NCBI RefSeq assembly: GCF_963921235.1
Contig: NC_086107.1
Span: 95,110,001-95,174,000 of the forward strand
Reading direction: 5' to 3'
Origin: Mobula hypostoma
Lineage: Eukaryota
DNA: 64,000 bases
Shown here: piece by piece, positions 1 to 64,000 of the stretch
How positions within the stretch are numbered: the first letter of the stretch is position 1
Layout: the number at the start of each line of letters is the position of its first letter
Notes under the pieces: generated by a model
The model's input: only the letters and a program-made list of their open reading frames with translations
Database searches by the model: none
What the model was told of the DNA's origin: nothing
Position numbers and translations under genes: made by a program

Positions 1-901
1 CATAAGTACAGGTTCAATGGAAAAACTTCATACAACAGAATCTCAGACAGATAGCATCAGATATACAACATTCACAGGAAAAGCATCAACTAAACAGATG
101 GAAAATGCAACAAAAATAAATAAAGTACTTTTTCGCGTAAAGTGATCAAAGTTAAGTAGCTGTTCTCAAGTCTGGTGGGATGTGCTTTCAGGCTTTTATA
201 TCTTCTGCCCGATGGGAGAAGAGAGAATGTCTGAGGTGGGTGGGGTCTTTGGTTGTGTTGACTGCGTTACAGAGACAGTGGAAAGTGCGGACGGACTTCA
301 TGGAGGGGAGTCTGGTTCCTGTGATGTGCTGAGCTGTGTCCTCACTCTCTGCAGTTTAATGCAGTCACAGGCGGAAATATGCCGTACCAAACTGTGATAC
401 AGCTGTGGTGCATCAATTAAAAATGACAATGAAGGACACAGTCGGAACAAAACAAAATCTATTTTAGTGCTAAATAGTCACCTTATTGCTCTTCTGGTGT
501 AATGATTAGGGCTGTGCAGATTGGTTCAAGAACTGAATGGTCAGTCATGGAGCATTGTAGCATTGAAATAGGCCCTTTGGTCCATTTACCCCATGCCGAA
601 TGGTTATTCTGCCTAGTCACATCGACCCACACATAGACCATACTCCTCTCATCAATGTGCACATTCAAACCTTTCTTAAATGTTGCAGTCGAACCTGCAC
701 CCACCACTTCCACTGGCGTCTTGTTCCAAACGCATACCACCCTCTGAGTGAAGAAGTTCCCCCTCAACCTCCCTTTAAATATTTCACCTTTAACCTTCAA
801 CATGACTTCTAGTTCTGTGGAAATTTGCCCATCTATACTCATAATTTTGTATATTTCTATCATATTCCTTCGCCCTAGGGAATACAATCCTAACCTATTA
901 G

Positions 902-1497
902 TGTCGTGGTTTCTCGTTTCTTACAAACAACAAGGAGACGCAGAAAATCCTTCAAGACGTTTTAAACTTTAATTTGCAAATCAAAGCTGAGACAATCAGA
1001 AAGCTAGTAGCTGACTGCCCATCGAGGCTTGTACACAGCATTTTTTATAGCAATCTCCTATCTTAGCTACATTATCATATCCAGACGGCCTGTGATCACA
1101 TATCATCAATACATCTGCTCTCGACCTTCCACTATCGTTTTACTCCCCAATTTAATCATGTCCTAGTTTACTTTTTAGACCAGATGTCCCCTCATCCCTA
1201 ACCACAGTTATTTCTTAATTGGTCTTGTTTTGACATACTGCCACATATTTCATTACCTTACTCGCCACCGTTATCTTCCTACTTGGTTTCATTCTAGTTC
1301 TCTTCATGAATTAATAGTGATTAGGTCAAAAGTCATGGCTACATAGTGAATACCCTCTATTCAGCTAGCAGTGGTTACATAGTAAATATAGAAAATATAA
1401 TGTGTGCATTTGAGTGAATACTGAAATACTGTTGAGTAAATATTGTAAATACTGTAATACATAGAAAATACAATGTATGCGTTTACATTTTCCAATA
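902..1497 (-). repeat. ERV 3' LTR
   Basis: Near-identical to 8408-9002 (roughly a dozen differences by eye). Minus-strand TATAAAAA at ~1042-1049 and ATTAAA at 968-973. Purine-rich PPT-like CTCAAAGGGCGGA at 1501-1513 just inside. Confidence 0.95.
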
Positions 1498-1725
1498 TAA
1501 TCCGCCCTTTGAGACCCACAGGGTCTCATACAGAGAGAGAGAGGACTGAGAGTCTATGCACAAAAGCTCAAATAAAGCCATGCATTTACTCCCAAATTTG
1601 GGTTAAACTATAGTTTTCTGCGCTTAAGACTCAAAGTGTTCTCTCCCTAACTCCCTAGGCCGCTGAGCCAAAAACCCATCCCTTCGTAACTGAGACAGGA
1701 AAAAAGACTCGGGAGCCTTCACAGC

Positions 1726-3368
1726 CTAATCCCCACATATCTCATCTCTCTCCTGTTCGTCTTGCGTGTCTCGTAGACTGTACGAATACATCATTGGTGT
1801 CTCCTTCTCCATAGGGCTCGACCCAACAATTTCCAGGAGCATTGGAAACCGTTTCATTGCAGCACGCACTACAAGCGACTTGAGGCATGGAAGAAAACAG
1901 CACAGAATGACCGCACAGCTTAGCAATACAATACCAATGGTTACTGCAATCTTGGTCAGCCATGCTCCCCATCCTCCTAGTTTACTATTTAACCAGTCAA
2001 AGAACTGATGTCCAAACCCTGCATTTTGTTTAACTTCCTTTCTTAAATTTTTCAGTTTATTCATTGCTCTGGTAAACGATCCCTCCAGACTAGCATTATT
2101 TGGTATAAAAGTACAGCACTGTTCCCCAAGCATTACACAAACTCCTCCTTTCTCTGCCAATAGCCAGTCTAGTACCTGTCTATTCTGCCACGCCACTCTG
2201 CTGGTTGCATCTAGCTGCTGCCCCAAGGCCTCTAGTGCATCATCAGTGTAGTTAATGAATCTCTGTTGATTATAATATATATAATTTATCCATTCAACAT
2301 TTTTACTAACCCCTATTATAGGTGTAAGTGCCTCCCAGCCCGCAGCAATCTCATTTCTTGCCTTAAATTCATCAGGTATACCTCTCGGCTGTCCTATACT
2401 GTCGATTTGGATTGTTGGATCAGGTTCATATTTTCTCTTCCTTCGTCGCAGTATCTGCTGCTTCAGAGCGTCAAATTGTACTTCAGGGGATACTACAACT
2501 TCTTGAATCAGCATAACTCGTGTACATGTACCTGTCCAACCGAGGGGGAGCGTGGATCTCAGACCTCCCTCCTTCCCACAGAGCCACCAGGTATCTGCTA
2601 ACAGGATGGTCTGGGCATCCAGTGCACCATCGGGCGGAGGGGTACCTGTCTTGTATCTCTGGCCTGGGGTTACATCCCAAGTCTTAGCACAGTTACCACT
2701 GAAATGTCCAACCAAGAGATCACCCGTCCGTGTGAAACATTCATAACTCAAATGCTCCTGCACTTTGAGCTTTCCCAAAGTGGGTGTTTGGCTTCTTTTA
2801 TTCATAGCCCACGGTCTGCTGTAATTGCGGTTAGAGGCAAGCTTGTTTTGATCATACTGCGAGGAAGCCTGGTATAACATACACCAATAAGGGCACATTG
2901 GTGTGTTATCAATACATTTCCGATAACAAGGATCTATCCTGCTACAAATTCCCATACTGCAGGTCTTGACTATACTTGGACACTGCTGCGCACACTGCCC
3001 CCTCCGCTCCTTTCGCCGTTGCGTGCAGGTGGAAGAGTTGTATGGCATGGGGACTACATATTGCACTGGACTTGCCCTTGAGCATAGATAACAATTCTGT
3101 CTCTTCATCATCCCTGCTGTATAATTTGCCCATTGGTACCACGTGTTCTGGTACCATGGTACGGAGATAACCATTGTGCTCCTCTTACTCCTTTCTCTCA
3201 GATTTGGTGGGATCCTAACAGTCCCATGCCACATCTGCCAAATTAATGGTCTCCAAATCTGCACAAGATCTGAGTGTATCATCCCGGGGGGTGGGGGGGG
3301 GGGTGCGGGACTGGTCGCCCCCAAGTCGTCCCCATTATCTGGAAGAGTACTACCATCCATAACCCCAT
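1726..3368 (-). CDS. env: ERV envelope glycoprotein (gamma-type), single -1 indel in a G11 run
   Basis: Signal-like MGLWMVVLFQIMGTTWG from ATG 3368 in the pol+1 frame. SU CxxC (CYLC), furin site RRRKR, ISD-like WQNRQVLDWLLAEKGGVC, CX6CC (CVMLGEQCC), TM anchor IAVTIGIVLLSCAVILCC, stop at 1726. Confidence 0.88.
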
Positions 3369-5830
3369 CCTTAGGATCTTCGGGCCTGTCCTCAGGACCA
3401 AAAATTTCCCTTATTACTCGGTCAAGTTCCTGCGGTTCAGTGTCAGCTTCTTGTTGCTCTTGTCTGTCCCCTACTGTTTGTTCCTCTTCACCACTTACCT
3501 CGGGTGGCCCACCTGACTGTACCTGCGGGATTGCTCTAGTGCAGTGATTGAGATGATACCAGGTGGAGCGTCCTTCCACTTGAACTGCGGTGGGTGATGC
3601 TTTGGTCACTGTAAAGAGCCCTTGCCTTCTGGGTTCGTTCCACTTTTTTCGAAACGCTCGCACGTAGACCTGATCGCCTGGCTTGATTGGTCCTTCCCCT
3701 TGATCAATCTCTGGCTCTTTCTGTTTTTCCTGTACATAAATAGACTTATGCATCATAGTTAATTGCCGCATGCATTGTTTTAATTCCAATTCCAGTTGTT
3801 CTAAACTAGGCCCTTTGTATGGTCCTCTCCACTGGGGCACTGGCATGGGCCTTCCGGTTAGCATTTCATGCGGTGTTAGACACGTCATCCGATTAGTCTG
3901 CATGCGGTAACTCATTAATGCTAATGGTGGTGCATCGACCCAATTAAGTTTAGTATCTGCACAGATTTTGTTTAGTTTGGTTTTTAAGGTCCCGTTAATT
4001 CTTTCCACCATACCCTGCGACTGAGGGTGATACACACATCCAAATCTCTGCTTTATTCTCAGTGCTCGCAGAACTAACTTGACCACTTTTTGAATGAAAG
4101 CTGAACCATTGTCTGAGCTAATTTCTGTCGGTATCCCAAACCTTGGGATCACTTCGTTTGTCAGGAATTTCACCACTGTTCCTGCCCCTTGATCTTTCGA
4201 GGGTGCTGCCTCTACCCATCTGCTGAATCTGTCCATTACCATCAACATGTATCTTTTCCCTCTTACTGTTTTTATCATGTCTACATAGTCAATCACTTGG
4301 TGTTTAAATGGCCCTTCAGGTACGGGTATATGACCTATTGGGGTTGTAATTCCTTTCCGATTATTATTCTGCACACATATCTCGCACTGTGACAACACAT
4401 GGTCTACTGAAGCCTGTAAATAAGGCGACCAAAATCCATTCTTTTTTATTTTTCTTATTACTTCCCCCCTTGCACAATGATCCATCCCATGTGCTTCTGA
4501 GATCAGGATAGTCAGTAAAGGGGTGGGAGCTACCAGTAGGCCATCTTCCGTGGTCCATAGGCCTTCTGGGATTTGCTTGCCCCCCCCCCCCACTTCGTCT
4601 CCACAGTGTTTGTTCTGCCAAAGTTGCCTTTCCCTGTATTTCAATTAGGTCCTCTACCATAGGTTCCGGCTCTAGACTTACCTGGGGTGCGCTGACAACG
4701 GATGTACACCCTGACGCTTTCCTGGCTGCTTCATCTGCAGCTTGATTTCCCCTTGTTACTGTATCGTTTCCTTTTTTATGTCCCTGGCATTTTACTATAG
4801 CCAGTGCTTTAGGTTTCATCAGCGCTTTTATTAGATCTAAAATCCGCTGACAGTGCTGTATGGGATCTCCACTGCTCTTTTTAAAACCTCTCTGTTTCCA
4901 CACTGTAGATTACTCCCCAAGCTTGTATGTCCTACTTCCTTCATTATTTTCCTTAGTGGCGTTACAATTTCAGCATATTCCCCAATCCAATCTGAACTAT
5001 ATCCTGTCAGTCCCAGAAACGTCATCATCTGTCTCACTGTCTGGGGTTTGAGAGCTTTAGTTATAGCCTCAATTTGATCCGGCGCTATCGCCTTCACTCC
5101 CTTGGATATCACTCTACCTAGGTATTCTACCTGTTGCTTGCAAAATTGCAGCTTCTTTCTAGATACCTTATGCCCTCCATGCGCCAGTCTCTCTAAAAGG
5201 GTTATGGTATCCTGTTCACACTGTCCCTCACTCTCGGAGCAAATCAACAAATCATCCACATACTCTATCAATGTACTTTCCAACGATATGCCCTCTAGGT
5301 CCGCTTTTAACTCTTGATTAAATACGTGTGGTGAATGTTTAAATCCTTGAGGCATTCTAGTGTAGGTATACTGGTTATTTCTGTGTGTAAATGCAAATAG
5401 ATACTGACACTGATCTGCCAGGGGAACGCTGAAAAAAGCCGAACACAAATCAATCACTGAAAAATAGTCTGCCTCTGGTGGAACATTAGTCAAGAGCGTG
5501 TGTGGGTTGGGAACTACCGCTGGCCAGTCTTTCATTACCTCATTCACCGCTCGCAAGTCATGCACCAGTCTCCATTTAGATTTATCCGCTTTAAGGACAG
5601 GTAACAGTGGGGTATTACATGGGCTGTCTGTCCTTAAGTACTCCTGCCTCCAGTAGCCCCTGTATCGTTGGCGCTATTCCCTCTTCTGCCTCTGGTTTCA
5701 GGGGATATTGTGGTCTCCTGGGTGGAACTGCTCCCTTTTTCAGCTTTATTTCTACTGGACTAGCTGTTCTTATTTTCCCTACATCCGTGTCATGTTGTGA
5801 CCACAGAATAGATGGTAACCTATCTAGCCT
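3215..5830 (-). pseudogene. pol: ERV pol: RT, C-terminal RNase H and integrase; protease and connection domain absent
   Basis: RT motifs QYPL, HDLRAVN, IDLCSAFFS, RMPQGF, YVDD. RNase H tail WKQRGF...VKCQGH...GNQAAD. Integrase HHCC, D-D-E (IDY, SDNG, VERINGTLK) and a GPY/F-like region. Frameshifts near 5625, 4903, 4585 and 3295. Confidence 0.93.
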
Positions 5831-7750
5831 GTTATCTCTCTGCCCCCTTCCTTGGGATTTCCAGTCCTGTCTGGGCTGCTGTTTAAATTTATTCTGTCCC
5901 TGATAGGGCATTTGCGAGAAAAGCTCCCTCAAAGACGTTTATTATTGGCATGGGGTTTTCCGGACTCTGTCTTACGGCACGACCGGTCCCTCCATATAAT
6001 GGCATTTCATTCATTTCAACGGCTGTGCTTAAATCGGTCATTGCTGGCTGCATCTTCTTGCCTTTTTCTTTTTCCTTTTTAAGTTCTCCAAGCTGCGTTT
6101 GTATCAGCTTTCTTTGCTTCTTGCTGCTCAGTCAACTTTCGTTTGTCTTTTCGATATTTTTCGACCGTATGGGCTACGTGGTCCCTGAATTCCTGTGGGG
6201 TCATTGACATCAGTCCGGCCACTTCCTCAAGTTTAGACTTAACTTGGGAAGGCATCGCATCCAAAACAGCACTTCGGAACATCCAGGTCATAAACGGGTT
6301 GCCTTCCACCTCTTGTTCAGTTTCCAGTCTCCCACCTTTTCAACTGATTTTCTATGTAGGCTACTGGATTTTCAGTGTCTCCCAGTGGATCCCTTTTCAT
6401 GGCTTTGGGGTCCATTTTGGGTGGATAGAGCTCCCTGAGGGCCCCCCATACCCTCTGCCTCACTGTGTCAAATCTGGCCCCGTCAATCAGTGTGCTGTCC
6501 GCATTCTGTATGCCAGCCGCTTCCATCAGCTCTCGCAGTCCGGAGGTTCCCATCAGCCTTATCAGCAGCGCCTTCAAATCTCCCATAGCCAACATTCGTC
6601 CCGTGGTTTCTTCCTCAAAGGCCCTAATCCATTTCCCTGCACCCTCATGTAGGCTGGGCAGGGTGTTTTTCAGCCCTTCCAGGTCCTGGGATCCCCAAGG
6701 AATATACTGTACTTGTTCCAATCCTTTTACTAACAACGGCATCATTCTTCCTCTCCTTTCCCACATCTCCTGACTCTCCTCCTCGCCTGACTCCCCATCT
6801 GTTTCTGAGCACGTTTTCACTGGCTGCCACATGATTCTTTCCGGGGTTTCCTTTCTCCCTTGGCCTCCTCGTGGAGTTCTTTCTTTCTGCCTTGAGCTAG
6901 CATTTGCTTTGGCCCATGCGAAATCCTCAAACTCTCGTTGGAAATTCAGTCTGCGCTGTAATTCCCTAATCTCTCCCTCTGTTTCTAATATCTGCCTTTT
7001 CACTCTCTCTTTTTCCCCTTCAAGGCTCTTGTCTCCTATCCTCTGCCTACATTCTCCGGCACCCTCTCTTTCGCTACTTAACTCTTGCCCACCCGACAAG
7101 TTACCTTCTGCTCTAGCCTGCTCAGCTCCGTGTCCATGTAACAAAGATTTCTCTTCATCCCTTTTCGCTCTTAATTCCTGTAACCCTTTGATCTCTTCTT
7201 CTATTTCCCTTTTCTCCTGCTCCTTTTCGTGATTCTTTCTTTCTTCCTCGGTATCCCAGCCTATAATTTCTCCATTTAGATCCACTCTTCCTGTTATCAT
7301 CGGACACTGCTTAAGGGTTTTTCTCTCGTAATAGGGAGGAGGTTTTTCTACGTCTTTCAGGTCTGGGTATAGAGCCGAAGCCGGCTCCCTGTTATGCTTT
7401 TCCTTTTCTTTATCAGCCTGCTCGTTTCGTTTCTCAGTGTCTTTTCTACTTACTATTAATATACCTCCCGTCTTTCTTAATCTTTCTCCCTCCAGCCTAA
7501 AGAGTTTTAACACTTCAATTTCTTGTTCCCTTTTTCCTTCTCTTTTCTTAGATTTATCTTTGGGTTTGTGATTTTTAATTAGCGCTTCCATTTCCTCACA
7601 TAAGCTTACATCAAACGTTCCTTCTCTTGGCCATTTCGTGACCAGTTCTTTAGTTCTTTTTTCCCATTTTTCTGAAATTTCCACGATCTTACCTTGACAC
7701 ACCGGGAATTTTCTGCTCAATAGTTCTACTGCTGTTCCTTTCTCTGTCAT
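5830..7750 (-). pseudogene. gag: ERV gag (frameshifted; nucleocapsid zinc knuckle missing)
   Basis: 477-aa ORF 6317..7750 with WPxEGTFD, LYPDL and PPPY late-domain motifs and a capsid-like region. It continues in shifted frames (6079..6309, then ~5932-5830). Confidence 0.85.
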
Positions 7751-8385
7751 GTTGCTCTCTTTTTCCTTTTTCTATTATGGTATTTTTAGAATCTCACTAC
7801 TTGCCTATTTAATAGTACTATTTTTCTAACTCTATTTCTATGCCTAGCCTTATGGTTTATCTCACCAGCGTCTGAATTCTCTATCAAACTATCTTTGTCT
7901 CTTACTACGTTCTGCCCGTGCAGATCCCTACTTAGGGCGATATCCACAGAACCTTTTACACCTCGCCTATGCAGACCCTTACACTTCTTAAGGCGGTATT
8001 CACGAGGATTTTTAATTCTCCTTCCCTGCCTGTTCAGACCTCCGTTTCGTGCGAAGCGGTATCCACAGGGACTTACCAACACCACGTGGAACTTTCTTAC
8101 TTATCTTGTACTTACCCCCACTGCCGTGCTCTTGATTAATCCTCTGAGCCTCCTTTTATCCCCGATTCTGCCAGATTCTTTGGATCGGAGAGACCTTTCG
8201 GCAGTTGCTTCACACTTCTGAGTCCCCGAGACCCCCCAAAACCAACAGAATTCTTAGTCCGAATTATCGCAAAAAGCGCTCACTTTTTTCTTTGGGTGCA
8301 CCCTTAATTATGTTAGCCTCGTGAGGGTCCCCGAGACCGGGAAGCGTCCCAATCTGCCGTTCCCTTCCTCGCGGGTCTCTATCCG

Positions 8386-8403
8386 ATCCTGTTCGTGACG
8401 CCA
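8386..8403 (-). promoter_or_regulatory. Primer binding site, complementary to the tRNA-Ser(CGA) 3' end
   Basis: Minus strand TGGCGTCACGAACAGGAT. The plus strand ATCCTGTTCGTGACGCCA equals the last 18 nt of vertebrate tRNA-Ser(CGA) as I recall it. Confidence 0.8.
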
Positions 8404-8407
8404 ATTT

Positions 8408-9002
8408 TGTCGAGGTTTCTCGTTTCTTACAAACAACAAGGAGACGCAGAAAATCCTTCAAGACGTTTTAAACTTTAATTTGCAAATCAAAGCTGAGACA
8501 ATCAGAAAGCTAGTAGCTGACTGCCCATCGAGGCTTGTACACAGCATTTTTTATAGCAATCTCCTATCTTAGCTACATTATCATATCCAGACGGCCTGTG
8601 ATCACATATCAATACATCCGCTCTCGACCTTCCACTATTGTTTTACTCCCCAATTTAATTATGTCCTAGTTTACTTTTTAGACCAGGTGTCTCCTCATCC
8701 CTAACCACAGTTATTTCTTAATTGGTCTTGTTTTGACATACTGCCACATAGTTCATTACCTTACTTTCATTACCGTTATCTTCCTACTTGGTTTCATTCT
8801 AGTTCTCTTCATGAATTAATAGTGATTAGGTCAAAAGTCATGGCTACATAGTGAATACCCTCTATTCAGCTAGCAGTGGTTACATAGTAAATATAGAAAA
8901 TATAATGTGTGCATTTGAGTGAATACTGAAATACTGTTGAGTAAATATTGTAAATACTGTAATACATAGAAAATACAATGTATGCGTTTACATTTTCCAA
9001 TA
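8408..9002 (-). repeat. ERV 5' LTR
   Basis: Direct repeat of 902-1497. Ends ...CGACA on the minus strand and is followed 4 nt later by the PBS. Confidence 0.95.
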
Positions 9003-9792
9003 TTAGCTCAGGTCTTCAAGTCCCGGCAGCATCCACGTAAATTTTCTGTATTCTTTCAATCCAACTGAAAACTTTCCTGTACATAGGTGACTTTAGAACT
9101 ACACACAAATTAGGCCTCACCAATGTCTCATACAACTTCTCCTGTAGGCAGTATTTTGATTTATAAAGGCCAATGTGCCAGAAGTTCTCTTTGCAACACT
9201 ATCTACCTGTGACGTCACGTTCTTGGAAATATTATCTGTATGCCCATATCCCTCTACTTTACTGTACTCAATGCCCCTAATGTTCACTGTGTAAGTCCTA
9301 CAAATCTGCAAGCCTCATACTTTGCTGCATGAAATTGAATCTGCCATTTTCAACCCATTTTTCCAGCTAGTCTAGATTCTGCTGCAGGTTTTGACAGCCT
9401 TCCTCACTACCACAGCCTCAATCTTGGTGTCATTCAAAGTTCAAAGTAAATTTATTATCACCATATACAACCCTGAGATTCATTTTCTTGTGGGCATTCT
9501 CAATAAATCTATAGAATGATAACCATTATAGAATCAATGAAAGAAAGACTGCCCAACTAGGGGGTTCAACCAGAGTGCAGAAGACAATAACTGTGCAAAA
9601 ACAAAAAGAAGAAATAATAAATAAATAAGCAATAAATATTAAGAATGTGAGATAAAGAGTGCTTAAAAGTGAGTCCATGGGTTGTGGGAACATTTCAATG
9701 AATGGGGGAGATAAGTTATCCCCTTTGGTTCAAGAACCTGATGGTTGAGGGGTAATAACTGTTTCTGAACCTGGTGCTGGGGGTCCCTGATG

Positions 9793-12440
9793 CTATAACC
9801 ATATAACAATTACAGCACGGAAACAGGCCATCTCGGCCCCTCTATTCCATGCCAAACTCTTACTCTCACCTAGTCCCACCGACCTGCACTCAGCCCATAA
9901 CCCTCCGTTCCTTTCCTGTCCATATATCTATCCAATTTAACTTTAAATGACAACATCGAACCTGTCTCAACCACTTCTGCTGGAAGCTCATTCCATGCAG
10001 CTACCACCCTCTGAGTAAAGAAGTTCCCCCTCATGTTACCCCTAAACTTTTGCCCTTTAACTCTCAACTCATGTCCTCTTGTTTGAATCTCCCCCACTCT
10101 CAATGGAAAAAGCCTATCCACATCAACTCTATCTATCCCCCTCATAATTTTAAATACCTCTATCAAGTCCCCCCTCAACCCTTCTACGCTCCAAAGAATA
10201 AAGACCCAACTTGTTCAACCTTTCTCTGTAACTTAGGTGATGAAACCCAGGCAACATTCTAGTAAATCTTCTCTGTACTCTCTCAATTTTGTTGACATCT
10301 TTCCTATAATTTGGTGACCAGAACTGTACACAATACTCCAAATTTGGCCTCACCGATGCCTTGTACAATTTCAACCCAACTCCTATACTCAATGCTGTGA
10401 TTTATAAAGGCCAGCATACCAAAAGCTTTCTTCACCACCCTATCCACATGAGATTCCACCTTCAGGGAACTATGCACCATTATTCCTAGATTCCTCTGCT
10501 CTACTGCATTCTTCAATGCCCGACCATTTACCCTGTATGTCCTATTTTGATTAGTCCTACCAAAATGTAGCACCTCACATTTATCAGCATTAAAGTCCAT
10601 CTGCCATCTTTCAGCCCACTCTTCTAAGTGGTCTAAATCTCTCTGCAAGCTCTGAAGACCTACTTCATTATCCACAACTCCACCTATCTTAGTATCATCT
10701 GCATACTTACTAATCCAATTGACCACCCCATCATCCAGATCATTTATACGTGTAATATATATATGATGGATGCTGCTTTCCCGCAACAGCATGTGGGAGG
10801 ACTTGGAATGTGTGGGAGGGTTTCACCTGCAAATTTGCTGATCCAGTTTATCATATTATCATCCAGATTATTAATATAAATGACAAACAACACTCCTAGC
10901 ACCGATCCCTGCGAAACACCATGAATCACTGACCTCCAGCTAGAATAAGTGCCTTCGACCACTACTCTCTGTCTTCTGTGGGTAAGCCAGTTCTGAATCC
11001 AAATGGCCAATTCCCCATGGATCCCATACTTCTTAATCTTCTGGATGTGCCTACCATGAGGGACCTTATTAAACACCTTACTAAAAGCCATATAGACAAC
11101 ATCCACAGCAATACCTTCATCAATCGCCCTTGTCACCTTTTCAGAAAACTCAATCAAGTTAGTAAGACATTTCTTGCCCGCACAAAGCCATGCTGGTATT
11201 CACTGATTGGGCTATGTTTTTCCAAATGCTGGTAAATCCTGTCCCTAAGAATTCTGTCTGGTAATTTCCTTACCACCAGTGTGAGACTCACTGGTCTATA
11301 GTTTCCAGGATTATCCCTGGTTCCCTTCTTCAGTAATTGACCATCTGCTGCCACTCGAGCTAAGGCAGTGTTGAATCCAGTTACTATTTCATGCTAAATG
11401 CCCAGTGACGGAAGCTCCTGACCAGCCTCTCATGTAGGACTTTGGCAAAGGCCTTGCTAAAGTCCATGCAGACAACATCTACTGCCTTTCCTTCATAAAT
11501 TTTCCTGGTAACCTCCTCGAAAAGCATTAAGATTGGTTAGATATGACCTACCACACATAAATCCATGTTGACTATCCCTAATCAGGCCTCGTCTATCCAA
11601 ATACTTGTATATCCCATCCCTTACAATACTTTCCATGACTGGTGAAGGGTCTCGGCCGAAAACAATGACTTTTTACTCTTTTTCCATAGATGCTGCCTGG
11701 CCTGCTGATTTCCTCCAGCATTTTGTATGTGTTGCTTAAATTTTCAACATATGCAGATTTTCTCTTGTTTGTGTCCCAATTTAAAATCTCAACCAGAAGA
11801 CCAGTCCTATCCTTCTCCATAATTATCTTGAAACTAATGGAATTATGATCACTAGATCCAAAGTGTTCCCTTAGAAACATTTCTGCCATCTATCCTGTCT
11901 CATTCCCTAATAGGAGATCCAGTATTGCGTTCTCTCCAGCTGGGACCTCTACATATTGACAAACTCTATCCCTTTCAGCATTTTTACATTATGGGAGTTT
12001 GAGTCAATATGTCTAAAGTTAAAATCACCTACTATCACAACTTTGTTTCTTGCAACAGTATGCAATCTCTCCATAGATTAACTCTTCTAAATCCTGCGGA
12101 ATTTTGGATTGTCTGTATTATAATACCATTAACGAGTTCATCCTTTTCTTATTCCTCAGTTCCATCTCAGTGAATGAGCCCTCCTGTGTGTCTTGTCTGA
12201 GAACCTCCATGACATTTTCCCTGACTAGTAATGCCACCGCACCATCACTAATACCTCCTGCTCTATCATGTCTACAGCAACAGATCTCGGAACACTGAGC
12301 TGCCAGCCCTGCCTCTCCTGCAACCAAGTCTTTAATGGGTACATTATCTTAATTACATGTGCTGATCCAGGCTCTAAGCTGATCCGCCTTACCTACAATA
12401 CTCCTTGCATTGAAATGTACACAGTTCAGAATATTACTTC
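9793..12440 (-). mobile_element. Nested CR1 LINE fragments (RT and APE pieces)
   Basis: ORFs with [35 protein letters not shown]; short repeat tail near 9795. Confidence 0.8.
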
Positions 12441-13109
12441 CACCATGCTGAGCCTTTTGGTTTCTGTCTTTGTAGCTCGAGGCTGGTGCCAGGGAAATAG
12501 CCCTTTCCTCAATGTCATTAAGGCAAAGGAGATGATTATAGACTTAAGGAACAAAGGTCTTAGGCACATGTATATGGCTAGGATACCTAAAACTGTAAGA
12601 ATGTTATGTATTGCACTGCTGTCATAAAAAGAAACACATTTCATGACACTTGTGAATGATGGTAAACCTGATTCTGATATGGCTCTCTGTTGTGGGAAGG
12701 GGGCAGGGAGAGGGGAGGGAGCGGGAAGCACCAGAGAGACATTCTGTAATGATAAGTAAACCAATTGTTTGGAATCAGATGACCTTGCCTGCTGTCTCAG
12801 GGCTGGGTGTGTCTACACCCGTGCCACTCCCGCCCCCCCCCCAATCCCTAGCACTCCATCCGAGATGCTCCACCTTCATCATTCCCAACATCTTTTGCTC
12901 CCACCAGACTTACGTATGATCTTGCGCTCTGCTCCACGTTGTCGAATACAGTGCTAAGCAAAGGTCTTCAGCACCCAAGCTGTATATAAGATTTTTGCAC
13001 AGTACTGCACATCGCTGGCATAGCAATGGAAACCGCAAGCAGTCTCGAACTCCTGGGAGTGCACACCTTACACAACCTCTCATGGTCCCAGAATACATCC
13101 TCCACATCT

Positions 13110-13730
13110 AGAAACCATATCAACACCTCTGCTTTCTGAGGCGGCTGAAGAGAGTGGGCTATGCACAGCGATACTCATGGCCTTCTACAGATACACAGTG
13201 AGGAGCATCCTCACAAGCTGCATCACTGTGTGGTGCTGCAGCTCTACAATGGCTAGTGAAAACTACTCAGCGCATCACCAGCACCACCCTACCCGCCATC
13301 AAGGAGATGTATACTGAACGGTGCCGGAAAATGTCCAACAGTATCATGAAGGATCTGTTCATGGACTGTTTGTCCCACTCCCATCAGGGAGGAAGCTATG
13401 CAGCATCCATGCTGGGACTACTAGACTCAAAAACAGTTACTTTCCCCAAGCAGTAAGGGTGATCAATACCTCCACCCACAAACCCACCTCTCCACACCCC
13501 CCACCACTACTTTACCATTTCCTGTCAGTCATCTTATGTATGGACACTTCTGTACCTAGTGTCACTTTATGGACATTCAATCAATCTATGTATATAAGCT
13601 ATCTTATGTGTCTTTTTTATTATTGTGTTCTATATCTTGTTTTTTTTTGTTGTCCTGCATTGGACTGAGAGTAACAATTATTTTCTTCTCCTTTACACTT
13701 GTGTTCTGGAAATGACATTAAACAATCTTG
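13110..13730 (+). mobile_element. Non-LTR retrotransposon 3' fragment (Rex/Babar-like)
   Basis: LFVPLPSGRK...TTRLKNSYFPQAVR C-terminal motif, recurring elsewhere in the window. Confidence 0.55.
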
Positions 13731-14523
13731 ATGCAACCTAACTTCCACTTTTTCCATAACCACTCCACTAGCTGCCCTGGCGTTCCCATCCCCTGGAACT
13801 CTAGTTTAAACCCCACCCCTGAAGCAGCACTCACAGTCCTTCCCAGGAGGATATTAGTCCATGTCCAGTCCAGGTGCAAACTGTCTCACCTATACAGGCC
13901 CCACCTTCCCTGGCAGAGAGACCAAGTCAAAGATCTAAAGCCCTTCCTCCTGTACCATCTCCTTAGCCGTGTGTTAAACTTTATGATCTTCCTACTTCTG
14001 GCCTCACTTGCGCATGACACAAATAGCAATCCTGGAGGTCCTGTCCTTTAACTTAGCACCTAACTCCCTGAACTCACTTTGCAGGACTTTGTCACCCTTC
14101 CTGCCGCGCCATTGGTACCGTTGTGGGCCATGAACACCAGCTGATCACCCTCTGCCTTAAAGTTGCTATCAATCCGAGACATTCCTGACATTGATAACCT
14201 GGGAGGCAATGTACCATTTGAGAATCTTGTTCTCATGCACAGAACCTCCTGTTTGTTCCCCTAATCACTACTGCTCACCCCTTCTTCCCACTTCCCTCCT
14301 GGGCTGGGCCCAGGACAGATCACCTGAGGTGTTAGTGCTGGGGGATTTAAAGCTGCTGACCTAAAGCTTCTCTCTCCACTGCCAATCCCCATAATGTAGC
14401 CTGATGTACTTTCAACTGGTCCATGTCAACCAAGATTCTCATTCAAACTGGTCTCATTTGGCCTGTATTGCTCTAAACCTTTCCTGTCTGTGTACCTGTC
14501 TCAGTGCCTTTAAATTGTACCAG

Positions 14524-14600
14524 GTGGTGAACCCGTCTACCACACTCTCCTCACTATTGACATGTGCGGCGTCTGCCTGCTCAACACCCTGGATAAGTGA
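14524..14600 (+). pseudogene. Partial duplicate of PAQR4 exon 2 (3' part), donor mutated GT>AT
   Basis: Translates GGEPVYHTLLTIDMCGVCLLNTLDK*, versus GGAPVYHTLLTIDMCGICLLNTLG in the real exon. The following intron and minisatellite are duplicated too. Confidence 0.85.
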
Positions 14601-14685
14601 ACCCCCACATCCGGGCCAGACTTGCCCTCTCTCCCGCGTCTGGTTTGTCCACCCACTCTCCCCACTACTGAGCCACCTGCTCCTT

Positions 14686-15007
14686 GGCTGGCCTCCCCCA
14701 TACCCTGCCACATCTGGGCTGGCCTCTCCCCATACCCCACCACATCTGGGCTGGCCTCTCCCTATACCCTGGCACATCTGGGCTGGCCTTTCCCTCTACC
14801 CTGGCACATCTGGGCTGGCCTTTCCCTCTACCCTGGCACATCTGGGCTGGCCTCTCCCTATACCCTGGCACATCTGGGCTGGCCTTTCCCTCTACCCTGG
14901 CACGTCTGGGCTGGCCTCTCCCTATACCCTGGCACATCTGGGCTGGCCTCTCCCTCTACTCTGCCACATCTGGGCTGGCCTCTCCCTCTACTCTGCCACA
15001 TCTGGGC
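14686..15007. repeat. ~32-bp minisatellite (GCCACATCTGGGCTGGCCTCTCCCTCTACCCT)n, copy 1
   Basis: About 10 tandem units visible. Confidence 0.9.
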
Positions 15008-15321
15008 TCTCCCCCACTTCCTCTGGCAGATCGTTCCATATCCTTACCAGCCTCTGTGAGAAAAAAGATACTGACCCTGCAGAGGGGGGCGTGGAGATGG
15101 AGGGGTTGATAAGAAAGGTCGGGGGGCGTATGCAGGGGACGAGGGGAGGCAACTGATGCAGTCAGCTGGCAATGGGATGGGTGGAGGGGAGGATGGTTGT
15201 CAGGGTTGGGAGAGAGGGGAATGAGGAGGGAAGAGACAGGATGGAGAAAGAGGGAGATGGAGTGATCAGCCGGGAACAGTATTACCCTGCCTTTGACTAA
15301 CTCCTGTTCCTTCCCCTTCAG

Positions 15322-15540
15322 GAATCCCACTGCTGTATTTCCTGTTCCTGATGCCAGCTGAAATTCAGTGGTCACAGCTGAGTGTCCCATGGCTGGCCGT
15401 GTCCCACTGCCTGGCCTGTGTCGCCCCCCAACTGGGTAGTGTCCTCTACCACCTCTTCATGAGCCATGAGGGGGGGGCGCCCGTCTACCACACTCTCCTC
15501 ACTATCGACATGTGCGGCATCTGCCTGCTCAACACTCTGG
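15322..15540 (+). CDS. PAQR4: PAQR4 (progestin and adipoQ receptor family member 4) coding exon 2
   Basis: ttccccttcag|GA...CTGG|gtaagt. Encodes IPLLYFLFLMPAEIQWSQL...HCLACVAPQLGSVLYHLFMSHEGGAPVYHTLLTIDMCGICLLNTLG, matching PAQR4 exon 2. Exon 1 was not found in the window. Confidence 0.93.
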
Positions 15541-15639
15541 GTAAGTGAACCCCGCATCCGGGCCAGACTTCCCCTCTCTCCCGCGTCTGGGCTGTTCGTT
15601 CACCCACTCTCCCCACTACTGGACCACCCACACCTTGGC

Positions 15640-15930
15640 CAGCTGCTTCCTCTACCCCACCACATCTGGGCTGGTCTGTCCCTCTACCCCACCATGTCTG
15701 GGCTGGTCTCTCCCTCTACCCTGCCACATCTAGCCTGGCCTGGCCTGTCCCTCTACCCCGCCACATCTGGGCTGGCCTATCCCTCTACCCCGCCACATCT
15801 GGCCTGGTCTGTCCCTCTACCCTGCCACATCTGGCCTGGTCTGTCCCTCTACCCCGCCACATCTGGCCCGGCCTGTCCCTCTACCCCGCTACATCTGGGC
15901 TGGTCTCCCTCTGTCCCCCACATCTGGGCT
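15640..15930. repeat. ~32-bp minisatellite, copy 2 (PAQR4 intron 2)
   Basis: CCACATCTGGCCTGGTCTGTCCCTCTACCC units. Confidence 0.85.
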
Positions 15931-16144
15931 GGTTGGTTGCTCCCTCTCTCCCCTTCACACTCCTAGATCGGTCAAAGGGAACCATTACATCAGTGAGGAA
16001 GGGGTGTGGAGTATGTATTGTCTATAATCATCTTTCTCTCCCCCACCCCCTCACCCCCCTCTTCCCCCTTGGCTGCACCACCCACCTGTTGCTCCTGATT
16101 CCACCCCTCTCCCGCCCTCTGTCCCTCCCCCACCCCCACCCCAG

Positions 16145-16575
16145 GCGCACTGCCCATTATCTATGCCACACTCCTGTGCCGCCCGGCCCTGCGTGCTCTG
16201 GCCCTGCTATCCTACGCCACTCTCTCGCTCTGGGTGGTACGTCAGGCCCTGGCGGCTGTTACCACCCTCGGGCGCCTGCGCTGCTTCCTGGGGCCAGCCT
16301 GCTTCCGGCTGGTGCTCCTCCTCCTCCGGTGGTGCGGCCTGGCCTGGGGCTCCCCCTCCGCCCTGCCCCGCTACCTGGCCATGGACGGGCTAGGGGCGCT
16401 GGGGGGGCTGATCAACGCCGGCCGGATCCCTGAGCGCTGGTTCCCTGGCGCCTTCGACTACTGCCTCAACAGCCACCAGATCATGCACCTACTGGTGGTG
16501 GCCAGCATTTACTGCTTGAACCGGGGTGTCCTGGATGACCTAGGCTGGATCAGTGTCCCCCGTTGCCCCTCCTGA
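16145..16575 (+). CDS. PAQR4: PAQR4 last coding exon
   Basis: ccag|GC GCA CTG CCC ATT; ALPIIYATLLCRP...RIPERWFPGAFDYCLNSHQIMHLLVV...CPS*, with the PAQR HxxxH motif. Confidence 0.95.
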
Positions 16576-17109
16576 CTCCTACCTCTCTCCCCAACCCCTC
16601 CTTCTCTCTGAATGCCTTCCCAATCTTCCTGGCTCCTTCTCCTGAACCCGTTCCCCACCTCCCACTCACCCCAGTCCCTCTCGTCCCCTTCTGACCTTTG
16701 TTCACCCCAGACTTTTTTCCTCTCCAATTGACCCTTGACCCCCTCATGACACTGGATTCTAAGTATCCCGTCACCCTCCTCCTCATTCCATTTCCTCTGA
16801 CCTCCTGGACCTCTGTGAACGTGACTTCTGCTCTCCCTCAGCCCCTGCCAGTGACCCCTGACCTCCATTTCAACTTCCCACACCCCCCTTCAGTGACCCC
16901 TCTCCCACAGTTCCTCCCTGCCAACCTCTTGTTGACCCCGATGCCAGTCTTCCTGTTCCCCCAACCCTTGGACTCCCTGCGACCTTTGACCTTTATGTTC
17001 CCTGTTCCTTCCTGTGACCTCTCTCCATCCTCACCCCCAACATTCCCCTCTCCCTCTGTCCCCAAACCCCACTGCCAGAACACGAAGACTCCAGCCGGAG
17101 AAAACAGGA

Positions 17110-17365
17110 ACAGATAACAGATGGTGGCCTAGCAGGGTCCAGATGGCTCAGATGACAGCTCAGACGATGGTGCGGACATCAGCCCAGACAGTGGCTCAGA
17201 CAACAGACTGGGCCCAAGCAATAGGCCAGACACAGGCCCAGACCATAGACAATGGTCCAGACACAACCCAGTGCAGGCTTAGACAACAGACAGCAGCCCA
17301 GACACTGGCTCAGACACCGGACCAGATCGTGGGCTCAGACAACGGCCCAAACAAGGGCTCTGATC
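17110..17365. repeat. Degenerate ~12-bp tandem repeat (GACAnnGGCCCA-like) in the PAQR4 3' UTR
   Basis: Recurrent CAGAC/GGCCCA/GGCTCA units; these produce the QTxAQ low-complexity ORF. Confidence 0.6.
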
Positions 17366-18135
17366 AAGAAACGATAACATACCCAAGGGGAGGAATCGAG
17401 GAGAGGGTCTCGGAGAAGGCCGGGACATGGGGAGACAGGAGACAGTCGGGGAATTGTGATGGGGTGGGGGGGAATGGGGTGTTTACTGGATTTGGGATGG
17501 CTAAAGGGGTGTTTCTGGAGACAGGACACCCCTCCACCTCCTCTTCCTCCTTCAACACCACCCCCCACCGCAGTCTCACTCTCTCCCTCTTCTCCTCACC
17601 ACCGCCCCCCCCCCATACTTGTCACCATGCCTGGGATCCCTCTACGTCCCAAGAGGTGAGTGGGAAACTGACCTCCCTCCCCCTTCCAAAACAACATGGA
17701 CCAGGATAGTCTGTGTGACCCCACACTCCAACCCACCTCCCCCCAACAAAACACAAATCAGGAAGGGAGGGATGAGCAGGGTGATTATTCAAGCTCCTCC
17801 ACCCACTCCCCTCCCTTTGCCCCACCCACCAGCAATACAACAGGGCAAAGAGGGAGGTGGGTCCCAGGGGTGGGTAGGGGGGACCCAGTGCAATTCCTCC
17901 CTCGCCCTGTCCTGGGATTGGGAGCCCAGTGTCTTCCTGCCCTACCCTCCTCCCCGGACCCTCGTCATCACCTTCCCCGCACTTTGCAACTTTTATATCT
18001 CACAGCGTCAGTCTTCGACTGGGGAAGGAAAGGGCACAGATTGTGGTGGGGGGTGGGTGGTTGTGTTGTGTCTCACTCCCCCCTCCCCCAAGGTCTCCCC
18101 TCACCCCCCCAACCCCCGTGGGAACTTCTTCACAA

Positions 18136-18141
18136 AATAAA
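18136..18141 (+). terminator. Probable PAQR4 polyadenylation signal
   Basis: AATAAA at the end of the non-repeat GC-rich 3' UTR, followed by GT-rich sequence. Confidence 0.7.
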
Positions 18142-19324
18142 GAGTGTTTGTTATAAATTACGACTGACGCGGTGCACTTGATAGGTGTGTCAGGGAATTC
18201 TGAATTGGGAAATTCGTTCATCGTTGTCACGTGTACCCTGGTAAGGTGAAACATTTTGTTCCATGCAGATCATTTCATCACATCAACGCATTGAGGCCGT
18301 ACAAGTAGCAGAATGCAAAATAGTGTTACAGTTACGGAGCAAGTGCCGTTCTGTCAGACAATAAGGTGTAAGGGTCACAATGAGGTAGAACCTACAACCA
18401 CTCAGCTGTGTATGGCCCATATCTCTTTAGACATTCCCTATCCATGTACCTGTCCAAGTGTCTTTTAAATATTATTAATGTACCTGCCTCAACCACATCC
18501 TCTGGCAGCTTGTTCTATATATGGACCACCCTCTGGGTGAAGAATATGCCCCTTTAAGTCTCTCCCCCCTCACCTTAAACCCGTGCCCTCTAATTGTAAC
18601 AGACTAGTGAGTCTTACTTCAGTGGCGTGCAAACTATTGGAGAAGATTCTTAGAGAGCGGATTTACGACCATCTGGAGAAGCATTATCTGATTAGCGAAA
18701 GTCGGCATGGCTTTGAGAGGGGCAGGTCGCGCCTTGCGAGCCTGATTGTATTCTTTGAGGAAGTGACAAATCAAATTGATGAAGATAGAGCAGTGGTTAA
18801 AGTGTATATGTATTTTAGTAAGCATTTGACAAGGTTCCGCACAGTAAGCTCACTCTAAAAGTCAGGAGGCACGGGATCTGGGGAAACTTAGCCCCGTGCA
18901 TCCGGATTTGCTTTTCTATGGAAGGTAGAGGGGTTGTAGCAAATGGAGAGCATTCTGCTTGGAGGTCACTGACTAGTGGTTTTCCACATGGATCTGTTCT
19001 GAGACCCCTGTAGGGAAGTGGTAGGGTGGGTTATTAATTTTGTAGAATACATGAAGGTTGATGGAGTTATGGATAGTTTAGAAGGTTGTTGGGGATTATA
19101 GCAAGGCATTGACAGGGTGCGGAGCTGGACTGTGAAGTAGCAGATGAAGTTAAATCTGGAACAGTGTGAAGTGATCCACTTTGGAAGGTTGAACTTGAAG
19201 GTAGAATAAACGGCAGATTTCTTAGCAGTGTGGAGGAGCAGAGGGACCTAGGAGACCAGGACCATACAGTACGTTGCTGAAAGTTTCCACCCAAGTTTGT
19301 TAGGTTGGCTAAGAATGTGTATCA

Positions 19325-22170
19325 CACTGGAGGAACTCAGCAGGTCAGGCAGCATCTATGGAGAGGAGTAAACAGTTGGCGTTTCTGGGTAAGACCCTAA
19401 ATCAGAACTGACAACAGATCCCAACATCTCCAGTTCCAATGATCTGGATGCTTCCAATCCACCGATTATGCATCCTCTAGCTCCGGCTGCATCCCCAACC
19501 TTGGCCACCTTCACCTCCAGGCCAAGACCATTCTCAGTGCTACTGGGTCCCTTGACTTCCCTTCCCTCAGCAGTACCTCCCACCAACCCTGAGTCTCTCA
19601 GGCTCCCCTGACACCGCTTCATTTCTCACACAATCTTCCTCATCCTATCTTTACTGAACACCCCAATCCTTCCTTCTCCACTGACGCCTCAAACTCTCTT
19701 CTCCCCCCTCATCCCAGCTGTAATCCCTGCCTTGTCTTTATCATCTCTCTGACCTTCCCCTCTTTGAGGTGGAATGTTCTGTCCTCAGCAAAAGCCTTAC
19801 CTTTGTCCCCCTGCATCCGCACCTCAGTAAGTTCAGCACCTACCAAGATGCTGAGCTCTTCTTTCATTGCCTCCTTCACCAAGCCCACTTTGGCAAGGTT
19901 TCCCCACCCTACACTAATGACTCTCACCCTTTCTCCTGTCTCCACCCCTCCTCTTCTGGCGGACGCCATTCTGGATCTTTTCATTTCCAATTGCTAACAT
20001 GACATCAAAAGGAGGAAAAGAGTGAGAATAAAGCTGTCCTTTTCTGATTGGTTGCCAGTGACTAGTGGTGTTCCACAGGAGTTGGTGTTGAGCTGCTTCT
20101 TTTCATATATATCAATAGTTTAGATGATGGAATTGATGATGTTGTGGCCAAGTTTGCAGACAATATGATGATGGGTGGAGGGGCAGGTATTGTTGAGGAA
20201 GCAGGGACTCTGCAAAAGGATAGACAAATTAGGAGAATGAGCAAAGAAGTGGCAGATGGAAAACAGTGTGGGGAAATGTATCGCCATGCCCTTTGGTAGA
20301 GGGATAAAAGTATAGTCTATTTTCTAAACAGGGAGAAAATTCAAAAATCAGGTGCAAAAGGTCTCGAGAGTCCTTGTGCGGGATTCCCTAAAGGTTAACT
20401 CACAGGTTGAGTCAGTGGTAAGGAAGGCAAATGCAACATTAGCATTCATTTCGAGAGGATTACAATACAAGAGCAAGGTCAGACCGCAGAGTATTGTGAG
20501 CAGTTTTGGGCCTCTTATCTAAGAAAAGATGTGTTGGCATTGGAGAAGGTCCAGAGGAGGTTCACGAGAATGACTCTAGGAACTCTGGGTTATTGTATGA
20601 GGAGCATTTGATGGTTCTGAGCCTGTACTCACTGGAGTTTAGAAGAGTGAAGAGGGAACTCATTGTAACCTATTGAATATTGAAAGGTGGATGCAGAAAG
20701 GATGTACTGGCTTTTGAGGCGATGCAGAGGAGATTCACCAGGTTGATTCCAGAGATGAGCGGGTCAGACTAAGAGGAGACTTTGAGTTGCCTGGGAGTGT
20801 ACTCGTTGGAATTCAGAAGGATGAGAGGAGATCTTATAAAAATTATGAAAGGAATATATAAGATAGAGGCAGGAAAGTTGTTTCCACTGGTAGGTGAGAC
20901 TAGAACTAGGGGAGAGCCTCAAGATTTGGGGGGATTCTAGAGTGGTGAATTTGTGGAATTCTCTGTCCAATGAAGCTGTGGAGGCTGCCTCAGTAAATAT
21001 ATTTAAGACAAGGCTGGATGGATTTTTGCATAGTAGGGGAATAAGGGTTATGGGGAAAAGGCAGGTAGGTGGAGGTGAGTCGATGGCCAGATCAGCCATG
21101 ACCTTATTGAATGGCGGAGCAGGCTTGACAGGCCAGATAGCCTACTCCTGCTCCTATTTCTTATGTTCTTGTGAAAGGATGTTTCCTATAGGGGTTGGGG
21201 GGGAGGCATCTAAGACCGAGTACGCAGCCTCAGAATAGAGGGATGTCCATTTAGATCAGAGATGAGGGGCATTTCTTTAGCCAGAGGGTGGTGAATCTCT
21301 GGAATTCATTGGCGTAGACGACTGTGGAGGCCAAGTCATTCAGTCTACTTAAAACAGTGGTTGATGGTTTTTTTCCATTAGTCAGGGTGTCAGAGGTTAT
21401 GGGTGAAGGTAGGAAATGAGGTTGAAAGGGATAATAAATCAGCCATGATGGAATGGTGGAGCAGACTTGATGAGCCGAATGGCTTAATTCTGCTCCTGTG
21501 TCTTATGGTCTTGATCAGCATTCCTCTCTCCTATTTCAGTGTGCCTCTGAACACATTGCCCTTCACTCTCTCTACACCAATCCCATCCTCACCATCACAC
21601 TTGCAGAAAAATGGTTGCTGTTGTAGTCTTATAGACTGGCCTCTACCTTGCTGAGGCCAGGCAGCATGTCTCAAACAACTCCTATTACTTACCTCTTGCA
21701 CAGCACCCCACTCAGGAACTTCAGGTCATTGTCCCCTGCACAGTCACTAATCTTATCATCTCTGGGATCTCTCCACTGCCACCAACCTCATAGTCCCTTA
21801 TCCTGCTCTGCTCAGTTCTACCTCCTACCTAAGATCCACAAACCTCACTGACTGGATAGGCCCATTGTTTCTGCCTGTTCCTGCGCACATTCCTTACTCC
21901 ATTTTATCCCTCTTGGTTCAATCCCGTCCCACCCATTTCTACAACTTCTCACATCTCTCAGTCTCTTCAACATCTTTTCATGCCTTGGTCCTGATTTTCA
22001 CCATTGGTATTATCACTTCTATCCCCCATCAAGGAGACCTTAAATCTCTCTGCTTCTTTATCAACAACTTTCTTGAAAAGCTGTCCTGATGAATGGTCTT
22101 GGCTTGCAATATTGACCTTTCACAGATGTTGTCTGAGCTGCTGAGTTCCTCCAGCATCTGCTGAACCTCT
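19325..22170 (+). mobile_element. Fragmented Penelope-like element interrupted by CR1 pieces (~20010-21515)
   Basis: Inverted pLTR piece at 19325-19400. ORF remnants SVLSKSLTFVPLHPHL and FYLLPKIHKP..RPIVS. Terminal pLTR with a degenerate CTGATGA hammerhead core at ~22081-22116. Confidence 0.6.
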
Positions 22171-24599
22171 TCTGGTTCACAAGGTGTGTGGTGTGTTAGA
22201 CTTCATTAGTTGTGGGATTGAGATCAAAAGCTGCAAGATAACGTTGTAGCTCTAGAAAACCCTGGTTAGACCACACTTGGGAGTATTGTGTTCAGTTCTG
22301 ATCATCTCATTATAGGAAGCATGTGGAATCTTTAAGAGAGGGTGCAGAAGAGATTTACCAGGATGCTGCCTGGATTAGAAAGCATGTATTTTGAGGTAAG
22401 GTTATAGAGCTAGGGCTTTTCTGTTTGGAGTGAAGTTCTCGAGAGGTGACTTGATAGAGGTGTACGAGATGGTAACAGGCGTAAATGGAATTGACAGCCA
22501 AATACTTTTTTTTTCCCCCTGGGTGGAAGTGACTAACACAAGGGGGTGTAACTTTAAGGTGATTAGGAAGGAAGTATGGGGGACATGTTAGAGGTAAGTC
22601 TTTTACAAAGCATGGTTAGTGCATGGAAAGCACTGCCAGGGGTGGTGGACATTTAAGAGACTCAGACATATAAATGAAAGAAAAATGGAGGGCTATGCAG
22701 GAGAAAGGGGTTAAGTTGACCTTGGAGTACGTTAATGGGACAGAACAACATCATGAGCTGTAAGGCCTCTAATGTGCTCTACCGTTCTCTGTTTTTCATA
22801 ACGAGGTAGATTGTGAGATCAAAAGGCCATCTTAAAATACTAGGGAACTATTTAATTGCCTTATAACAGCAGGGGAGATGCTGTTGTTGAGACTGGTGGG
22901 ATGTGTTTTCAGGCTTTTCTATCTTCTGCCTGACAGAAGGAGGGAGAAGAGAGAATGTCTGGGGTGGGTGGGGTCTTTGATTGTGCTAGCTGCCTTACTG
23001 AGGCAATGAGAAGAGTAGACAGAGTCCATGGAGGGGAAGCTGGATTCTGTGGTGTGCTGAGTTGTGTCCACAACTCTCTGCAGTGTCTTGTGGTTGCAGA
23101 CAGAACAATTGCCATTCCAAGCCATGATGTGTCCGAATAGGATGGTGCGTCAATAAAAATTACAAAATTAACACAATCAGAGCAAACCATAAAGTCTGTT
23201 CAAATGCAAAGTGATCACAGTGTTACTGTACTGAGGCAGTGATTAGGGTTGTGCCGGCTGCTTCAAGAACTGGCTGGTTGAAGGGAAGTCATTATTGTTG
23301 AACCTGGTGGTGTGGGACTTCAGGCTTCTGTACATCTTGCCTAATAGTAGCTGTGAGAAGCTGCCATGGTCTGGATAGCAGGGATCTTTAATGATGGATG
23401 TTGCCTTCTTGAAGTATTGCTTCCTGTAGGTACCACTGATGGCTGGGAGGAATGTGCCTGTGATGTATTGGGTTGACTCCACTACTCTCTGCGGCTTCTT
23501 ATGTTCCTGCGCATTTGAATTGCTGTACTAGACTGATGCAACCAGTCAGGATACCTTGCTAAGATGCATCTGTAGAAATTTGAACTTAGAGTGTTTGGTG
23601 ACAAACTTGAGTTTCTTTAACCTCCCAACAAAGTAAAGAGGCCTTCCTCATCTGGATCAGGTTCAACATCACTAGCATATGCAGTGAAATTTGTTCTTTT
23701 GCAGCAGCAGTACATTGTAATACACAAAAAAAGTAATCTATATTACAATAAGAAATATATTTTAAGATGATAAATTAAATAGTTGAAAAGGGGAACAAAA
23801 GAAGAAAACGAAAGTGAGGTATTGTACATGGGTTCATTGTCCATTCGGAAATCTGATGGTGGAGGGGAAGAAGCTGTTCCTTAAACATTAACCATAAGAC
23901 AGGAACTGAATCAGGCAGTATTTCCCCTCGGGGAAACTATGCTGACTTTGGCCTAGCAACATACACAAAATTGTGCAGGAACTCAGCAGGCCAGGCAGCA
24001 TCTATGGAAAAAGTACAATCGATGCTTTGGGCTGAAACCCCTTGGCAGGACCTTCAGCATTTTGTGTGTGTTGATTGGATTTTCAGCATCTGCAGACTTT
24101 CTCTTGTTTTTGACTTTGGCCTATTATATCGTGTGCCTCCAAGGACCCCAAAACCCCGTCCTTAATAGTGGACTACAACAAAGAATCTTCCCAGCCACTG
24201 AAGTCAGCCTAGTTAGCCTATAATTTCTCTTCTTTTCCCTCCCTCCCTTCTTAAAGAGTGGAGTGACATTTGTAATTTTGCAGTCATAGTGGAGGTAGGT
24301 CCAGAGGAGAAGTCAGGGGTAAGTTTATTACTCAGAGAGTGGTGAGCGCGTGGAATGGGCTGCTGGCGGCAGTGGTGCAGGCGGATACGATCGGGTCTTT
24401 TAAGAGACTCCTGGACAGGTACATGGATCTCAGAAAAATAGAGCGCTATGGGTAACCCTAGGTAATCTCTAAGGACAGGACATGTTTGAGACAGCTTTGT
24501 GGACTGAAGGGCCTGTATTGTGCTGTAGGTTTTCGATATTTCTATAGTGATTCCCAGTAACATTCTCGAATCTAATGACTCTTGAAAGATTATTACTAA

Positions 24600-27580
24600 T
24601 GACTCTACCTTCTTTTCAGCTGCCTCTTTCAGAACACTAGGGCGTAGTCCATCTGTTCCAGGTGACTTATCACCTTCAGACCTATCAGCTTCCCAAGCAC
24701 CTTCTCCTTAGTAATAGCAATTACACTCACATCTGGCCCCTGACTCTCTTGAACTTCCAGCATACAGTGAAAACTGATGCAAAATACTTATCAAGTTCAT
24801 CCGCCATTTCTTTGTCTACACTTTTGTTTCTTCTATCAAAGTGCATGACGATATACTTCCTGACGCTGTATTCCATATGCCACTTCTTTGCCCATTCTCC
24901 TAATCTGTCTAGGTCCTTCTGTAACCTCTCTGCTTCTTTCAAAATCATTGACATATAACGTGAAAAGAAGCAGTCCCAACAAACCCCTGTGGAACAACAC
25001 TAGTCACTGTCAGCTAGCCAGAAAAGGCTCCCTTAATTCCCATTCTGTACCTCTGGACAATCAGCCAATGCTCCTCCACCCATACTAGTACCTTTCCTGT
25101 AATAATACCATGGAGTTTTAACTTGTTAAGCGGCCTCATGTGTGGTACCTTGTCAACAGCCTTCTAAAAATCTTATGTACACAACATCCACCAATTTTCC
25201 TTTGTCTATCCTGCTTGTTATTTCTTCAAATAGTTCCAATAGATTTTTCCCTTGAGGAAACCATGCTAACTACAGCCTGTTTTATTATGTGCCTCCAAGT
25301 ACCCTGAGACCTCATCCTTAATAATCCACTTCAATATCTTCCCAATCACTAAGGTCAGACTAACTGGCCTCTAATGTCCTTTCTTTTGCCTATCTTCCTT
25401 CTTGAAGAGTGGAGTGACATTTGCAATTTTCCACTCCTCTGGAATCATGCCAGAATCTATTGTTTCTTGAAATATCATTACTGACATCTCCAGAATCTCT
25501 TCAGCCACCTCTTTCAGAACCCAGGGGTGTAGAACATCTGGTCCAGGTGACTTATCTACCTCCAGACCTTTCAGTTTCCCATACAGCTTCTCTCTTGTAA
25601 TGACAACTTGACATACTTCTACCCCCTGGCACTCTCAAGCTTCCGGCATAGTGCTAGTGTCTTCCACAGTGAAGATTGATGTAAAGTACTTAGTCAGTTC
25701 ATCCACCATTTTCTTGTCCCCTTCCCCCCCCCCCCCCCATTACTACCTCTCCAGCATCAGTTTTCAGTGGTCGGATATCTACTCTCGCCTCTCTTCTACA
25801 CTTATATGTGTGTGTGAAGAAACTAGAAACTTTTGGTATCCATCCTTTCCTTCTTTATGATTTTTAGTTGCCTTCTATTAGTTTTTAAAAGCTTTCCAAT
25901 CCTCTAATTTCCCACTAATTTTTGCTATATTGTATGCCCTCTCTTTGGCCTTTATGTTGGCTTGGGACTTCTCTTCTTAGCCTCAGTTGCATTATCCTGC
26001 CTTTCGAATACTTCGTCTTTGGGATGTATATATCCTGCGCCTTCCGGATTGCTCCAAGAAATTCAAGCCATTGCTGCTTTGCTGTCATCCCTGCTAGTGT
26101 TCCCTTCCAATCAATTTTGGCCATCTCCTCTCTTAAGCCTCGTTAATTCCCTTCACTCCTTTGTAATGCTGATGCATCTTCAACTTTAGCTTCTCCTCAA
26201 ATTGCAGGGTGAATTCTAAGATATTATGATCACTGACCCCTAAGGGTCCCTTTACCTTAAGTTCTAATCAATTCCAGCTCATTGAACAGCATCCAATCTA
26301 GAACAGCTGATCCCAGGTGGGCTCAAACACGAGCTGCTCTAAAAAGCCATTTCGTAGGCAATCTACAAATTCCCTCTTTTGGGATACAGCACCAACCTGA
26401 TTTTCTCAATCTGTCTGCATATTGAAATCCCCCATGACTATCATAACATTGCCCCTTTGACATGCATTTCTATCTCTTGTAATTTGTAGACCACATCTTT
26501 ACTGCTGTTTGGAGATCTGTAAATAACTCCCCTCAGGGTCTTTTTACACTTGCAGCTTCTTAGCTCTACTCACAACCATTCTACACCTTCTGATCCTATT
26601 TCCTCTTTCTAATAATTTCATTTTTTTGCCAACAGAGCCACCCCACCACTTCTACCCACCTGCTTGTCCTTTCAATACATTGTGTATCCTTGGACATTAA
26701 GCTCCCTGCAGAAATCTTCTTTCAACCACGATTCAGTGATGCCCACAACGTTATACATGCCAAACAGTGCTGCAAGTTCATCTGCCTTATTCGGTATGCT
26801 GTGTGCATTCAAATGTAACACCTTCAGTCCTGTTTTGTCACCCTTTTCAATTTTGTCCCCCTTTTACATTGCAACTCATCCCATTCACTGCAATTTTGCC
26901 CAGCCACTACACTACACACTGCCTGTGTTTGTAAACTAACTACCCCATCCTCAACCCTATCACTCTGGTCACCATCCCCCTGCCAAATTAGTTGAAACCC
27001 TCCTGTACAGCACCACTAAACCTGTCTGCACGGATATTGGTCCCCTTTAGGTTCAGATGTAATCCATCCCTTTTACACAGGTCATACCTTCCCCAGAAGA
27101 GATCCCACTGATCCAGTAATCTGAAATGCTGCCCCCTGCACCAGTTCCTCAGCCACACATTCATCTGTTAAATCATCCTTTTCTCACCCTCACTGACATG
27201 TGGCACAGGCAGCAATCCAGAGATTGCCAACCCAATAGTCCTGGTTTTTAGCTTTCTACTTGCAGTGGCTTCCTGAAATCTCTCTTCAGAATCTCATCTC
27301 CTTTCCTACCTATGTCATTGGTGCCAATATGTACCAAGACTTCGAGCTGCTCATCCTCCCCCTTTAGAAAGCCATGGACCCAATCCAAGACATCTAACGT
27401 AAGCATTCTACAAATTCCTTTCCTTGGGATCCAGCACCAACCTAATTTTCCCAATTTACCTACATATTGAAATCCCCATGAGTATTGTAACATTGCCTTT
27501 TTTACATGCCTTTTCTATTTCCCATTGTCATTTGTGTCTCACAGCCACTGTCCGGGGGCCTGTATATAACTCCCATCAGG
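24600..27580 (-). mobile_element. Degraded CR1 LINE segments (ORF1 esterase, APE, RT pieces)
   Basis: VLVHIGTNDIG, AKIDWKGTL and LQKDLDRLGEW motifs. Confidence 0.75.
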
Positions 27581-27589
27581 GTCTTTTTA

Positions 27590-29810
27590 CCCTTGCTGTT
27601 GAGTGTGTGTCTTCAGGCTCCTGGAGCTCCTTGTTGCTGGTAGCAATGAAAGGAGGGTATGTTCAGGGTGTTGAGGGTCTTTAATGATGGATGCTGCCTT
27701 ATTGGGGCATAGCCTTTTGAAGATTTCCTTAGTGCTGGGGAAGCTAGTGCCCATGATGGAACTGGCTGAATTTGCAATTTTTCCAGTACTGTGCAGTGGC
27801 AACCTATTAGAATGTTCTCCATGGTACATCTGTATGAATTTGTAAGAGTCCTTGGTGACATTACCGAGTCTCTTCAGACTCCGAATGAAGTACAGCTGCT
27901 GTTCTGCCTTCTGTGTAATTGCATCAATATGCTGGGCCTAGGATAGATCTTCAGAGATGTTGGCACCCAGGAACTTGAAGCTGCTCACCCTTTCCACTTC
28001 TGATCCGTCAGTGAGAACTGGTGTATTGGTGTGCTGGATCCAGGACAAGTCACCTAAGATGCTAATGTCCAGGGATTTAAAACTGCTGGCTCTCTGCACT
28101 GCCAACCCTGCCCCCAATGTAGACTGGAGTACATTCACCCTACTTCCCCTTGTTGAAGTCAATGATGAGATCTTTAGTTTTGCTGACGTGAAGTGAGAGC
28201 CTGTTGTGGTACCACTCAACCAGGTAACCTCTCTGGCTCCAGTACACTGACTCATCTCCACCCGCGACTCGCCTATCAGCAGTGGTATTGTCAGCAAATG
28301 TGTAGATGGCGTTGGAACTATGTTTAGCCATGCAGTCATTTTGTACCTGTGGAATAGAGCAGAGAGCAACACGCATAGCTTGATGTGTGCCTGTGTTGAT
28401 GGTTGGCGAGGTGAAGACATTTTTCTCAATCCTCATGGATTGAGTTCTCGTGATGAGGAGGAGAAGATCTTGGAAAGGCCAGTCTAGAGGTGAGGTTTGG
28501 GACTGCACAAGACTCAGAAAGCAACAAATATTTACTTCAGAATGAGAATCAGGTTTATTATCACTGATGTACATCATTAATTTATTGTTTTAAGGTGGCA
28601 GCAAGTAAAATGCATAAAATGATGGTGTTATAAAAATAAATAATCAGTGCAAAAGAGGATTAACGAGGTGTCCACGGACCATTCAGAAATCTGATGGTGG
28701 AGGGGAAGAAGCTGTTCCTAAAATATTGAGTGTGGGTCTTCGGGCTCCTGTATCTCCTCCCCAATAGTAGTAACAAGAAAAGGACATGCCCTGGGTGGTG
28801 AAGATACTTAGTGATGGATGCTGCCTCTTGAAGATGCCCTCCACAGTGGGGAGGGTTGTGCCCATTATGGAGCCTGCTGAGCCTACAACCCTCTGCAGCC
28901 TCTTGCAATCCTGTGCATTGGCCTTGCCATGCCAAACTGTGATGCAACCAGTCAGAATGCTGTCCACGTTACATTTGTAGAAACTTTGGTGACATACCAA
29001 ATCTCCTCAAACTTCTAATGAAGTAGAGTTTCTGGTGTGCCTTCTTCATGATTGCATCAATATGTTGGGCCCAGGATAGATCTTCAGCAATGTTGACACC
29101 CTGGGACTTCAAGCTGCTCACCCTTTCCATTGATGACTCCTCAGTGAGAACTGGTGTGTGTTCCCATGACTTCCCATTCCAGAAGACCACAGTCAAACAC
29201 CTTGTTCTTACTGATACTGACTGCAAGGTTGTTGCTGTGACACCACTCAACTGGCTGATCTACCTCACTCCTGTATGCCTCCTCATCACTGTCTAAGGTT
29301 CTAACAATAATTTTACATTGTAGAGTCTATGCATGATGCTGGAGAGGCAGACAGCGTCAGAAAAATGTACAGGAAGGAGATAGTGAACCTAGTGACATGG
29401 TGTCATGAAAACAACCTTTCCCTCAATGTCATCAAAACAAAACAGATGCTCAGTGACTTCAGGAGTGGTGGTGTTGGAGGGAGAGATGGTATACATTATC
29501 TTGCCTACATCAACAGTGTTGAGGTCAAGAGAGTTGAGAGCTTCATGTTCCTTGGTGTGAACATCACCGTTAGCCTGACCTGGTCCAAGCATGGAGACAC
29601 CATGGCCCAGAGAGGTCAGTAGTGCTTCTACTTCATCAGGCGGCTGAAGAAATTTGTCATGTCCCCGTCAACCCTCACCAGTTTTTATCGATGCACCACA
29701 GGAAGTATCCTATCCAGATGTATCACACTTATTGAAGCAAATTCTCTGCCAAGAAACCACAGAGAGTTGTGGACACAGCTCAACACATCAGAGACACCAG
29801 CCTCCTCTCT
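27590..29810. mobile_element. Cluster of Rex/Babar-like non-LTR 3' fragments
   Basis: Repeated VERVSSFKFLG.NISEDLSW and SILTGCITVW motifs on both strands. Confidence 0.55.
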
Positions 29811-30205
29811 ATAAGTATAGAAAAGTACAGCACAGAAACAGGCTCTTCAGCCCATCTAGTCCATGCTGAACCATTTAAACTGCTTACCCCCATCCACCTG
29901 CACTGGGACCATAGTTCTCCATCCCTACCATCCCTGTACCTATGCAAACCTCTTAAATGTTGAAATTGAGCTTGACTGTACCACTTGTTCCATACTCTCG
30001 AAACCCACTGAATGAAGTTGTTCCCCTTAAACCTTTCACCTTTAACCCAAGACCTCTGGTTGTAGTTCCACCCAACCTCAGTGGAAAAAGCTTGCTTGGG
30101 TTTACCCTATCTATACCTCTCATTATTTTGTATACCTCTATCAAATCTCCTCTCAAACTTCTATGTTCCAAGGAATAAAGTCCTAACCTATTCAGTCTTT
30201 CCTCT

Positions 30206-30456
30206 AAGCAACACACATCAAAGTTGCTGGTGAACGCAGCCTCCTCCTGTCTTCTCCTATCATTTTGGATCTCCCCCTCCCCCTTCCACTTTCAAATCTC
30301 TTACTAACTCTTCCTTCAGTTAGTCCTGACGAAGGGTCTCGACCCGAAACATCAACTGTACCTCTTCCTAGAGATACTGCCTGGCCTGCTGCGTTCACCA
30401 GCAACTTTGATGTGTGTTGCTTGAATTTCCAGCGTCTGCAGAAGTCCTCGTGTTTG
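30206..30456 (+). mobile_element. Penelope-like pLTR with inverted 5' piece and degenerate hammerhead motif
   Basis: 30206-30240 is the reverse complement of ~30388-30422. AGTC-CTGACGA-stem-GAAA-CATC-AACT at 30322-30357. Confidence 0.7.
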
Positions 30457-31817
30457 CAAACTTTCCTCTTTTTGTTTTCATAACCAGGGTCTCAATATCT
30501 CTTTAAAAATAAGGTTCCCTACATCAGTTATCTTTACCTTTTATTCTGACGGACAAGTTTTCTTTTCTTTTTCAATCTTTTTATTCGTTTCATAAAAATA
30601 AACATAACATGGTAATGGTACAAAGTTATTGGGAATACATTGTTATAATTAGCATAAGTGATAATAAAACCAGTTGACACTTAAATGATAAAACTCCCAA
30701 TCATATAGGATACAAGTGAACAATATAAAACAAAGAAAAATATCTAAAAAAAATCATGAAAAAGGAAAAAAAAATTATAACCCCCCCCCCCAAAAAAAAC
30801 AGAACCAAACAGAATTAATCAACTAAACTAAAAAAAAAGACATGGGCTGTTTTGTAACATCGTAAAAAAAGAGAAAACCTTAGTGTCGACGACTCTGTTC
30901 CTCTCAACCAATATTACAAAGAAATAAAATAAGTTTTGAAAAGGTCAAATTACATCATATGAAAATGTTGAATAAATGGCCTCCAAGTCTTTTCGAATTT
31001 AATAGAGGGATCATAAACAACACTTCTATTTTTTTTCCAAAGTTAAACACAGCATAGTTTGAGAAAACCAATGAAATGTGGTAGGAGGATTAATCTCTTT
31101 CCAATTCAGCAAAATGGATCTTCTAGCCATTAAAGTAAGAAATGCAATCACCCGATGAACTGAAGAGGTTAAGTGATTTGATTCTATCATTGGTAACCCA
31201 AAAATAGCAGTAATTGGGTGAGGTTGTAAGTCTATATTCAGAACTATTGAAATAATATCAAAAATATCCAATATTGTTTCAACAAAGGACATGACCAAAA
31301 CATGTGAGCTAAAGAAGCTATCTTGGAATGACATCTATCACATATATGATTTATATAAGAGTAATAATGAGATAGTTTATCTTTGGACATGTGAGCCCTG
31401 TGCACTGCTTTAAACTGTATCAACCCATGTTTAGCACATATAGATGAATTTTTTCCCATTTTTCAATCGGTACAGTGATCTTAAGTTCTCTTTCCCAATC
31501 AGTTTTAATTTTATTAGATACATCAGGACATAAATTCATAATTATATTATAAATAATTGCTACAACACCTTTCTGAAAAAGATTTAAATCTAAATATTTT
31601 TCCAAAATATCCATTGGATATAAATGTGGAAAATTAGGAGAAACAGTAATTAAAAAGTTTCTAACCTGTAGATATCTAAAAAAAAAGTGAGATCTAGGCA
31701 AATTATATTTATTAGATGTAAACAACAGGAATTCTGCAGATGCTGGAAATTCAAGCAACATACATCAAAGTTGCTGGTGAACGCAGCAGGCCAGGCAGCA
31801 TCTATAGGAAGAGGCGC

Positions 31818-31853
31818 AGTCGACGTTTCAGGCCGAGACCCTTCGTCAGGACT
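31818..31853 (-). ncRNA. Minimal type I hammerhead ribozyme motif (mirror copy)
   Basis: Exact reverse complement of 31920-31955. Confidence 0.75.
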
Positions 31854-31919
31854 AACTGAAGGAAGAGTGAGTAAGGGATTTGAAAGCTTTCAAATCCCTT
31901 ACTCACTCTTCCTTCAGTT

Positions 31920-31955
31920 AGTCCTGACGAAGGGTCTCGGCCTGAAACGTCGACT
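31920..31955 (+). ncRNA. Minimal type I hammerhead ribozyme motif
   Basis: AGTC-CTGACGA-AGGGTCTCGGCCT-GAAA-CG-TC-GACT: helix I AGTC/GACT, conserved CUGANGA and GAAA cores, GUC cleavage triplet, self-complementary ACGT helix III. Confidence 0.75.
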
Positions 31956-34900
31956 GCGCCTCTTCCTATAGATGCTGCCTGGCCTGCTGCGTTCACCAGC
32001 AACTTTGATGTATGTTGCTTATATTTATTAGATGGTTGTTCGAAGGACATAAAACAATTATCCAAAAATAAATCACAAAATCATACTATACCTTTGATTT
32101 TCCTATCTAAATAAGATTGATCCATAGTGGAAGGATGGACAAGTTGTATACTCTCAAAATTACACTTCTGAAGGCCTCCCACTTGCCAAGTACAACTTGG
32201 CAAGAAAACAGCCTGACCCAATTCACACTTGCCAGATCTTCTCTGATAACATCAAAATTGGCCTTTGACCAATTTAGAATCTCAACCTGTGGACCAGACC
32301 TATCTTTTTTACATATTTACTTTGAAACTAATGGCATTGTGATCACGAGATACAAAGTGTTCCCCTTGCACAAACTTCTGTCACCTGCCCTGTCTCATTC
32401 CCGAATAAGAAATCAAGTATTGCGCACTCTCTTGTTGGGAATTCTGTGTACTGATTAAGGAAACTTTTATGAAAGCATTTGACAAACTCTATCCCATATA
32501 GTCCTTTTACAGTATGGGAGTCCCAGTCGATATGTGAAAAGTTAAAATCACCTTCTTTAACAACCTTGTGTTGTTTTGCGACAGTCTGCAATCTCTACAA
32601 ATTTGTTCCTTTAAATAGCTTGGTGATCTGTAATATAACCCCTTTAACATGGTCAGACCTTCTTATTTCTCAGTTCCACCTATAACACCTCACTGGATGA
32701 GTTCTCCAGTCTGTTCTGACTGAGCACTGCCGTGACGTTTTCCCTGACTGGTAACACCATTCCTCCTCCTTTAATGCCTCCTGCTCTGTTGCAACGGAAC
32801 CCTGGAACACTGAGCTGACAGTCCTGCCCCTCCTGCAACCAGCTCTCACTAAAGGCTACAATATTATACTTCCATGTGTTGATCCATGCCGAGTTCATCT
32901 GCCTTTCTGAAGGTACAATGATGCATTGAAATATACACAGCTCAGGACACTAGTCACACCGTGCTCAACTTTTTGATTCCTGACTTTGTCTGAGATCTTA
33001 ACCACATCTGTCTCCACAACCTCTCCACTAACTGTTCTGGCAACCTGGTTCCCATCCCCTGCAACTCTATGGGCTCTTTACACCCCACTGCTTTGAGAAA
33101 GCAGCCAGCTCAATCAAAGACCTGGATATTCTCTTTTCACCCCTCTCCCATTGTGCAGAAGATGCAAAAGTGTGAAAGCACATCCCACCAGGCTTCTACC
33201 CCAATGTTATCAGACTATTGAACCACCTTTAATACAATAAGATGGGGTCTTGATCTCACACTCCAGCTTGCTATGATCTTGCACCTGATTGCCTGCTTGC
33301 ACTTTATCTTTCTCATCTTATTCTGCATTCTTTTATTGTCTTATTTTGTTCTACCTCAATACATTGTGTAATGATTTGACCTGTATGAACAGTATACAAG
33401 ACAATCTTTTCACTGAGGCTTCTGTACTTTCTGCACAATTGTAGTAGTGAAAAGAGTGTAGCCTGGATGGTGGTTGCTGCTTTCTTATGGCATTTAGAGG
33501 GACATGCGCCAAATGGGACTAGTTCCGGAAGGGAACTGAGTCAGCATGGATGAGTTGGGCTGAACGGTCTGTATAAGCAAGGGGCACTGGGAATATGTTG
33601 TAAGAGGAGGCTTCCACAGGCCCCCTACCAACTGGGTAGGGATGTGAAGAGCAAAGGAGGTTTAAGCTGCTACCTCTCAAACTGCAAGGAGCAAGAAGGG
33701 CAATGGTGGCAATAAAGAGGTAGGATGTTGCCCTTGGGGAGTAGGGAGGGTGGTGAGATCCCAGCTCCTGTTTCACCACTCTCCATCTACCTATCTATCC
33801 AAGTTCTTCTTAAATGAGACTATTGTACCTGCCTCGTTCCATACACTCACTGCACTTTGGAAAAGTTGCTTCGCAGATCCCCTTTAAACATTTCCCTTCT
33901 CACCTTAAACCTGTGCCCTCTGTTTCTTGGGTCCCTAACCCTGGGAAAAATGACTACATTTATACTTTCTGTGCCTCTTGAGTTACTGGCCAGAGGATCA
34001 AGGCAGAGGATAATACTGCATACAAGAAGCAAAACAGTCTCAGCAAGTGACTAAAGCCATAGGTTTGAAGACAACACTGAAATAGGTGGTGCTTTCATCT
34101 GTGAAGATGGTTATCATGGTTTACAGGGAGAACATGATTAGCTGGGTAAGTGGGCTGAGGAATGGCAAATGGAGTTTAATTTGAATAAGTGCAAAGTTTT
34201 GGTAAGAAATATGACTTTCACAGTGAACGGAGGAACTAAGGATTACAGGTACACAATTCCCTGAGAGTGGTGTCACAGATAGACAGAGTGACGTAGAAGG
34301 TGTTTGGCCATCTGGCCTCCATTAGTCAGGTCACCGGGTACAGAAGTTAGGACGTTATGTTGAAGTGGTGCAAGATATTGATGAGGGCACAGTCAGAGTA
34401 ACGTGTTCTCTTTTGGTCACCCTGCTGCAGGAAAGATGCTGTTAAGCTGGAAAAAGTACAGAGAATTATAGGGATGTTGCCAGGACTCAAGAGACTAAGT
34501 TATGTACCATGGAGAGTATTCTAACTGGCTGCATCACAGTCTGGTATGGTGGGGCTACTGCACAGGATCAAAGTAAGTTGCAGAGTGGTAAAATTAGCCC
34601 CATCATGGGTACTAGCCTCCATAGTATCCAAGACATCTTCAAGGAGCGATGCTTCAAAAAGGCAGTGTCCATCATTGAGCACCCTACCACCCAGGACATG
34701 ACTTCTTCTCATTGTTACCGCTGGGAAGGAGGTATATGAACCTGAGGGGACACGTTCAGCAACTCAGGACAGCTTCTTCCCCTCTGCCATCTGATTTCTG
34801 AATGGGCATTGAAACCACAAACCTATGTCACTATTTTTTAAAATTTTGTTTTTTTTTTGCACTTTTTTTTAACAACTTAATACACACATATATACTTACT

Positions 34901-36762
34901 GTTATGCAGTCCCCCCCCGTTCCCCCTCCCCCCATATCATGTACTGCCACTACAACGTCAACAAATTTCACGACATATGCTGGTGATATTAAACCTGACT
35001 GATGCTGGAGAGAGGTTGGGACTGTATTACTTGGAATATAGGAGACTGAGGTGAGTGACCGCGTACGGAGGTGTATAAAATCATGGTGAATGTGCACTTA
35101 GGCGGCACCGTAGTATGGTGGTTAAAACATGGAACGGCCTACAATGTTGTGCCGATCTTTTAACCTACTCTAAGATCAACCTAACCCTTTCATCCCACAT
35201 AGCCCTGCATTTTTCCTTTCATCTATGCACCTAATTAATAATCTTTCAGATGTCCCTCGCGTATCTGCCTCTGCCGTCACCCTGGCAGTGCGTTTTACAC
35301 ACCCACCACTCTGGGTTTAAAAAAAACTACCTCTTTACACCACCCCCTCCCCGTATGTTAATGCTTTACGGTGCCACTGACATGGTTCAGTTCCCACTGC
35401 CGTCAGAAAGCAGTTTGTACATTCTCCCCGCCACCATATTCCAGAAGATAAACGGGTTAGTAAATTGTGGGCATGTTTAGTCGGTGGTGGAAGCTGTACT
35501 GAGTGACTGTGGTCACAAGCTTGTAGGGACACTCAAACAGGAAGGCTTTTAAATTTCAGGTTGTACTCTATATATTCTCTGATAGTAAATGGAAGCATTG
35601 AAATAGAGTCTATGGCCCTATTTATCCTTGCTAATCCCAATCCCATTTGCCTGCGTGTGGCCCACATCCCTCTGAAGCAGCAGTTCCCAACCCTTTTTAT
35701 GCCATGGACCAATACCATTATCAAGGGGTTTGTGGACCCCAAGTTGGGAACCCCTCCTCTAAATCTTTCCTATCTGTGTATCTGTCCAGGACCTTTTCAA
35801 AGGAGGGAAGTGAGATTAGACTAGAAAGCTTCTTGCTTCAGGGCAAGGTTGATATAAAGCCAATGGCCACAGAGGGGAACTCTTAGTCACTCTGTCTCCT
35901 GTACAATACACAACTCTGAGGTCAAGAGGTTTCAAAGATTCAGGTTCCTAGATGTAAACATCACCAATAGCCAGTCCTGAGCCAGCCATTATTGAAATCA
36001 CAGCTAAGGCTCACCAACCTCTCTACTTCCTTGGGAGCCTTAAGAAATTCAGCATATCCCCCAACAACCCTCACCAATTTTTATTGATTTACTACTGAAA
36101 GCATCCTATCCTGATGCATTTCAGGTTGACACAGCAAATGTTCAGCCAAGACCACAAGAAACTGAAGAGAGTTGTGGACACAGCTCAGCACATTATGGAA
36201 ACCGGCCTCTTCCCCCACGGACACTGTCTACACTTCCTGCTGCAGCAGTAAAGCTGCCAGACTGATGAAAGACACCACCCACCCTGGAGACGTATTCCCT
36301 CTTCACCCCTCTCCCTTTGGGCAGAAGATACAAAAGCCTGGAAGCACATCCCACTAGGCTCAAGGACAGTTTTACCCCACTATTATTAGACTCTGGAATA
36401 GACCTCTTGTACGATAAGATGGACTCTTGATCTCTCAACCTACCTTGGCGTGGTCCTCGCAGGTTATTGCCTGCACTGCACTTTCTTTGTTACACTTTTT
36501 TCTGCATTCTGTTATTGTTTTCCCTTGTGCAACCTCAGTCCACTGACGTGGTGAAACGATCTGTGTGAATGGCATGTGGGCAAAGTGTTTCACTGTTCTG
36601 GGGTACACGTGACAACGACAGTCTAGAGGAGGGACATCTCTGTCAAATCATCGCTCATGAAAGAGGTACTTCCCTCGACTGTCACAGTGTACAGTTGGGA
36701 CATGTGGACAGAACCCTGCCTGGATAATTAACCGCACAACCGATCAGCCGAAGAACAAGCTG

Positions 36763-36768
36763 TTTATT
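36763..36768 (-). terminator. Probable PKMYT1 polyadenylation signal
   Basis: Plus-strand TTTATT (AATAAA on minus) about 510 nt past the stop codon. Confidence 0.7.
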
Positions 36769-37273
36769 TCAAGGAAACATACACAAAAACTCCAGCATTT
36801 TAATATGTACACAACGGCAGTGCGCAGAATGTAATCAGTTCCGATCCCGAGACTACAATACCTGGATCTGATCAGTGAACTCTGAGTGGATTGGGAGGGG
36901 AAAGATAGAGGGAGTGGGGTGGGGAGGGGGAGAGGAACCAGAATTGAACGCACAATACACTCCACTCTCTTGCCATGCAATGATAAAAGCCACCTCTGCC
37001 CACCATTCCACCCATCAAACTGGCAAAAGTATAGCCCAAGAGCCTCCCCCCCACTATGGAACGGTTAGCCCCACCCCCTTCTCCCCTCCCCGCCACCAGC
37101 GCTGCAGCAAAGGTACATCCCCACCCACTGCAGAATGGTGCCACAGTTTTCACACCTTCCCAGCTCCTCAGGAATGGTACTCCCCTGCCCGTACCCAATA
37201 CCGCCAGAAAAGGATTCATCCATACATCCCTATAAAATAACCATCACCACCCCCCCACAAAACAGTAATGCAC

Positions 37274-37427
37274 TCAGTCACATTCGGCTGATTCAAAGAG
37301 GCTGAGCAGGTTGCGGGGCTCCAAGGCTGGCCGGGCAGAAGGGGGGCCCATCCTGTCCTCCTCGGCGAAAGGGAGGGGCGAGTCCCCTCCGATACGGCTG
37401 AGGTTGGGGCTGGCTCGGTAGGATGTC
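37274..37427 (-). CDS. PKMYT1: PKMYT1 last coding exon (7/7)
   Basis: tgcag|G ACA TCC...EPRNLLSLFESAECD*. EPRNLLSLFE is the Myt1 C-terminal RNL cyclin-binding motif. Confidence 0.93.
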
Positions 37428-37519
37428 CTGCAGACAACGAAGGGGTGCGGGAATGGGTGGAGAGAGCAGAGACCAGACACAGTCACAATACCTCAGACAA
37501 CCTGATAGATAAACCCCCT

Positions 37520-38190
37520 AAACCCCTGGATTAGATCCAAGCCTGTAACCCACACCCAGGATCTGTTATTCTTTATATAAACCCACTTCCAGGATCTGTT
37601 ATTCTGTGTATATATATACACACACACAAACACCCAAATGCCTGGATTAGATCCCAGCCTGTAACCCTCTCCTGGGGATCTGTTATTCTATATATAAACA
37701 CCCCGAACATCTGGATTAGATCCCAGCCTGTAACCCTCTCCTGGCGATTATATATAAACCCCATCCCAGCCTGTAGTTCCTGAAATATAACCATGCTGAA
37801 TATGGCACACCTTTGGATACTGGAATGTTCAGCAGTCAGGTTTCGTGGGGTTGATGTGCTCCCTAATGAAGGTCTGGTGACACTGTTGAGAGAGGACAAA
37901 TTACTAATGCCAAAATTCAAGTGTCTCATCCCATCACACACTCCCAGGGTCAGATACAAGGTGAAGCTCCCTCCACACCATCCCATCACACACTCCCAGA
38001 GTCAGAAACGGGGTGAAGATCCCTCTGCACTGTCCCATTACACACCCAGGGTCAGATACAAGGTGAAGCTCCCTCCACACCGTCCCATCACACACTCCCA
38101 GAGTCAGAAACGGGGTGAAGATCCCTCTGCACTGTCCCATTACACGCTCCAAGGGTTAGACATGTAGTGAATCTCCCTCTACACCGTCCA
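37520..38190. repeat. Intronic tandem repeats (~60-bp CTGGATTAGATCCCAGCCTGTAACCC unit; ~50-bp CCCATCACACACTCCCAGGGTCAG unit)
   Basis: Several copies on each side of exon 6; copy number differs in the duplicate at 61400-61940. Confidence 0.8.
37811..37882 (-). CDS. PKMYT1: PKMYT1 coding exon 6/7
   Basis: caacag|T GTC...CAA AG|gtgtgc; VTRPSLGSTSTPRNL; phase compatible with both neighbours. Confidence 0.88.
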
Positions 38191-38219
38191 ACACAGATTT
38201 CTGCTCTCTTCACACTGAC

Positions 38220-38479
38220 CTGCCAGATAGAAAACTGAATTCATTGGATTCGAGGTCCTCGGAGTGAGATGGAAAGAGCTCCTTGGGCAGAGCAGTACTG
38301 TGGTGTCGCTCAAAGAAATCATCCCTGAAGATGCTGTCCTCCCAGTCACTGAAGAGGCTGCTGTCATTTAGGCCGGAGGGAGGGGGAGAAGATGGAGGCG
38401 CACAGGGGCGGCGGAAAAGCAACTGGAGCAGGGGGATGCAGAAAACTTGCCACAGGGAGCAGAGGAGGGACAGCAGCAA
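38220..38479 (-). CDS. PKMYT1: PKMYT1 coding exon 5/7 (membrane-association segment, TPP-like region)
   Basis: ccccag|TTG...GGC AG|gtcagt; LLLSLLCSLWQVF...DSSLFSDWEDS. Confidence 0.9.
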
Positions 38480-38769
38480 CTGGGGGGCAGAGACACACGC
38501 ACACAGTGAGACAGATAGAGAGACAGAAGCATTGGCAGTTGGGTAGGGTAGAGGGGAAGAGAGAAGTCACATTGTCAGTAACATCTTCACACACGATCAT
38601 AAGGAACAGCAGCAGGAGTAGCCATTCGGCCTATCAAGCCTGCTCTGTTCTCAGTTAGATCATGGCTAATCAGGCCATAGACCAATCCTGATTCTAGACT
38701 CAGATCTACCTACTTGCCTTTCCCCAATGACCCTTCATTCCCTGCTATCTACATGTTTGTTAAAACTAT

Positions 38770-40780
38770 TTAACGAGGCAGCCCCTAAACCCCAGGGTTC
38801 TGAAAGAGGTGGCTGAAGAGATTCTGGACGCATTAGTAATGATCTTTCAAGAATTACTAGATTCTGGAATGATTCCAGAAGACTGGAAAACTGCAAATGT
38901 CACTTCACTCTAAGAAGGGAAGGAGGTAGAAGAAAGGAAATTGTAGGCCAGTTAGGCTGATTTCAGTGGTGGGAAGATGTTTAAGGTTGAGGTTTTGGTG
39001 TACTTGGAGACACATGATAAAAGAGGCCAAAGTCACTTTCTTTGGGGGAAATCTTGCTTGATAAATCTGTTGAAATTCCTTGAGGAAATAACAAGCAGGA
39101 TAGATAAAGGAGAGTCAGTTTATTTGGATTTTCAGAAGGCTTTGACAAGGTGTTGTATATGAGGCTGCTTAGCAAGATGGTGTTACAGGAAAGATACTAG
39201 CATAGATTAGTTGATTGGCAGGAAGCAATAAAATGGGAATAAAGGGAGCCTTTTCCGGTTGGCTGCTGGTGACTAGTGTTGTTCTTCAGGGTCCGTGTTG
39301 GGACTGCTTCTTTTCACATTACATGTCAATGATTTGTTTAAAGGAATAAAGGTATGGAGTATTTTCCAAATGGGCAGAAAATACAAAAATCAGAAGTGCA
39401 AAGGTATGTGGAAGTCCTCGTGCATGATTCTATAAAGGATAACTTGCAGGTTGAGCTGGTGGTAAGGAAGGCAAATGCAATGTTAGCATTCATTTTGAGG
39501 GGACCAGAATACAAAAGCAATGATGTAATGCTGAGGCTTTATAAGGCACTGGTCAGACTGTACTCAATCTGACCAATGCCTTATCGAAGAAAAGATGTGC
39601 TGGCATTGGAGATGGTTCAGAGGAGGTTCAGGAGAATGATCCCAGGAATGAAAGCATTAACACGTGAGGAGTGTTTGTGGCTCTGGGCTTGAACTCACTG
39701 GAGTCTAGAATGAAGGGAGAATCTCACTGAAACCTATCGAATATTGAAAGGCCCAGAAAGAGTAGATGTGGAGGGGATGTTTCCTACAGTGGCGGAGTCT
39801 AGGACCAGAGGGTACAGCCCCAGAATAGAAAGACGTCCATTTAGAAAGATGAGGAAACATTTCTTTAGCCAGAGGGTGGTGAATATGTTGAACTCACTGC
39901 CACAGACCAAGTCATCGAGTATATTTAAGGCAGAAGTTGATAGGTTCTTGATTAATCAGGGCATCAACCGTTATGAGGAGAAAGCAGGAAAATGGGGTAG
40001 AGAAAGATAATGACTCAGCCATGTTGGAATGGCAGAGCAGCTGTGATGGGCTGAATGGCCTAATTCTGCTCGTACAGTACCCTATTTATATGTGCCTAAG
40101 ACTTTTTCACAATACCATATGTCTTGTGATTTACTGCTTCTCTGGGCAGAGAATGCCACAGATTCAATACTCTTTGGGAAAAGCAGTTTCTCCTCATTTG
40201 TCATAAATCTATCCCCCTGAATCATGAGGCTCTGTCCCCTAGTTCTAATCTCACCTATCAGTGGAAACAACTTTCCTGCCTCTATCTTATTTATCCCTTT
40301 CATAATTTTATGTTTCTATGAGTCACCCTCTCGTTCTGAATTCTAGTGAGTACAGTCCTAGATAACACAATCTCTCCTCAGGTTAACCTCCTCATCTCTG
40401 GAATCAACCTCCTCTACACCACCTCCAAAGCCAGTATACCTTTCCTCAAGTAGAGACCAAAACTGCATGCAGTACTCCAGGTGCAGCTTCACCAGTACCC
40501 TATACAGTTGTAGCGTAACCTTCCTGTTCTTCAATTCAGTTCCTCTGGCAGTGAAGGCCAACATTCCATTTACTTCCGTGATAACCTGTTGCATCTACAA
40601 ACCAATATTTTGCTATTCATGCACAAAGACTCCCAGGAACTTCTGTATAACAGCATGCTGCAGCCTTTCACCATTTAAATAATCATCTGATCTTCTATTT
40701 CCCCTTCCAAGGCAGATGACCTCACATTTACCAACATTGTATCCTGTCTGACGGACCCTTGCCCACTCACCTAATCTATG
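38770..40780. mobile_element. CR1 fragments in PKMYT1 intron (plus 38770-40075, minus 40085-40780)
   Basis: KSCLINLLKF, LYKALVR and FFSQRVVN motifs. Confidence 0.75.
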
Positions 40781-40935
40781 ATCGCCCACATCATACAAAA
40801 TGGCATATAACAATTAGCATAAAAACTTATATCTACTTTAATATTCTGTGCTGGTTTATTTTCAGTAATCTATCTTCCTTTTCTTTATCACTTGTTTAGC
40901 AATGCTCTGTATTTTTAAAGTTGTGCCACTACTCT

Positions 40936-42145
40936 TCATCATCATCATCAGGTGCCGTGCCTGGATCGAGCTTTGACTGCCATTGCCCACACACTCCTGT
41001 TTCGGGTCAAGTGGATCAATTCATTGGTATTAATTTCCAGTTCTCTGGCTGCTGTCTCCATTATAATTTGTCTTTGTCTTCCTCTTGCTTTCTTCCCTTC
41101 AATCTTTCCCATAATTACCGTGCATTCTAACTCCTCTGTCCTAATCACATGTCCAATGAAGTCACGTTGCCTTTTCATGATCTCATACATTACTTCTCTT
41201 TGTGTTTGCTCTGTTTATGACATCCTCGTTAGATATTCGTTTCGTCCATGATATTCTTTGCATCCTCCTCAAAAACCACATCTCTGCTGCTTCAGTTCGT
41301 TTCCTCACGTTACCAGATATTGTCCAACGTTCTGAGCCATATAACCTAACTGGATAAACGTAACATTTCAATACTCTGAGGCGGGTTGTCATGCCTAGTT
41401 TAGTGTTGGTCAGTATACTCTTCATTCTCGTAAAGGTGTCTTTGGCCATCCCTATTCTTCTTTTGATGTCCATGTCGCACCTGCCATCTGATGTCACCCA
41501 GCTTCCTAAGTAGCAAAAGTTCTGTACTTGTTTTATGTTTTCCCCGTTTATTCTCAGCCTGCAGATAGGATTCTCCTTCTTTTTGGATATCACCATACAT
41601 TCTCTTTTTGCAATTGATAGATAGACCCATTTTTGCACTTTCTTCAACAACTGTATCAATTAAGTTTGTAGTTCTTCCTCCGTACTTGCAATTAACAGTG
41701 TCAACCACATATCTAAAATTATTGATGTTTTCACCACCAACTTTGATACCCAAGATCTCTCTTATTTTTTTGTAATATTGTTTCATTGTACATATTAAAC
41801 AAATCAGGGGAGAAAACACACCCTTGTCTAACACCTCTCTTGATTTTTGTAAACTGACTGACTTCTCCATCTATTCTTACACTGGCAGTTTGCTCCCAGT
41901 ACAGATTTCTGATTAGGCGGAGGTCTTTCGAATCTAGATCTAGAGTTTCCTGTAATATTTTCGAATAACTTATTGTGTTTCACTTTATCAAATGCTTTTG
42001 TGTAGTCGATAAAACAACAGACAAATCTTTTTGCACTTGAATAGCTCGTTCTGATAGTATCCTTAACATCAATATCGCAGTTCTTGTACCTTTGTCTTTT
42101 GCAAAACCACATTGTTCTTTACCTATTTCAGCTTGTATCTTACTT
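40936..42145 (-). mobile_element. RTE-clade LINE 3' fragment
   Basis: FIDYTKAFDKV, INNFRY, QVQNFCYLGS...DIKRRIG, AAEMWFLRRM; (GAT)n tail at ~40936-40950. Confidence 0.85.
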
Positions 42146-43098
42146 TTAGCCCTTAGGAAGGAAATAAAAGGTGGTATCAAAACTAAACGTATGTTTGATG
42201 CCTTCTTCCTTTCCATGGTTACCCTAAGCCATCTCGCTTTTAAAATAAAATTATTATCAAAGGACATATATCACTATATACAACCCTGAGATGTATTTAC
42301 TCGAGGGCATAGTCAATAATTCTAATAACCATAATAGATTCAATGAAAGACCGCACCAACTGGGCGGACAAACAGGGTGCAAATGACAACAAACTGTACG
42401 ATTACAAAAATAAATAAGAAATAATAATGTTAATAAATAAATATCAAGAACTTGAGATGAGTCCTTGAAAATTAGTCCATTGGTTGCAGGAACAGTTCAG
42501 TGATGGGGCAAGTGAAGTTATCTATCCCCTTTGGCTCAAGAGCCTGATGGTTGAGGGACGGTAACCATTCCTGAACGTGGTGGCTTGAGTTCTGAAGGCA
42601 GCAGTGGGAAGGGAGTATGACCGGGGTGGTGGGGAGCCCTGATGATGGATGCTGCTTTCCTGCGACAACACTCTGTGTATAGATGTGCTCAATAGTGGGG
42701 AGGGCTTTACCCATGGATGGACTGGGCTGTATCCACTACGTTTAACTGGAATATACTTTTGTTGAGCTCTTTGAAAAATCTCTATGAAAGTCTTTTGAAG
42801 TTACTCTACAACAAACGTGAGGAATCTGGAAGAGCAAGGGGCAGGGACGAAACAAGAGGGTTGGGGCGGGGTGTTAAATGAGGAAGGGGGATCGATTTGT
42901 GATTAAGTAAGGGTTCAGGAAGAGAGGGTGAAAGGACAAAGGGGAGAGAGACAGAGAGGGAACAGTGATAAAATTATGGAAGAGAGTAGGTGACTGGTGT
43001 TTGACGGAGTTGGTAGGTAGGGGAGGGAGGAGCAGCAGGGAAAGGTGAACAGGGGGCGGGGGAGTGGGCCGGGGGTGAGAGCTGGGGTAAGCACTGAC

Positions 43099-43271
43099 CT
43101 GCCACAGGACCAGTGCTCGTTCCAAGCCTGACAGCATCAGCAGCCGGAGGTGCCTCCACCGCCGGACCCTGCGCAGGGCGGGCAGGGACAGCAGCTCCTC
43201 CACCGTGGGTCGCCGCTGGGGGTCTGGCTCCAGCATCGACCGCAGCAAGTCCCGCAGTGCGGGGGACAGAC
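43099..43271 (-). CDS. PKMYT1: PKMYT1 coding exon 4/7
   Basis: ccccag|GT CTG...TGG CAG|gtcagt; LSPALRDLLRSMLEPDPQRRPTVEELL (kinase subdomain XI). Confidence 0.95.
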
Positions 43272-43527
43272 CTGGGGAGGGAGAGGAACAAGAGTTACTG
43301 TTACCCCCGTCCTCGACCATAGGCTGGAGTCCGCGCTCTGTCTAGGAAGTCTGCAGCCCCCCTCCCCTGCACCCCGACGCGGGATCTCCACTCCACCTTT
43401 CCTTCTACCCCAGCGTGGCACTTCCGTTCACTCCCCACCACCCCCTGCCTGGATGCAGGAAGGCTGCCCGCACCCTGCTCGGACGTGGGACATCCCTGAC
43501 CCTTTGTCCTGAGCTCCCCTAGCTTAC

Positions 43528-43634
43528 CAGACACAAACTCTGGGGGCAGGTATCCTCGCCGCAGTCTCTGCCATCCCTCCCCGCTCTGAGGGAGCTCCAG
43601 GTTACTGCTGATGTCTAGGATCGACATTCCCAGG
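43528..43634 (-). CDS. PKMYT1: PKMYT1 coding exon 3/7
   Basis: tcacag|C CTG GGA...TCT G|gtaagc; LGMSILDISSNLELPQSGEGWQRLRRGYLPPEF. Confidence 0.95.
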
Positions 43635-43908
43635 CTGTGAAGGGAGAGAGAGACAGACAGAGAATTCATTCTGTCCCAGAGAGGGACAATGTGCCGAATA
43701 CCCAATACTGGGGGAAGCCTGGGTAGGGGACCAGGGGTGCAATGCCAATTCTGGACAGAGGGAGAGAGAATGCCTGATCTCAGAGGTAGGGAGTGGACAG
43801 GGAGTCCCCACAGCCCCAGAGAAGTGGAAGGAGTTAAGGATGGTGAGAGGGGTAGCATGTCCCGGGATGGGATGGGAAGGGACCGGACAGGACAGGAGGG
43901 GAAACAAG

Positions 43909-43914
43909 GTGTGT

Positions 43915-43997
<83 letters not shown>

Positions 43998-44000
43998 CGC
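43909..44000. repeat. (GT)n(GC)6 microsatellite
   Basis: Uninterrupted (GT)36 at 43917-43988, then (GC)6. Confidence 0.98.
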
Positions 44001-44082
44001 GGGAATTATAGAAGAGGGGAAGGGAAGGGGAGAGATGTGGGGTTGATGGGAGGGGGAAGCGGTGAAGAACGCCCCGCCTTAC

Positions 44083-44591
44083 CTGAAGACGTCGGCCGCT
44101 GTGCCGTAGACACCATCCAACAGCTCGGGCGCCATGTACCGTGGGTCTCCCTCCTGTGCCTCCTCCTCTTCCTCGTCCTTGGCCCTTCCTCCGCCCCGCT
44201 CCACCGGCAATACCAGGCCAAAGTCGCCCAGCTTGCAGATGCCCCCTGCCCCGAGCAGGACGTTGGCGGGCTTGACGTCGAGGTGTGCCAGGCCGCGCCG
44301 GTGGAGGTGGCCCAGGCCACACAACAGGTCGGAGAGCACCTCCCAGACACGGGGCTCGGGCAGGGCCCCCATCAGCTGCCCCTGCAGGCTGCCCCCCTCG
44401 CACAACTCCGTCTGGATATACAGCTGGCCCCGCTCCTCCCAAGCACGCACGAAGGTCAGCAGGTTGGGGTGGGGGCCCAGTCCTTCATGACGACGGGCCT
44501 CTGCGAGGCACCGCCGGCGGTCTCGCTCCCCTCGGAACGGCCGGCGCGAGCGCTTCACTGCGTACAGACGGCCATTCTCCCTGCTTCTTAC
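44083..44591 (-). CDS. PKMYT1: PKMYT1 coding exon 2/7 (kinase catalytic core)
   Basis: caccag|GTA...TTC AG|gtaagg; [32 protein letters not shown] (Wee1/Myt1 family signature). Confidence 0.97.
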
Positions 44592-44768
44592 CTGGTGGAG
44601 GGGAAGAGGGGTTTGTGGGGACAGGAGGAGCGGTGTAGAAAGAGGGGATGGACAGACAGCAAGGGAAAGACTATTTACTATCACGTTCCCAGCTCACTCA
44701 CTTCGTGCCCTGCCTGCCAATAACTCTTTGCTTTGTGGCACAGTGGGAAGAGCCACTGCCTGTGGTGT

Positions 44769-44781
44769 GCGCGCGCGTGCG

Positions 44782-44870
<89 letters not shown>
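44769..44870. repeat. (GC)n(AC)40 microsatellite
   Basis: (GC)6 at 44779-44790, then (AC)40. Confidence 0.98.
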
Positions 44871-44875
<5 letters not shown>

Positions 44876-45147
44876 ATCCCCACCTCTGGTTCTGCCTGGG
44901 CAGAGTTTAAACGCTCTTGCTGTGACCTCGTGGGATTAGTTGGAGGGGCAGGAAGTGTTGAGGAAGCAGGGAATCTCCAGAAGGATTTGGACAGACAGGG
45001 CAAATATGCAAAGAAACAGCATATGGAATACAGTGTAGGGAAATGTATGGTCATGCGATTTGGTAGAAGTGAAGGGAAACTTCTTTCTAAATGGGGAGTG
45101 AATTCAGAAAATGGAGGTGCGAACTGCAAGATTCCCTAAAGATTAAC

Positions 45148-48100
45148 ATAGAAACATAGAAAATAGGTGCAGGAGTAGGCCATTCGGCCCTTCGAGCCTG
45201 CACCACCATTCAGTATGATCATGGCTGATCATCCAACTCAGAACCCTGCACCAGCCTTCCCTCCATACCCTCTGATCCCCGTAGCCACAAGGGCCATATC
45301 TAACTCCCTCTTAAATATAGCCAATGAACTGGCCTCAACTGTTTCCTGTGGCAGAGAATTCCACAGATTCACCACTCTCTGTATGAAGAAGTTTTTCCTA
45401 ATCTCAGTCCTAAAAGGCTTCGCCTTTATCCTCAAACCGTGACCCCTCGTTCTGGACTTCCCCAACATCGGGAACAATCTTCCTGCATCTAGCCTGTCCA
45501 ATCCCTTTAGGATTTTATACGTTTCAATCAGATCCCCCTCAATCTTCTAAATTCCAACGAGTACAAGCCTAGTTCATCCAGTCTTTCTTCATATGAAAGT
45601 CCTGCCATCCCAGGAATCAATCTGGTGAACCTTCTTTGTACTCCCTCTATGGCAAGAATGTCTTTCCTCAGATTAGGGGACCAAAACTGCACACAATACT
45701 CCAGGTGTGGTCTCACCAAGGCCTTGTACAACTGCAGTAGTACCTCCCTGCTCCTGTACTCGAATCCTCTTGCTATAAATGCCAGCATGCCATTCGCCTT
45801 TTTCACCGCCTGCTATACCTGCATGCCCACTTTCAATGACTGGTGTATAATGACACCCAGGTCTCGTTGCACCTCCCCTTTTCCTAATCGGCCACCATTC
45901 AGATAATAATCTGTTTTCCTATTTTTGCCACCAAAGTGGATAACTTCACATTTATCCACATTAAATTGCATCTGCCATGAATTTGCCCACTCACCCAACC
46001 TATCCAAGTCACCCTGCATCCTCTTAGCATCCTCCTCACAGCTAACTCTGCCGCCCAGCTTCGTGTCATCCGCAAACTTGGAGATGCTGCATTTAATTCC
46101 CTCATCCAAGTCATTAATATATATTGTAAACAACTGGGGTCCCAGCACTGAGCCTTGCGGTACCCCACTAGTCACTGCCTGCCATTCTGAAAAGGTCCCG
46201 TTTATTCCCACTCTTTGCTTCCTGTCTGCTAACCAATGCTCTATCTACATCAATACCTTACCCCCAATACCGTGTGCTTTAAGTTTGCACACTAATCTCC
46301 TGTGTGGGACCTTGTCAAAAGCCTTTTGAAAATCCAAATATACCACATCCACTGGTTCTCCCCTATCCACTCTACTAGTTACATCCTCAAAAAATTCTAT
46401 GAGATTCGTCAGACATGATTTTCCTTTCACAAATCCATGCTGACTTTGTCTGATGATTTCACCGCTTTCCAAATGTGCTGTTATCACATCTTTGATAACT
46501 GATTCCAGCAGTTTCCCCACCACCGACATTAGGCTAACCAGTCTATAATTCCCCGGTTTCTCTCTCCCTCATTTTTTAAAAAGTGGGGTTACATTAGCCA
46601 CCCTCCAATCTTCAGGAACTAGTCCAGAATCTAACGAGTTTTGAAAAATTATCACGAATGCATCCACTATTTCTTGGGCTACTTCCTTAAGCACTCTGGG
46701 ATGCAGACCATCTGGCCCTGGGGATTTATCTGCCTTTAATCCCTTCAATTTACCTAACACCACTTCCCTACTAACATGTATTTTGCTCAGTTCCTCCATC
46801 TCACTGGACCCTCTGTCCCCTACTATTTCTGGAAGATTATTTATGTCCTCCTTAGTGAAGATAAAACCAAAGTAGTTATTCAATTGGTCTGCCATGTCCT
46901 TGCTCCCCATAATCAATTCACCTGTTTCAGTCTGTAGGGGACCTGCATTTGTCTTTACCAGTCTTTTCCTTTTTACATATCTATAAAAGCTTTTACAGTC
47001 AGTTTTTATGTTCCCTGCCAGTTTTCTCTCATAATCTTTTTCCCCCTTCCTAATTAAGCCCTTTGTCCTCCTCTGCTGAACTCTGAATTTCTCCCAGTCC
47101 TCAGGTGAGCCACTTTTTCTGGCTAATTTGTATGCTTCTTCTTTGGAATTGATACTATCCCTAATTTCCCTTGTCAGCCACGGGTGCACTACCTTCCTTG
47201 ATTTATTCTTTTGCCAAACTGGGATGAACAATTGTTGTAGTTCATCCATGCAATCTTTAAATGCTTGCCATTGCATATCCACCGTCAATCCTTTAAGTGT
47301 CATTTGCCAGTCTATCTTAGCTAATTCATGTCTCATACCTTCAAAGTTACCCCTCTTTAAGTTCAGAACCTTTGTTTCTGAATTAACTATGTCACTCTCC
47401 ATCTTAATGAAGAATTCCACCATATTATGGTCACTCTTACCCAAGGGGCCTCTCACGACAAGATTGCTAATTAACCCTTCCTCATTGCTCAAAACCCAGT
47501 CTAGAATAGCTTGCTCTCTAGTTGGTTCCTCGACATGTTGGTTCAAAAAACCATCCCGCATACATTCCAAGAAATCCCCTGCCTCAGCACCTTTACCAAT
47601 TTGGTTCACCCAATCTACATGTAGATTGAAGTCACCCATTATAACTGGTGTTCCTTTATTGCACACATTTCTAATTTCCTGTTTAATACCATCCCCACCC
47701 TCACTACTACTGTTAGGTGGCCTGTACACAACTCCCACCAGCGTTTTCTGCCCCTTAGTGTTATGCAGCTCTACCCATATCGATTCCACATCTTCCCAGC
47801 TAATGTCCTTCCTTTCTATTGCGTTAATCTCCTCTTTAACCAGCAACGCCACCCCACCCCACCTCCTTTTCTTTCATGTCTATCCCTCCTGAATATTGAA
47901 TATCCCTGAACATTGAGCTCCCATCCTTGGTCACCCTGGAGCCATGTCTCTGTGATCCCAACTATATCATAATCATTAATAACAATCTGCACTTTCAATT
48001 CATCCAACTTGTTACGAATGCTCCTGGCATTGACACACAAAGCCTTCAAGTGCTCTTTTACAACTCTCTTAGCCCTTATACAATTATGTTGAAAAGTGGC

Positions 48101-49141
48101 CCTTTTTGATGCTTGCCCTGGATTTGTCGGCCTGCCACTTTTACTTTTCTCCTTACTACTTTTTGCTTCTACCCTCACCTTACACCCCTCTGTCTCTCTG
48201 CACTGGTTCCCATCCCCCTGTTGTGAACTAACCTCCTCTCGCCTAGCCTCTTTAATTTGATTCCCACCCCCCAACCATTCTAGTTTAAAGTCACCTCAGT
48301 AGCCCTCGCTAATCTCCCTGCCGGGATATTGGTCCCCCTAGGATTCAAGTGTAATCCGTCCTTTTTGTACAGGTCACGCCTGCGCCAAAAGAGGTCCCAA
48401 TGATCCAAAAACTTGAATCCCTGCCTCCTGCTCCAATCCCTCAGCCACGCATTTATCCTCCACCTCATCGCATTCCTACTCTCACTGTCGCGTGACACAG
48501 GCAGTAATCCCGAGATTACTACCTTTGCGGTCCTTTTTCTCAACTCCCTTCCTAGCTCCCTATATTCTCCTTTCAGGACCTCATGCCTTTTCCTACCTAT
48601 GTCATTGGTACCTATATGTACCACGACCTCTGGCTCCTCACCCTCCCACTTCAGGATATCTTGGACACGATCAGAGATATCCCGGACCCTGGCACCAGGG
48701 AGGCAAACTACCATCCGGGTCTCTGGACTGCGTCCACAGAATCGTCTATCTGACCCCCTTACTATCGAGTCCCCTATCACAACTGCCCTCCTCTTCCTTT
48801 CCCTGCCCTTCTGAGCTACAGGGCCGGACTCTGTGCCGGAGGCACGGCCACTGTTGCTTCCCCCAGGTAAGCTGTACCCCCCAACAGTACTCAAAAAGGA
48901 GTACCTATTGTTAAGGGGCACAGCCACCGGGGTACTCTCTTATTACCTGACTCTTCCCCTTCCCCCTCCTAACCACAACCCACTTGTCTGCCTCCCGTAG
49001 CCCCGGTGTGACCACCTGCCTATAACTCCTCTCTATCAACTCCTCACTCTCCCTGACCAGACGAAGGTCATCGAGCTGCAGCTCCAGTTCCGTAACGCGG
49101 TCCCTTAGGAGCTGCATCTCGATGCACCTGGCGCAGATGTG
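45148..49141 (-). mobile_element. Near full-length young CR1 LINE (ORF1 zinc finger/SGNH esterase; ORF2 APE + RT)
   Basis: ORF1 CARC, GDSIVRG, HIGTND, DGLHL. ORF2 NARSIRNK, ITETWL, GDFN, SDH, KFADDTK. (TTTCTATG)n 3' tail; TAAC on both flanks (45144-45147, 49142-49145). Only a handful of stops and frameshifts. Confidence 0.93.
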
Positions 49142-49164
49142 TAACTTGCAGGTTGAGTCAGTAA

Positions 49165-49479
49165 ACACAAAGTAATCTGCAGATGCTGGGATCAAAGCAA
49201 CACTCACAACACGCTGGAGGAACTCACCAGGTTGAGCAGCATCAGTGGAAATGATGAGTCAACTTTTTGGGCCGGAACCCTTTGTCAGGACTGTAGAGGA
49301 AAGGGGCAGAGGCCCTATAAAGAAGGTGGGGGGAGGGTGGGAAGGAGAAGGCTGGTAAGTTCCAGGTGAAGGAAAACCAGCAAGGGAAAAGATAAAGAGG
49401 TGGGGAGGGGAAGCAGGGAGGTGATAGGCAGGAAAGGTGAAGAAGGAATAGAGGAAAACACAATGGGTAGTAAACACAA
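49165..49479 (-). mobile_element. Penelope-like pLTR fragment with degenerate hammerhead motif
   Basis: TGAGTCAGTAA duplicated at 49154-49164 and 49480-49490. Minus-strand CAGTCCTGACAAAGGGTTCCGGCCCAAAAAGTTGAC. Confidence 0.65.
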
Positions 49480-50389
49480 TGAGTCAGTAACAAGGCAGGC
49501 AGATTTCAAGAGGACTAAAACATAAAAGAAAGGGTGTAATGCTGAGGCTTTATAAGGCATTGATTAGGCCACACTTGGAGTATTGTGACCAGTTGTGAGC
49601 ACATCTAAAAGAATGTGATGGCACTCAAGAGTGTCCAGGGGAGCATCATGGGAATGATCCTGGCAATGAAAGGGTTAATGTATGAAACACTTTGGATGCA
49701 CTCTCTGGAGTTTAGCAGAGTGGTGGGGGGGGGGCATGGTGGAATGTCATCAAAACCTATCAAATATTGAAAGACCTCGATAGAGTGGATGTTTCCTATA
49801 GTGGGGGAGCCTAGAAGAGAGGAACAAACAGAGATGAAGGGATGTGTGCTCAGCCCACTGCTCTACTCTCTACACACCCATGACAGTGAGGCTAAGCACG
49901 GGTCAAAAGCCATCTATAAATTTGCTGATGATACCATTGTTGGCAGAATCTCAGATGGTGACCAGAGGGCATACAGGAGCAAGATATAACAGCTAGGTAA
50001 GTGGTGTCACAGCAACAAACCTTGTACTCAATGTCAGTGAAACCAAAGAGCTGATTGTGGACTTCAGAATGGGAACACACACCAATCCTTATCGAGGGAT
50101 CAGAAGTGGAGAGAGTGAGCAGTTTCAAGTTCCAGGGTGTCAATATTTCTGGAGACCTAACCTGGTTCCAACATATTGATGCAGCAAAAAAGAAAGGAAG
50201 ACAGAGGCTATATTTCATTATAGTTTGAGGAGATTTGGAATGTCACCTGAAATTTGTATGTGAGACAATAAACTCGACGTGGACTCTGACAGAATTGAGG
50301 GTGGAAGTGCTCGCCGGAAGGGGGAAAGAGGGAGAGGGCAAGGTGAGTGAAAGTGGGCATTGAGGCAGCGGGGGGGGGGGTTTCAGGGA

Positions 50390-53028
50390 AGCATTGGGAG
50401 CGATGGACTTAATGATAGACTGTTTAGTTTGTGGAATCTTACAAGAAAGCATTCAAAAATGGCTCCTAACTGAAGCAGAACTCACATTTAAAAGAGCAGT
50501 TGAAATTGCTGTATCAATGGAAACAACAGGTAGAAACACAATTGAGTTGCAGTCAGGAATGAAAGTGAAAGTGAACAAAATTGCAACATCTAAACAAAAA
50601 TCAGCCTGGCTGAACAAATTGTGTTACCATTGTGGCAGGGGCTCACATACACCAAATAAATGCAGATTTAAAGGTAAAACTTGCAGAAAATATAACAGCA
50701 GGACATGTGCAAAGAGCATGTTGGTCAGACAAAAAATCAATGGACTGCACAGGGAAGAGAAAAAGATAAGAAGTCAAGTTGCAGCTTCAAAAAGATCCCC
50801 AAGCTGCATACTGTTGATGCAAGATCTGATGATGAGAATGACACAGGACTTAGTAGCCTTGAGATTTACAATGTGAAAACTTAACAATAGAGAAGCAATA
50901 TGGCTGACATCAGAAGTGAATTAATTAAAATGGAATTGGACATTTGCTCAGCTGTTTCATTCATTCAGTCCACGAAGTCACTGAAGCCTGCAGACATTCA
51001 GCTAAGAATTTATACTGGACAAAAGATAACTCCTGTGGGAATGACATTTGTAACACTGAAATATACCAACCAACAAGCCAGATTGGGTTTGTATGTGGTA
51101 AAAACAGGAGGCCAGTATTGTGGGGCTGTGATCGGCTAAGCGGACAAAAACTTGATTGGCAATCTATCCAGAATTTGTATGCCACATCCCCTGCAGTAGA
51201 GACAGCTGAAAGCAAATTGAAAAGGTTTTGGATGATGCCACAGCAGAGTTCGAGGATGACCTAGAAAATCCAAGCGATTCAAGAGTAAAATAAGACCATA
51301 AGACAAAGGAGCAGAAGCCAGCCATTCGGCCCATCAAATGAAAATGCCTATCGGGTTCATGATACCATTGGTGATAGCAAGTGAGTTCGATTGCACGGAG
51401 GCTGAAGGAATTTCTAAGGTTGACCGTAACCCATGGGCAATGCAAGTGGTCCCATTAGCCAAAGACGACAGGGTTGTCAGCATCTGTGGTGATTTTAAGA
51501 TGATCATCGACCCAGTACTGAAAGTAGATCAATACCCTCTGCCCACAGTAGAGGATGTACTTGCAAACCTCTGCAGCGAAACCCTTCAAAGCTGATTTAG
51601 CTGAGGCCTATCTACAGATAGAGATGGAAGAAGAGTCCAAGGTGTTTCTCACCATAAACACGCACAAGGGTTTTATCATCACAATAGGCTTATTTTTGGA
51701 GTAGGACCTGCATCTGCACTCTGACAGAAAGCTATAGACCAGATGCTGGAAGTCTGCTCAGGCACGATGTTACCTGGATGACATAATTGCTACCAGTAAG
51801 AATTATCGAGGAACATCTCCAAAATCTCAAGACAGTATTAAAAGGTTAGAGGATTATGGGCTCAGAGCATGGTGTGACAAGTGTGAATTCTTTAAACCAA
51901 GCATCACTTACTGTGGTAACACCATGGACACACAAGGATTACACAAGTGTGCCGACAAAATTCAAGCAGTGGTGGATTCCCTGAGGCCAAAGGATGTGTT
52001 AGAGTTGCGGTCCTTTTTAGGATTTGTCAATTATTATAACAGGCTCCTGGCAAACTTGGCTACTGTACTCCACCCCCTTGAACTCATTACTGCAGATCAG
52101 GAAGAAATGGCAGTGGACAAATCGGTGCGAGATGTCTTTCAAAAATGTAAGTGACCTCAGACACTGTACTCACACATTATGATCTACATCATACAGTGAA
52201 ACTTGCAGGTGACTGTGCCTTACAGTATCGGTGCAGTCATGTCACAGGTTATGAGTGACGGAAGTGAATACCCCATAGACTTTGCATCACACTCCCTTAC
52301 CACCGCAGAGAAAAATTACGCATAGATTGACAGAGAGGCCTTGAGTCTGGTTTGGGGCATAGAAGGTTTCAACCACTGATTGTATGGGAGAGAGCTTACC
52401 CTTATTACTGATCATCAACCACGCGGGTCCATTTCCAATCCACAGAAATGTGTTACACTAACAGCAGCAGCTCAAATGCAGAGACCTGAGATTGTTTCAA
52501 TTGTTAGCGAAGAAAGGTGTCCAGAACTATCAGAACCTCTTCTTGCAGTCTCAGACTCTTACAACCACCACATAGGAGGCCACAGAACCTGAGATTGTTT
52601 CACAGCCACAAGCCTTTCCTACCAAGCAGAGTGACCCTTCCCGTCAGGAAAGCCATTATTCCACAAGAGGAAGAAACAATCCATAGTAATTAAATCTTTA
52701 GACCTGAATGGGACAACTTAAAAGTTTACTATGCTGTGGATGTCTACATAGTAGCTATATTATATAGACATTCTCCATTGAGTTGGGAGTTGATAGCTAA
52801 GCAGGGAAGAGTGTTGTATATTTAGTATTTGAGTAATAAGGTAAATATATTTGATAAAGATTTTTTTGTACTTAGCTAATTCATGAGTTATATATAAAAG
52901 TACATGAATGGCATACATCATTATGTCACCATGTCATCTGTGCTCACCTCATGAAAAGTAAAAACAAAACTAGAGTACAGGCATTACTCTTCGATTAGTT
53001 TTATGTTTTGGAGTTACGAAACAATACA
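50390..53028 (+). mobile_element. Degenerate Ty3/Gypsy LTR retrotransposon with 3' LTR
   Basis: Gag knuckle CYHCGRGSHTPNKC, protease-like MELDICSA, RT ICGDFK..QYPLP, LRSFLGFVNYY, RNase H TDHQP. Integrase largely missing. Purine tract 52800-52811, then a TG...CA LTR at 52812-53028. Confidence 0.85.
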
Positions 53029-53198
53029 CCATGGCTATGGGGGAAGGGCAGGGGTAAGATTGTGGGGGAGAAGAATGATGAGGGATGAGGGTTTGGGCCA
53101 GCGAGGGAGCCACAGGCAAGGGGGGGGCGGTGAACTGAGGGATGGAGGAGGTTGGAGTGAGGTGGGAAGATGGAGAGAAGGGAGGGGTGGTAACCCAC

Positions 53199-53534
53199 CT
53201 TAAAAACATCCCCAAAGGAGCCGCGCCCCAGCTGACTGATCCTCTGGAAACACTGCTCAAAGTAGGGCAGGTCCTTGCTGCCATCGTAGCTCCCCTTGTC
53301 GAGGGGCAATGAAGCTGAGACACTCTGGGGCCGTGTCCGGGTCCAACTCCTCACCCTGCTGGGGAAGACCCGTGTGAGGGGCAGCCCGCCCCGGACAGGG
53401 GGCCGGGGGGTGGGGCTTTCTCCCGCCGCCAAACCTTCCCCCCGGCCCTTCTTCCTTGAGAAGTGGGGCTCCTGAGCCTGCTGGAAGAAGGCAGGTACAG
53501 GGAGGGGGGTGCGGGCCAGTGGGGACTCCCCCAT
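53199..53534 (-). CDS. PKMYT1: PKMYT1 first coding exon (exon extends 5' to 53581)
   Basis: MGESPLARTPLPVPAFFQQA..FSRKKGR...YFEQCFQRISQLGRGSFGDVFK|gtgggt; acceptor tctccgtag| at 53582. The spliced CDS totals 1611 nt (536 aa). Confidence 0.93.
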
Positions 53535-54049
53535 GGGGTCAGCCCCGCTCGAGTCACGTCCTTCCCGTGCCGGCGTATCTTCTACGGAGAGAGGAAAGAA
53601 AGAGAGAGTGAGACAGAGACAGAGGGACGGACAGACAGAGTGTCAGTCAGAGACAGAGAGAAGACGAGTGTGGGGGGAGTAGGCAAGAGAGCCAGACCGA
53701 GAGAGACATTACCAATCCTCCCTTCATAATTCCTCCCTCCTCCTGACTTCAATTTACCCCTCCCCTCCATATCCTCCTTTCTTTCCTCATTCTCCATTTC
53801 CCATGCATTCCTCTCGTTTACCTTCCACTCCCCTTCTCCCTGCTACTCCACGACCCCGCTCCCCTCTCTGCCTTGACCATCCTCTATCCTCTCCCATTCT
53901 TCCCCGTTCGTCTCCCCCATTCCCACTCTCCACTTCGCCTCACAACCCGTCTCCTCCATTCTATCCCTTACCCCATTCTCCCGTATTGTTTCCCTCATAC
54001 CCACGCCCCCATCCCCTCACCTCACCTCACCTCCCCTCCCCTCCCAGAC

Positions 54050-54780
54050 CACCAGTCAGTACGTGTTACCTGCTCATTAAGCCGGTCACCGACCACTTCA
54101 CAACTTCCCTCCAAGTTTCCCTCTTCTCAGCGTCCACTAGCGCTTCCCGCCTGATCGTCTCACCTTTGACCTTCCCAACATGGGGTATAATTTCTGCCAG
54201 CCGCGCTGCTGGGCTGAAGTTCCTTTATCAACATGGCCGCCGCCCTCACCAACATGGGGCATTATTTCTGCGGGCGGCTCTGAAGGGCTGGAGTTCCCGT
54301 ACCAACATGGCGTTGTCGTGACGCTGACGGGGGGGGGCAAAAATCACATGGCCAAAGAGTGGTTTTGCTTGGCACTTTGGGCTAGTGGAGGACCGACCGA
54401 AGGCCCTCCCAATTTGACGGTCACATGCTGTATAGGACAGCCCCGCCTCCTCACAGCAGAGCCCGCCTGTCACGTGGGACGGGCGGTCACCACGCCGGCA
54501 TTGTGGGATAGCGGAGGACCGAGCCGGCGGGTCACGTGGTGCAAGGCTGCCCGGGGCTGCGGCGACATGGTAAGTGAGGGAGGGTGGCCGGGGGAGACGG
54601 CCGGGTGGGGATTGCGGATGGTGAGGCGTGGGTGTGGAGGTGGTGTGGGACTAGGGCCATCACTTTGGGCAGGTGGGGTCCTAGACCGTTCCGGCCCTGA
54701 CCCCGATTTTGGGATACATACAGCCGGCCGGTTAGGCCGCAACACCGGGCTGGGAGTCGGACACTGGTCGGGAGGGGACA
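54050..54780. promoter_or_regulatory. CpG-island, probably bidirectional promoter; PKMYT1 non-coding first exon with donor at 54070/54069
   Basis: High CpG density. E2F-like TTCCCGCC at 54144-54151, YY1-like AACATGGC at ~54229 and ~54304, E-boxes GTCACGTG at ~54468 and ~54531, GC boxes. Minus donor CAG|GTAAC and plus donor ATG|GTAAGT. Confidence 0.75.
54540..54569 (+). other. Putative first exon of a divergent gene, ending exactly at the ATG
   Basis: GCGGCGACATG|GTAAGTG: Kozak-like ATG followed by a consensus donor, inside the CpG island. No downstream exon was recognised in the window. Confidence 0.55.
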
Positions 54781-55442
54781 GTGGTACTAGAGGGAGGGGA
54801 AGTAGACAGTTAAATGTCCCCTCGGCTTCATATCACAGCCAGAAACTGATATGCACGGGAAGAATTAAACCCTTCCATAACACAGAGGCAGAAATACAAA
54901 GAAAATTAAACCCACAAACAAATCCATACAGAGAAGTAAACACCTCCATAGCAGGGAGAGAGAGGGAAAGAGAAATAGATGCGCCTATACCAGAGACAGA
55001 CAGATGTATATATAGAGAGAATTAAATGGCCCTATAGCATACAGAAATGTATATAGAGAGAATTAAACCCTTCACAGCACACACACAGATAGGAGAGAAG
55101 TAAACACCCCGTAACAGGGAGATATATGTAGTAAGAATTAAATCCCCACACACCAGAGAGAGACTGATAAGTATACAGAATTAAGCCCACCCATAAAAAG
55201 AAACTTACCCCCACAGATATACACAAAGAGAATTCATTCACCCACACATACTCAGACTGATGTATACAGGAAGTATTAAGATCAAACCCTGCCCCACATA
55301 GCAGAGACAGACATGCCCCCCCTAACATAGGGGGAGATAATTAAACCTCATACAGCAGAGGGAGACACATAGAATTAAACCCATGCAACCCTCAAGGCAA
55401 AGGGAGACAGATATTGGCAGAGAGCATTAAGCCCCCATAACA

Positions 55443-55600
55443 GTGGCCAAGTGGTTTAAGCATTGGGCTAGTGATCTGAAGGTCGCGAGTTCAAGCCTCA
55501 GTTGAGGCAGCGTGTTATGTCCTTGAGCAAGGCAATTAACCACACATGGCTCCTGCACGTTTATAGCCCAGCAGCAGTGGTTGGTGCAGTAAGGACAAGA
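55443..55600 (+). mobile_element. tRNA-derived SINE head
   Basis: A box TGGCCAAGTGG and B box GAGTTCAAGCC, followed by a non-tRNA body (GTCCTTGAGCAAGGCA). Confidence 0.7.
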
Positions 55601-55939
55601 CAGAGGCAGATTATTTTATATATATATATATATAAAATTATAATAAATCCTTCCATAGCAAAGATCAATACTTATACTTTTGTAAATTAATTTTAATTTA
55701 CAAAATTAAAAAAAAACTTTGCATATATGAGGAACTTAAAAGCCCTAATTCAGAGAGAGAGAAACCCCATAGCAGAGAGGAGATATATACAAATAGAACC
55801 CCTCTCCCCCATGCAGCAGAGTTACAGAGAAAAGTTTGCGCGCTCTCTCTCTCTCTCACTCACTCACTCACTCACACACACACACACACACACCTCACTC
55901 CCCCGCACAGAAAGAGACGACCACACTCGAGGGAGGGAG

Positions 55940-57120
55940 GCAGAAAAGGAAATTATAGGCCAGTTAGCTTGACTTCAGTGATTGGAAACGTGTTGGAGTC
56001 CATTATTATGAGGTTTTCGGGTACTTGGAGGCACGTGATAAATTAGGCCAAAGTCAGCATGGTTTCCTTCGGGGGAATTGTGACGTACAAAACTGTTGGA
56101 ATTCTTTGAGGAAATAACAGACAAGATAGAGAGTCAGTAGATGTTTACTGAGATTTCCAGGTGGCTTTTGACAAGCTGCTGCATGTTAGACTGCTTAACA
56201 AGATGAGAACCCATGGTGTTACAGGGAAGAAAAACTTTAGCATGGTTAGAGGGTTGGCTGGCTGGCAGGAGACAGAGTGGGAATAAAGGGAGCCTTTTCT
56301 GGTTGGCTGCCAGTGACAAGATCTGTTCTGCAGGTGCTGGTGTCGGGACACTTATTTTCAGGTTATATGTCAGCAATTTGAATGATGGCTTTGTAGGCAA
56401 GTTTGCAAAGAATATGAAGATAGGTGGTGGGGCAGGTAGTGTTGAGGAAGCAGGGAGTCCGCAGAAGGTCTTAGAATGGGCAAAGAAGTGGCAGGTGGAA
56501 TATTGTGTAGGGAAGTGTATGGTCATGCACTTTGGTAGAAAGAACAAAGGCATAGACCATTTTCTAAATGGGGAGAAAATTCAATAATCAGAGGTGCAAG
56601 CGGACTTGGGAGTCCTTGTGCATGATTCTCTAAAGGACAACTTGGAGGTTGAGACGGGTAAGGAAAGCAAATGCAATGTTAGTATTCATTTCAAGAGGAC
56701 CAGAGTACAAGAGCACTGATGTGATGCTGAGGATTTATAAGGCAGTGATCAGACACACTTGGGGTATTGTGAGCAGTTTTGGACCCCTTATTGAAGAAAA
56801 GGCGTGCTGGCATTTGAGAAGATGCAGAGGAGGTTCATGAGTGCGATTCTGGGAATGAAAAGGTTAAATACGTTTGATGGCTCTGGGCTAGTATTCAGTT
56901 TAGAAGACTGATTGAAACCTATCGAATATTGAAAGGCCTAGACAGAGTGGATGTGGAGAGGATGTTTCCTGTAATGGGGAAGTCCAGATCTAGAGGGCAC
57001 AGCCTCAGAGGGACCTCCATTTAGACAGAGTTGTGGAATTTCTGTAGCCAGAGGGTGGTAAATCTGTGGAGGCCAATTATTTGGATACATTTAAAGCAGA
57101 GGTTGATACATTCTTGATTA
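55940..57120 (+). mobile_element. CR1 RT fragment
   Basis: VGKFAKNMKIGG, KANAMLVFISRG and downstream CR1 3' motifs. Confidence 0.75.
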
Positions 57121-57199
57121 TTTTACTTACTTGTTGAGATACAATGTGTAGCTGGCCCTTCGAATCGTGTCGCCCCGCAACCCTTGATTTAATCCTTGC

Positions 57200-57360
57200 G
57201 TAATTACAGGACAATTTACAATGGCCAATTAACCCATCAATCGGTATGTCTTCGGACTGTGGGAGGAAACTGGAGCACCTGGAGGAAACCCACACAGTCA
57301 CAGGGAGAACGTACAAACTCCTTAGGCAGGAATTGAACCCATTGTGCTGGCCACTATGCT
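57200..57360 (-). mobile_element. V-SINE-like fragment
   Basis: Minus-strand GTGGGTTTCCTCCAGGTGCTCCAGTTTCCTCCCACAGTCC, a V-domain-like core. Confidence 0.6.
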
Positions 57361-60261
57361 ACACGTTGTATGGAGAGACAGTTATGTACAGAATTAACAT
57401 CCTTCTCCCCCCCCTCCCCATTGCAGAGAGAGAGATAATTAAATCTCCTGTTTTAGAGAAAGATATTCTGTGAGAATTAACCAAATATAGCAGTGAGAAA
57501 TAGATATATCATCATGTGCCATGTTGTATGACATGGGCCATTGTAGTTTTATCTAAGATCAGGATTGTTCTTGGCAAATTTTTCTACAGAAGTGGTTTGC
57601 CATTGCCTCCTTCTGGGCAGTGTCTTTACAAGGCGGGTGCCCCCAGCCATTATCAATACTCTTCAGAGATTGTCTGCCTCGGACGTTGATAGAAACATAA
57701 CCAGGACTTGTAATATGCACCAGCTGCTCATATGACCATCCACCACCTGCTCCCATGGTTTCATGTGACCCTGATCGGTGGGGTGGGGGGGGTGCTAAGC
57801 AGGTGCTACACTTTGCCCAAGGGTGACCTGCAGGCTAGCGGAGGGAAGGAGCACCTTACACCTCCTTTGGAAGAGACGTATCTCCACCCATGTACAGATA
57901 GAATTCATCCTCCCTATGGGGCCGAGAAAAGGAGATGAATATAACAGAGCAAATTAAACCTATTGCAGGGAGTGTTGTATATACAGAGTGAAAATTGACC
58001 CCCCCCCCCCAATAGACAGGTAGACATATACAGCCAATTAAATTCTCCCATAGCACAGAGAGGGAAAGATGTACAGTAAGAATTCATTTCCCCATAGCAG
58101 CTCGTGACAGATATATATACATGGTGAGAATTATATTCTCAAAGCAGAGAGAGACAAATATGTGGAGAAAATTAAATGCACCCACGCCAATAATGGAAAA
58201 ATACAGATATATACAGACGGAATTAGACTCCCATTGTAGGAGGAGAAAATTCACTCACATTTACAGGGCAGGTCTTTACAGAGAGAATTCACCCCTCCCT
58301 CCCCCCAATATATAAGGAGAGAATTCACTCTCCGTACACACAGAGATATACAGATAGAATTCACTCTAACTAACACACACACACACACACACTCACGCAG
58401 AATTCAACCCCCCCCATGTGTGAAGAGGCAGATATACAAAGAGAATGATTCCACCCACCCCCAATAAAAGAGGAGGCATTACACAGAAAATTAAGCCCCC
58501 ACGCTGGTTGAAACATACATACAGAGAAATTAAGACAGTTCCCACCACTCTTTTAGCAGAGACAGACATGTTTATGGAGAGATTAATATCACCCATAACA
58601 GAGGGGGACATATACAGCATTAAACCTCATACAGCAGAGAGGGGCAGATCTATGCAGAGAGAATTAAACCAACCCACCTCCCATAGAAAAGGGAAGCAAA
58701 TATCAACAGATTTAAATACCCCATTGCAGAGAGATAGTTGTACAGAGTTAACCCCCAAATCAGGGAGAGTGTTCAATACAAAAGAGTAAATTCCCCCATT
58801 GCAGAGAGAGATCTGTATACAAATCTCGTATCAGTGAGAGAGTCATGCAGGGAGAACTAACCCCACATAGTGAGAAATACAGTGGGTATATTTCAGTAGA
58901 ATTAAACACCCCTGACACAGCAGAGAGATATATACGGAGTATTAACACCACCCCCCCCGCCCCCATTACAGAGCATGAGCTACATACAGGGAGAATTAAA
59001 TTTTGAGTATCAGAAGGAGACACGTACAGTAAAAATTAACCCATGATGCCATGGAGACTTGGATATATACAGATTAGATTCTCCCATTACAGCAGAGAGA
59101 GAGAGACAGATATTAATATTTAAGAGAATTTAAACACTCCCCTCATTGCAGAGAGGCTGATATATACAGAGCCAATTACAGCCTCCTCAGCAGAGATATA
59201 CAGTATATACACGTAGAATTAAACCGTCCATAGCAGAGATAGGCTGGAGCATTCCCCCCCCCCCATAGCAGAGAGAGATTTATAGAGCAAATTAACCCCT
59301 ATGGCAGAGGCATACAAAAAGAATTAAAACACCACTCTCTGCATCAGAAAGAGAGAGAAATATATAGGGAGAATAAGGCCCCATTGTGATGAGAGATAGA
59401 TGCACATAAAATTAATCCTTCCCTCCCCACCAGAGAGAGGGACGTACAGAGAATTAAACCACCACATCAGAGACAGACAGGTATGGACAAAGAATTAAAC
59501 CCCCTGTATCAGGTAGGGAGAAGCATGTGCACTGACAATTACATGCCCATTGCAGTCACAGAGAATTAACCCCCCCCCCCACTACAGCGATACAGATATA
59601 TACAGAGATAATTAGATTCCCATACGTCAGAGACCGACATATATAGAGAACCTCTTTTTCAAGAATGAAGAGGGATAGAAACATACACACTGATAATTAA
59701 ATGACCATAGCAACAAAAGAGAACTAAACCGCCCCCCCCCACAGCTGACGAGATACAGATATATATACAAAAAGAATTAAATACACTCATAGAAGAGAGA
59801 GATAGAATTCACAGGGACAATTCAAGCATACACACAGACAGATGTATACAAGGAGAATTCCCACCCCCCACCCCCCATACACAGATATACAGGGAGAATT
59901 GCCCCCCCCCATACACAGACAGATATACAGGGAGAATTCACCACCCCCATACACTGACAGCAGACAGATATGTACAGGGAGAATTCACCCACCCCCACCC
60001 CCAATACACAGACAGATATGTACAGGGAGAATTCACCCCAACACACACAGACAGGCAGATATATGCAGGGAGAATTCATTCCCCCCACATACAGTGAGAC
60101 AAATATGTCCAAAAAATTTCACACTCCCCCACACACACACAGACAGATATACACAAGGAGAATTCACCCCCACACGGAAAGGTAGATGTATACAGTGGGA
60201 AATCATCCCCATATACACATGTATATACAGTGGGATGTCACCCTGCATATAGAGAGAATTT

Positions 60262-60299
<38 letters not shown>

Positions 60300-60311
60300 C
60301 AGCTGCTCTGC

Positions 60312-62240
60312 CCAAGACCACAAGAAACTGAAGAGAGTTGTGGACACAGCTCAGCACATTATGGAAACCGGCCTCTTCCCCCACGGACACTGTCTACACT
60401 TCCTGCTGCAGCAGTAAAGCTGCCAGACTGATGAAAGACACCACCCACCCTGGAGACGTATTCCCTCTTCACCCCTCTCCCTTTGGGCAGAAGATACAAA
60501 AGCCTGGAAGCACATCCCACTAGGCTCAAGGACAGTTTTACCCCACTATTATTAGACTCTGGAATAGACCTCTTGTACGATAAGATGGACTCTTGATCTC
60601 TCAACCTACCTTGGCGTGGTCCTCGCAGGTTATTGCCTGCACTGCACTTTCTTTGTTACACTTTTTTCTGCATTCTGTTATTGTTTTCCCTTGTGCAACC
60701 TCAGTCCACTGACGTGGTGAAACGATCTGTGTGAATGGCATGTGGGCAAAGTGTTTCACTGTTCTGGGGTACACGTGACAACGACAGTCTAGAGGAGGGA
60801 CATCTCTGTCAAATCGTCGCTCGTGAAAGGGGTACTTACCCCGACTGTCACAGTGTACAGTTGGGACATGAGGACAGAATGCAATGATAAAAGCCACCTC
60901 TGCCCACAGCTCCACCCATCAAACTAGCAAAAGTACAGCCCAAGAGACCCCCCCCACTATGGAATGGTTAGCCCCACCCCCTTCTCCCCTCCCCGCCACC
61001 AGCGCTGCAGCAAAGGTACATCCCCACCCACTGCAGAATGGTGCCACGGTTTTCACACCTTCCCAGCTCCTCAGGAATGGTACTCCCCTGCCCGTACCCA
61101 ATACCGCCAGAAAATGATTCATCCATACATCCCTATAAAATAACCCTCACCAGCCCCCCAGCAGTAACGCACTCAGTCACACTCGGCCGATTCAAAGAGG
61201 CTGAGCAGGTTGCGGGGCTCCAAGGCTGGCCGGGCAGAAGGGGGGCCCATCCTGTCTTCCTCGGCAAAAGGGAGGGGCAAGTCCCCTCCGATACGGCTGA
61301 GGTTGGGGCTGGCTCGGTAGGATGTCCTGCAGACAACGAGGGGGTGTGGGAATGGGTGGAGAGAGCAGAGACCAGACACAGTCACAATACCTCAGACAGC
61401 CTGATAGATAAACCCCCGAACCCCTGGATTAGATCCCAGCCTGTAACCCACACCGGGGATCTGTTATTCTATACTGTATATAAACACCCTGAACGTCTCG
61501 ATTAGATCCCAGCCTGTAACCCTCTCCTGGGGATCTGTTATTCTATATATAAACACCCCATCCCAGCCTGTAGTTCCTGAAATATAACCATGCTGAATAT
61601 GGCACACCTTCGGATACTGGAATGTTCAGCAGTCAGGTTTCGTGGGGTTGATGTGCTCCCTAATGAAGGTCTGGTGACACTGTTGAGAGAGGACAAATTA
61701 CTAATGACAAAATTCAAGTGGCTCATCCTGTCACATACTTCCAGGGTCAGAAACAGAGTGAAGCTCCCGCCACACCATTCCGTCACACACACACACCCAG
61801 GGTCAGATACAAGGTGAAGCTCCCTCCACACCGTCCCATCACACACTCCCAGAGTCAGAAACGGGGTGAAGATCCCTCTGCACTGTCCCATTACACGCTC
61901 CAAGGCTTAGACATGTAGTGAATCTCCCTCTACACCATCCAACACAGATTTCTGCTCTCTTCACACTGACCTGCCAGATAGAAAACTGAATTCATTGGAT
62001 TCGAGGTCCTCGGAGTGAGACAGAAAGAGCTCCTTGGGCAGAGCAGTACTGTGGTGTCGCTCAAAGAAATCATCCCTGAAGATGCTGTCCTCCCAGTCAC
62101 TGAAGAGGCTGCTGTCATTTAGGCCGGAGGGAGGGGGAGAAGATGGAGGCGGACAGGGGCGGCGGAAAAGCAACTGGAGCAGGGGGATGCAGAAAACTTG
62201 CCACAGGGAGCAGAGGAGGGACAGCAGCAACTGGGGGGCG
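60312..62240 (-). pseudogene. Segmental duplicate of the PKMYT1 3' end (exons 62230-61971, 61679-61608, 61326-61173, plus 3' UTR and flank)
   Basis: Direct repeat of 36146-38490. Same exon lengths (260, 72, 154), intact splice sites and open frame, 4 amino-acid changes. A 262-bp deletion removes the AATAAA. Confidence 0.9.
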
Positions 62241-63599
62241 GACAGACAGACGCACGCATACACGGATATCACCCCAACACACAGAGACAGATGTGTACAG
62301 AGACAATCCACACCCAGGTCGGCTGGAAGGGAGCGAGATGGATTCAGGGCAAGTGAAATCACAGCACACTCTCACCCACTGTGTTTTCAATGGGGTAGGG
62401 TTTCATGGTGGGACAATTATTTACACAGCTGTGGGAAGGCGTGTGATGGCATGAGGCAAAACTGCTTGAGAGGGATTAGTTCCCTTCGCTTTTGGCTGCC
62501 ACATGTAGACAAACTGTTGTCAAGCTAAAGTGGTGGGACTTGTCAAGCTGGCTAGACTGGTAAAGTGACGGTACCTGAACCAGGGTGGTATGCAAGCAGC
62601 AAGCGGTGTATGCCGACAACACACAGGAGATTGGGCATTTAATGTTATTTGGGTGTTTCCTGGTGACTGGTACCGGGAATGCTTCATTCTTCTGTAATGG
62701 AGTCTACACTGACATAACCATTGCCAAATTTGCACTCGATTTGGCGGGGTTAGTTGGTAAATCGGCTTATCGTTGTGTGCCAAGATACAGTGGAGGGGGA
62801 AGTCCGTTTTGTGTACCTGTCATTTCACTACATCATACCATTGAGAGCACAAGGGAAAACAATAACAATAATGTGTTGCAGTTGCAGAGAAAGTGCAGAC
62901 AGACAATAAGGTTCAAGGGCCACGGCAAGGTAGACTGTGAGGTCAAGAATCCCATCTTATCATACTAGAGGATCGTAGGATGGACTTCTGTATTGGCTTT
63001 TGTATCTTCTGCCCAATGAGAGGGGGGAGAAGAGAGAATGTCTGGGGAGGATGGGGACTTTCCTGAGGCAGCAGGAAATGTAGACAGAGTCCACGGAGGG
63101 GAGGCTGGTTTCCGTGACATGCCGAGCGGTGTCCATGACTTCTTGCAGTCAAGGGCAGAGCACACCAAACTGAGATGCATCCGGTGAGGGTCGACGGTTC
63201 ACACCGAATTTCCTTAACCTCCTGAGGAAGTAGAGGTGTTGGTGACATCTGCGTGGTTAGACCACGACAGGCGGATGGTATGCAAACTTGGGAACTTAAA
63301 GTTGTACGTTACTCCTGTAGAGCATGGTGAAGTGTGGCAAATGAGGTGGGATTGGAGTAGGATTAGTGGTAGGGGCAGGCAGGGCACCTCCGTAGAGGGT
63401 GCAGTGAAGGCTCACTAGGATGAAGCCTTTCATTTACAAGTGAGGCTGGATCTGTGCTCCCTGAATTTCACAGGGTCACTACCCTCTAGCTAAAGAAATT
63501 CCTTCTTATCTCAAACATCTTCTCCAAGTCCATTCTATCTAGGCCTTTCAATATTTGCTGTGGACGCCCAATGGCTGAACTATGACGGGACTCTTTAAG

Positions 63600-63990
63600 T
63601 TAAGTAATTCTCTCACTCAAGTTGCTCGATCTTGGAGCCCCGCCTCTTATCACCTCCCTGGTGTACTCTTGACATAGAAACTGGATGTACATCCCACCAA
63701 AGCCTTGGAGCAGAAATCCTCCCATCTCTCCCATCAAGTGGCCCGAAGCACTTAGAACGAATCCCAGAGTCAGCTGTCCTCCAGCAGCCAGTTATTAAAA
63801 TGCCACCTGTGAGTGCACTGGAGCGTAGTGGATCCACGAGGTGGTGGTCTGAGAACGGTACTGGCCAAATGGAGGATGCTGACAGGCAGGAGATGGATAA
63901 CCAAGAGATATTGAGGCAATCAATGTGGAACCTACCTGCCAAGATGGCACTAGAGTCAGAGATGAGGTTCAATAAGTTACAGGAGCCTGC
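63600..63990 (-). mobile_element. L1/Tx1-type endonuclease fragment
   Basis: RFHIDCLNIS...PVPFSDHHLV, resembling the APE C-terminal SDH motif. Confidence 0.55.
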
Positions 63991-64000
63991 TAGCTCCTCT

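What the first reader, a model, noticed from the sequence alone, without database searches (positions are those of the whole stretch)
1726..3368. Hidden, nearly intact env: the 972-aa 'integrase-env fusion' is a one-base homopolymer frameshift
The ORF track fuses integrase to env. In the pol+1 frame, ATG 3368 (just after TAA TAA) opens a signal-peptide-like MGLWMVVLFQIMGTTWG-RPVPH. Adding one G to the G11 run at 3293-3303 joins this to the rest of env, giving 547 aa with no other lesion. The same base lets pol end naturally (RDDTLRSCADLETINLADVAWDC*, TAG 3217-3215). Env keeps its CxxC, furin, ISD, CX6CC and TM motifs, while gag and pol carry two large deletions and several frameshifts. It is therefore either an expressible envelope (candidate restriction factor or fusogen/immunosuppressive capture) or a real IN-Env chimera.
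Basis: partly seen in the sequence, partly recalled or inferred. Interest (0 to 1): 0.8.

Follow-up and report, generated by a model that had tools for sequence, protein, structure and literature searches.

The report
Broken env start in ray provirus
This is the pol-env junction of a decaying endogenous retrovirus in a ray-like genome, where a variable run of C's separates the envelope gene from its own signal peptide and accidentally fuses it to integrase; it looks ordinary rather than a captured gene.

Summary
An 8.1-kb LTR-flanked provirus lies on the minus strand (902-9003). A C11 run (G11 on +, 3293-3303) sits where three frames meet. The integrase frame runs on into env, giving the 972-aa ORF. 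A hydrophobic leader ORF (ATG 3368) stops after 29 codons. A third frame ends at TAG 3217-3215.

The leader is real env sequence. The closest relative, a Mobula hypostoma gene model (93% identical), starts with the same leader in frame with the env body. A public contig shows the same in-frame form.

The break is not shown to be a one-base slip. In those in-frame relatives the C-rich tract is 14 nt shorter. Only contigs were available, not raw reads, so the run length at this locus could not be counted.

The env body (519 codons) is open but shows neutral decay. It has lost a conserved SU cysteine and carries 5 private changes at 161 invariant positions. The number of replacements matches the LTR-based neutral expectation. 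Env is not spared frame-breaking lesions relative to gag-pol (P about 0.3-0.5).

The verdict is a defective member of the known gamma-type-Env ERVs of cartilaginous fish. The IN-Env ORF is a by-product, and there is no support for co-option.

The parts
902..1498 (-). 3' LTR
   Evidence: Direct repeat with 8408-9003. 10 substitutions in 594 aligned positions, with 2 gap events.
1726..3285 (-). env body: 519 open codons plus the stop at 1726-1728. It lies in the same frame as integrase upstream.
   Evidence: ORF list. Pfam TLV_coat 49.4 bits against a cutoff of 22.5. 93% identical to P0002. Matches syncytin-2 7oix at E 5.3e-13.
3286..3304 (-). C-rich tract where the frames part: A, C11 (3303-3293), A, C6. 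It encodes proline in every frame.
   Evidence: In one X2 contig 14 letters are left out at 3291 (111.1 of 134.4 depth). P0002 reads RPVLPPGM at this point.
3279..3368 (-). env leader ORF (signal-peptide-like), 29 codons, out of register with the env body. Its stop TGA 3281-3279 overlaps ATG 3282.
   Evidence: tblastn to P0002 residues 1-18 gives 94% identity. Hydropathy.
3215..3303 (-). Third frame after the tract, ending at TAG 3217-3215. This is the likely natural pol end in copies whose leader and env body are in one frame.
   Evidence: Frame arithmetic on the 14-nt-shorter form seen (inference).
3370..4579 (-). Integrase (zinc-binding, core and MLV-type C-terminal domains) plus an acidic tail.
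   Evidence: Pfam rve, MLVIN_C and Integrase_H2C2. tblastn of P0122, P0123 and P0124.
4580..4591 (-). G12 run (C12 on the + strand) at the RNase H / integrase frame break.
   Evidence: Overlapping ORFs 4364-4903 and 1726-4644.
4592..4903 (-). RNase H C-terminal remnant. The junction of a deletion of about 265 aa (RT end plus RNase H start) lies at about 4903.
   Evidence: Pfam RNase_H profile positions 81-140 only. P0189 jumps 360->628 and P0123 jumps 581->845. Sequence.
4904..5890 (-). Reverse transcriptase and the pre-RT segment, with a frame break at about 5636.
   Evidence: Pfam RVT_1. Frame change. Other copies have 2 more letters at 5633/5636. Sequence.
5891..7750 (-). gag (ATG 7750). 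Frame breaks lie near 6331, 6116 and 5917. Nucleocapsid and protease are missing.
   Evidence: ORF 6317-7750. P0096 tblastn shows a frame change at about 6335. Indels at 6331, 6116 and 5917 relative to other copies. Pol relatives align only from residue ~269 at 5890. Sequence.
8071..8116 (-). Leader with two consensus donor-like GTAAGT motifs (GT at 8115-8114 and 8076-8075).
   Evidence: Read directly. Use as splice donors was not tested.
8386..8403 (-). PBS-like sequence starting TGG, five bases after the 5' LTR.
   Evidence: Read. The tRNA was not identified.
8408..9003 (-). 5' LTR
3082..3093 (-). CXXC (CYLC) of SU.
   Evidence: Conserved as C-x-x-C in 6 of 6 relatives that cover the position.
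2827..2829 (-). Private Arg codon where 6 of 6 other relatives and P0002 have Cys.
2431..2451 (-). SU/TM polybasic (furin-type) site LRRRKRK.
2113..2190 (-). ISD (2140-2190) followed by CX6CC (2113-2139). The CX6CC loop carries a private Phe-to-Leu change.
1882..1962 (-). Membrane anchor, followed by a 51-residue cytoplasmic tail (1729-1881).
   Evidence: Aligned to the syncytin-2 anchor.

Best explanation
The finding is the pol-env junction of a defective class-I endogenous retrovirus that carries a gamma-type envelope gene. The provirus runs 902-9003 on the minus strand, and its closest relatives are in myliobatiform rays.

As in related retroviruses, env starts inside the 3' end of pol in another frame. 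ATG 3368 opens a hydrophobic leader. In this copy a C-rich tract (3286-3304) is 14 nt longer than in relatives whose leader and env body share a frame.

That length has three consequences:
- the leader stops after 29 codons;
- the env body has no signal peptide of its own;
- the integrase frame reads straight into env, giving the 972-aa ORF.

The 972-aa ORF is therefore a by-product and not a product the element makes. Gag-pol upstream is broken in at least seven places and lacks protease. A cytosolic IN-Env protein could not fold as a glycoprotein.

The env body is still open simply because the insertion is fairly young, and it is already accumulating neutral damage.

Shown here: the anatomy, the homology of the leader, the in-frame form in relatives, and the lesion map. 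Inferred: that the break is real at this locus, and that the locus is not expressed as Env.
For: - LTR pair, and gag / RT / RNase H / IN / env order on the minus strand.
- The three frames and their stops.
- P0002 (Mobula hypostoma, 454 aa, 93% identical over 83% of the query; best of 189 hits among 4294 candidates) begins with the same leader joined in frame to the env body. tblastn places its residues 1-18 and 24-454 in different window frames.
- One X2 contig (3207-3432) lacks 14 letters at 3291 and has 3 extra behind 3267. This matches P0002.
- Gag-pol lesions: frame breaks near 6331, 6116, 5917, 5636 and at the G12 run; nucleocapsid and protease missing; about 265 aa deleted at 4903.
- No sparing of env: P = 0.48 and 0.31.
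- Neutral pattern in env: 5 private changes at 161 invariant columns against 4 in P0002, each copy losing a different conserved Cys. 10 window-derived replacements against 7.5 expected from LTR K/2 = 0.0085. P(no stop) is about 0.5.
- After Met 3282 there is no hydrophobic stretch.
- No protein of 534-1701 aa in the 5.8-billion set matches the IN-tail/env-start junction (0 of 503 candidates).
Against: - The run length at this locus could not be checked. All four runs laid were contigs, not reads. Runs of 11-12 G/C are error-prone in assemblies (general knowledge).
- The second long run in the provirus (G12, 4580-4591) also sits exactly at a frame break. An X1 contig spanning it differs by a net single letter. 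That pattern is also what miscounted homopolymers would give.
- The selection tests rest on small counts: 10 polarised changes, and 30 classified differences of 471.
- Among the shown differences, env has 5 of 8 synonymous against 9 of 22 in gag-pol (Fisher P = 0.42). The direction does not exclude some constraint on env.
- Expression was not testable.
Confidence: 0.7

Rival explanations
1. Assembly miscount or allelic length variation. Under this reading the true tract, or a common allele, at this locus keeps leader and env body in one frame. The locus would then carry a complete env ORF, and pol would end at TAG 3217-3215. It would still be one of many copies of a young ERV family, with no special host role.
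For: - Both long G/C runs in the provirus coincide with frame breaks.
- An X1 contig over 3947-4905 differs from the window by one net letter across the G12 run.
- In-frame forms of the leader-env junction exist in relatives.
- The tract encodes proline in all frames, so its length can drift.
Against: - The other four small frame breaks (6331, 6116, 5917, 5636) are not in long homopolymers. Contigs of other copies lack them, so this copy does carry real indels.
- The difference from the in-frame form is 14 letters, not one.
- Long homopolymers are also true mutation hot spots.
Confidence: 0.22
2. Co-opted envelope. Under this reading the locus, perhaps through an in-frame allele, serves the host as a fusogen, an immunosuppressive factor or a receptor-blocking restriction factor in a viviparous ray.
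For: - The env body is open over 519 codons with CXXC, ISD, CX6CC, anchor and tail intact.
- Relatives are annotated 'syncytin-like'. This is an automatic name, not a test.
Against: - The leader is out of frame.
- A conserved SU cysteine, the Phe of the CX6CC loop and a conserved sequon Thr are privately changed.
- The replacement count is at the neutral expectation.
- The family is multi-copy in two organisms' runs, with hundreds to thousands of contigs laid.
- Co-option usually shows as one conserved orthologous locus, and that was not shown here.
Confidence: 0.04
3. The 972-aa ORF is a genuine integrase-envelope fusion protein with a function of its own.
For: One uninterrupted frame carries the rve, MLVIN_C and TLV_coat domains.
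Against: - The ORF opens at a TTG inside a broken pol. Upstream pol is out of frame at the G12 run and lacks protease.
- There is no signal peptide ahead of a cysteine-rich, glycosylated ectodomain.
- The close relative has the leader, not integrase, joined to env.
- No database protein of 534-1701 aa shares the junction. In the 715-2040 aa search, P0189 joins a short IN C-terminal piece to the env tail across a deletion and P0163 carries pol and env in one model. Neither was checked for this junction. This is weak evidence.
Confidence: 0.01

Closest known systems
[quoted passage not shown]
   Same: Class-I type pol with an Env that carries ISD, CX6CC and a membrane anchor. The TM N-terminus has no classical terminal fusion peptide. 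The family is multi-copy in the host.
   Different: Nothing of kind. This is one defective copy. I did not place it in that paper's nine Env types, and its supplements were not seen.
P0002, 'syncytin-B-like' gene model of Mobula hypostoma
   Same: 93% identical env body. Its leader differs at 1 of the 18 residues aligned by tblastn (94.4%).
   Different: Its leader is in frame with the body through a short tract, and it has one extra Thr. It ends before the membrane anchor (454 aa) and has lost a different conserved cysteine.
Syncytin-2 / HERV-FRD Env (PDB 7oix, 6rx3, 1y4m)
   Same: The TM ectodomain, ISD/CX6CC and anchor align (E 5.3e-13). CXXC lies near the SU N-terminus, as PMC9967133 notes for SYNC2 (passages read).
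   Different: Syncytin-2 is a single conserved, expressed, fusogenic host gene. Here the leader is out of frame, the changes look neutral, and no expression or orthology data exist.
Pol-env overlap of gammaretroviruses such as murine leukaemia virus (recalled, not from a call)
   Same: Env starts within the 3' end of pol in another frame. A frame slip in the overlap therefore fuses IN to Env.
   Different: Here the overlap would be about 150 nt and contains an expandable C tract.

Membership tests
Gamma-type retroviral Env (Pfam TLV_coat PF00429) | Profile match above the curated cutoff | tested here: met
   49.4 bits against a cutoff of 22.5, E 3.9e-13.
Gamma-type retroviral Env (Pfam TLV_coat PF00429) | ISD followed by CX6CC in TM (the signature named in PMC9967133) | tested here: met
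   ISD at 2140-2190 and CVMLGEQCC at 2113-2139. Aligned to syncytin-2 and to the 5 of 7 relatives that cover this stretch; P0004 stops before it.
Gamma-type retroviral Env (Pfam TLV_coat PF00429) | CXXC in SU for the labile SU-TM disulfide | tested here: met
   CYLC at 3082-3093. Conserved in 6 of 6 relatives that cover it.
Gamma-type retroviral Env (Pfam TLV_coat PF00429) | Polybasic SU/TM cleavage site and C-terminal membrane anchor | tested here: met
   LRRRKRK at 2431-2451 and the anchor at 1882-1962. Cleavage itself was not tested.
Gamma-type retroviral Env (Pfam TLV_coat PF00429) | N-terminal signal peptide in frame with SU | tested here: not met
   The leader ORF 3368-3279 is in another frame from the body. 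It is in frame in P0002. No signal-peptide predictor was available, only hydropathy.
Class-I (gamma/epsilon-like) ERV provirus | Paired LTRs flanking gag-pro-pol-env | tested here: met
   LTRs 97.5% alike. Gag, RT, RNase H, IN and env are in order. Protease is missing through a deletion.
Class-I (gamma/epsilon-like) ERV provirus | MLV-type integrase C-terminal domain | tested here: met
   PF18697 at 40.3 bits against a cutoff of 29.2.
Class-I (gamma/epsilon-like) ERV provirus | Target-site duplication and TG...CA LTR ends | tested here: inconclusive
   The LTR ends in CA, but its start is T(A/T)ATATT. At most a 3-base flank match (CTA) is present.
Co-opted env gene (syncytin-like) | Complete ORF including the signal peptide | tested here: not met
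Co-opted env gene (syncytin-like) | Purifying selection after integration | tested here: inconclusive
   5 of 10 private replacements fall at invariant columns, with 10 observed against 7.5 expected. This points to neutrality, but the counts are small and no codon alignment of copies was possible.
Co-opted env gene (syncytin-like) | Orthologous locus conserved across species; tissue-specific expression; fusogenic activity | not testable with these tools
   No genome is held for the window. No run on record as RNA. Only contigs were available.

The most novel reading that the evidence does not exclude
The long C tract acts as a length-variable switch in a young, multi-copy ray ERV family. Some loci or alleles, possibly this one, would then encode a complete gamma-type Env that is expressed in a matrotrophic viviparous ray and is on its way to host use as a fusogen, immunomodulator or receptor blocker. 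That would be an envelope capture caught in progress outside mammals and lizards.
Probability: 0.04. Interest if true: 0.75.

Novelty: new member of a known kind. Interest (0 to 1): 0.2.

Why it matters
As it stands the locus is mainly an annotation lesson. A long 'integrase-envelope' ORF in an ERV can be produced by a frame slip in the pol-env overlap, and homopolymer tracts are where to look. It also shows that gene models named 'syncytin-like' in ray genomes belong to a multi-copy, decaying ERV family. If an in-frame, expressed and conserved copy were found, the family would become a candidate for envelope capture in viviparous elasmobranchs. Nothing here shows that.

Tried and rejected
- Own-genome search: no genome is held for this window. 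No census of family copies or orthologous loci was possible.
- No other copy lies in the 64-kb window.
- Earlier findings of the scan: nothing by place, by sequence or by words.
- Related DNA loci: none confirmed in viral contigs (0 of 58 pattern matches) or in metagenome contigs (0 of 147).
- Protein search on the IN-tail/env-start junction: 0 of 503 candidates.
- Sequencing runs: 24 listed, the best share of words was 0.54, and no RNA holder was listed.
- All four laid runs were contigs, so the number of G's at 3293-3303 could not be counted. Transcript starts, ends and levels cannot be read either.
- X1 has no cover at 3291 and X3's cover falls there. This is a hole, not evidence.
- No leader-to-env joint appeared among the 15 joints shown. 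152 more were not shown, and the RNA label of X1 and X10 is only a guess, so nothing follows.
- dN/dS between copies was not possible because no DNA of relatives was obtainable.
- SignalP-type prediction is not on hand. Hydropathy only.
- The target-site duplication was not resolved.
- Structure prediction and complex prediction were not used. The sequence matches were already decisive for family membership.
- Supplements of the bioRxiv preprint are closed and may list this family.

Full report
**What is there**

Positions 902-9003 hold one provirus on the minus strand.
- Two 0.6-kb LTRs (902-1498 and 8408-9003) differ by 10 substitutions in 594 aligned positions and 2 gap events.
- Between them lie a TGG-initiated PBS-like sequence and a leader with two GTAAGT donor-like motifs.
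- The coding order is gag, RT, an RNase H remnant, integrase and env.
- No other copy lies in the window.
- No whole genome is held for the window.

**Check of the observation**

The + strand has G11 at 3293-3303. On the coding strand the tract reads C11, A, C6, GGG, ATG. Three frames meet here.
- The integrase frame passes through the tract into env. This gives ORF 1726-4644 (972 aa) with rve, MLVIN_C and TLV_coat in one frame.
- A second frame has TAA TAA (3416-3411), then ATG 3368 and a hydrophobic peptide, and stops at TGA 3281-3279.
- The third frame ends at TAG 3217-3215.

**The leader belongs to env**

The env body (window:1729-3285) found 189 relatives among 4294 candidates.
- The best is P0002, a Mobula hypostoma gene model named 'syncytin-B-like'. 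It is 93% identical over 83% of the query.
- Next come Hypanus sabinus and Hemitrygon akajei models, then shark and teleost Envs.
- P0002 starts with the same leader (17 of 18 residues aligned by tblastn) and continues in one frame into the env body.
- tblastn puts its residues 1-18 at 3368-3315 and residues 24-454 at 3285-1996, in different window frames.
- Shark relatives also begin with a hydrophobic segment that aligns here, though weakly at 31-35%.
- The leader's 9-residue hydropathy means reach 2.4. Nothing after the env-body Met 3282 exceeds 1.14.

**The nature of the break**

Between the leader and the env body P0002 has only three residues, where the window has the long proline-coding tract.

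I laid contigs of four public runs (two coded organisms) on 1-8407.
- One X2 contig (3207-3432) has 14 letters left out at 3291 (111.1 of 134.4 depth there).
- The same contig has three letters put in behind 3267.
- The three-letter insertion is also seen in X3 (3 contigs, 511.3 of 1352.6 depth) and in X10 (1 contig, 38.8 of 38.8).
- This is the P0002 form, in which leader and body share a frame.

So, compared with the in-frame relatives, this copy has a tract 14 nt longer. A 14-nt difference is itself out of register.

Whether this arose in one step, in several steps, or includes an assembly miscount cannot be said.

Poly-C encodes proline in every frame. Tract length therefore changes the frame but not the local peptide.

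**Gag-pol**

I ran tblastn of seven relatives against the window: pol P0189, P0122, P0123 and P0124; gag-env P0096; env P0002; IN-env P0031. Together with the indel table, this gives the following lesion map.
- Frame breaks near 6331 (one extra letter; all depth in X1, X2 and X10, and 1525.7 of 2299.5 in X3, lacks it), 6116 (5 letters missing), 5917 (one extra) and 5636 (2 missing).
- Loss of nucleocapsid, protease and the first ~270 pol residues between about 6118 and 5890.
- A deletion of about 265 residues at 4903, with micro-homology at the junction.
- A frame break inside a G12 run at 4580-4591.

These rest.

**Is env specially preserved?**

*Frame-breaking small indels.* There is 1 in 1640 nt of env against 5 in 4382 nt of gag-pol. 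P(<=1 of 6 in env) is 0.48. With the two deletions added it is 0.31.

*Openness.* From the LTR distance (K/2 = 0.0085), about 13 substitutions are expected in the env body. The chance of no stop is about 0.5.

*Replacements.*
- Window and P0002 differ at 28 of 430 aligned residues.
- I polarised these with the two Hypanus models. 10 are window-derived, 12 are P0002-derived and 6 are unresolved.
- The neutral expectation for the window is 7.5.
- 161 columns are invariant in at least four other relatives. The window alone differs at 5 of them: a conserved SU Cys to Arg, the Phe of the CX6CC loop to Leu, the Thr of a conserved sequon, and two more.
- P0002 alone differs at 4 of them, including a different Cys.
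- Five of ten private changes at invariant columns is what chance gives (P 0.30).

*Synonymous share.*
- One search showed 40 single-letter differences, with 431 more not shown. I classed the 30 that lie in coding segments.
- I dropped 10 that lie in the LTR, the 3' untranslated part or the leader.
- Env has 5 of 8 synonymous and gag-pol has 9 of 22 (Fisher P 0.42).
- The pooled synonymous excess (14 of 30 against 27% expected, P 0.014) fits variation that arose while the virus replicated. It does not point to host selection on this locus.

These tests all use small numbers, and none points to constraint on env after integration.

**What kind of Env**

- Pfam TLV_coat matches at 49.4 bits.
- PDB matches include syncytin-2 (7oix, E 5.3e-13), syncytin-1, HERV-FRD, S71 and MLV TM (12 distinct sequences).
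- CXXC, the SU/TM polybasic site, ISD, CX6CC, the anchor and the tail were all located and are conserved in relatives.
- These are the hallmarks of gamma-type Env listed in PMC9967133 (passages read).
- ERVs with such Envs are already reported from six cartilaginous fishes, some with more than 500 copies (bioRxiv 10.1101/2021.11.23.469661, passages read; supplements closed).
- Pol relatives are fish class-I Gag-Pol proteins at 50-72% identity (99 hits among 2774 candidates).

**The IN-Env ORF**

- It opens at a TTG inside a pol that is out of frame upstream and lacks protease.
- Its Env part has no signal peptide.
- The close relative joins the leader, not integrase, to env.
- No protein of 534-1701 aa in the large database shares the junction (0 of 503 candidates). 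This is weak evidence.

I read the 972-aa ORF as a by-product of the frame break.

**Verdict**

The hidden env start is real. The interpretation that env is selectively kept, or that the chimera is real, is not supported. The locus is a defective, fairly young member of a known kind of element.

The main open point is whether the assembled lengths of the two long G/C runs are true. A second long run also sits exactly at a pol frame break, and an X1 contig differs there by one net letter. I therefore give about 0.2 to an in-frame tract or allele at this locus. Even then, it would be one complete env among many copies of the family.

The functional test of this locus would need a mended gene and is referred.

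Noticed in passing
window 4580-4591: A second long homopolymer (C12 on the + strand, G12 on the coding strand) lies exactly at the RNase H / integrase frame break. An X1 contig over 3947-4905 differs from the window by one net letter. An X10 contig over 4471-4710 differs by seven. By my frame arithmetic either length would put the two pol parts in one frame. The position of those gaps was not shown.
   Followed up: partly
window 3178-3198: A polybasic R-x-K/R-R motif (RERSKRS) lies about 35 residues into the env body, ahead of CXXC. A polybasic motif is present at the aligned place in all 6 relatives that cover it, rays and sharks. It may be a second furin-type cleavage that removes an N-terminal leader peptide.
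   Followed up: no
window 3279-3282: The stop of the leader ORF (TGA) overlaps the first ATG of the env-body frame in the arrangement ATGA. Any reinitiation there would give an Env without a signal peptide.
   Followed up: no
window 1-8407 against contigs of X1, X2, X3 and X10: Differences between this copy and other copies are mostly transitions and are strand-asymmetric. Coding-strand G/A differences outnumber C/T differences, for example in X2 79+76 against 44+47 places. 14 of 30 classified differences are synonymous against about 27% expected (P 0.014). Both points suggest that much of the between-copy variation arose during viral replication, not in the host genome.
   Followed up: partly
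window 4876-4905: Contigs from X1 and X10 start at 4876 and run on to 5334 and 5209. They carry 28 letters on the far side of the deletion junction at 4903 (table 8). That is below the tool's 31-letter rule for bridging. It is only a hint that the RT/RNase H deletion is shared by other copies or by the other organism.
   Followed up: no
proteins P0071, P0080, P0031, P0096, P0189: Several gene models in skates and rays join env TM parts to other pieces. P0071 and P0080 join them to Ig-domain proteins (P0071 is named CEACAM5-like, Rhinoraja; P0080 has V-set plus TLV_coat). P0096 joins gag CA to env TM. P0031 and P0189 join IN to env across deletions. These may be annotation of ERV debris, or in the Ig cases possibly real host-env fusions.
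   Followed up: no
window 483-887 and 9870-10178: LINE-like ORFs flank the provirus on both sides and share a 72%-alike repeat (676-801 against 9943-10068). Contig depth is very high over 563-843, as expected for an abundant host repeat.
   Followed up: no
window 896-905, 1494-1503, 8999-9010: The LTR starts T(A/T)ATATT rather than TG, and the flanks share at most CTA. The target-site duplication and the exact LTR start are unclear.
   Followed up: partly

What the first reader, a model, noticed from the sequence alone, without database searches (positions are those of the whole stretch)
31705..32034. Perfect 268-bp spacerless palindrome carrying a hammerhead ribozyme on each strand
31753-32020 is an exact inverted repeat (134-bp arms, no loop, centre GAAAG|CTTTC) flanked by a 14-bp TSD and inserted into an L1 fragment. 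Each arm holds a minimal type I hammerhead (AGTC-CUGACGA-stem II-GAAA-CG-UC-GACU) with a palindromic ACGT helix III, the form known from Penelope-like element pLTRs and thought to act as a dimer. The unit has no coding sequence, so it may be a tiny non-autonomous ribozyme-bearing retroelement. It would give a long dsRNA hairpin from either strand and a cruciform-prone site in DNA. Identical arms imply recent formation or ongoing arm conversion.
Basis: partly seen in the sequence, partly recalled or inferred. Interest (0 to 1): 0.78.

Follow-up and report, generated by a model that had tools for sequence, protein, structure and literature searches.

The report
Head-to-head stub of Penelope-like retroelement
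The perfect palindrome is real, but it is a dead by-product left when a very abundant Penelope-like jumping gene inserted two tiny copies of its own tail end head to head, an arrangement already described for this class of elements.

Summary
31753-32020 is an exact 268-bp spacerless palindrome. It lies in a 300-bp insertion (31719-32018) flanked by a 16-bp, not 14-bp, target-site duplication. All 11 paralogous host-repeat copies examined show the empty site.

Each arm is the last 134 nt of a young Penelope-like element (PLE). Its 19-mer has 27,218 hits in the 3.48-Gb genome. Longer copies carry RT plus GIY-YIG. The hammerhead-like motif is this family's own. My descriptor finds it 54 times in 283 kb against 0 in shuffles. 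Rfam finds nothing even at E<=10.

The 34 nt at 31719-31752 are the PLE "tail". Head-to-head copies abut at least 10 of 29 sampled copies. The same AAAG|CTTT centre recurs at 22 loci. Each has its own 12-17-bp duplication and exactly one tail, and variants are shared by both arms. So these are independent one-event by-products, not a self-propagating mini-element.

This architecture is already published (PMC8557442, PMC3846280, PMC11167929).

Interest is low to moderate.

The parts
31703..31718 (.). Left copy of the 16-bp target-site duplication TTATATTTATTAGATG
   Evidence: Direct repeat D3. It is single-copy in 11 of 11 paralogous host-repeat copies.
31719..31752 (-). 34-nt PLE 'tail' read on the minus strand (GAATTTCCAGCATCTGCAGAATTCCTGTTGTTTA). 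It is the native continuation of the element past its usual 3' end and equals codons 3-14 of the element ORF.
   Evidence: The same stretch follows the 3' end in L002, L003, L018, L021, L024, L027 and L033. It is the native sequence in the full-length copy in L047, whose ORF starts MLLEFPASAEFLLF. It is present on exactly one arm in 22 of 22 palindromic loci.
31753..31886 (-). Left arm: the 3' terminal 134 nt of the PLE, sense on the minus strand
   Evidence: Exact reverse complement of the right arm. Matches the element reference.
31887..32020 (+). Right arm: the 3' terminal 134 nt of the PLE, sense on the plus strand, ending at the usual tail-less 3' end ...GATGTATGTTGCTT(A)
   Evidence: 40 scored genomic hits at 99-100% identity. 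The same sharp 3' end is seen in 30 of 30 loci.
31916..31959 (+). Minimal type I hammerhead-like motif. Helix I 5' strand 31919-31923, CUGACGA 31924-31930, helix II region 31931-31943, GAAA 31944-31947, CGUC 31948-31951 (predicted cut after 31951), helix I 3' strand 31952-31956.
   Evidence: No Rfam hit.
31814..31857 (-). Mirror copy of the hammerhead-like motif on the minus strand (predicted cut after the complement of 31822)
   Evidence: Follows from the exact palindrome. The descriptor hits both strands.
32012..32014 (+). ATG that opens the element ORF in full-length copies. Its mirror on the minus strand lies at 31759-31761 and runs on through the tail.
   Evidence: The stop-to-stop frame of L047 2961-3728(-) begins CMLLEFPASAEFLLF. 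The window frame 31420-31764(-) begins the same way.
32019..32034 (.). Right copy of the 16-bp target-site duplication. Its first 2-3 nt are ambiguous with the element end.
31247..31462 (-). Host repeat: C-terminal cysteine-rich part of a LINE ORF2 (L1-like), interrupted further on by the insertion
   Evidence: zf-RVT 26.4 bits, E 1.2e-05, gathering score 27.5. 2331 first-look candidates in the genome, with scored copies 85-91% alike.

Best explanation
The 300-bp insert is one dead-on-arrival insertion of an endonuclease-bearing Penelope-like element (PLE). It consists of two extremely 5'-truncated copies of the element's 3' end (134 nt each) joined head to head, with the 34-nt PLE tail on one outer end only. 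A 16-bp duplication made by staggered GIY-YIG cuts flanks the whole unit. The hammerhead-like motifs are the element's own motif, which sits about 60 nt upstream of the ORF start. They are here because they lie within the last 134 nt, not because the unit uses them.

Shown: the identity of the arms, the tail, the duplication, the recurrence, and the fact that both arms of a locus come from one template.

Inferred (about 50% odds): both target strands primed reverse transcription on the same RNA. One start was at the usual site (tail-less end). The other was at the second start site 34 nt further on (tail end). The two cDNAs then joined at the element's self-complementary AGCT.

The alternative route (about 35% odds) is snap-back self-priming of a single cDNA.

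The locus has no coding capacity. If transcribed, it should fold into a 132-bp RNA hairpin.
For: The 140-nt arm has 797 first-look candidates; 40 were scored, all 99-100% identical. A 19-mer from the arm has 27,218 exact hits.

In 29 other loci the arm is the 3' end of longer copies, with scattered 5' truncation points and one sharp 3' end. Copies of 1.7-3.5 kb encode RT plus GIY-YIG. PF01541 scores 23.6 and 23.1 bits against a gathering score of 22.6; RVT_1 is weak at 16.6-17.5 bits. One copy, L047, has an upstream partial tandem copy, which is a pseudo-LTR.

At least 10 of the 29 loci have an abutting inverted copy. Two further head-to-head pairs lie in this same window.

Exactly one tail is present in 22 of 22 loci sharing this centre and in 6 of 6 other inverted pairs with both ends in view. 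Only 1 of 19 simple copies has a tail.

All 22 loci have unique duplications of 12-17 bp. In 13 of 13 scorable loci both arms carry the same GTA/GTG variant, and at least 7 haplotypes are shared between the arms of a locus.

Literature:
- PMC8557442 (passages read): an inverted 5'-truncated copy abutting the element and a 30-40-bp tail at one end are hallmarks of PLE insertions.
- PMC3846280 (passages): the tail sits on one of the inverted pseudo-LTRs and encodes ORF codons; palindromes occur at inverted junctions.
- PMC11167929 (main text read): a PLE protein cleaves and extends both strands, and the tail is the stretch between two RT start sites.
- PMC4209133 (passages and sections 5 and 11): minimal hammerheads lie in PLE pseudo-LTRs, and pairs occur on opposite strands 100-700 bp apart.
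Against: No read-level confirmation of this locus was possible. The four runs laid were short contigs swamped by the repeat, and no listed piece bridges the centre.

The RT match to Pfam is below threshold, and I did not place the RT in a PLE phylogeny.

The hammerhead motif matches no Rfam model. Its helix II is weak: 3 bp, or 4 bp with two G.U pairs, and 10.1-11.1 is not G-C.

Against the favoured route: the tail-less arm ends early in some loci (28, 38 and 80 nt), which is easier to explain by snap-back copying or later loss. In vitro, no strand difference in start site was reported (PMC11167929).

The uniform unit length (291-308 bp in 17 of 22) and the shared centre could still suggest a discrete short template.

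The hot-spot test was confounded by subfamilies. There were 106 hits at the centre site, which counts the G variant only, against 63 and 460 at two control sites.
Confidence: 0.88

Rival explanations
1. Same identity (a PLE by-product), but made by snap-back. A single cDNA primed at the tail start site ran 168 nt. It then folded back at the self-complementary AGCT and copied itself, and the second arm was joined to the other side of the break.
For: Arms are identical within a locus, and haplotypes are shared by both arms. The outer end of the tail-less arm varies: 28, 38, 80 and 122-135 nt. The native AGCT lies at the centre. Self-priming was proposed for palindromic inverted junctions of PLEs (PMC3846280, discussion passage).
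Against: It does not explain why the second arm stops at the usual tail-less 3' end (122-135 nt in 18 of the 22 loci) instead of copying the tail. It also does not explain why fold-back should go with the tail start site, which only 1 of 19 simple copies uses.
Confidence: 0.35
2. The roughly 300-bp palindrome is itself a small non-autonomous retroelement. It is transcribed and copied in trans by the PLE enzyme, and it carries a ribozyme on each strand.
For: 22 loci share the same centre, each with its own duplication, and the unit is 291-308 bp in 17 of 22. PLE enzymes can mobilise pseudo-LTR-flanked sequence in trans (PMC3846280, passage). Animal retrozymes are argued to derive from PLE pseudo-LTRs (bioRxiv 10.64898/2026.07.22.740005, abstract only).
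Against: At least 7 haplotypes are each shared by both arms, so a master lineage would need as many symmetric masters. No unit has a tail on both ends (0 of 22), whereas a full copy of a palindromic RNA should often carry both. There is a continuum of other head-to-head junctions in the same family. 22 loci against more than 27,000 family copies is the scale of a by-product.
Confidence: 0.05
3. Assembly fold-back artefact or chimeric read.
For: Perfect palindromes are a known failure mode of assemblies, and I could not bridge the centre with independent reads.
Against: The flanks are collinear and not inverted, with a direct 16-bp duplication and an empty site in 11 of 11 paralogues. The two ends differ by the tail. 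21 other loci on other contigs have the same build with their own duplications.
Confidence: 0.02

Closest known systems
Canonical endonuclease-bearing Penelope-like element insertion unit: pseudo-LTR, adjacent inverted 5'-truncated copy, 30-40-bp tail at one end (Craig et al. 2021, PMC8557442; Arkhipova et al. 2013, PMC3846280)
   Same: Inverted copy abutting head to head, a tail of 34 nt on one end only, the tail encoding the first ORF codons, a short duplication, heavy 5' truncation, a palindromic tetranucleotide at the junction, and a hammerhead motif near the ORF start.
   Different: Both copies are cut down to 134 nt at the same nucleotide. Nothing but two tail ends remains, and the result is a perfect spacerless palindrome. 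The same centre recurs at 22 loci. I did not find such a solo class described in the passages I read.
PAc (Poseidon of Anolis carolinensis) in vitro system (Frangieh et al. 2024, PMC11167929)
   Same: Two RT start sites a few tens of nt apart just inside the ORF, with the tail being the stretch between them. AC-rich cDNA starts (here CAAGCAAC and CAAACAAC, read from the sequence). Cleavage and extension of both strands would give head-to-head cDNAs. The hammerhead lies next to the ORF start.
   Different: Here the start sites lie at about +8 and +42 of the ORF rather than +111 to +118. The genomic copies show strict coupling (exactly one tail per inverted unit), which that paper did not report. 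Nothing was tested biochemically here.
Minimal hammerheads of PLE pseudo-LTRs (Cervera and de la Pena 2014, PMC4209133)
   Same: CUGANGA...GAAA...UH core, a short helix I (5 bp), an extra nucleotide after A9, and a palindromic 15.1-16.1 stretch (ACGU) that implies a dimer. Pairs on opposite strands were noted there.
   Different: Helix II is short (3-4 bp against 6-8), and 10.1-11.1 is G.U or A-U rather than G-C. No activity data exist.
Animal non-LTR retrozymes (Cervera and de la Pena 2020, PMC7229834, abstract in search listing; Li et al. 2026 preprint, abstract)
   Same: Short non-coding units with type I hammerheads related to PLE pseudo-LTRs.
   Different: Retrozymes are direct tandem repeats, so one transcript holds two sense ribozymes and can release a circle. 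Here the copies are inverted, so one transcript holds one sense and one antisense copy and folds into a duplex.
L1 5' inversions by twin priming (recalled: Ostertag and Kazazian 2001; not read here)
   Same: A second priming event on the other target strand during target-primed reverse transcription gives an inverted segment within one duplication.
   Different: In twin priming the two segments are different, adjacent parts of the RNA. Here both arms are the same 3' terminal part, with both 3' ends facing outward.

Membership tests
Penelope-like element (endonuclease-bearing) | Single ORF with reverse transcriptase followed by a C-terminal GIY-YIG endonuclease | tested here: met
   Tested in longer copies of the same repeat, not in the window unit. 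GIY-YIG PF01541 scores 23.6 and 23.1 bits against a gathering score of 22.6. The RT part has a YxDD-like motif but scores only 16.6-17.5 bits on RVT_1, below the gathering score of 29.6.
Penelope-like element (endonuclease-bearing) | Partial tandem copy forming a pseudo-LTR | tested here: met
   In the reverse complement of L047, 4556-5318 repeats the last roughly 730 nt plus the tail of the 3.5-kb unit that follows.
Penelope-like element (endonuclease-bearing) | Frequent 5' truncation with a fixed 3' end | tested here: met
   29 loci have scattered 5' ends, and 30 of 30 share the end ...GTTGCTTA. There are 93 first-look candidates for a stretch about 1.7 kb upstream of the 3' end (the 5' end of a 1.72-kb copy), against 797 for the 3' arm.
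Penelope-like element (endonuclease-bearing) | Adjacent inverted 5'-truncated copy, head to head | tested here: met
   Seen in the window unit, in at least 10 of 29 sampled loci, and in two more pairs in the window.
Penelope-like element (endonuclease-bearing) | [quoted passage not shown] | tested here: met
   34 nt at 31719-31752. Exactly one tail in 22 of 22 loci with this centre.
Penelope-like element (endonuclease-bearing) | RT groups with PLE/telomerase RTs in a phylogeny | not tested
Hammerhead ribozyme, minimal type I (PLE type) | Conserved core C3-A9, G12-A14, U16.1-H17 | tested here: met
   CUGACGA, GAAA and GUC are at the right spacing. The descriptor gave 54 hits against 0 in shuffles.
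Hammerhead ribozyme, minimal type I (PLE type) | Helix II closed by G10.1-C11.1, usually 6-8 bp in PLE motifs | tested here: not met
   Only 3 bp (A-U, G-C, G-C), or 4 bp with two G.U pairs after a bulged A.
Hammerhead ribozyme, minimal type I (PLE type) | Helix I of 4-5 bp and a palindromic helix III stretch | tested here: met
   5 pairs in helix I. ACGU is self-complementary.
Hammerhead ribozyme, minimal type I (PLE type) | Match to a curated covariance model | tested here: not met
   No Rfam hammerhead hit at E<=1, at gathering score or at E<=10 on 71 nt. Such minimal motifs needed a special descriptor in PMC4209133.
Hammerhead ribozyme, minimal type I (PLE type) | Self-cleavage after H17 | not testable with these tools
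   This needs an in vitro assay. Published PLE motifs cleave poorly alone (PMC4209133) or only with protein (PMC11167929).
Animal non-LTR retrozyme | Direct tandem repeats, each with a sense hammerhead, able to release a circular RNA | tested here: not met
   The two copies are inverted, not tandem. The transcript folds into one long hairpin.
Foldback or MITE-type DNA transposon | Terminal inverted repeats of a DNA transposon, with a duplication of fixed length | tested here: not met
   The arms are the 3' end of a retroelement. Duplications vary from 12 to 17 bp, and the two ends differ by the tail.

The most novel reading that the evidence does not exclude
The class of roughly 300-bp solo palindromes (22 loci) is an in vivo footprint of coupled two-strand target-primed reverse transcription by a dimeric PLE particle. 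Both nicked target strands prime on one RNA. One uses the first start site and the other uses the second start site 34 nt on, which would explain why every unit has exactly one tail. The two like-sense cDNAs are then joined where the element offers a self-complementary AGCT. If so, these stubs record steps of PLE integration that are still unresolved. The many perfect hairpin loci they create could also feed small-RNA silencing of the family's own ORF start and leader.
Probability: 0.35. Interest if true: 0.45.

Novelty: new member of a known kind. Interest (0 to 1): 0.27.

Why it matters
For genome annotation, this shows that short hammerhead-bearing palindromes in a PLE-rich genome should be filed as truncated head-to-head PLE insertions, not as a new mobile element or a ribozyme gene.

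For PLE biology, three regularities are cheap, testable constraints on the unresolved choice between self-priming and two-strand priming:
- Exactly one tail per inverted unit (22 of 22, plus 6 of 6 other pairs).
- The same variant in both arms (13 of 13 scorable loci).
- A recurrent junction at AGCT.

Perfect 134-bp inverted repeats are also potential fragile sites and sources of hairpin RNA. No expression data could be obtained here.

Tried and rejected
- **Rfam scans.** Three scans gave only sub-threshold miRNA-hairpin hits caused by the long stem, and no hammerhead.
- **Public runs.** The run search listed no holder on record as RNA. Laying four runs (X1, X2, X7, X15) gave only short contigs at enormous repeat depth. 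No listed piece bridges the centre, so the reads neither confirm nor refute the palindrome. One contig of X7 joins 31714 to 32035, skipping 320 nt. This is 4 nt off a clean empty site, has only 24 nt on one side, and may come from a paralogous LINE copy, so I did not use it.
- **Hot-spot test.** The centre site gave 106 hits, 63 at a control 11-12 nt on and 460 at a control 25 nt on. The controls are inflated by other subfamilies that share the hammerhead half but differ upstream, and the first pattern counts only the G variant. I therefore claim only a rough excess of palindromic junctions at AGCT: about 22-30 loci, against 3 opposite-strand pairs at GGG|CCC.
- **Hammerhead cleavage setting the arm length.** Rejected: the predicted cut (after 31951) lies 65 nt inside the arm.
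- **A discrete RNA 5' end or transcription start at the centre.** Only weak support: L020 and about 59 simple copies start there.
- **Two independent insertions side by side.** Rejected: there is a single duplication and the truncation points are identical.
- The first reference built failed through a scripting error. It was replaced by natural stretches.
- **Earlier notes.** Look-ups by place and by sequence gave nothing.
Full report
**Observation.** The window holds an exact inverted repeat with 134-nt arms (31753-31886 and 31887-32020), no spacer, and centre GAAAG|CTTTC. The repeat finder extends it to 140 nt at 99%, and my own scan gives an exact arm of 134. The flanking direct repeat is 16 bp (TTATATTTATTAGATG, 31703-31718 and 32019-32034), not 14. 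I searched the genome with the left flank and compared 11 paralogous copies of the host repeat. In all 11 the left and right flanks overlap by about 15 nt with nothing between them. So 31719-32018 (300 bp) is a true insertion with a target-site duplication. The host repeat is LINE-like: a minus-strand frame at 31247-31462 hits zf-RVT at 26.4 bits, just under its gathering score of 27.5.

**What the arms are.** The window lies in a 3.48-Gb genome of 200 contigs.
- The 140-nt arm has 797 first-look candidates. The 40 that were scored are 99-100% identical.
- A 19-mer from the arm has 27,218 exact hits, so this is a very large, young family.
- In 29 other loci the arm is the 3' end of longer copies. 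Their 5' ends are scattered, and all share one sharp 3' end...GATGTATGTTGCTTA.
- Copies of 1.7 kb encode the C-terminal half of a reverse transcriptase and a GIY-YIG endonuclease.
- A 3.5-kb unit in L047 has a 255-aa N-terminal frame, a 735-aa RT frame and a 173-aa GIY-YIG frame. These frames are broken relative to one another. An upstream partial tandem copy of about 730 nt forms a pseudo-LTR.
- GIY-YIG passes Pfam's gathering score twice (23.6 and 23.1 bits against 22.6). RVT_1 is only a weak hit (16.6-17.5 bits against 29.6).

RT plus a C-terminal GIY-YIG, pseudo-LTRs and heavy 5' truncation define endonuclease-bearing Penelope-like elements (PLEs; PMC8557442, PMC11167929).

Positions 31719-31752, between the left duplication and the palindrome, read on the minus strand as GAATTTCCAGCATCTGCAGAATTCCTGTTGTTTA. 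The same stretch follows the 3' end in seven other loci. It is the native continuation of the element. In L047 the ORF opens ATG TTG CTT GAA TTT CCA... (MLLEFPASAEFLLF). The ATG therefore sits a few nt before the usual 3' end (32012-32014 in the right arm), and the 34 nt are codons 3-14.

This is the PLE "tail":
- It is a 30-40-bp extension often present at only one end of an insertion (PMC8557442, passages).
- It was described in rotifer Penelope as lying on one of the inverted pseudo-LTRs and as extending the ORF codons (PMC3846280, passages).
- In vitro it was explained as the stretch between two adjacent internal RT start sites (PMC11167929, main text).

**Head-to-head copies are normal for this family.**
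- At least 10 of the 29 sampled loci have an inverted 5'-truncated copy abutting the direct copy: L002, L003, L006, L010, L016/L033, L021, L024, L025, L027 and L030.
- Some junctions are nearly symmetric: L027 (9-nt offset plus 6 nt of filler), L025 (46 nt) and L024 (75 nt). Others differ by hundreds of nt.
- The window itself holds two more pairs. One is 30206-30240 (inverted, tail-less, 35 nt) against 30241-30457 (direct, with tail). The other is an older pair near 24055.
- Where both outer ends are in view, exactly one carries the tail: 6 of 6 pairs, plus the window unit. Only 1 of 19 simple copies (L018) has a tail.

**The same palindrome recurs.**
- A 32-nt pattern of the centre, allowing up to 2 mismatches, matches 22 loci on many contigs. 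The reversed-pattern control matches none.
- I examined all 22 loci.
- Each has its own 12-17-bp duplication and its own flanks.
- The unit is 291-308 bp in 17 of 22.
- Exactly one arm carries the tail in 22 of 22.
- The tail-less arm ends at 122-135 nt in most loci, but at 28, 38 and 80 nt in three.
- Both arms carry the same GTA or GTG variant in 13 of 13 scorable loci.
- At least seven haplotypes occur (none, 92T, 125G, 92T+125G, 95A, 82C+125G, 71A+82C+125G). Each is shared by both arms of its locus, and several are seen in ordinary copies.
- Arm-to-arm mismatches range from 0 to 4.

Both arms of a unit were therefore made from one template at each event, and different events used different source variants. 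That argues against a single palindromic master that copies itself. It also means identical arms need no ongoing conversion.

**Mechanism.** Shown: one insertion event (a single duplication), two copies of the same 3' end with the ends facing out, one tail, one template per event, and a junction at the element's native AGCT. The element reads ...CTCCAGCTTTC..., and the centre is AAAG|CTTT.

My preferred route is inferred, at about 50% odds:
1. The PLE particle nicks both strands 16 bp apart.
2. Both 3' ends prime reverse transcription on the same RNA.
3. One primes at the usual site (tail-less end, cDNA start CAAGCAAC). The other primes at the next site 34 nt downstream (tail end, cDNA start CAAACAAC).
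4. The two like-sense cDNAs are joined where their ends can pair, at a self-complementary tetranucleotide.

This fits the in vitro finding that a PLE protein cleaves and extends both strands and uses two start sites (PMC11167929). It also explains the strict one-tail rule, which independent choice of start site cannot (at most half of units would have exactly one tail).

The rival route, at about 35% odds, is snap-back self-priming of a single cDNA, proposed for palindromic PLE junctions in PMC3846280. It explains the identical arms and the few short second arms. It does not explain why the second arm usually stops at the normal 3' end, or why fold-back goes with the tail start site.

My attempt to show that the centre is a hot spot was only partly successful. 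The centre site gave 106 hits with non-native upstream sequence (G variant only). About 47 of these are palindromic arms. Two control sites gave 63 and 460 hits, but the controls are inflated by other subfamilies. Three opposite-strand pairs at the first control show that blunt symmetric junctions also form elsewhere (GGG|CCC). The first 100 rows include one more palindromic junction at another centre, GGGA|TCCC.

**The hammerhead.** The motif is CUGACGA 31924-31930, GAAA 31944-31947 and CGUC 31948-31951. It has a 5-bp helix I, a palindromic ACGU and an extra A after A9. An explicit descriptor finds it 54 times in 283,210 held bases, always in this family, and never in five shuffles.

The weak points are these:
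- Helix II is only 3-4 bp without a G10.1-C11.1 pair.
- No Rfam model reports it, even at E<=10.
- Published PLE motifs cleave poorly alone or need the element protein, and cleavage was not needed for insertion in vitro (PMC4209133, PMC11167929).

In this locus a transcript from either strand is predicted to form a 132-bp duplex (-284.3 kcal/mol, z -34.6). It would carry one sense and one antisense copy, so neither a monomer fold nor the proposed dimer is available within the unit. The arm length is not set by the ribozyme, because the cut site lies 65 nt inside the arm.

**Artefact question.** I could not confirm the palindrome with reads. The listed runs are short contigs, the depth is dominated by the repeat family, and no listed piece bridges the centre. 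A fold-back artefact is nevertheless very unlikely, for four reasons:
- The flanks are collinear.
- The insert is bounded by a direct duplication.
- The two ends differ by the tail.
- 21 other loci have the same build.

**Comparison and verdict.** This is the published PLE insertion architecture in its most reduced form: two tail-end stubs and nothing else. It is not a retrozyme (no direct tandem), not a DNA foldback element, and not an L1-type twin-priming inversion (both arms are the same region). I tested the reading independently here.

I rate it a new member of a known kind, with low to moderate interest. What is worth keeping is the set of regularities that bear on the unresolved PLE integration mechanism: exactly one tail per unit, one template per event, and the recurrent AGCT junction.

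Noticed in passing
window 30206-30457: A second head-to-head PLE pair 1.3 kb upstream. A 35-nt inverted, tail-less 3' end (30206-30240) abuts a direct copy of about 216 nt that carries the tail. The 35-nt arms are 100% complementary, and the direct copy is about 86% identical to the L047 unit.
   Followed up: partly
window 23952-24109: An older, diverged head-to-head PLE pair: a minus-strand 3' end of about 97 nt against a plus-strand 3' end plus tail of about 50 nt. Identity to the L047 unit is 75-86%.
   Followed up: partly
window 11644-11770, 19333-19957, 21546-22059, 49163-49292: Further diverged PLE fragments (68-76% identity to the L047 unit), including pieces of the coding region. The window is dense in PLE debris.
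   Followed up: no
genome-wide (G000): The 19-mer CCTTACTCACTCTTCCTTC from the arm has 27,218 exact hits. In the first 100 rows, the base just before CTTTC is G or A in roughly equal shares, which suggests two large subfamilies. The hammerhead 5' half also occurs behind several other recurrent upstream 4-mers (GGAC, TAAC, TTGC...), suggesting further subfamilies that keep the motif.
   Followed up: partly
L020 (G000:C66:7209857 region): A simple, non-inverted copy starts at exactly the same nucleotide as the window's arms. About 59 such copies appear. This could mark a preferred cDNA or RNA end at CCA|GCTTTC.
   Followed up: partly
window 32343-32949, minus strand: Frames with endonuclease-like motifs of another LINE (for example ...EGDFNFSHIDWDSH... 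and ...FSESWLQEGQD...), just downstream of the host repeat.
   Followed up: no
L032 6604-6700: An isolated 97-nt inverted copy of the PLE 3' end lies about 600 bp upstream of the 5' end of a 1.72-kb direct copy. It is unclear whether it belongs to the same insertion.
   Followed up: no

What the first reader, a model, noticed from the sequence alone, without database searches (positions are those of the whole stretch)
43917..44862. PKMYT1 catalytic exon is bracketed by a perfect 84-bp microsatellite inverted repeat
(GT)36(GC)6 at 43917-44000 is the exact reverse complement of (GC)6(AC)36 at 44779-44862, including the matching GC caps. In the pre-mRNA a GU tract ~190 nt before the acceptor can pair with an AC tract ~80 nt after the donor, looping out the 509-nt kinase-core exon. 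Fish are known to use AC/GT pairing within an intron to bridge splice sites. Here the pairing spans an exon, predicting frameshifting exon skipping (509 is not a multiple of 3) or back-splicing to a single-exon circRNA. Repeat length could then tune the dose of a CDK1-inhibitory kinase.
Basis: partly seen in the sequence, partly recalled or inferred. Interest (0 to 1): 0.72.

Follow-up and report, generated by a model that had tools for sequence, protein, structure and literature searches.

The report
Matched inverted microsatellites bracket PKMYT1 exon
Two mirror-image GT/GC microsatellites really do flank the kinase-core exon of a stingray PKMYT1 gene and are too alike and too close to be coincidence, but the gene is spliced normally in the RNA data seen, and any regulatory role is untested.

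Summary
43917-44000 is the exact reverse complement of 44779-44862. The full match is 92 nt, (GT)40(GC)6, with one mismatch.

The arms lie in introns 1 and 2 of a stingray PKMYT1 gene (minus strand). They sit 187 nt before the acceptor and 82 nt after the donor of the 509-nt exon 2.

This is not chance. Only 13 (GT)>=36(GC)>=6 tracts exist in the 3.48-Gb genome, and these two are 778 nt apart in inverted orientation. Flank homology stops within about 15 nt of the repeats. A recent DNA-level copying or conversion event is therefore the likeliest origin.

As RNA the arms are predicted to pair (-212 kcal/mol, pair probability 0.99) and loop out exon 2. That is the classic architecture for back-splicing or exon skipping.

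RNA contigs from two species show only the normal exon 1-2-3-4 mRNA. They could not have shown rare or circular forms. In a relative about 5% diverged, the left-arm interval is 66 nt shorter, so the matched pair is not conserved.

Verdict: a real, young, probably neutral oddity and a good circRNA candidate. There is no evidence for dose tuning.

The parts
44769..44870 (-). Upstream arm in the pre-mRNA (3' part of intron 1). On the + strand it reads (GC)4 GT (GC)6 (AC)40. In the RNA it reads (GU)40(GC)6 AC (GC)4. It ends 187 nt before the exon 2 acceptor.
43909..44000 (-). Downstream arm in the pre-mRNA (5' part of intron 2). On the + strand it reads (GT)3 GG (GT)36 (GC)6. In the RNA it reads (GC)6 (AC)36 CC (AC)3. 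It starts 82 nt after the exon 2 donor. There is one mismatch to the other arm, at 43916.
44083..44591 (-). PKMYT1 exon 2, 509 nt. It encodes the kinase core and aligns to residues 52-215 of human PKMYT1 chain 9lgn_A. It is single copy in the genome.
44592..53198 (-). Intron 1, 8,607 nt, GT..AG. It is largely filled with high-copy repeats. It holds no AC run of 4 or more units that could pair with its own GU arm.
   Evidence: (joint 44589-53197, skips 8607)
43635..44082 (-). Intron 2, 448 nt, GTAAGG..CAG. It holds no GU run of 4 or more units that could pair with its own AC arm.
53199..53534 (-). Coding part of PKMYT1 exon 1, from the start codon to ...DVFK.
43526..43634 (-). PKMYT1 exon 3. 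It is contiguous with exon 2 in the RNA contigs.
   Evidence: table 8, records 8 and 19

Best explanation
The two arms are a young, lineage-specific pair of compound alternating purine-pyrimidine microsatellites in introns 1 and 2 of a stingray PKMYT1 gene.

Origin (inferred). They owe their identity, (GT)40(GC)6 on both sides, to a DNA-level event and not to selection on the RNA. One possibility is that one arm was copied in inverted orientation during repair of a break. The other is that two nearby tracts were homogenised by gene conversion between inverted repeats.

RNA pairing (predicted by folding). In the pre-mRNA the arms can form a duplex of about 92 bp. The twelve G-C pairs sit at the exon-proximal end. 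The duplex closes a 778-nt loop that holds exon 2 with both of its splice sites.

Expected effect (inferred from the known behaviour of inverted intronic repeats). A minor diversion of transcripts into a 509-nt single-exon circular RNA, and perhaps some frameshifting exon 2 skipping. The strong splice sites (polypyrimidine tract plus CAG; CAG|GTAAGG) keep the normal mRNA as the main product.

Shown: the sequence, its rarity, the gene model and normal splicing.
Inferred: the origin by copying or conversion, pairing in vivo, and any circular RNA.
For: Exact complementarity and the 92-nt extent.

Rarity:
- 13 places genome-wide for the 84-nt arm.
- 10,481 arrays of (GT)>=17 in 3.48 Gb, about 1 per 332 kb.
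- No opposite-strand pair closer than 24 kb among the first 100 listed.
- 0 of 30 fetched arrays has an inverted partner within 1.5 kb.
- None of the 8 other fetched single loci of the long compound tract has an inverted partner within the stretch fetched.

Flanks of other compound tracts are unrelated to each other, so this is not a transposon family.

Gene and exon model.

Pairing: the arms pair in the minimum-energy and centroid structures. Duplex energy is -212.1 kcal/mol, and 91 of 92 in-register pairs have probability above 0.5. Each arm is the only GU or AC run in its intron apart from one 8-nt run, so the arms have no competing partner.

Normal mRNA with exon 2 at contig depth 103-245 in runs X2, X3 and X6.

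Young age: one unspliced contig of organism H spans the left-arm position with 116 letters where the window has 182.

Inverted repeats of 30-40 nt suffice for circularisation in human minigenes (PMC4201285, abstract and passages read).
Against: - No back-splice or skip junction was seen. The data (assembled contigs, apparently of ordinary RNA-seq) could not have shown one.
- Homology does not extend beyond the repeats. The outer flanks score 19 against a shuffle mean of 15.6, sd 2.0, maximum 23. A duplication is therefore inferred only from repeat identity and proximity.
- Equal length alone is weak evidence. Among the 11 other long tracts the GT counts are 40, 38, 40, 44, 38, 51, 55, 48, 43, 62 and 41, so 2 of 55 pairs are equal. 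Three tracts of exactly 40 units hint at a possible length artefact that I could not test.
- Liang and Wilusz report that low-complexity repeats and over-stable hairpins can inhibit circularisation (PMC4201285).
- A (UG)40 tract may instead fold into poly(UG) quadruplexes (bioRxiv 10.1101/2025.04.22.650042, start of the abstract in a search listing only). The folding program does not model these.
Confidence: 0.5

Rival explanations
1. Coincidence. Two independent microsatellites grew in neighbouring introns and happen to be alike, with no shared origin and no effect.
For: The window is locally rich in such arrays. It holds 3 arrays of 17 or more units in 64 kb, against a genome mean of about 0.19 per 64 kb. 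(GC)6-7 caps are the usual form of the compound tract. Lengths near 40 units are common among the long tracts. Flank homology is not significant.
Against: Only 13 such long compound tracts exist in 3.48 Gb. Two of them within 1 kb has a chance of about 4.5e-5 by my arithmetic. Clusters elsewhere are all same-strand; no other inverted pair appears in any list or sample.
Confidence: 0.12
2. The pairing is a selected RNA switch, and its repeat length tunes exon 2 skipping or circularisation and hence the dose of the CDK1-inhibitory kinase.
For: Strong predicted pairing across the exon. The arms sit within about 200 nt of the splice sites, where teleost AC and GT elements act (PMC4691745). Skipping would shift the frame (509 nt).
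Against: Normal splicing is the assembled form in 3 runs of 2 species. The left-arm interval is 66 letters shorter in a relative about 5% diverged. The cross-exon arrangement is described as inhibitory and avoided in zebrafish (PMC4691745, discussion). GT arrays are sparse in this genome, about 1 per 332 kb, so a genome-wide use of such pairing is unlikely here.
Confidence: 0.06
3. The arms act singly and not as a pair. They serve as binding sites for repeat-binding splicing proteins (UG repeats for TDP-43 or CELF, CA repeats for hnRNP L; recalled from the literature, not read here), or the UG arm folds as poly(UG) quadruplexes. These would modulate exon 2 definition without a duplex.
For: The UG arm is transcribed about 870 nt before its partner, so it has time to fold or be bound first (sequence order). 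Long poly(UG) tracts form quadruplex folds of 12 repeats (10.1101/2025.04.22.650042, start of the abstract in a search listing only).
Against: Nothing here tests protein binding. This model does not explain why the two arms are identical in composition and length.
Confidence: 0.12
4. The arms are real, but their exact equality is an artefact of assembly or consensus calling in long dinucleotide runs.
For: Exactly 40 GT units are seen in 2 of the 11 other long compound tracts (L040, L042) as well as in this pair's arms (the left arm carries one substitution). No raw reads were examined.
Against: Other tracts have 38, 41, 43, 44, 48, 51, 55 and 62 units, and arrays up to 283 nt exist, so there is no hard cap. 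RNA contigs of the same species break at both arm positions (table 1), which is consistent with long repeats at both sites.
Confidence: 0.1
5. The relevant level is DNA. Two strongly Z-DNA-prone tracts in inverted orientation affect polymerase passage, nucleosome placement or local recombination, including a risk of inverting the 778-bp exon segment. The RNA is incidental.
For: (GC)6 and long (GT)n runs are alternating purine-pyrimidine sequences, the class prone to Z-DNA (general knowledge; the ZSeeker preprint PMC11844381 was seen in a search listing only). The 92-bp inverted homology is present.
Against: No data here bear on DNA conformation or inversion. All RNA contigs show exon 2 in the normal orientation.
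Confidence: 0.08

Closest known systems
Inverted intronic repeats (reverse-complementary matches, e.g. Alu pairs) that flank circularised exons (Liang and Wilusz 2014, PMC4201285)
   Same: Complementary sequences lie in the two introns that immediately flank an exon, close to both splice sites. They are far longer than the 30-40 nt shown to suffice. The exon is a long internal second exon.
   Different: The arms are pure dinucleotide microsatellites and not transposon copies. The duplex is perfect and very stable, and low complexity and over-stability were reported to inhibit circularisation in some constructs. No circular RNA has been observed here.
(AC)m-(GT)n bridged introns of teleosts and lamprey (Lin et al. 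2016, PMC4691745)
   Same: The same repeat chemistry occupies the same positions relative to splice sites. The AC run is within 200 nt after a 5' splice site and the GU run within 200 nt before a 3' splice site.
   Different: There the two runs lie in one intron and bring its own ends together. Here they lie in neighbouring introns and enclose an exon, the arrangement that paper calls inhibitory and finds largely avoided in zebrafish. The 3' splice site here has a good polypyrimidine tract. The host is a cartilaginous fish with sparse GT arrays.
Palindrome arms kept identical by gene conversion (e.g. sex-chromosome palindromes; recalled, not read here)
   Same: Two inverted arms around a unique spacer are near-identical.
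   Different: The arms here are 92 bp and not kilobases. They consist only of simple repeats, and homology stops at the repeat ends.

Membership tests
PKMYT1 (Myt1) orthologue | The kinase-core sequence is closest to PKMYT1 and not to Wee1 or other kinases | tested here: met
   E 3.2e-54 to human PKMYT1 chains against 1e-18 for Wee1-like kinases; 97% identity to the Hypanus sabinus PKMYT1 protein; all 7 coding exons were found in order on the minus strand.
(AC)m-(GT)n bridged intron (Lin et al. 2016) | AC run near the 5' splice site and GT run near the 3' splice site of the same intron | tested here: not met
   intron 1 has only the GU run (198 nt from its 3' end) and no AC run of 4 or more units. 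Intron 2 has only the AC run (93 nt from its 5' end) and no GU run.
(AC)m-(GT)n bridged intron (Lin et al. 2016) | Splicing independent of U2AF2, often with a weak polypyrimidine tract | not testable with these tools
   The 3' ends of introns 1 and 2 are pyrimidine-rich, which gives no sign of such dependence.
Inverted-repeat-flanked circular RNA exon | [quoted passage not shown] | tested here: met
   92 nt, -212 kcal/mol, pair probability 0.99.
Inverted-repeat-flanked circular RNA exon | Canonical splice sites on both sides of the enclosed exon | tested here: met
   AG|G at 44591 and CAG|GTAAGG at 44083, both used in RNA contigs.
Inverted-repeat-flanked circular RNA exon | An observed back-splice junction (donor 44083 joined to acceptor 44591) | not testable with these tools
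   laid assembled contigs only.
Inverted duplication or palindrome maintained by conversion | Arm homology extends into unique flanking sequence | tested here: not met
   the outer flanks score 19 against a shuffle mean of 15.6 and maximum of 23. The inner flanks score 11 against a mean of 13.6. Only about 10 of 15 in-register matches adjoin the repeat.
Conserved regulatory element | The same arrangement is present in related species | tested here: inconclusive
   in organism H one contig crosses the left-arm position with 116 letters against 182 here, so that arm is much shorter. The right arm could not be judged. No other relative's DNA was available.

The most novel reading that the evidence does not exclude
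The matched arms are actively kept identical. This could be by gene conversion between inverted microsatellites, or by selection for a full-length duplex. Their pairing would make PKMYT1 exon 2 a high-yield circular RNA, or a skip-to-decay switch. Length changes in either arm would then alter kinase output. That would be a natural cross-exon counterpart of the teleost intron-bridging repeats, in a cartilaginous fish.
Probability: 0.1. Interest if true: 0.6.

Novelty: new member of a known kind. Interest (0 to 1): 0.3.

Why it matters
If the duplex forms in vivo, this locus would be a clean natural test of two things. The first is whether pure dinucleotide repeats can drive exon circularisation or skipping. 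The second is how microsatellite length variation feeds into splicing of an essential cell-cycle kinase.

It would also be an example of two inverted microsatellites evolving in concert.

As it stands it is a well-documented structural curiosity. It has a clear, cheap experimental test but no evidence of function.

Tried and rejected
- RNA evidence for skipping or back-splicing. The look-up of sequencing runs listed no holder on record as RNA. Three runs guessed as RNA proved to hold spliced contigs. Contigs cannot show rare or circular forms. Table rows beside the masked stretch 43636-43671 were dropped; even the certain 43634-to-44083 joint is missing from table 5. The lack of a skip joint is therefore no evidence either way.
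- Genome-wide count of inverted pairs with a wide-gap pattern: rejected by the tool as 'bad gap'.
- Pattern with a letter set over 35 places: rejected and shortened to the limit.
- Count of arrays of exactly 40 units, to test for a length artefact. The artefact question stays open.
- Transposon origin of the arms. Flanks of 8 + 11 other compound tracts are unrelated. One (L040) sits in a SINE-like sequence with a loosely similar GGAGGAAAC motif. Alignment of this pair's own flanks is not significant.
- A second copy of exon 2 for comparison within the genome: none.
- Earlier notes of this scan: nothing in 4 look-ups.
- Literature on circular RNAs flanked by GT/AC microsatellites. Searches listed no paper whose title or abstract start, as shown in the listing, concerned such a case. 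I opened none of them except the two cited. This is not proof that none is in print.
- Two literature searches failed on term format.

Full report
WHAT IS THERE

Window 43917-44000, (GT)36(GC)6, is letter for letter the reverse complement of 44779-44862, (GC)6(AC)36. The match is in fact longer.
- The left arm is (GT)3 GG (GT)36 (GC)6 at 43909-44000.
- The right arm is (GC)4 GT (GC)6 (AC)40 at 44769-44870.
- As reverse complements they align as (GT)40(GC)6, 92 nt, with one mismatch at 43916.
- Tandem Repeats Finder reports 40.5 copies for each tract.
- About 10 of the next 15 outward positions also match in register. A local alignment of 260 nt of outer flank on each side scores 19 against a shuffle mean of 15.6 (sd 2.0, maximum 23). 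The inner flanks score below their shuffle mean. The homology therefore ends essentially with the repeats.

THE GENE

The enclosed open frame matches human PKMYT1 crystal-structure chains at E 3.2e-54, against about 1e-18 for Wee1-like kinases. It is 97% identical to the PKMYT1 protein of the stingray Hypanus sabinus. The window therefore comes from a close relative of that species.

A tblastn of that protein places seven coding exons in order on the minus strand:
- exon 1: 53534-53199
- exon 2: 44591-44083
- exon 3: 43634-43526
- exon 4: about 43269-43096
- exons 5-7: 38452-37277

Exon 2 is 509 nt, bounded by ...CCACCAG|G and CAG|GTAAGG. In the pre-mRNA the (GU)40(GC)6 arm ends 187 nt before the acceptor, and the (GC)6(AC)n arm starts 82 nt after the donor.

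IS IT MORE THAN CHANCE?

The genome is held: 3,475,679,493 bases, with the window on contig C45.
- Perfect (GT)>=17 arrays number 5,327 + 5,154 = 10,481, about one per 332 kb.
- Under uniform placement, my arithmetic gives about 16 inverted pairs within 1 kb genome-wide for that loose class.
- Among the first 100 places listed (C1, 0-32 Mb) there are several same-strand clusters, but the nearest opposite-strand pair is 24 kb apart.
- 0 of the 30 fetched loci has an inverted partner of 8 or more units within 1.5 kb.
- The compound form (GT)>=10(GC)>=6 occurs 425 times.
These are the two arms here, three inside one giant same-strand GT/GC array on C36, and eight single loci.
- The chance that any two of 13 random places fall within 1 kb is about 4.5e-5 (my arithmetic).
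- Flanks of the other compound tracts are unrelated to each other and to these arms, so no transposon family carries them.

Equality of length is weaker evidence on its own. The other long tracts have 40, 38, 40, 44, 38, 51, 55, 48, 43, 62 and 41 GT units, so 2 of 55 pairs are equal. Two further loci with exactly 40 units raise the question of a length artefact. Arrays of up to 283 nt exist, so there is no hard cap.

ORIGIN

The exon and its inner flanks are single copy. They are ancestral, being aligned in organism H. The simplest reading is that one tract was copied in inverted orientation across the exon, or that two tracts were homogenised by conversion. This is inference from proximity and identity. 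No tool result shows the event itself.

RNA STRUCTURE

Folding the 1,061-nt pre-mRNA stretch 44920 to 43860 pairs the two arms in both the minimum-energy (-559.7 kcal/mol) and centroid structures. The two arms alone give -212.1 kcal/mol. In context, 91 of 92 in-register pairs have probability above 0.5, with a mean of 0.99. Neither intron holds another AC or GU run that could compete, apart from one 8-nt run. The model ignores proteins, kinetics and poly(UG) quadruplex folds.

RNA DATA

No run is on record as RNA. Runs X2 and X3 (organism A, 0 mismatches) and X6 (organism B, 6 differences in exon 2) nevertheless hold spliced contigs. These join 43099-43269, 43526-43634, 44083-44589 and 53197-53583 at contig depths 103-245 (tables 5 and 8). 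Exon 2 is therefore included in the dominant mRNA in two species.

A low-depth contig (depth 4.5) covers intron 2 up to the left arm. Contigs break at both arms (table 1).

No skip or back-splice joint is listed, but this is uninformative for three reasons:
- Contigs drop rare forms.
- 516 joints were not shown.
- Rows beside the masked 43636-43671 stretch were dropped, including the certain exon 2-exon 3 joint.

CONSERVATION

Run X19 (organism H) has one unspliced 1,804-letter contig at depth 19. It aligns to 43020-43857 (49 differences, 51 gap letters) and to 44040-44758. Between these it has 116 letters where the window has 182 (table 8). The left-arm interval is thus 66 letters shorter.

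That a 31-mer-based contig crosses it at all suggests a pure repeat of under about 30 nt. This rests on my understanding of such assemblies and is not a tool result.

The contig runs 81 letters into the masked right-arm zone and ends there, so the right arm cannot be judged.

COMPARISON WITH WHAT IS KNOWN

Lin et al. 2016 (PMC4691745; abstract, sections 5 and 9 and discussion passages read) show that in zebrafish AC runs after the 5' splice site co-occur with GT runs before the 3' splice site of the same intron, and not across exons. They call the cross-exon arrangement inhibitory and largely avoided, citing circular splicing in humans. The signature is reported for teleosts and lamprey. 'Shark' does not occur in the main text. 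Here each arm sits at the position typical of that class, but its partner lies across the exon. The locus therefore fails the defining test for that family.

It does meet the sequence criteria of inverted-repeat-flanked circular RNA exons. Liang and Wilusz 2014 (PMC4201285; abstract and passages read) found 30-40 nt sufficient. They also found that low-complexity repeats and over-stable hairpins can inhibit.

VERDICT

The mechanistic premise, that the arms can pair and loop out a frameshifting exon, is supported by folding. The proposed outcomes are untested. The dose-tuning idea has no support, and the shorter arm in a relative counts against it.

My odds:
- The arms are real and share an origin: about 0.8.
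- A measurable circular or skipped product exists: about 0.35-0.4.
- The arrangement is an adaptive regulator: about 0.05-0.1.

Noticed in passing
window 36129-38502 and 60294-62255: A segment of about 2.3 kb holding PKMYT1 exons 5-7 and its 3' end is duplicated in direct orientation (94-98% identity for most of it; one overlapping 527-nt piece 86%) upstream of exon 1 of the same gene. The copy keeps open exon-like matches of 71-90% identity (three of four at 89-90%) to the Hypanus sabinus protein.
   Followed up: partly
window 902-1498 and 8408-9003: A 600-nt direct duplicate at 97.5% identity lies 7.5 kb apart.
   Followed up: no
genome-wide (G000): The compound tract has a strong polarity. 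(GT)10(GC)6 occurs 425 times, but the same letters read backwards occur only 50 times. This is unexplained.
   Followed up: no
L044-L046 (G000:C36:100.79 Mb): A giant array of alternating GT and GC blocks, over 2 kb long (single blocks up to 283 nt), abuts a run of N.
   Followed up: no
L040, L042 and both arms here: Several independent long compound tracts have exactly 40 GT units (81 nt): L040, L042, and both arms here (the left arm with one substitution). This could be chance or a length artefact of the assembly.
   Followed up: partly
window about 44930-50500: Intron 1 is packed with high-copy repeats. A reverse-transcriptase-like open frame starts near 44930 on the + strand (...QKDLDRQGKYAKKQHMEYSVGKCMVMRFG...). 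Contig depth rises from tens to 10^4-10^5.
   Followed up: no
window 14686-15008 and 15628-15933: Two arrays of a 32-nt tandem repeat, about 10 copies each, lie 600 nt apart.
   Followed up: no
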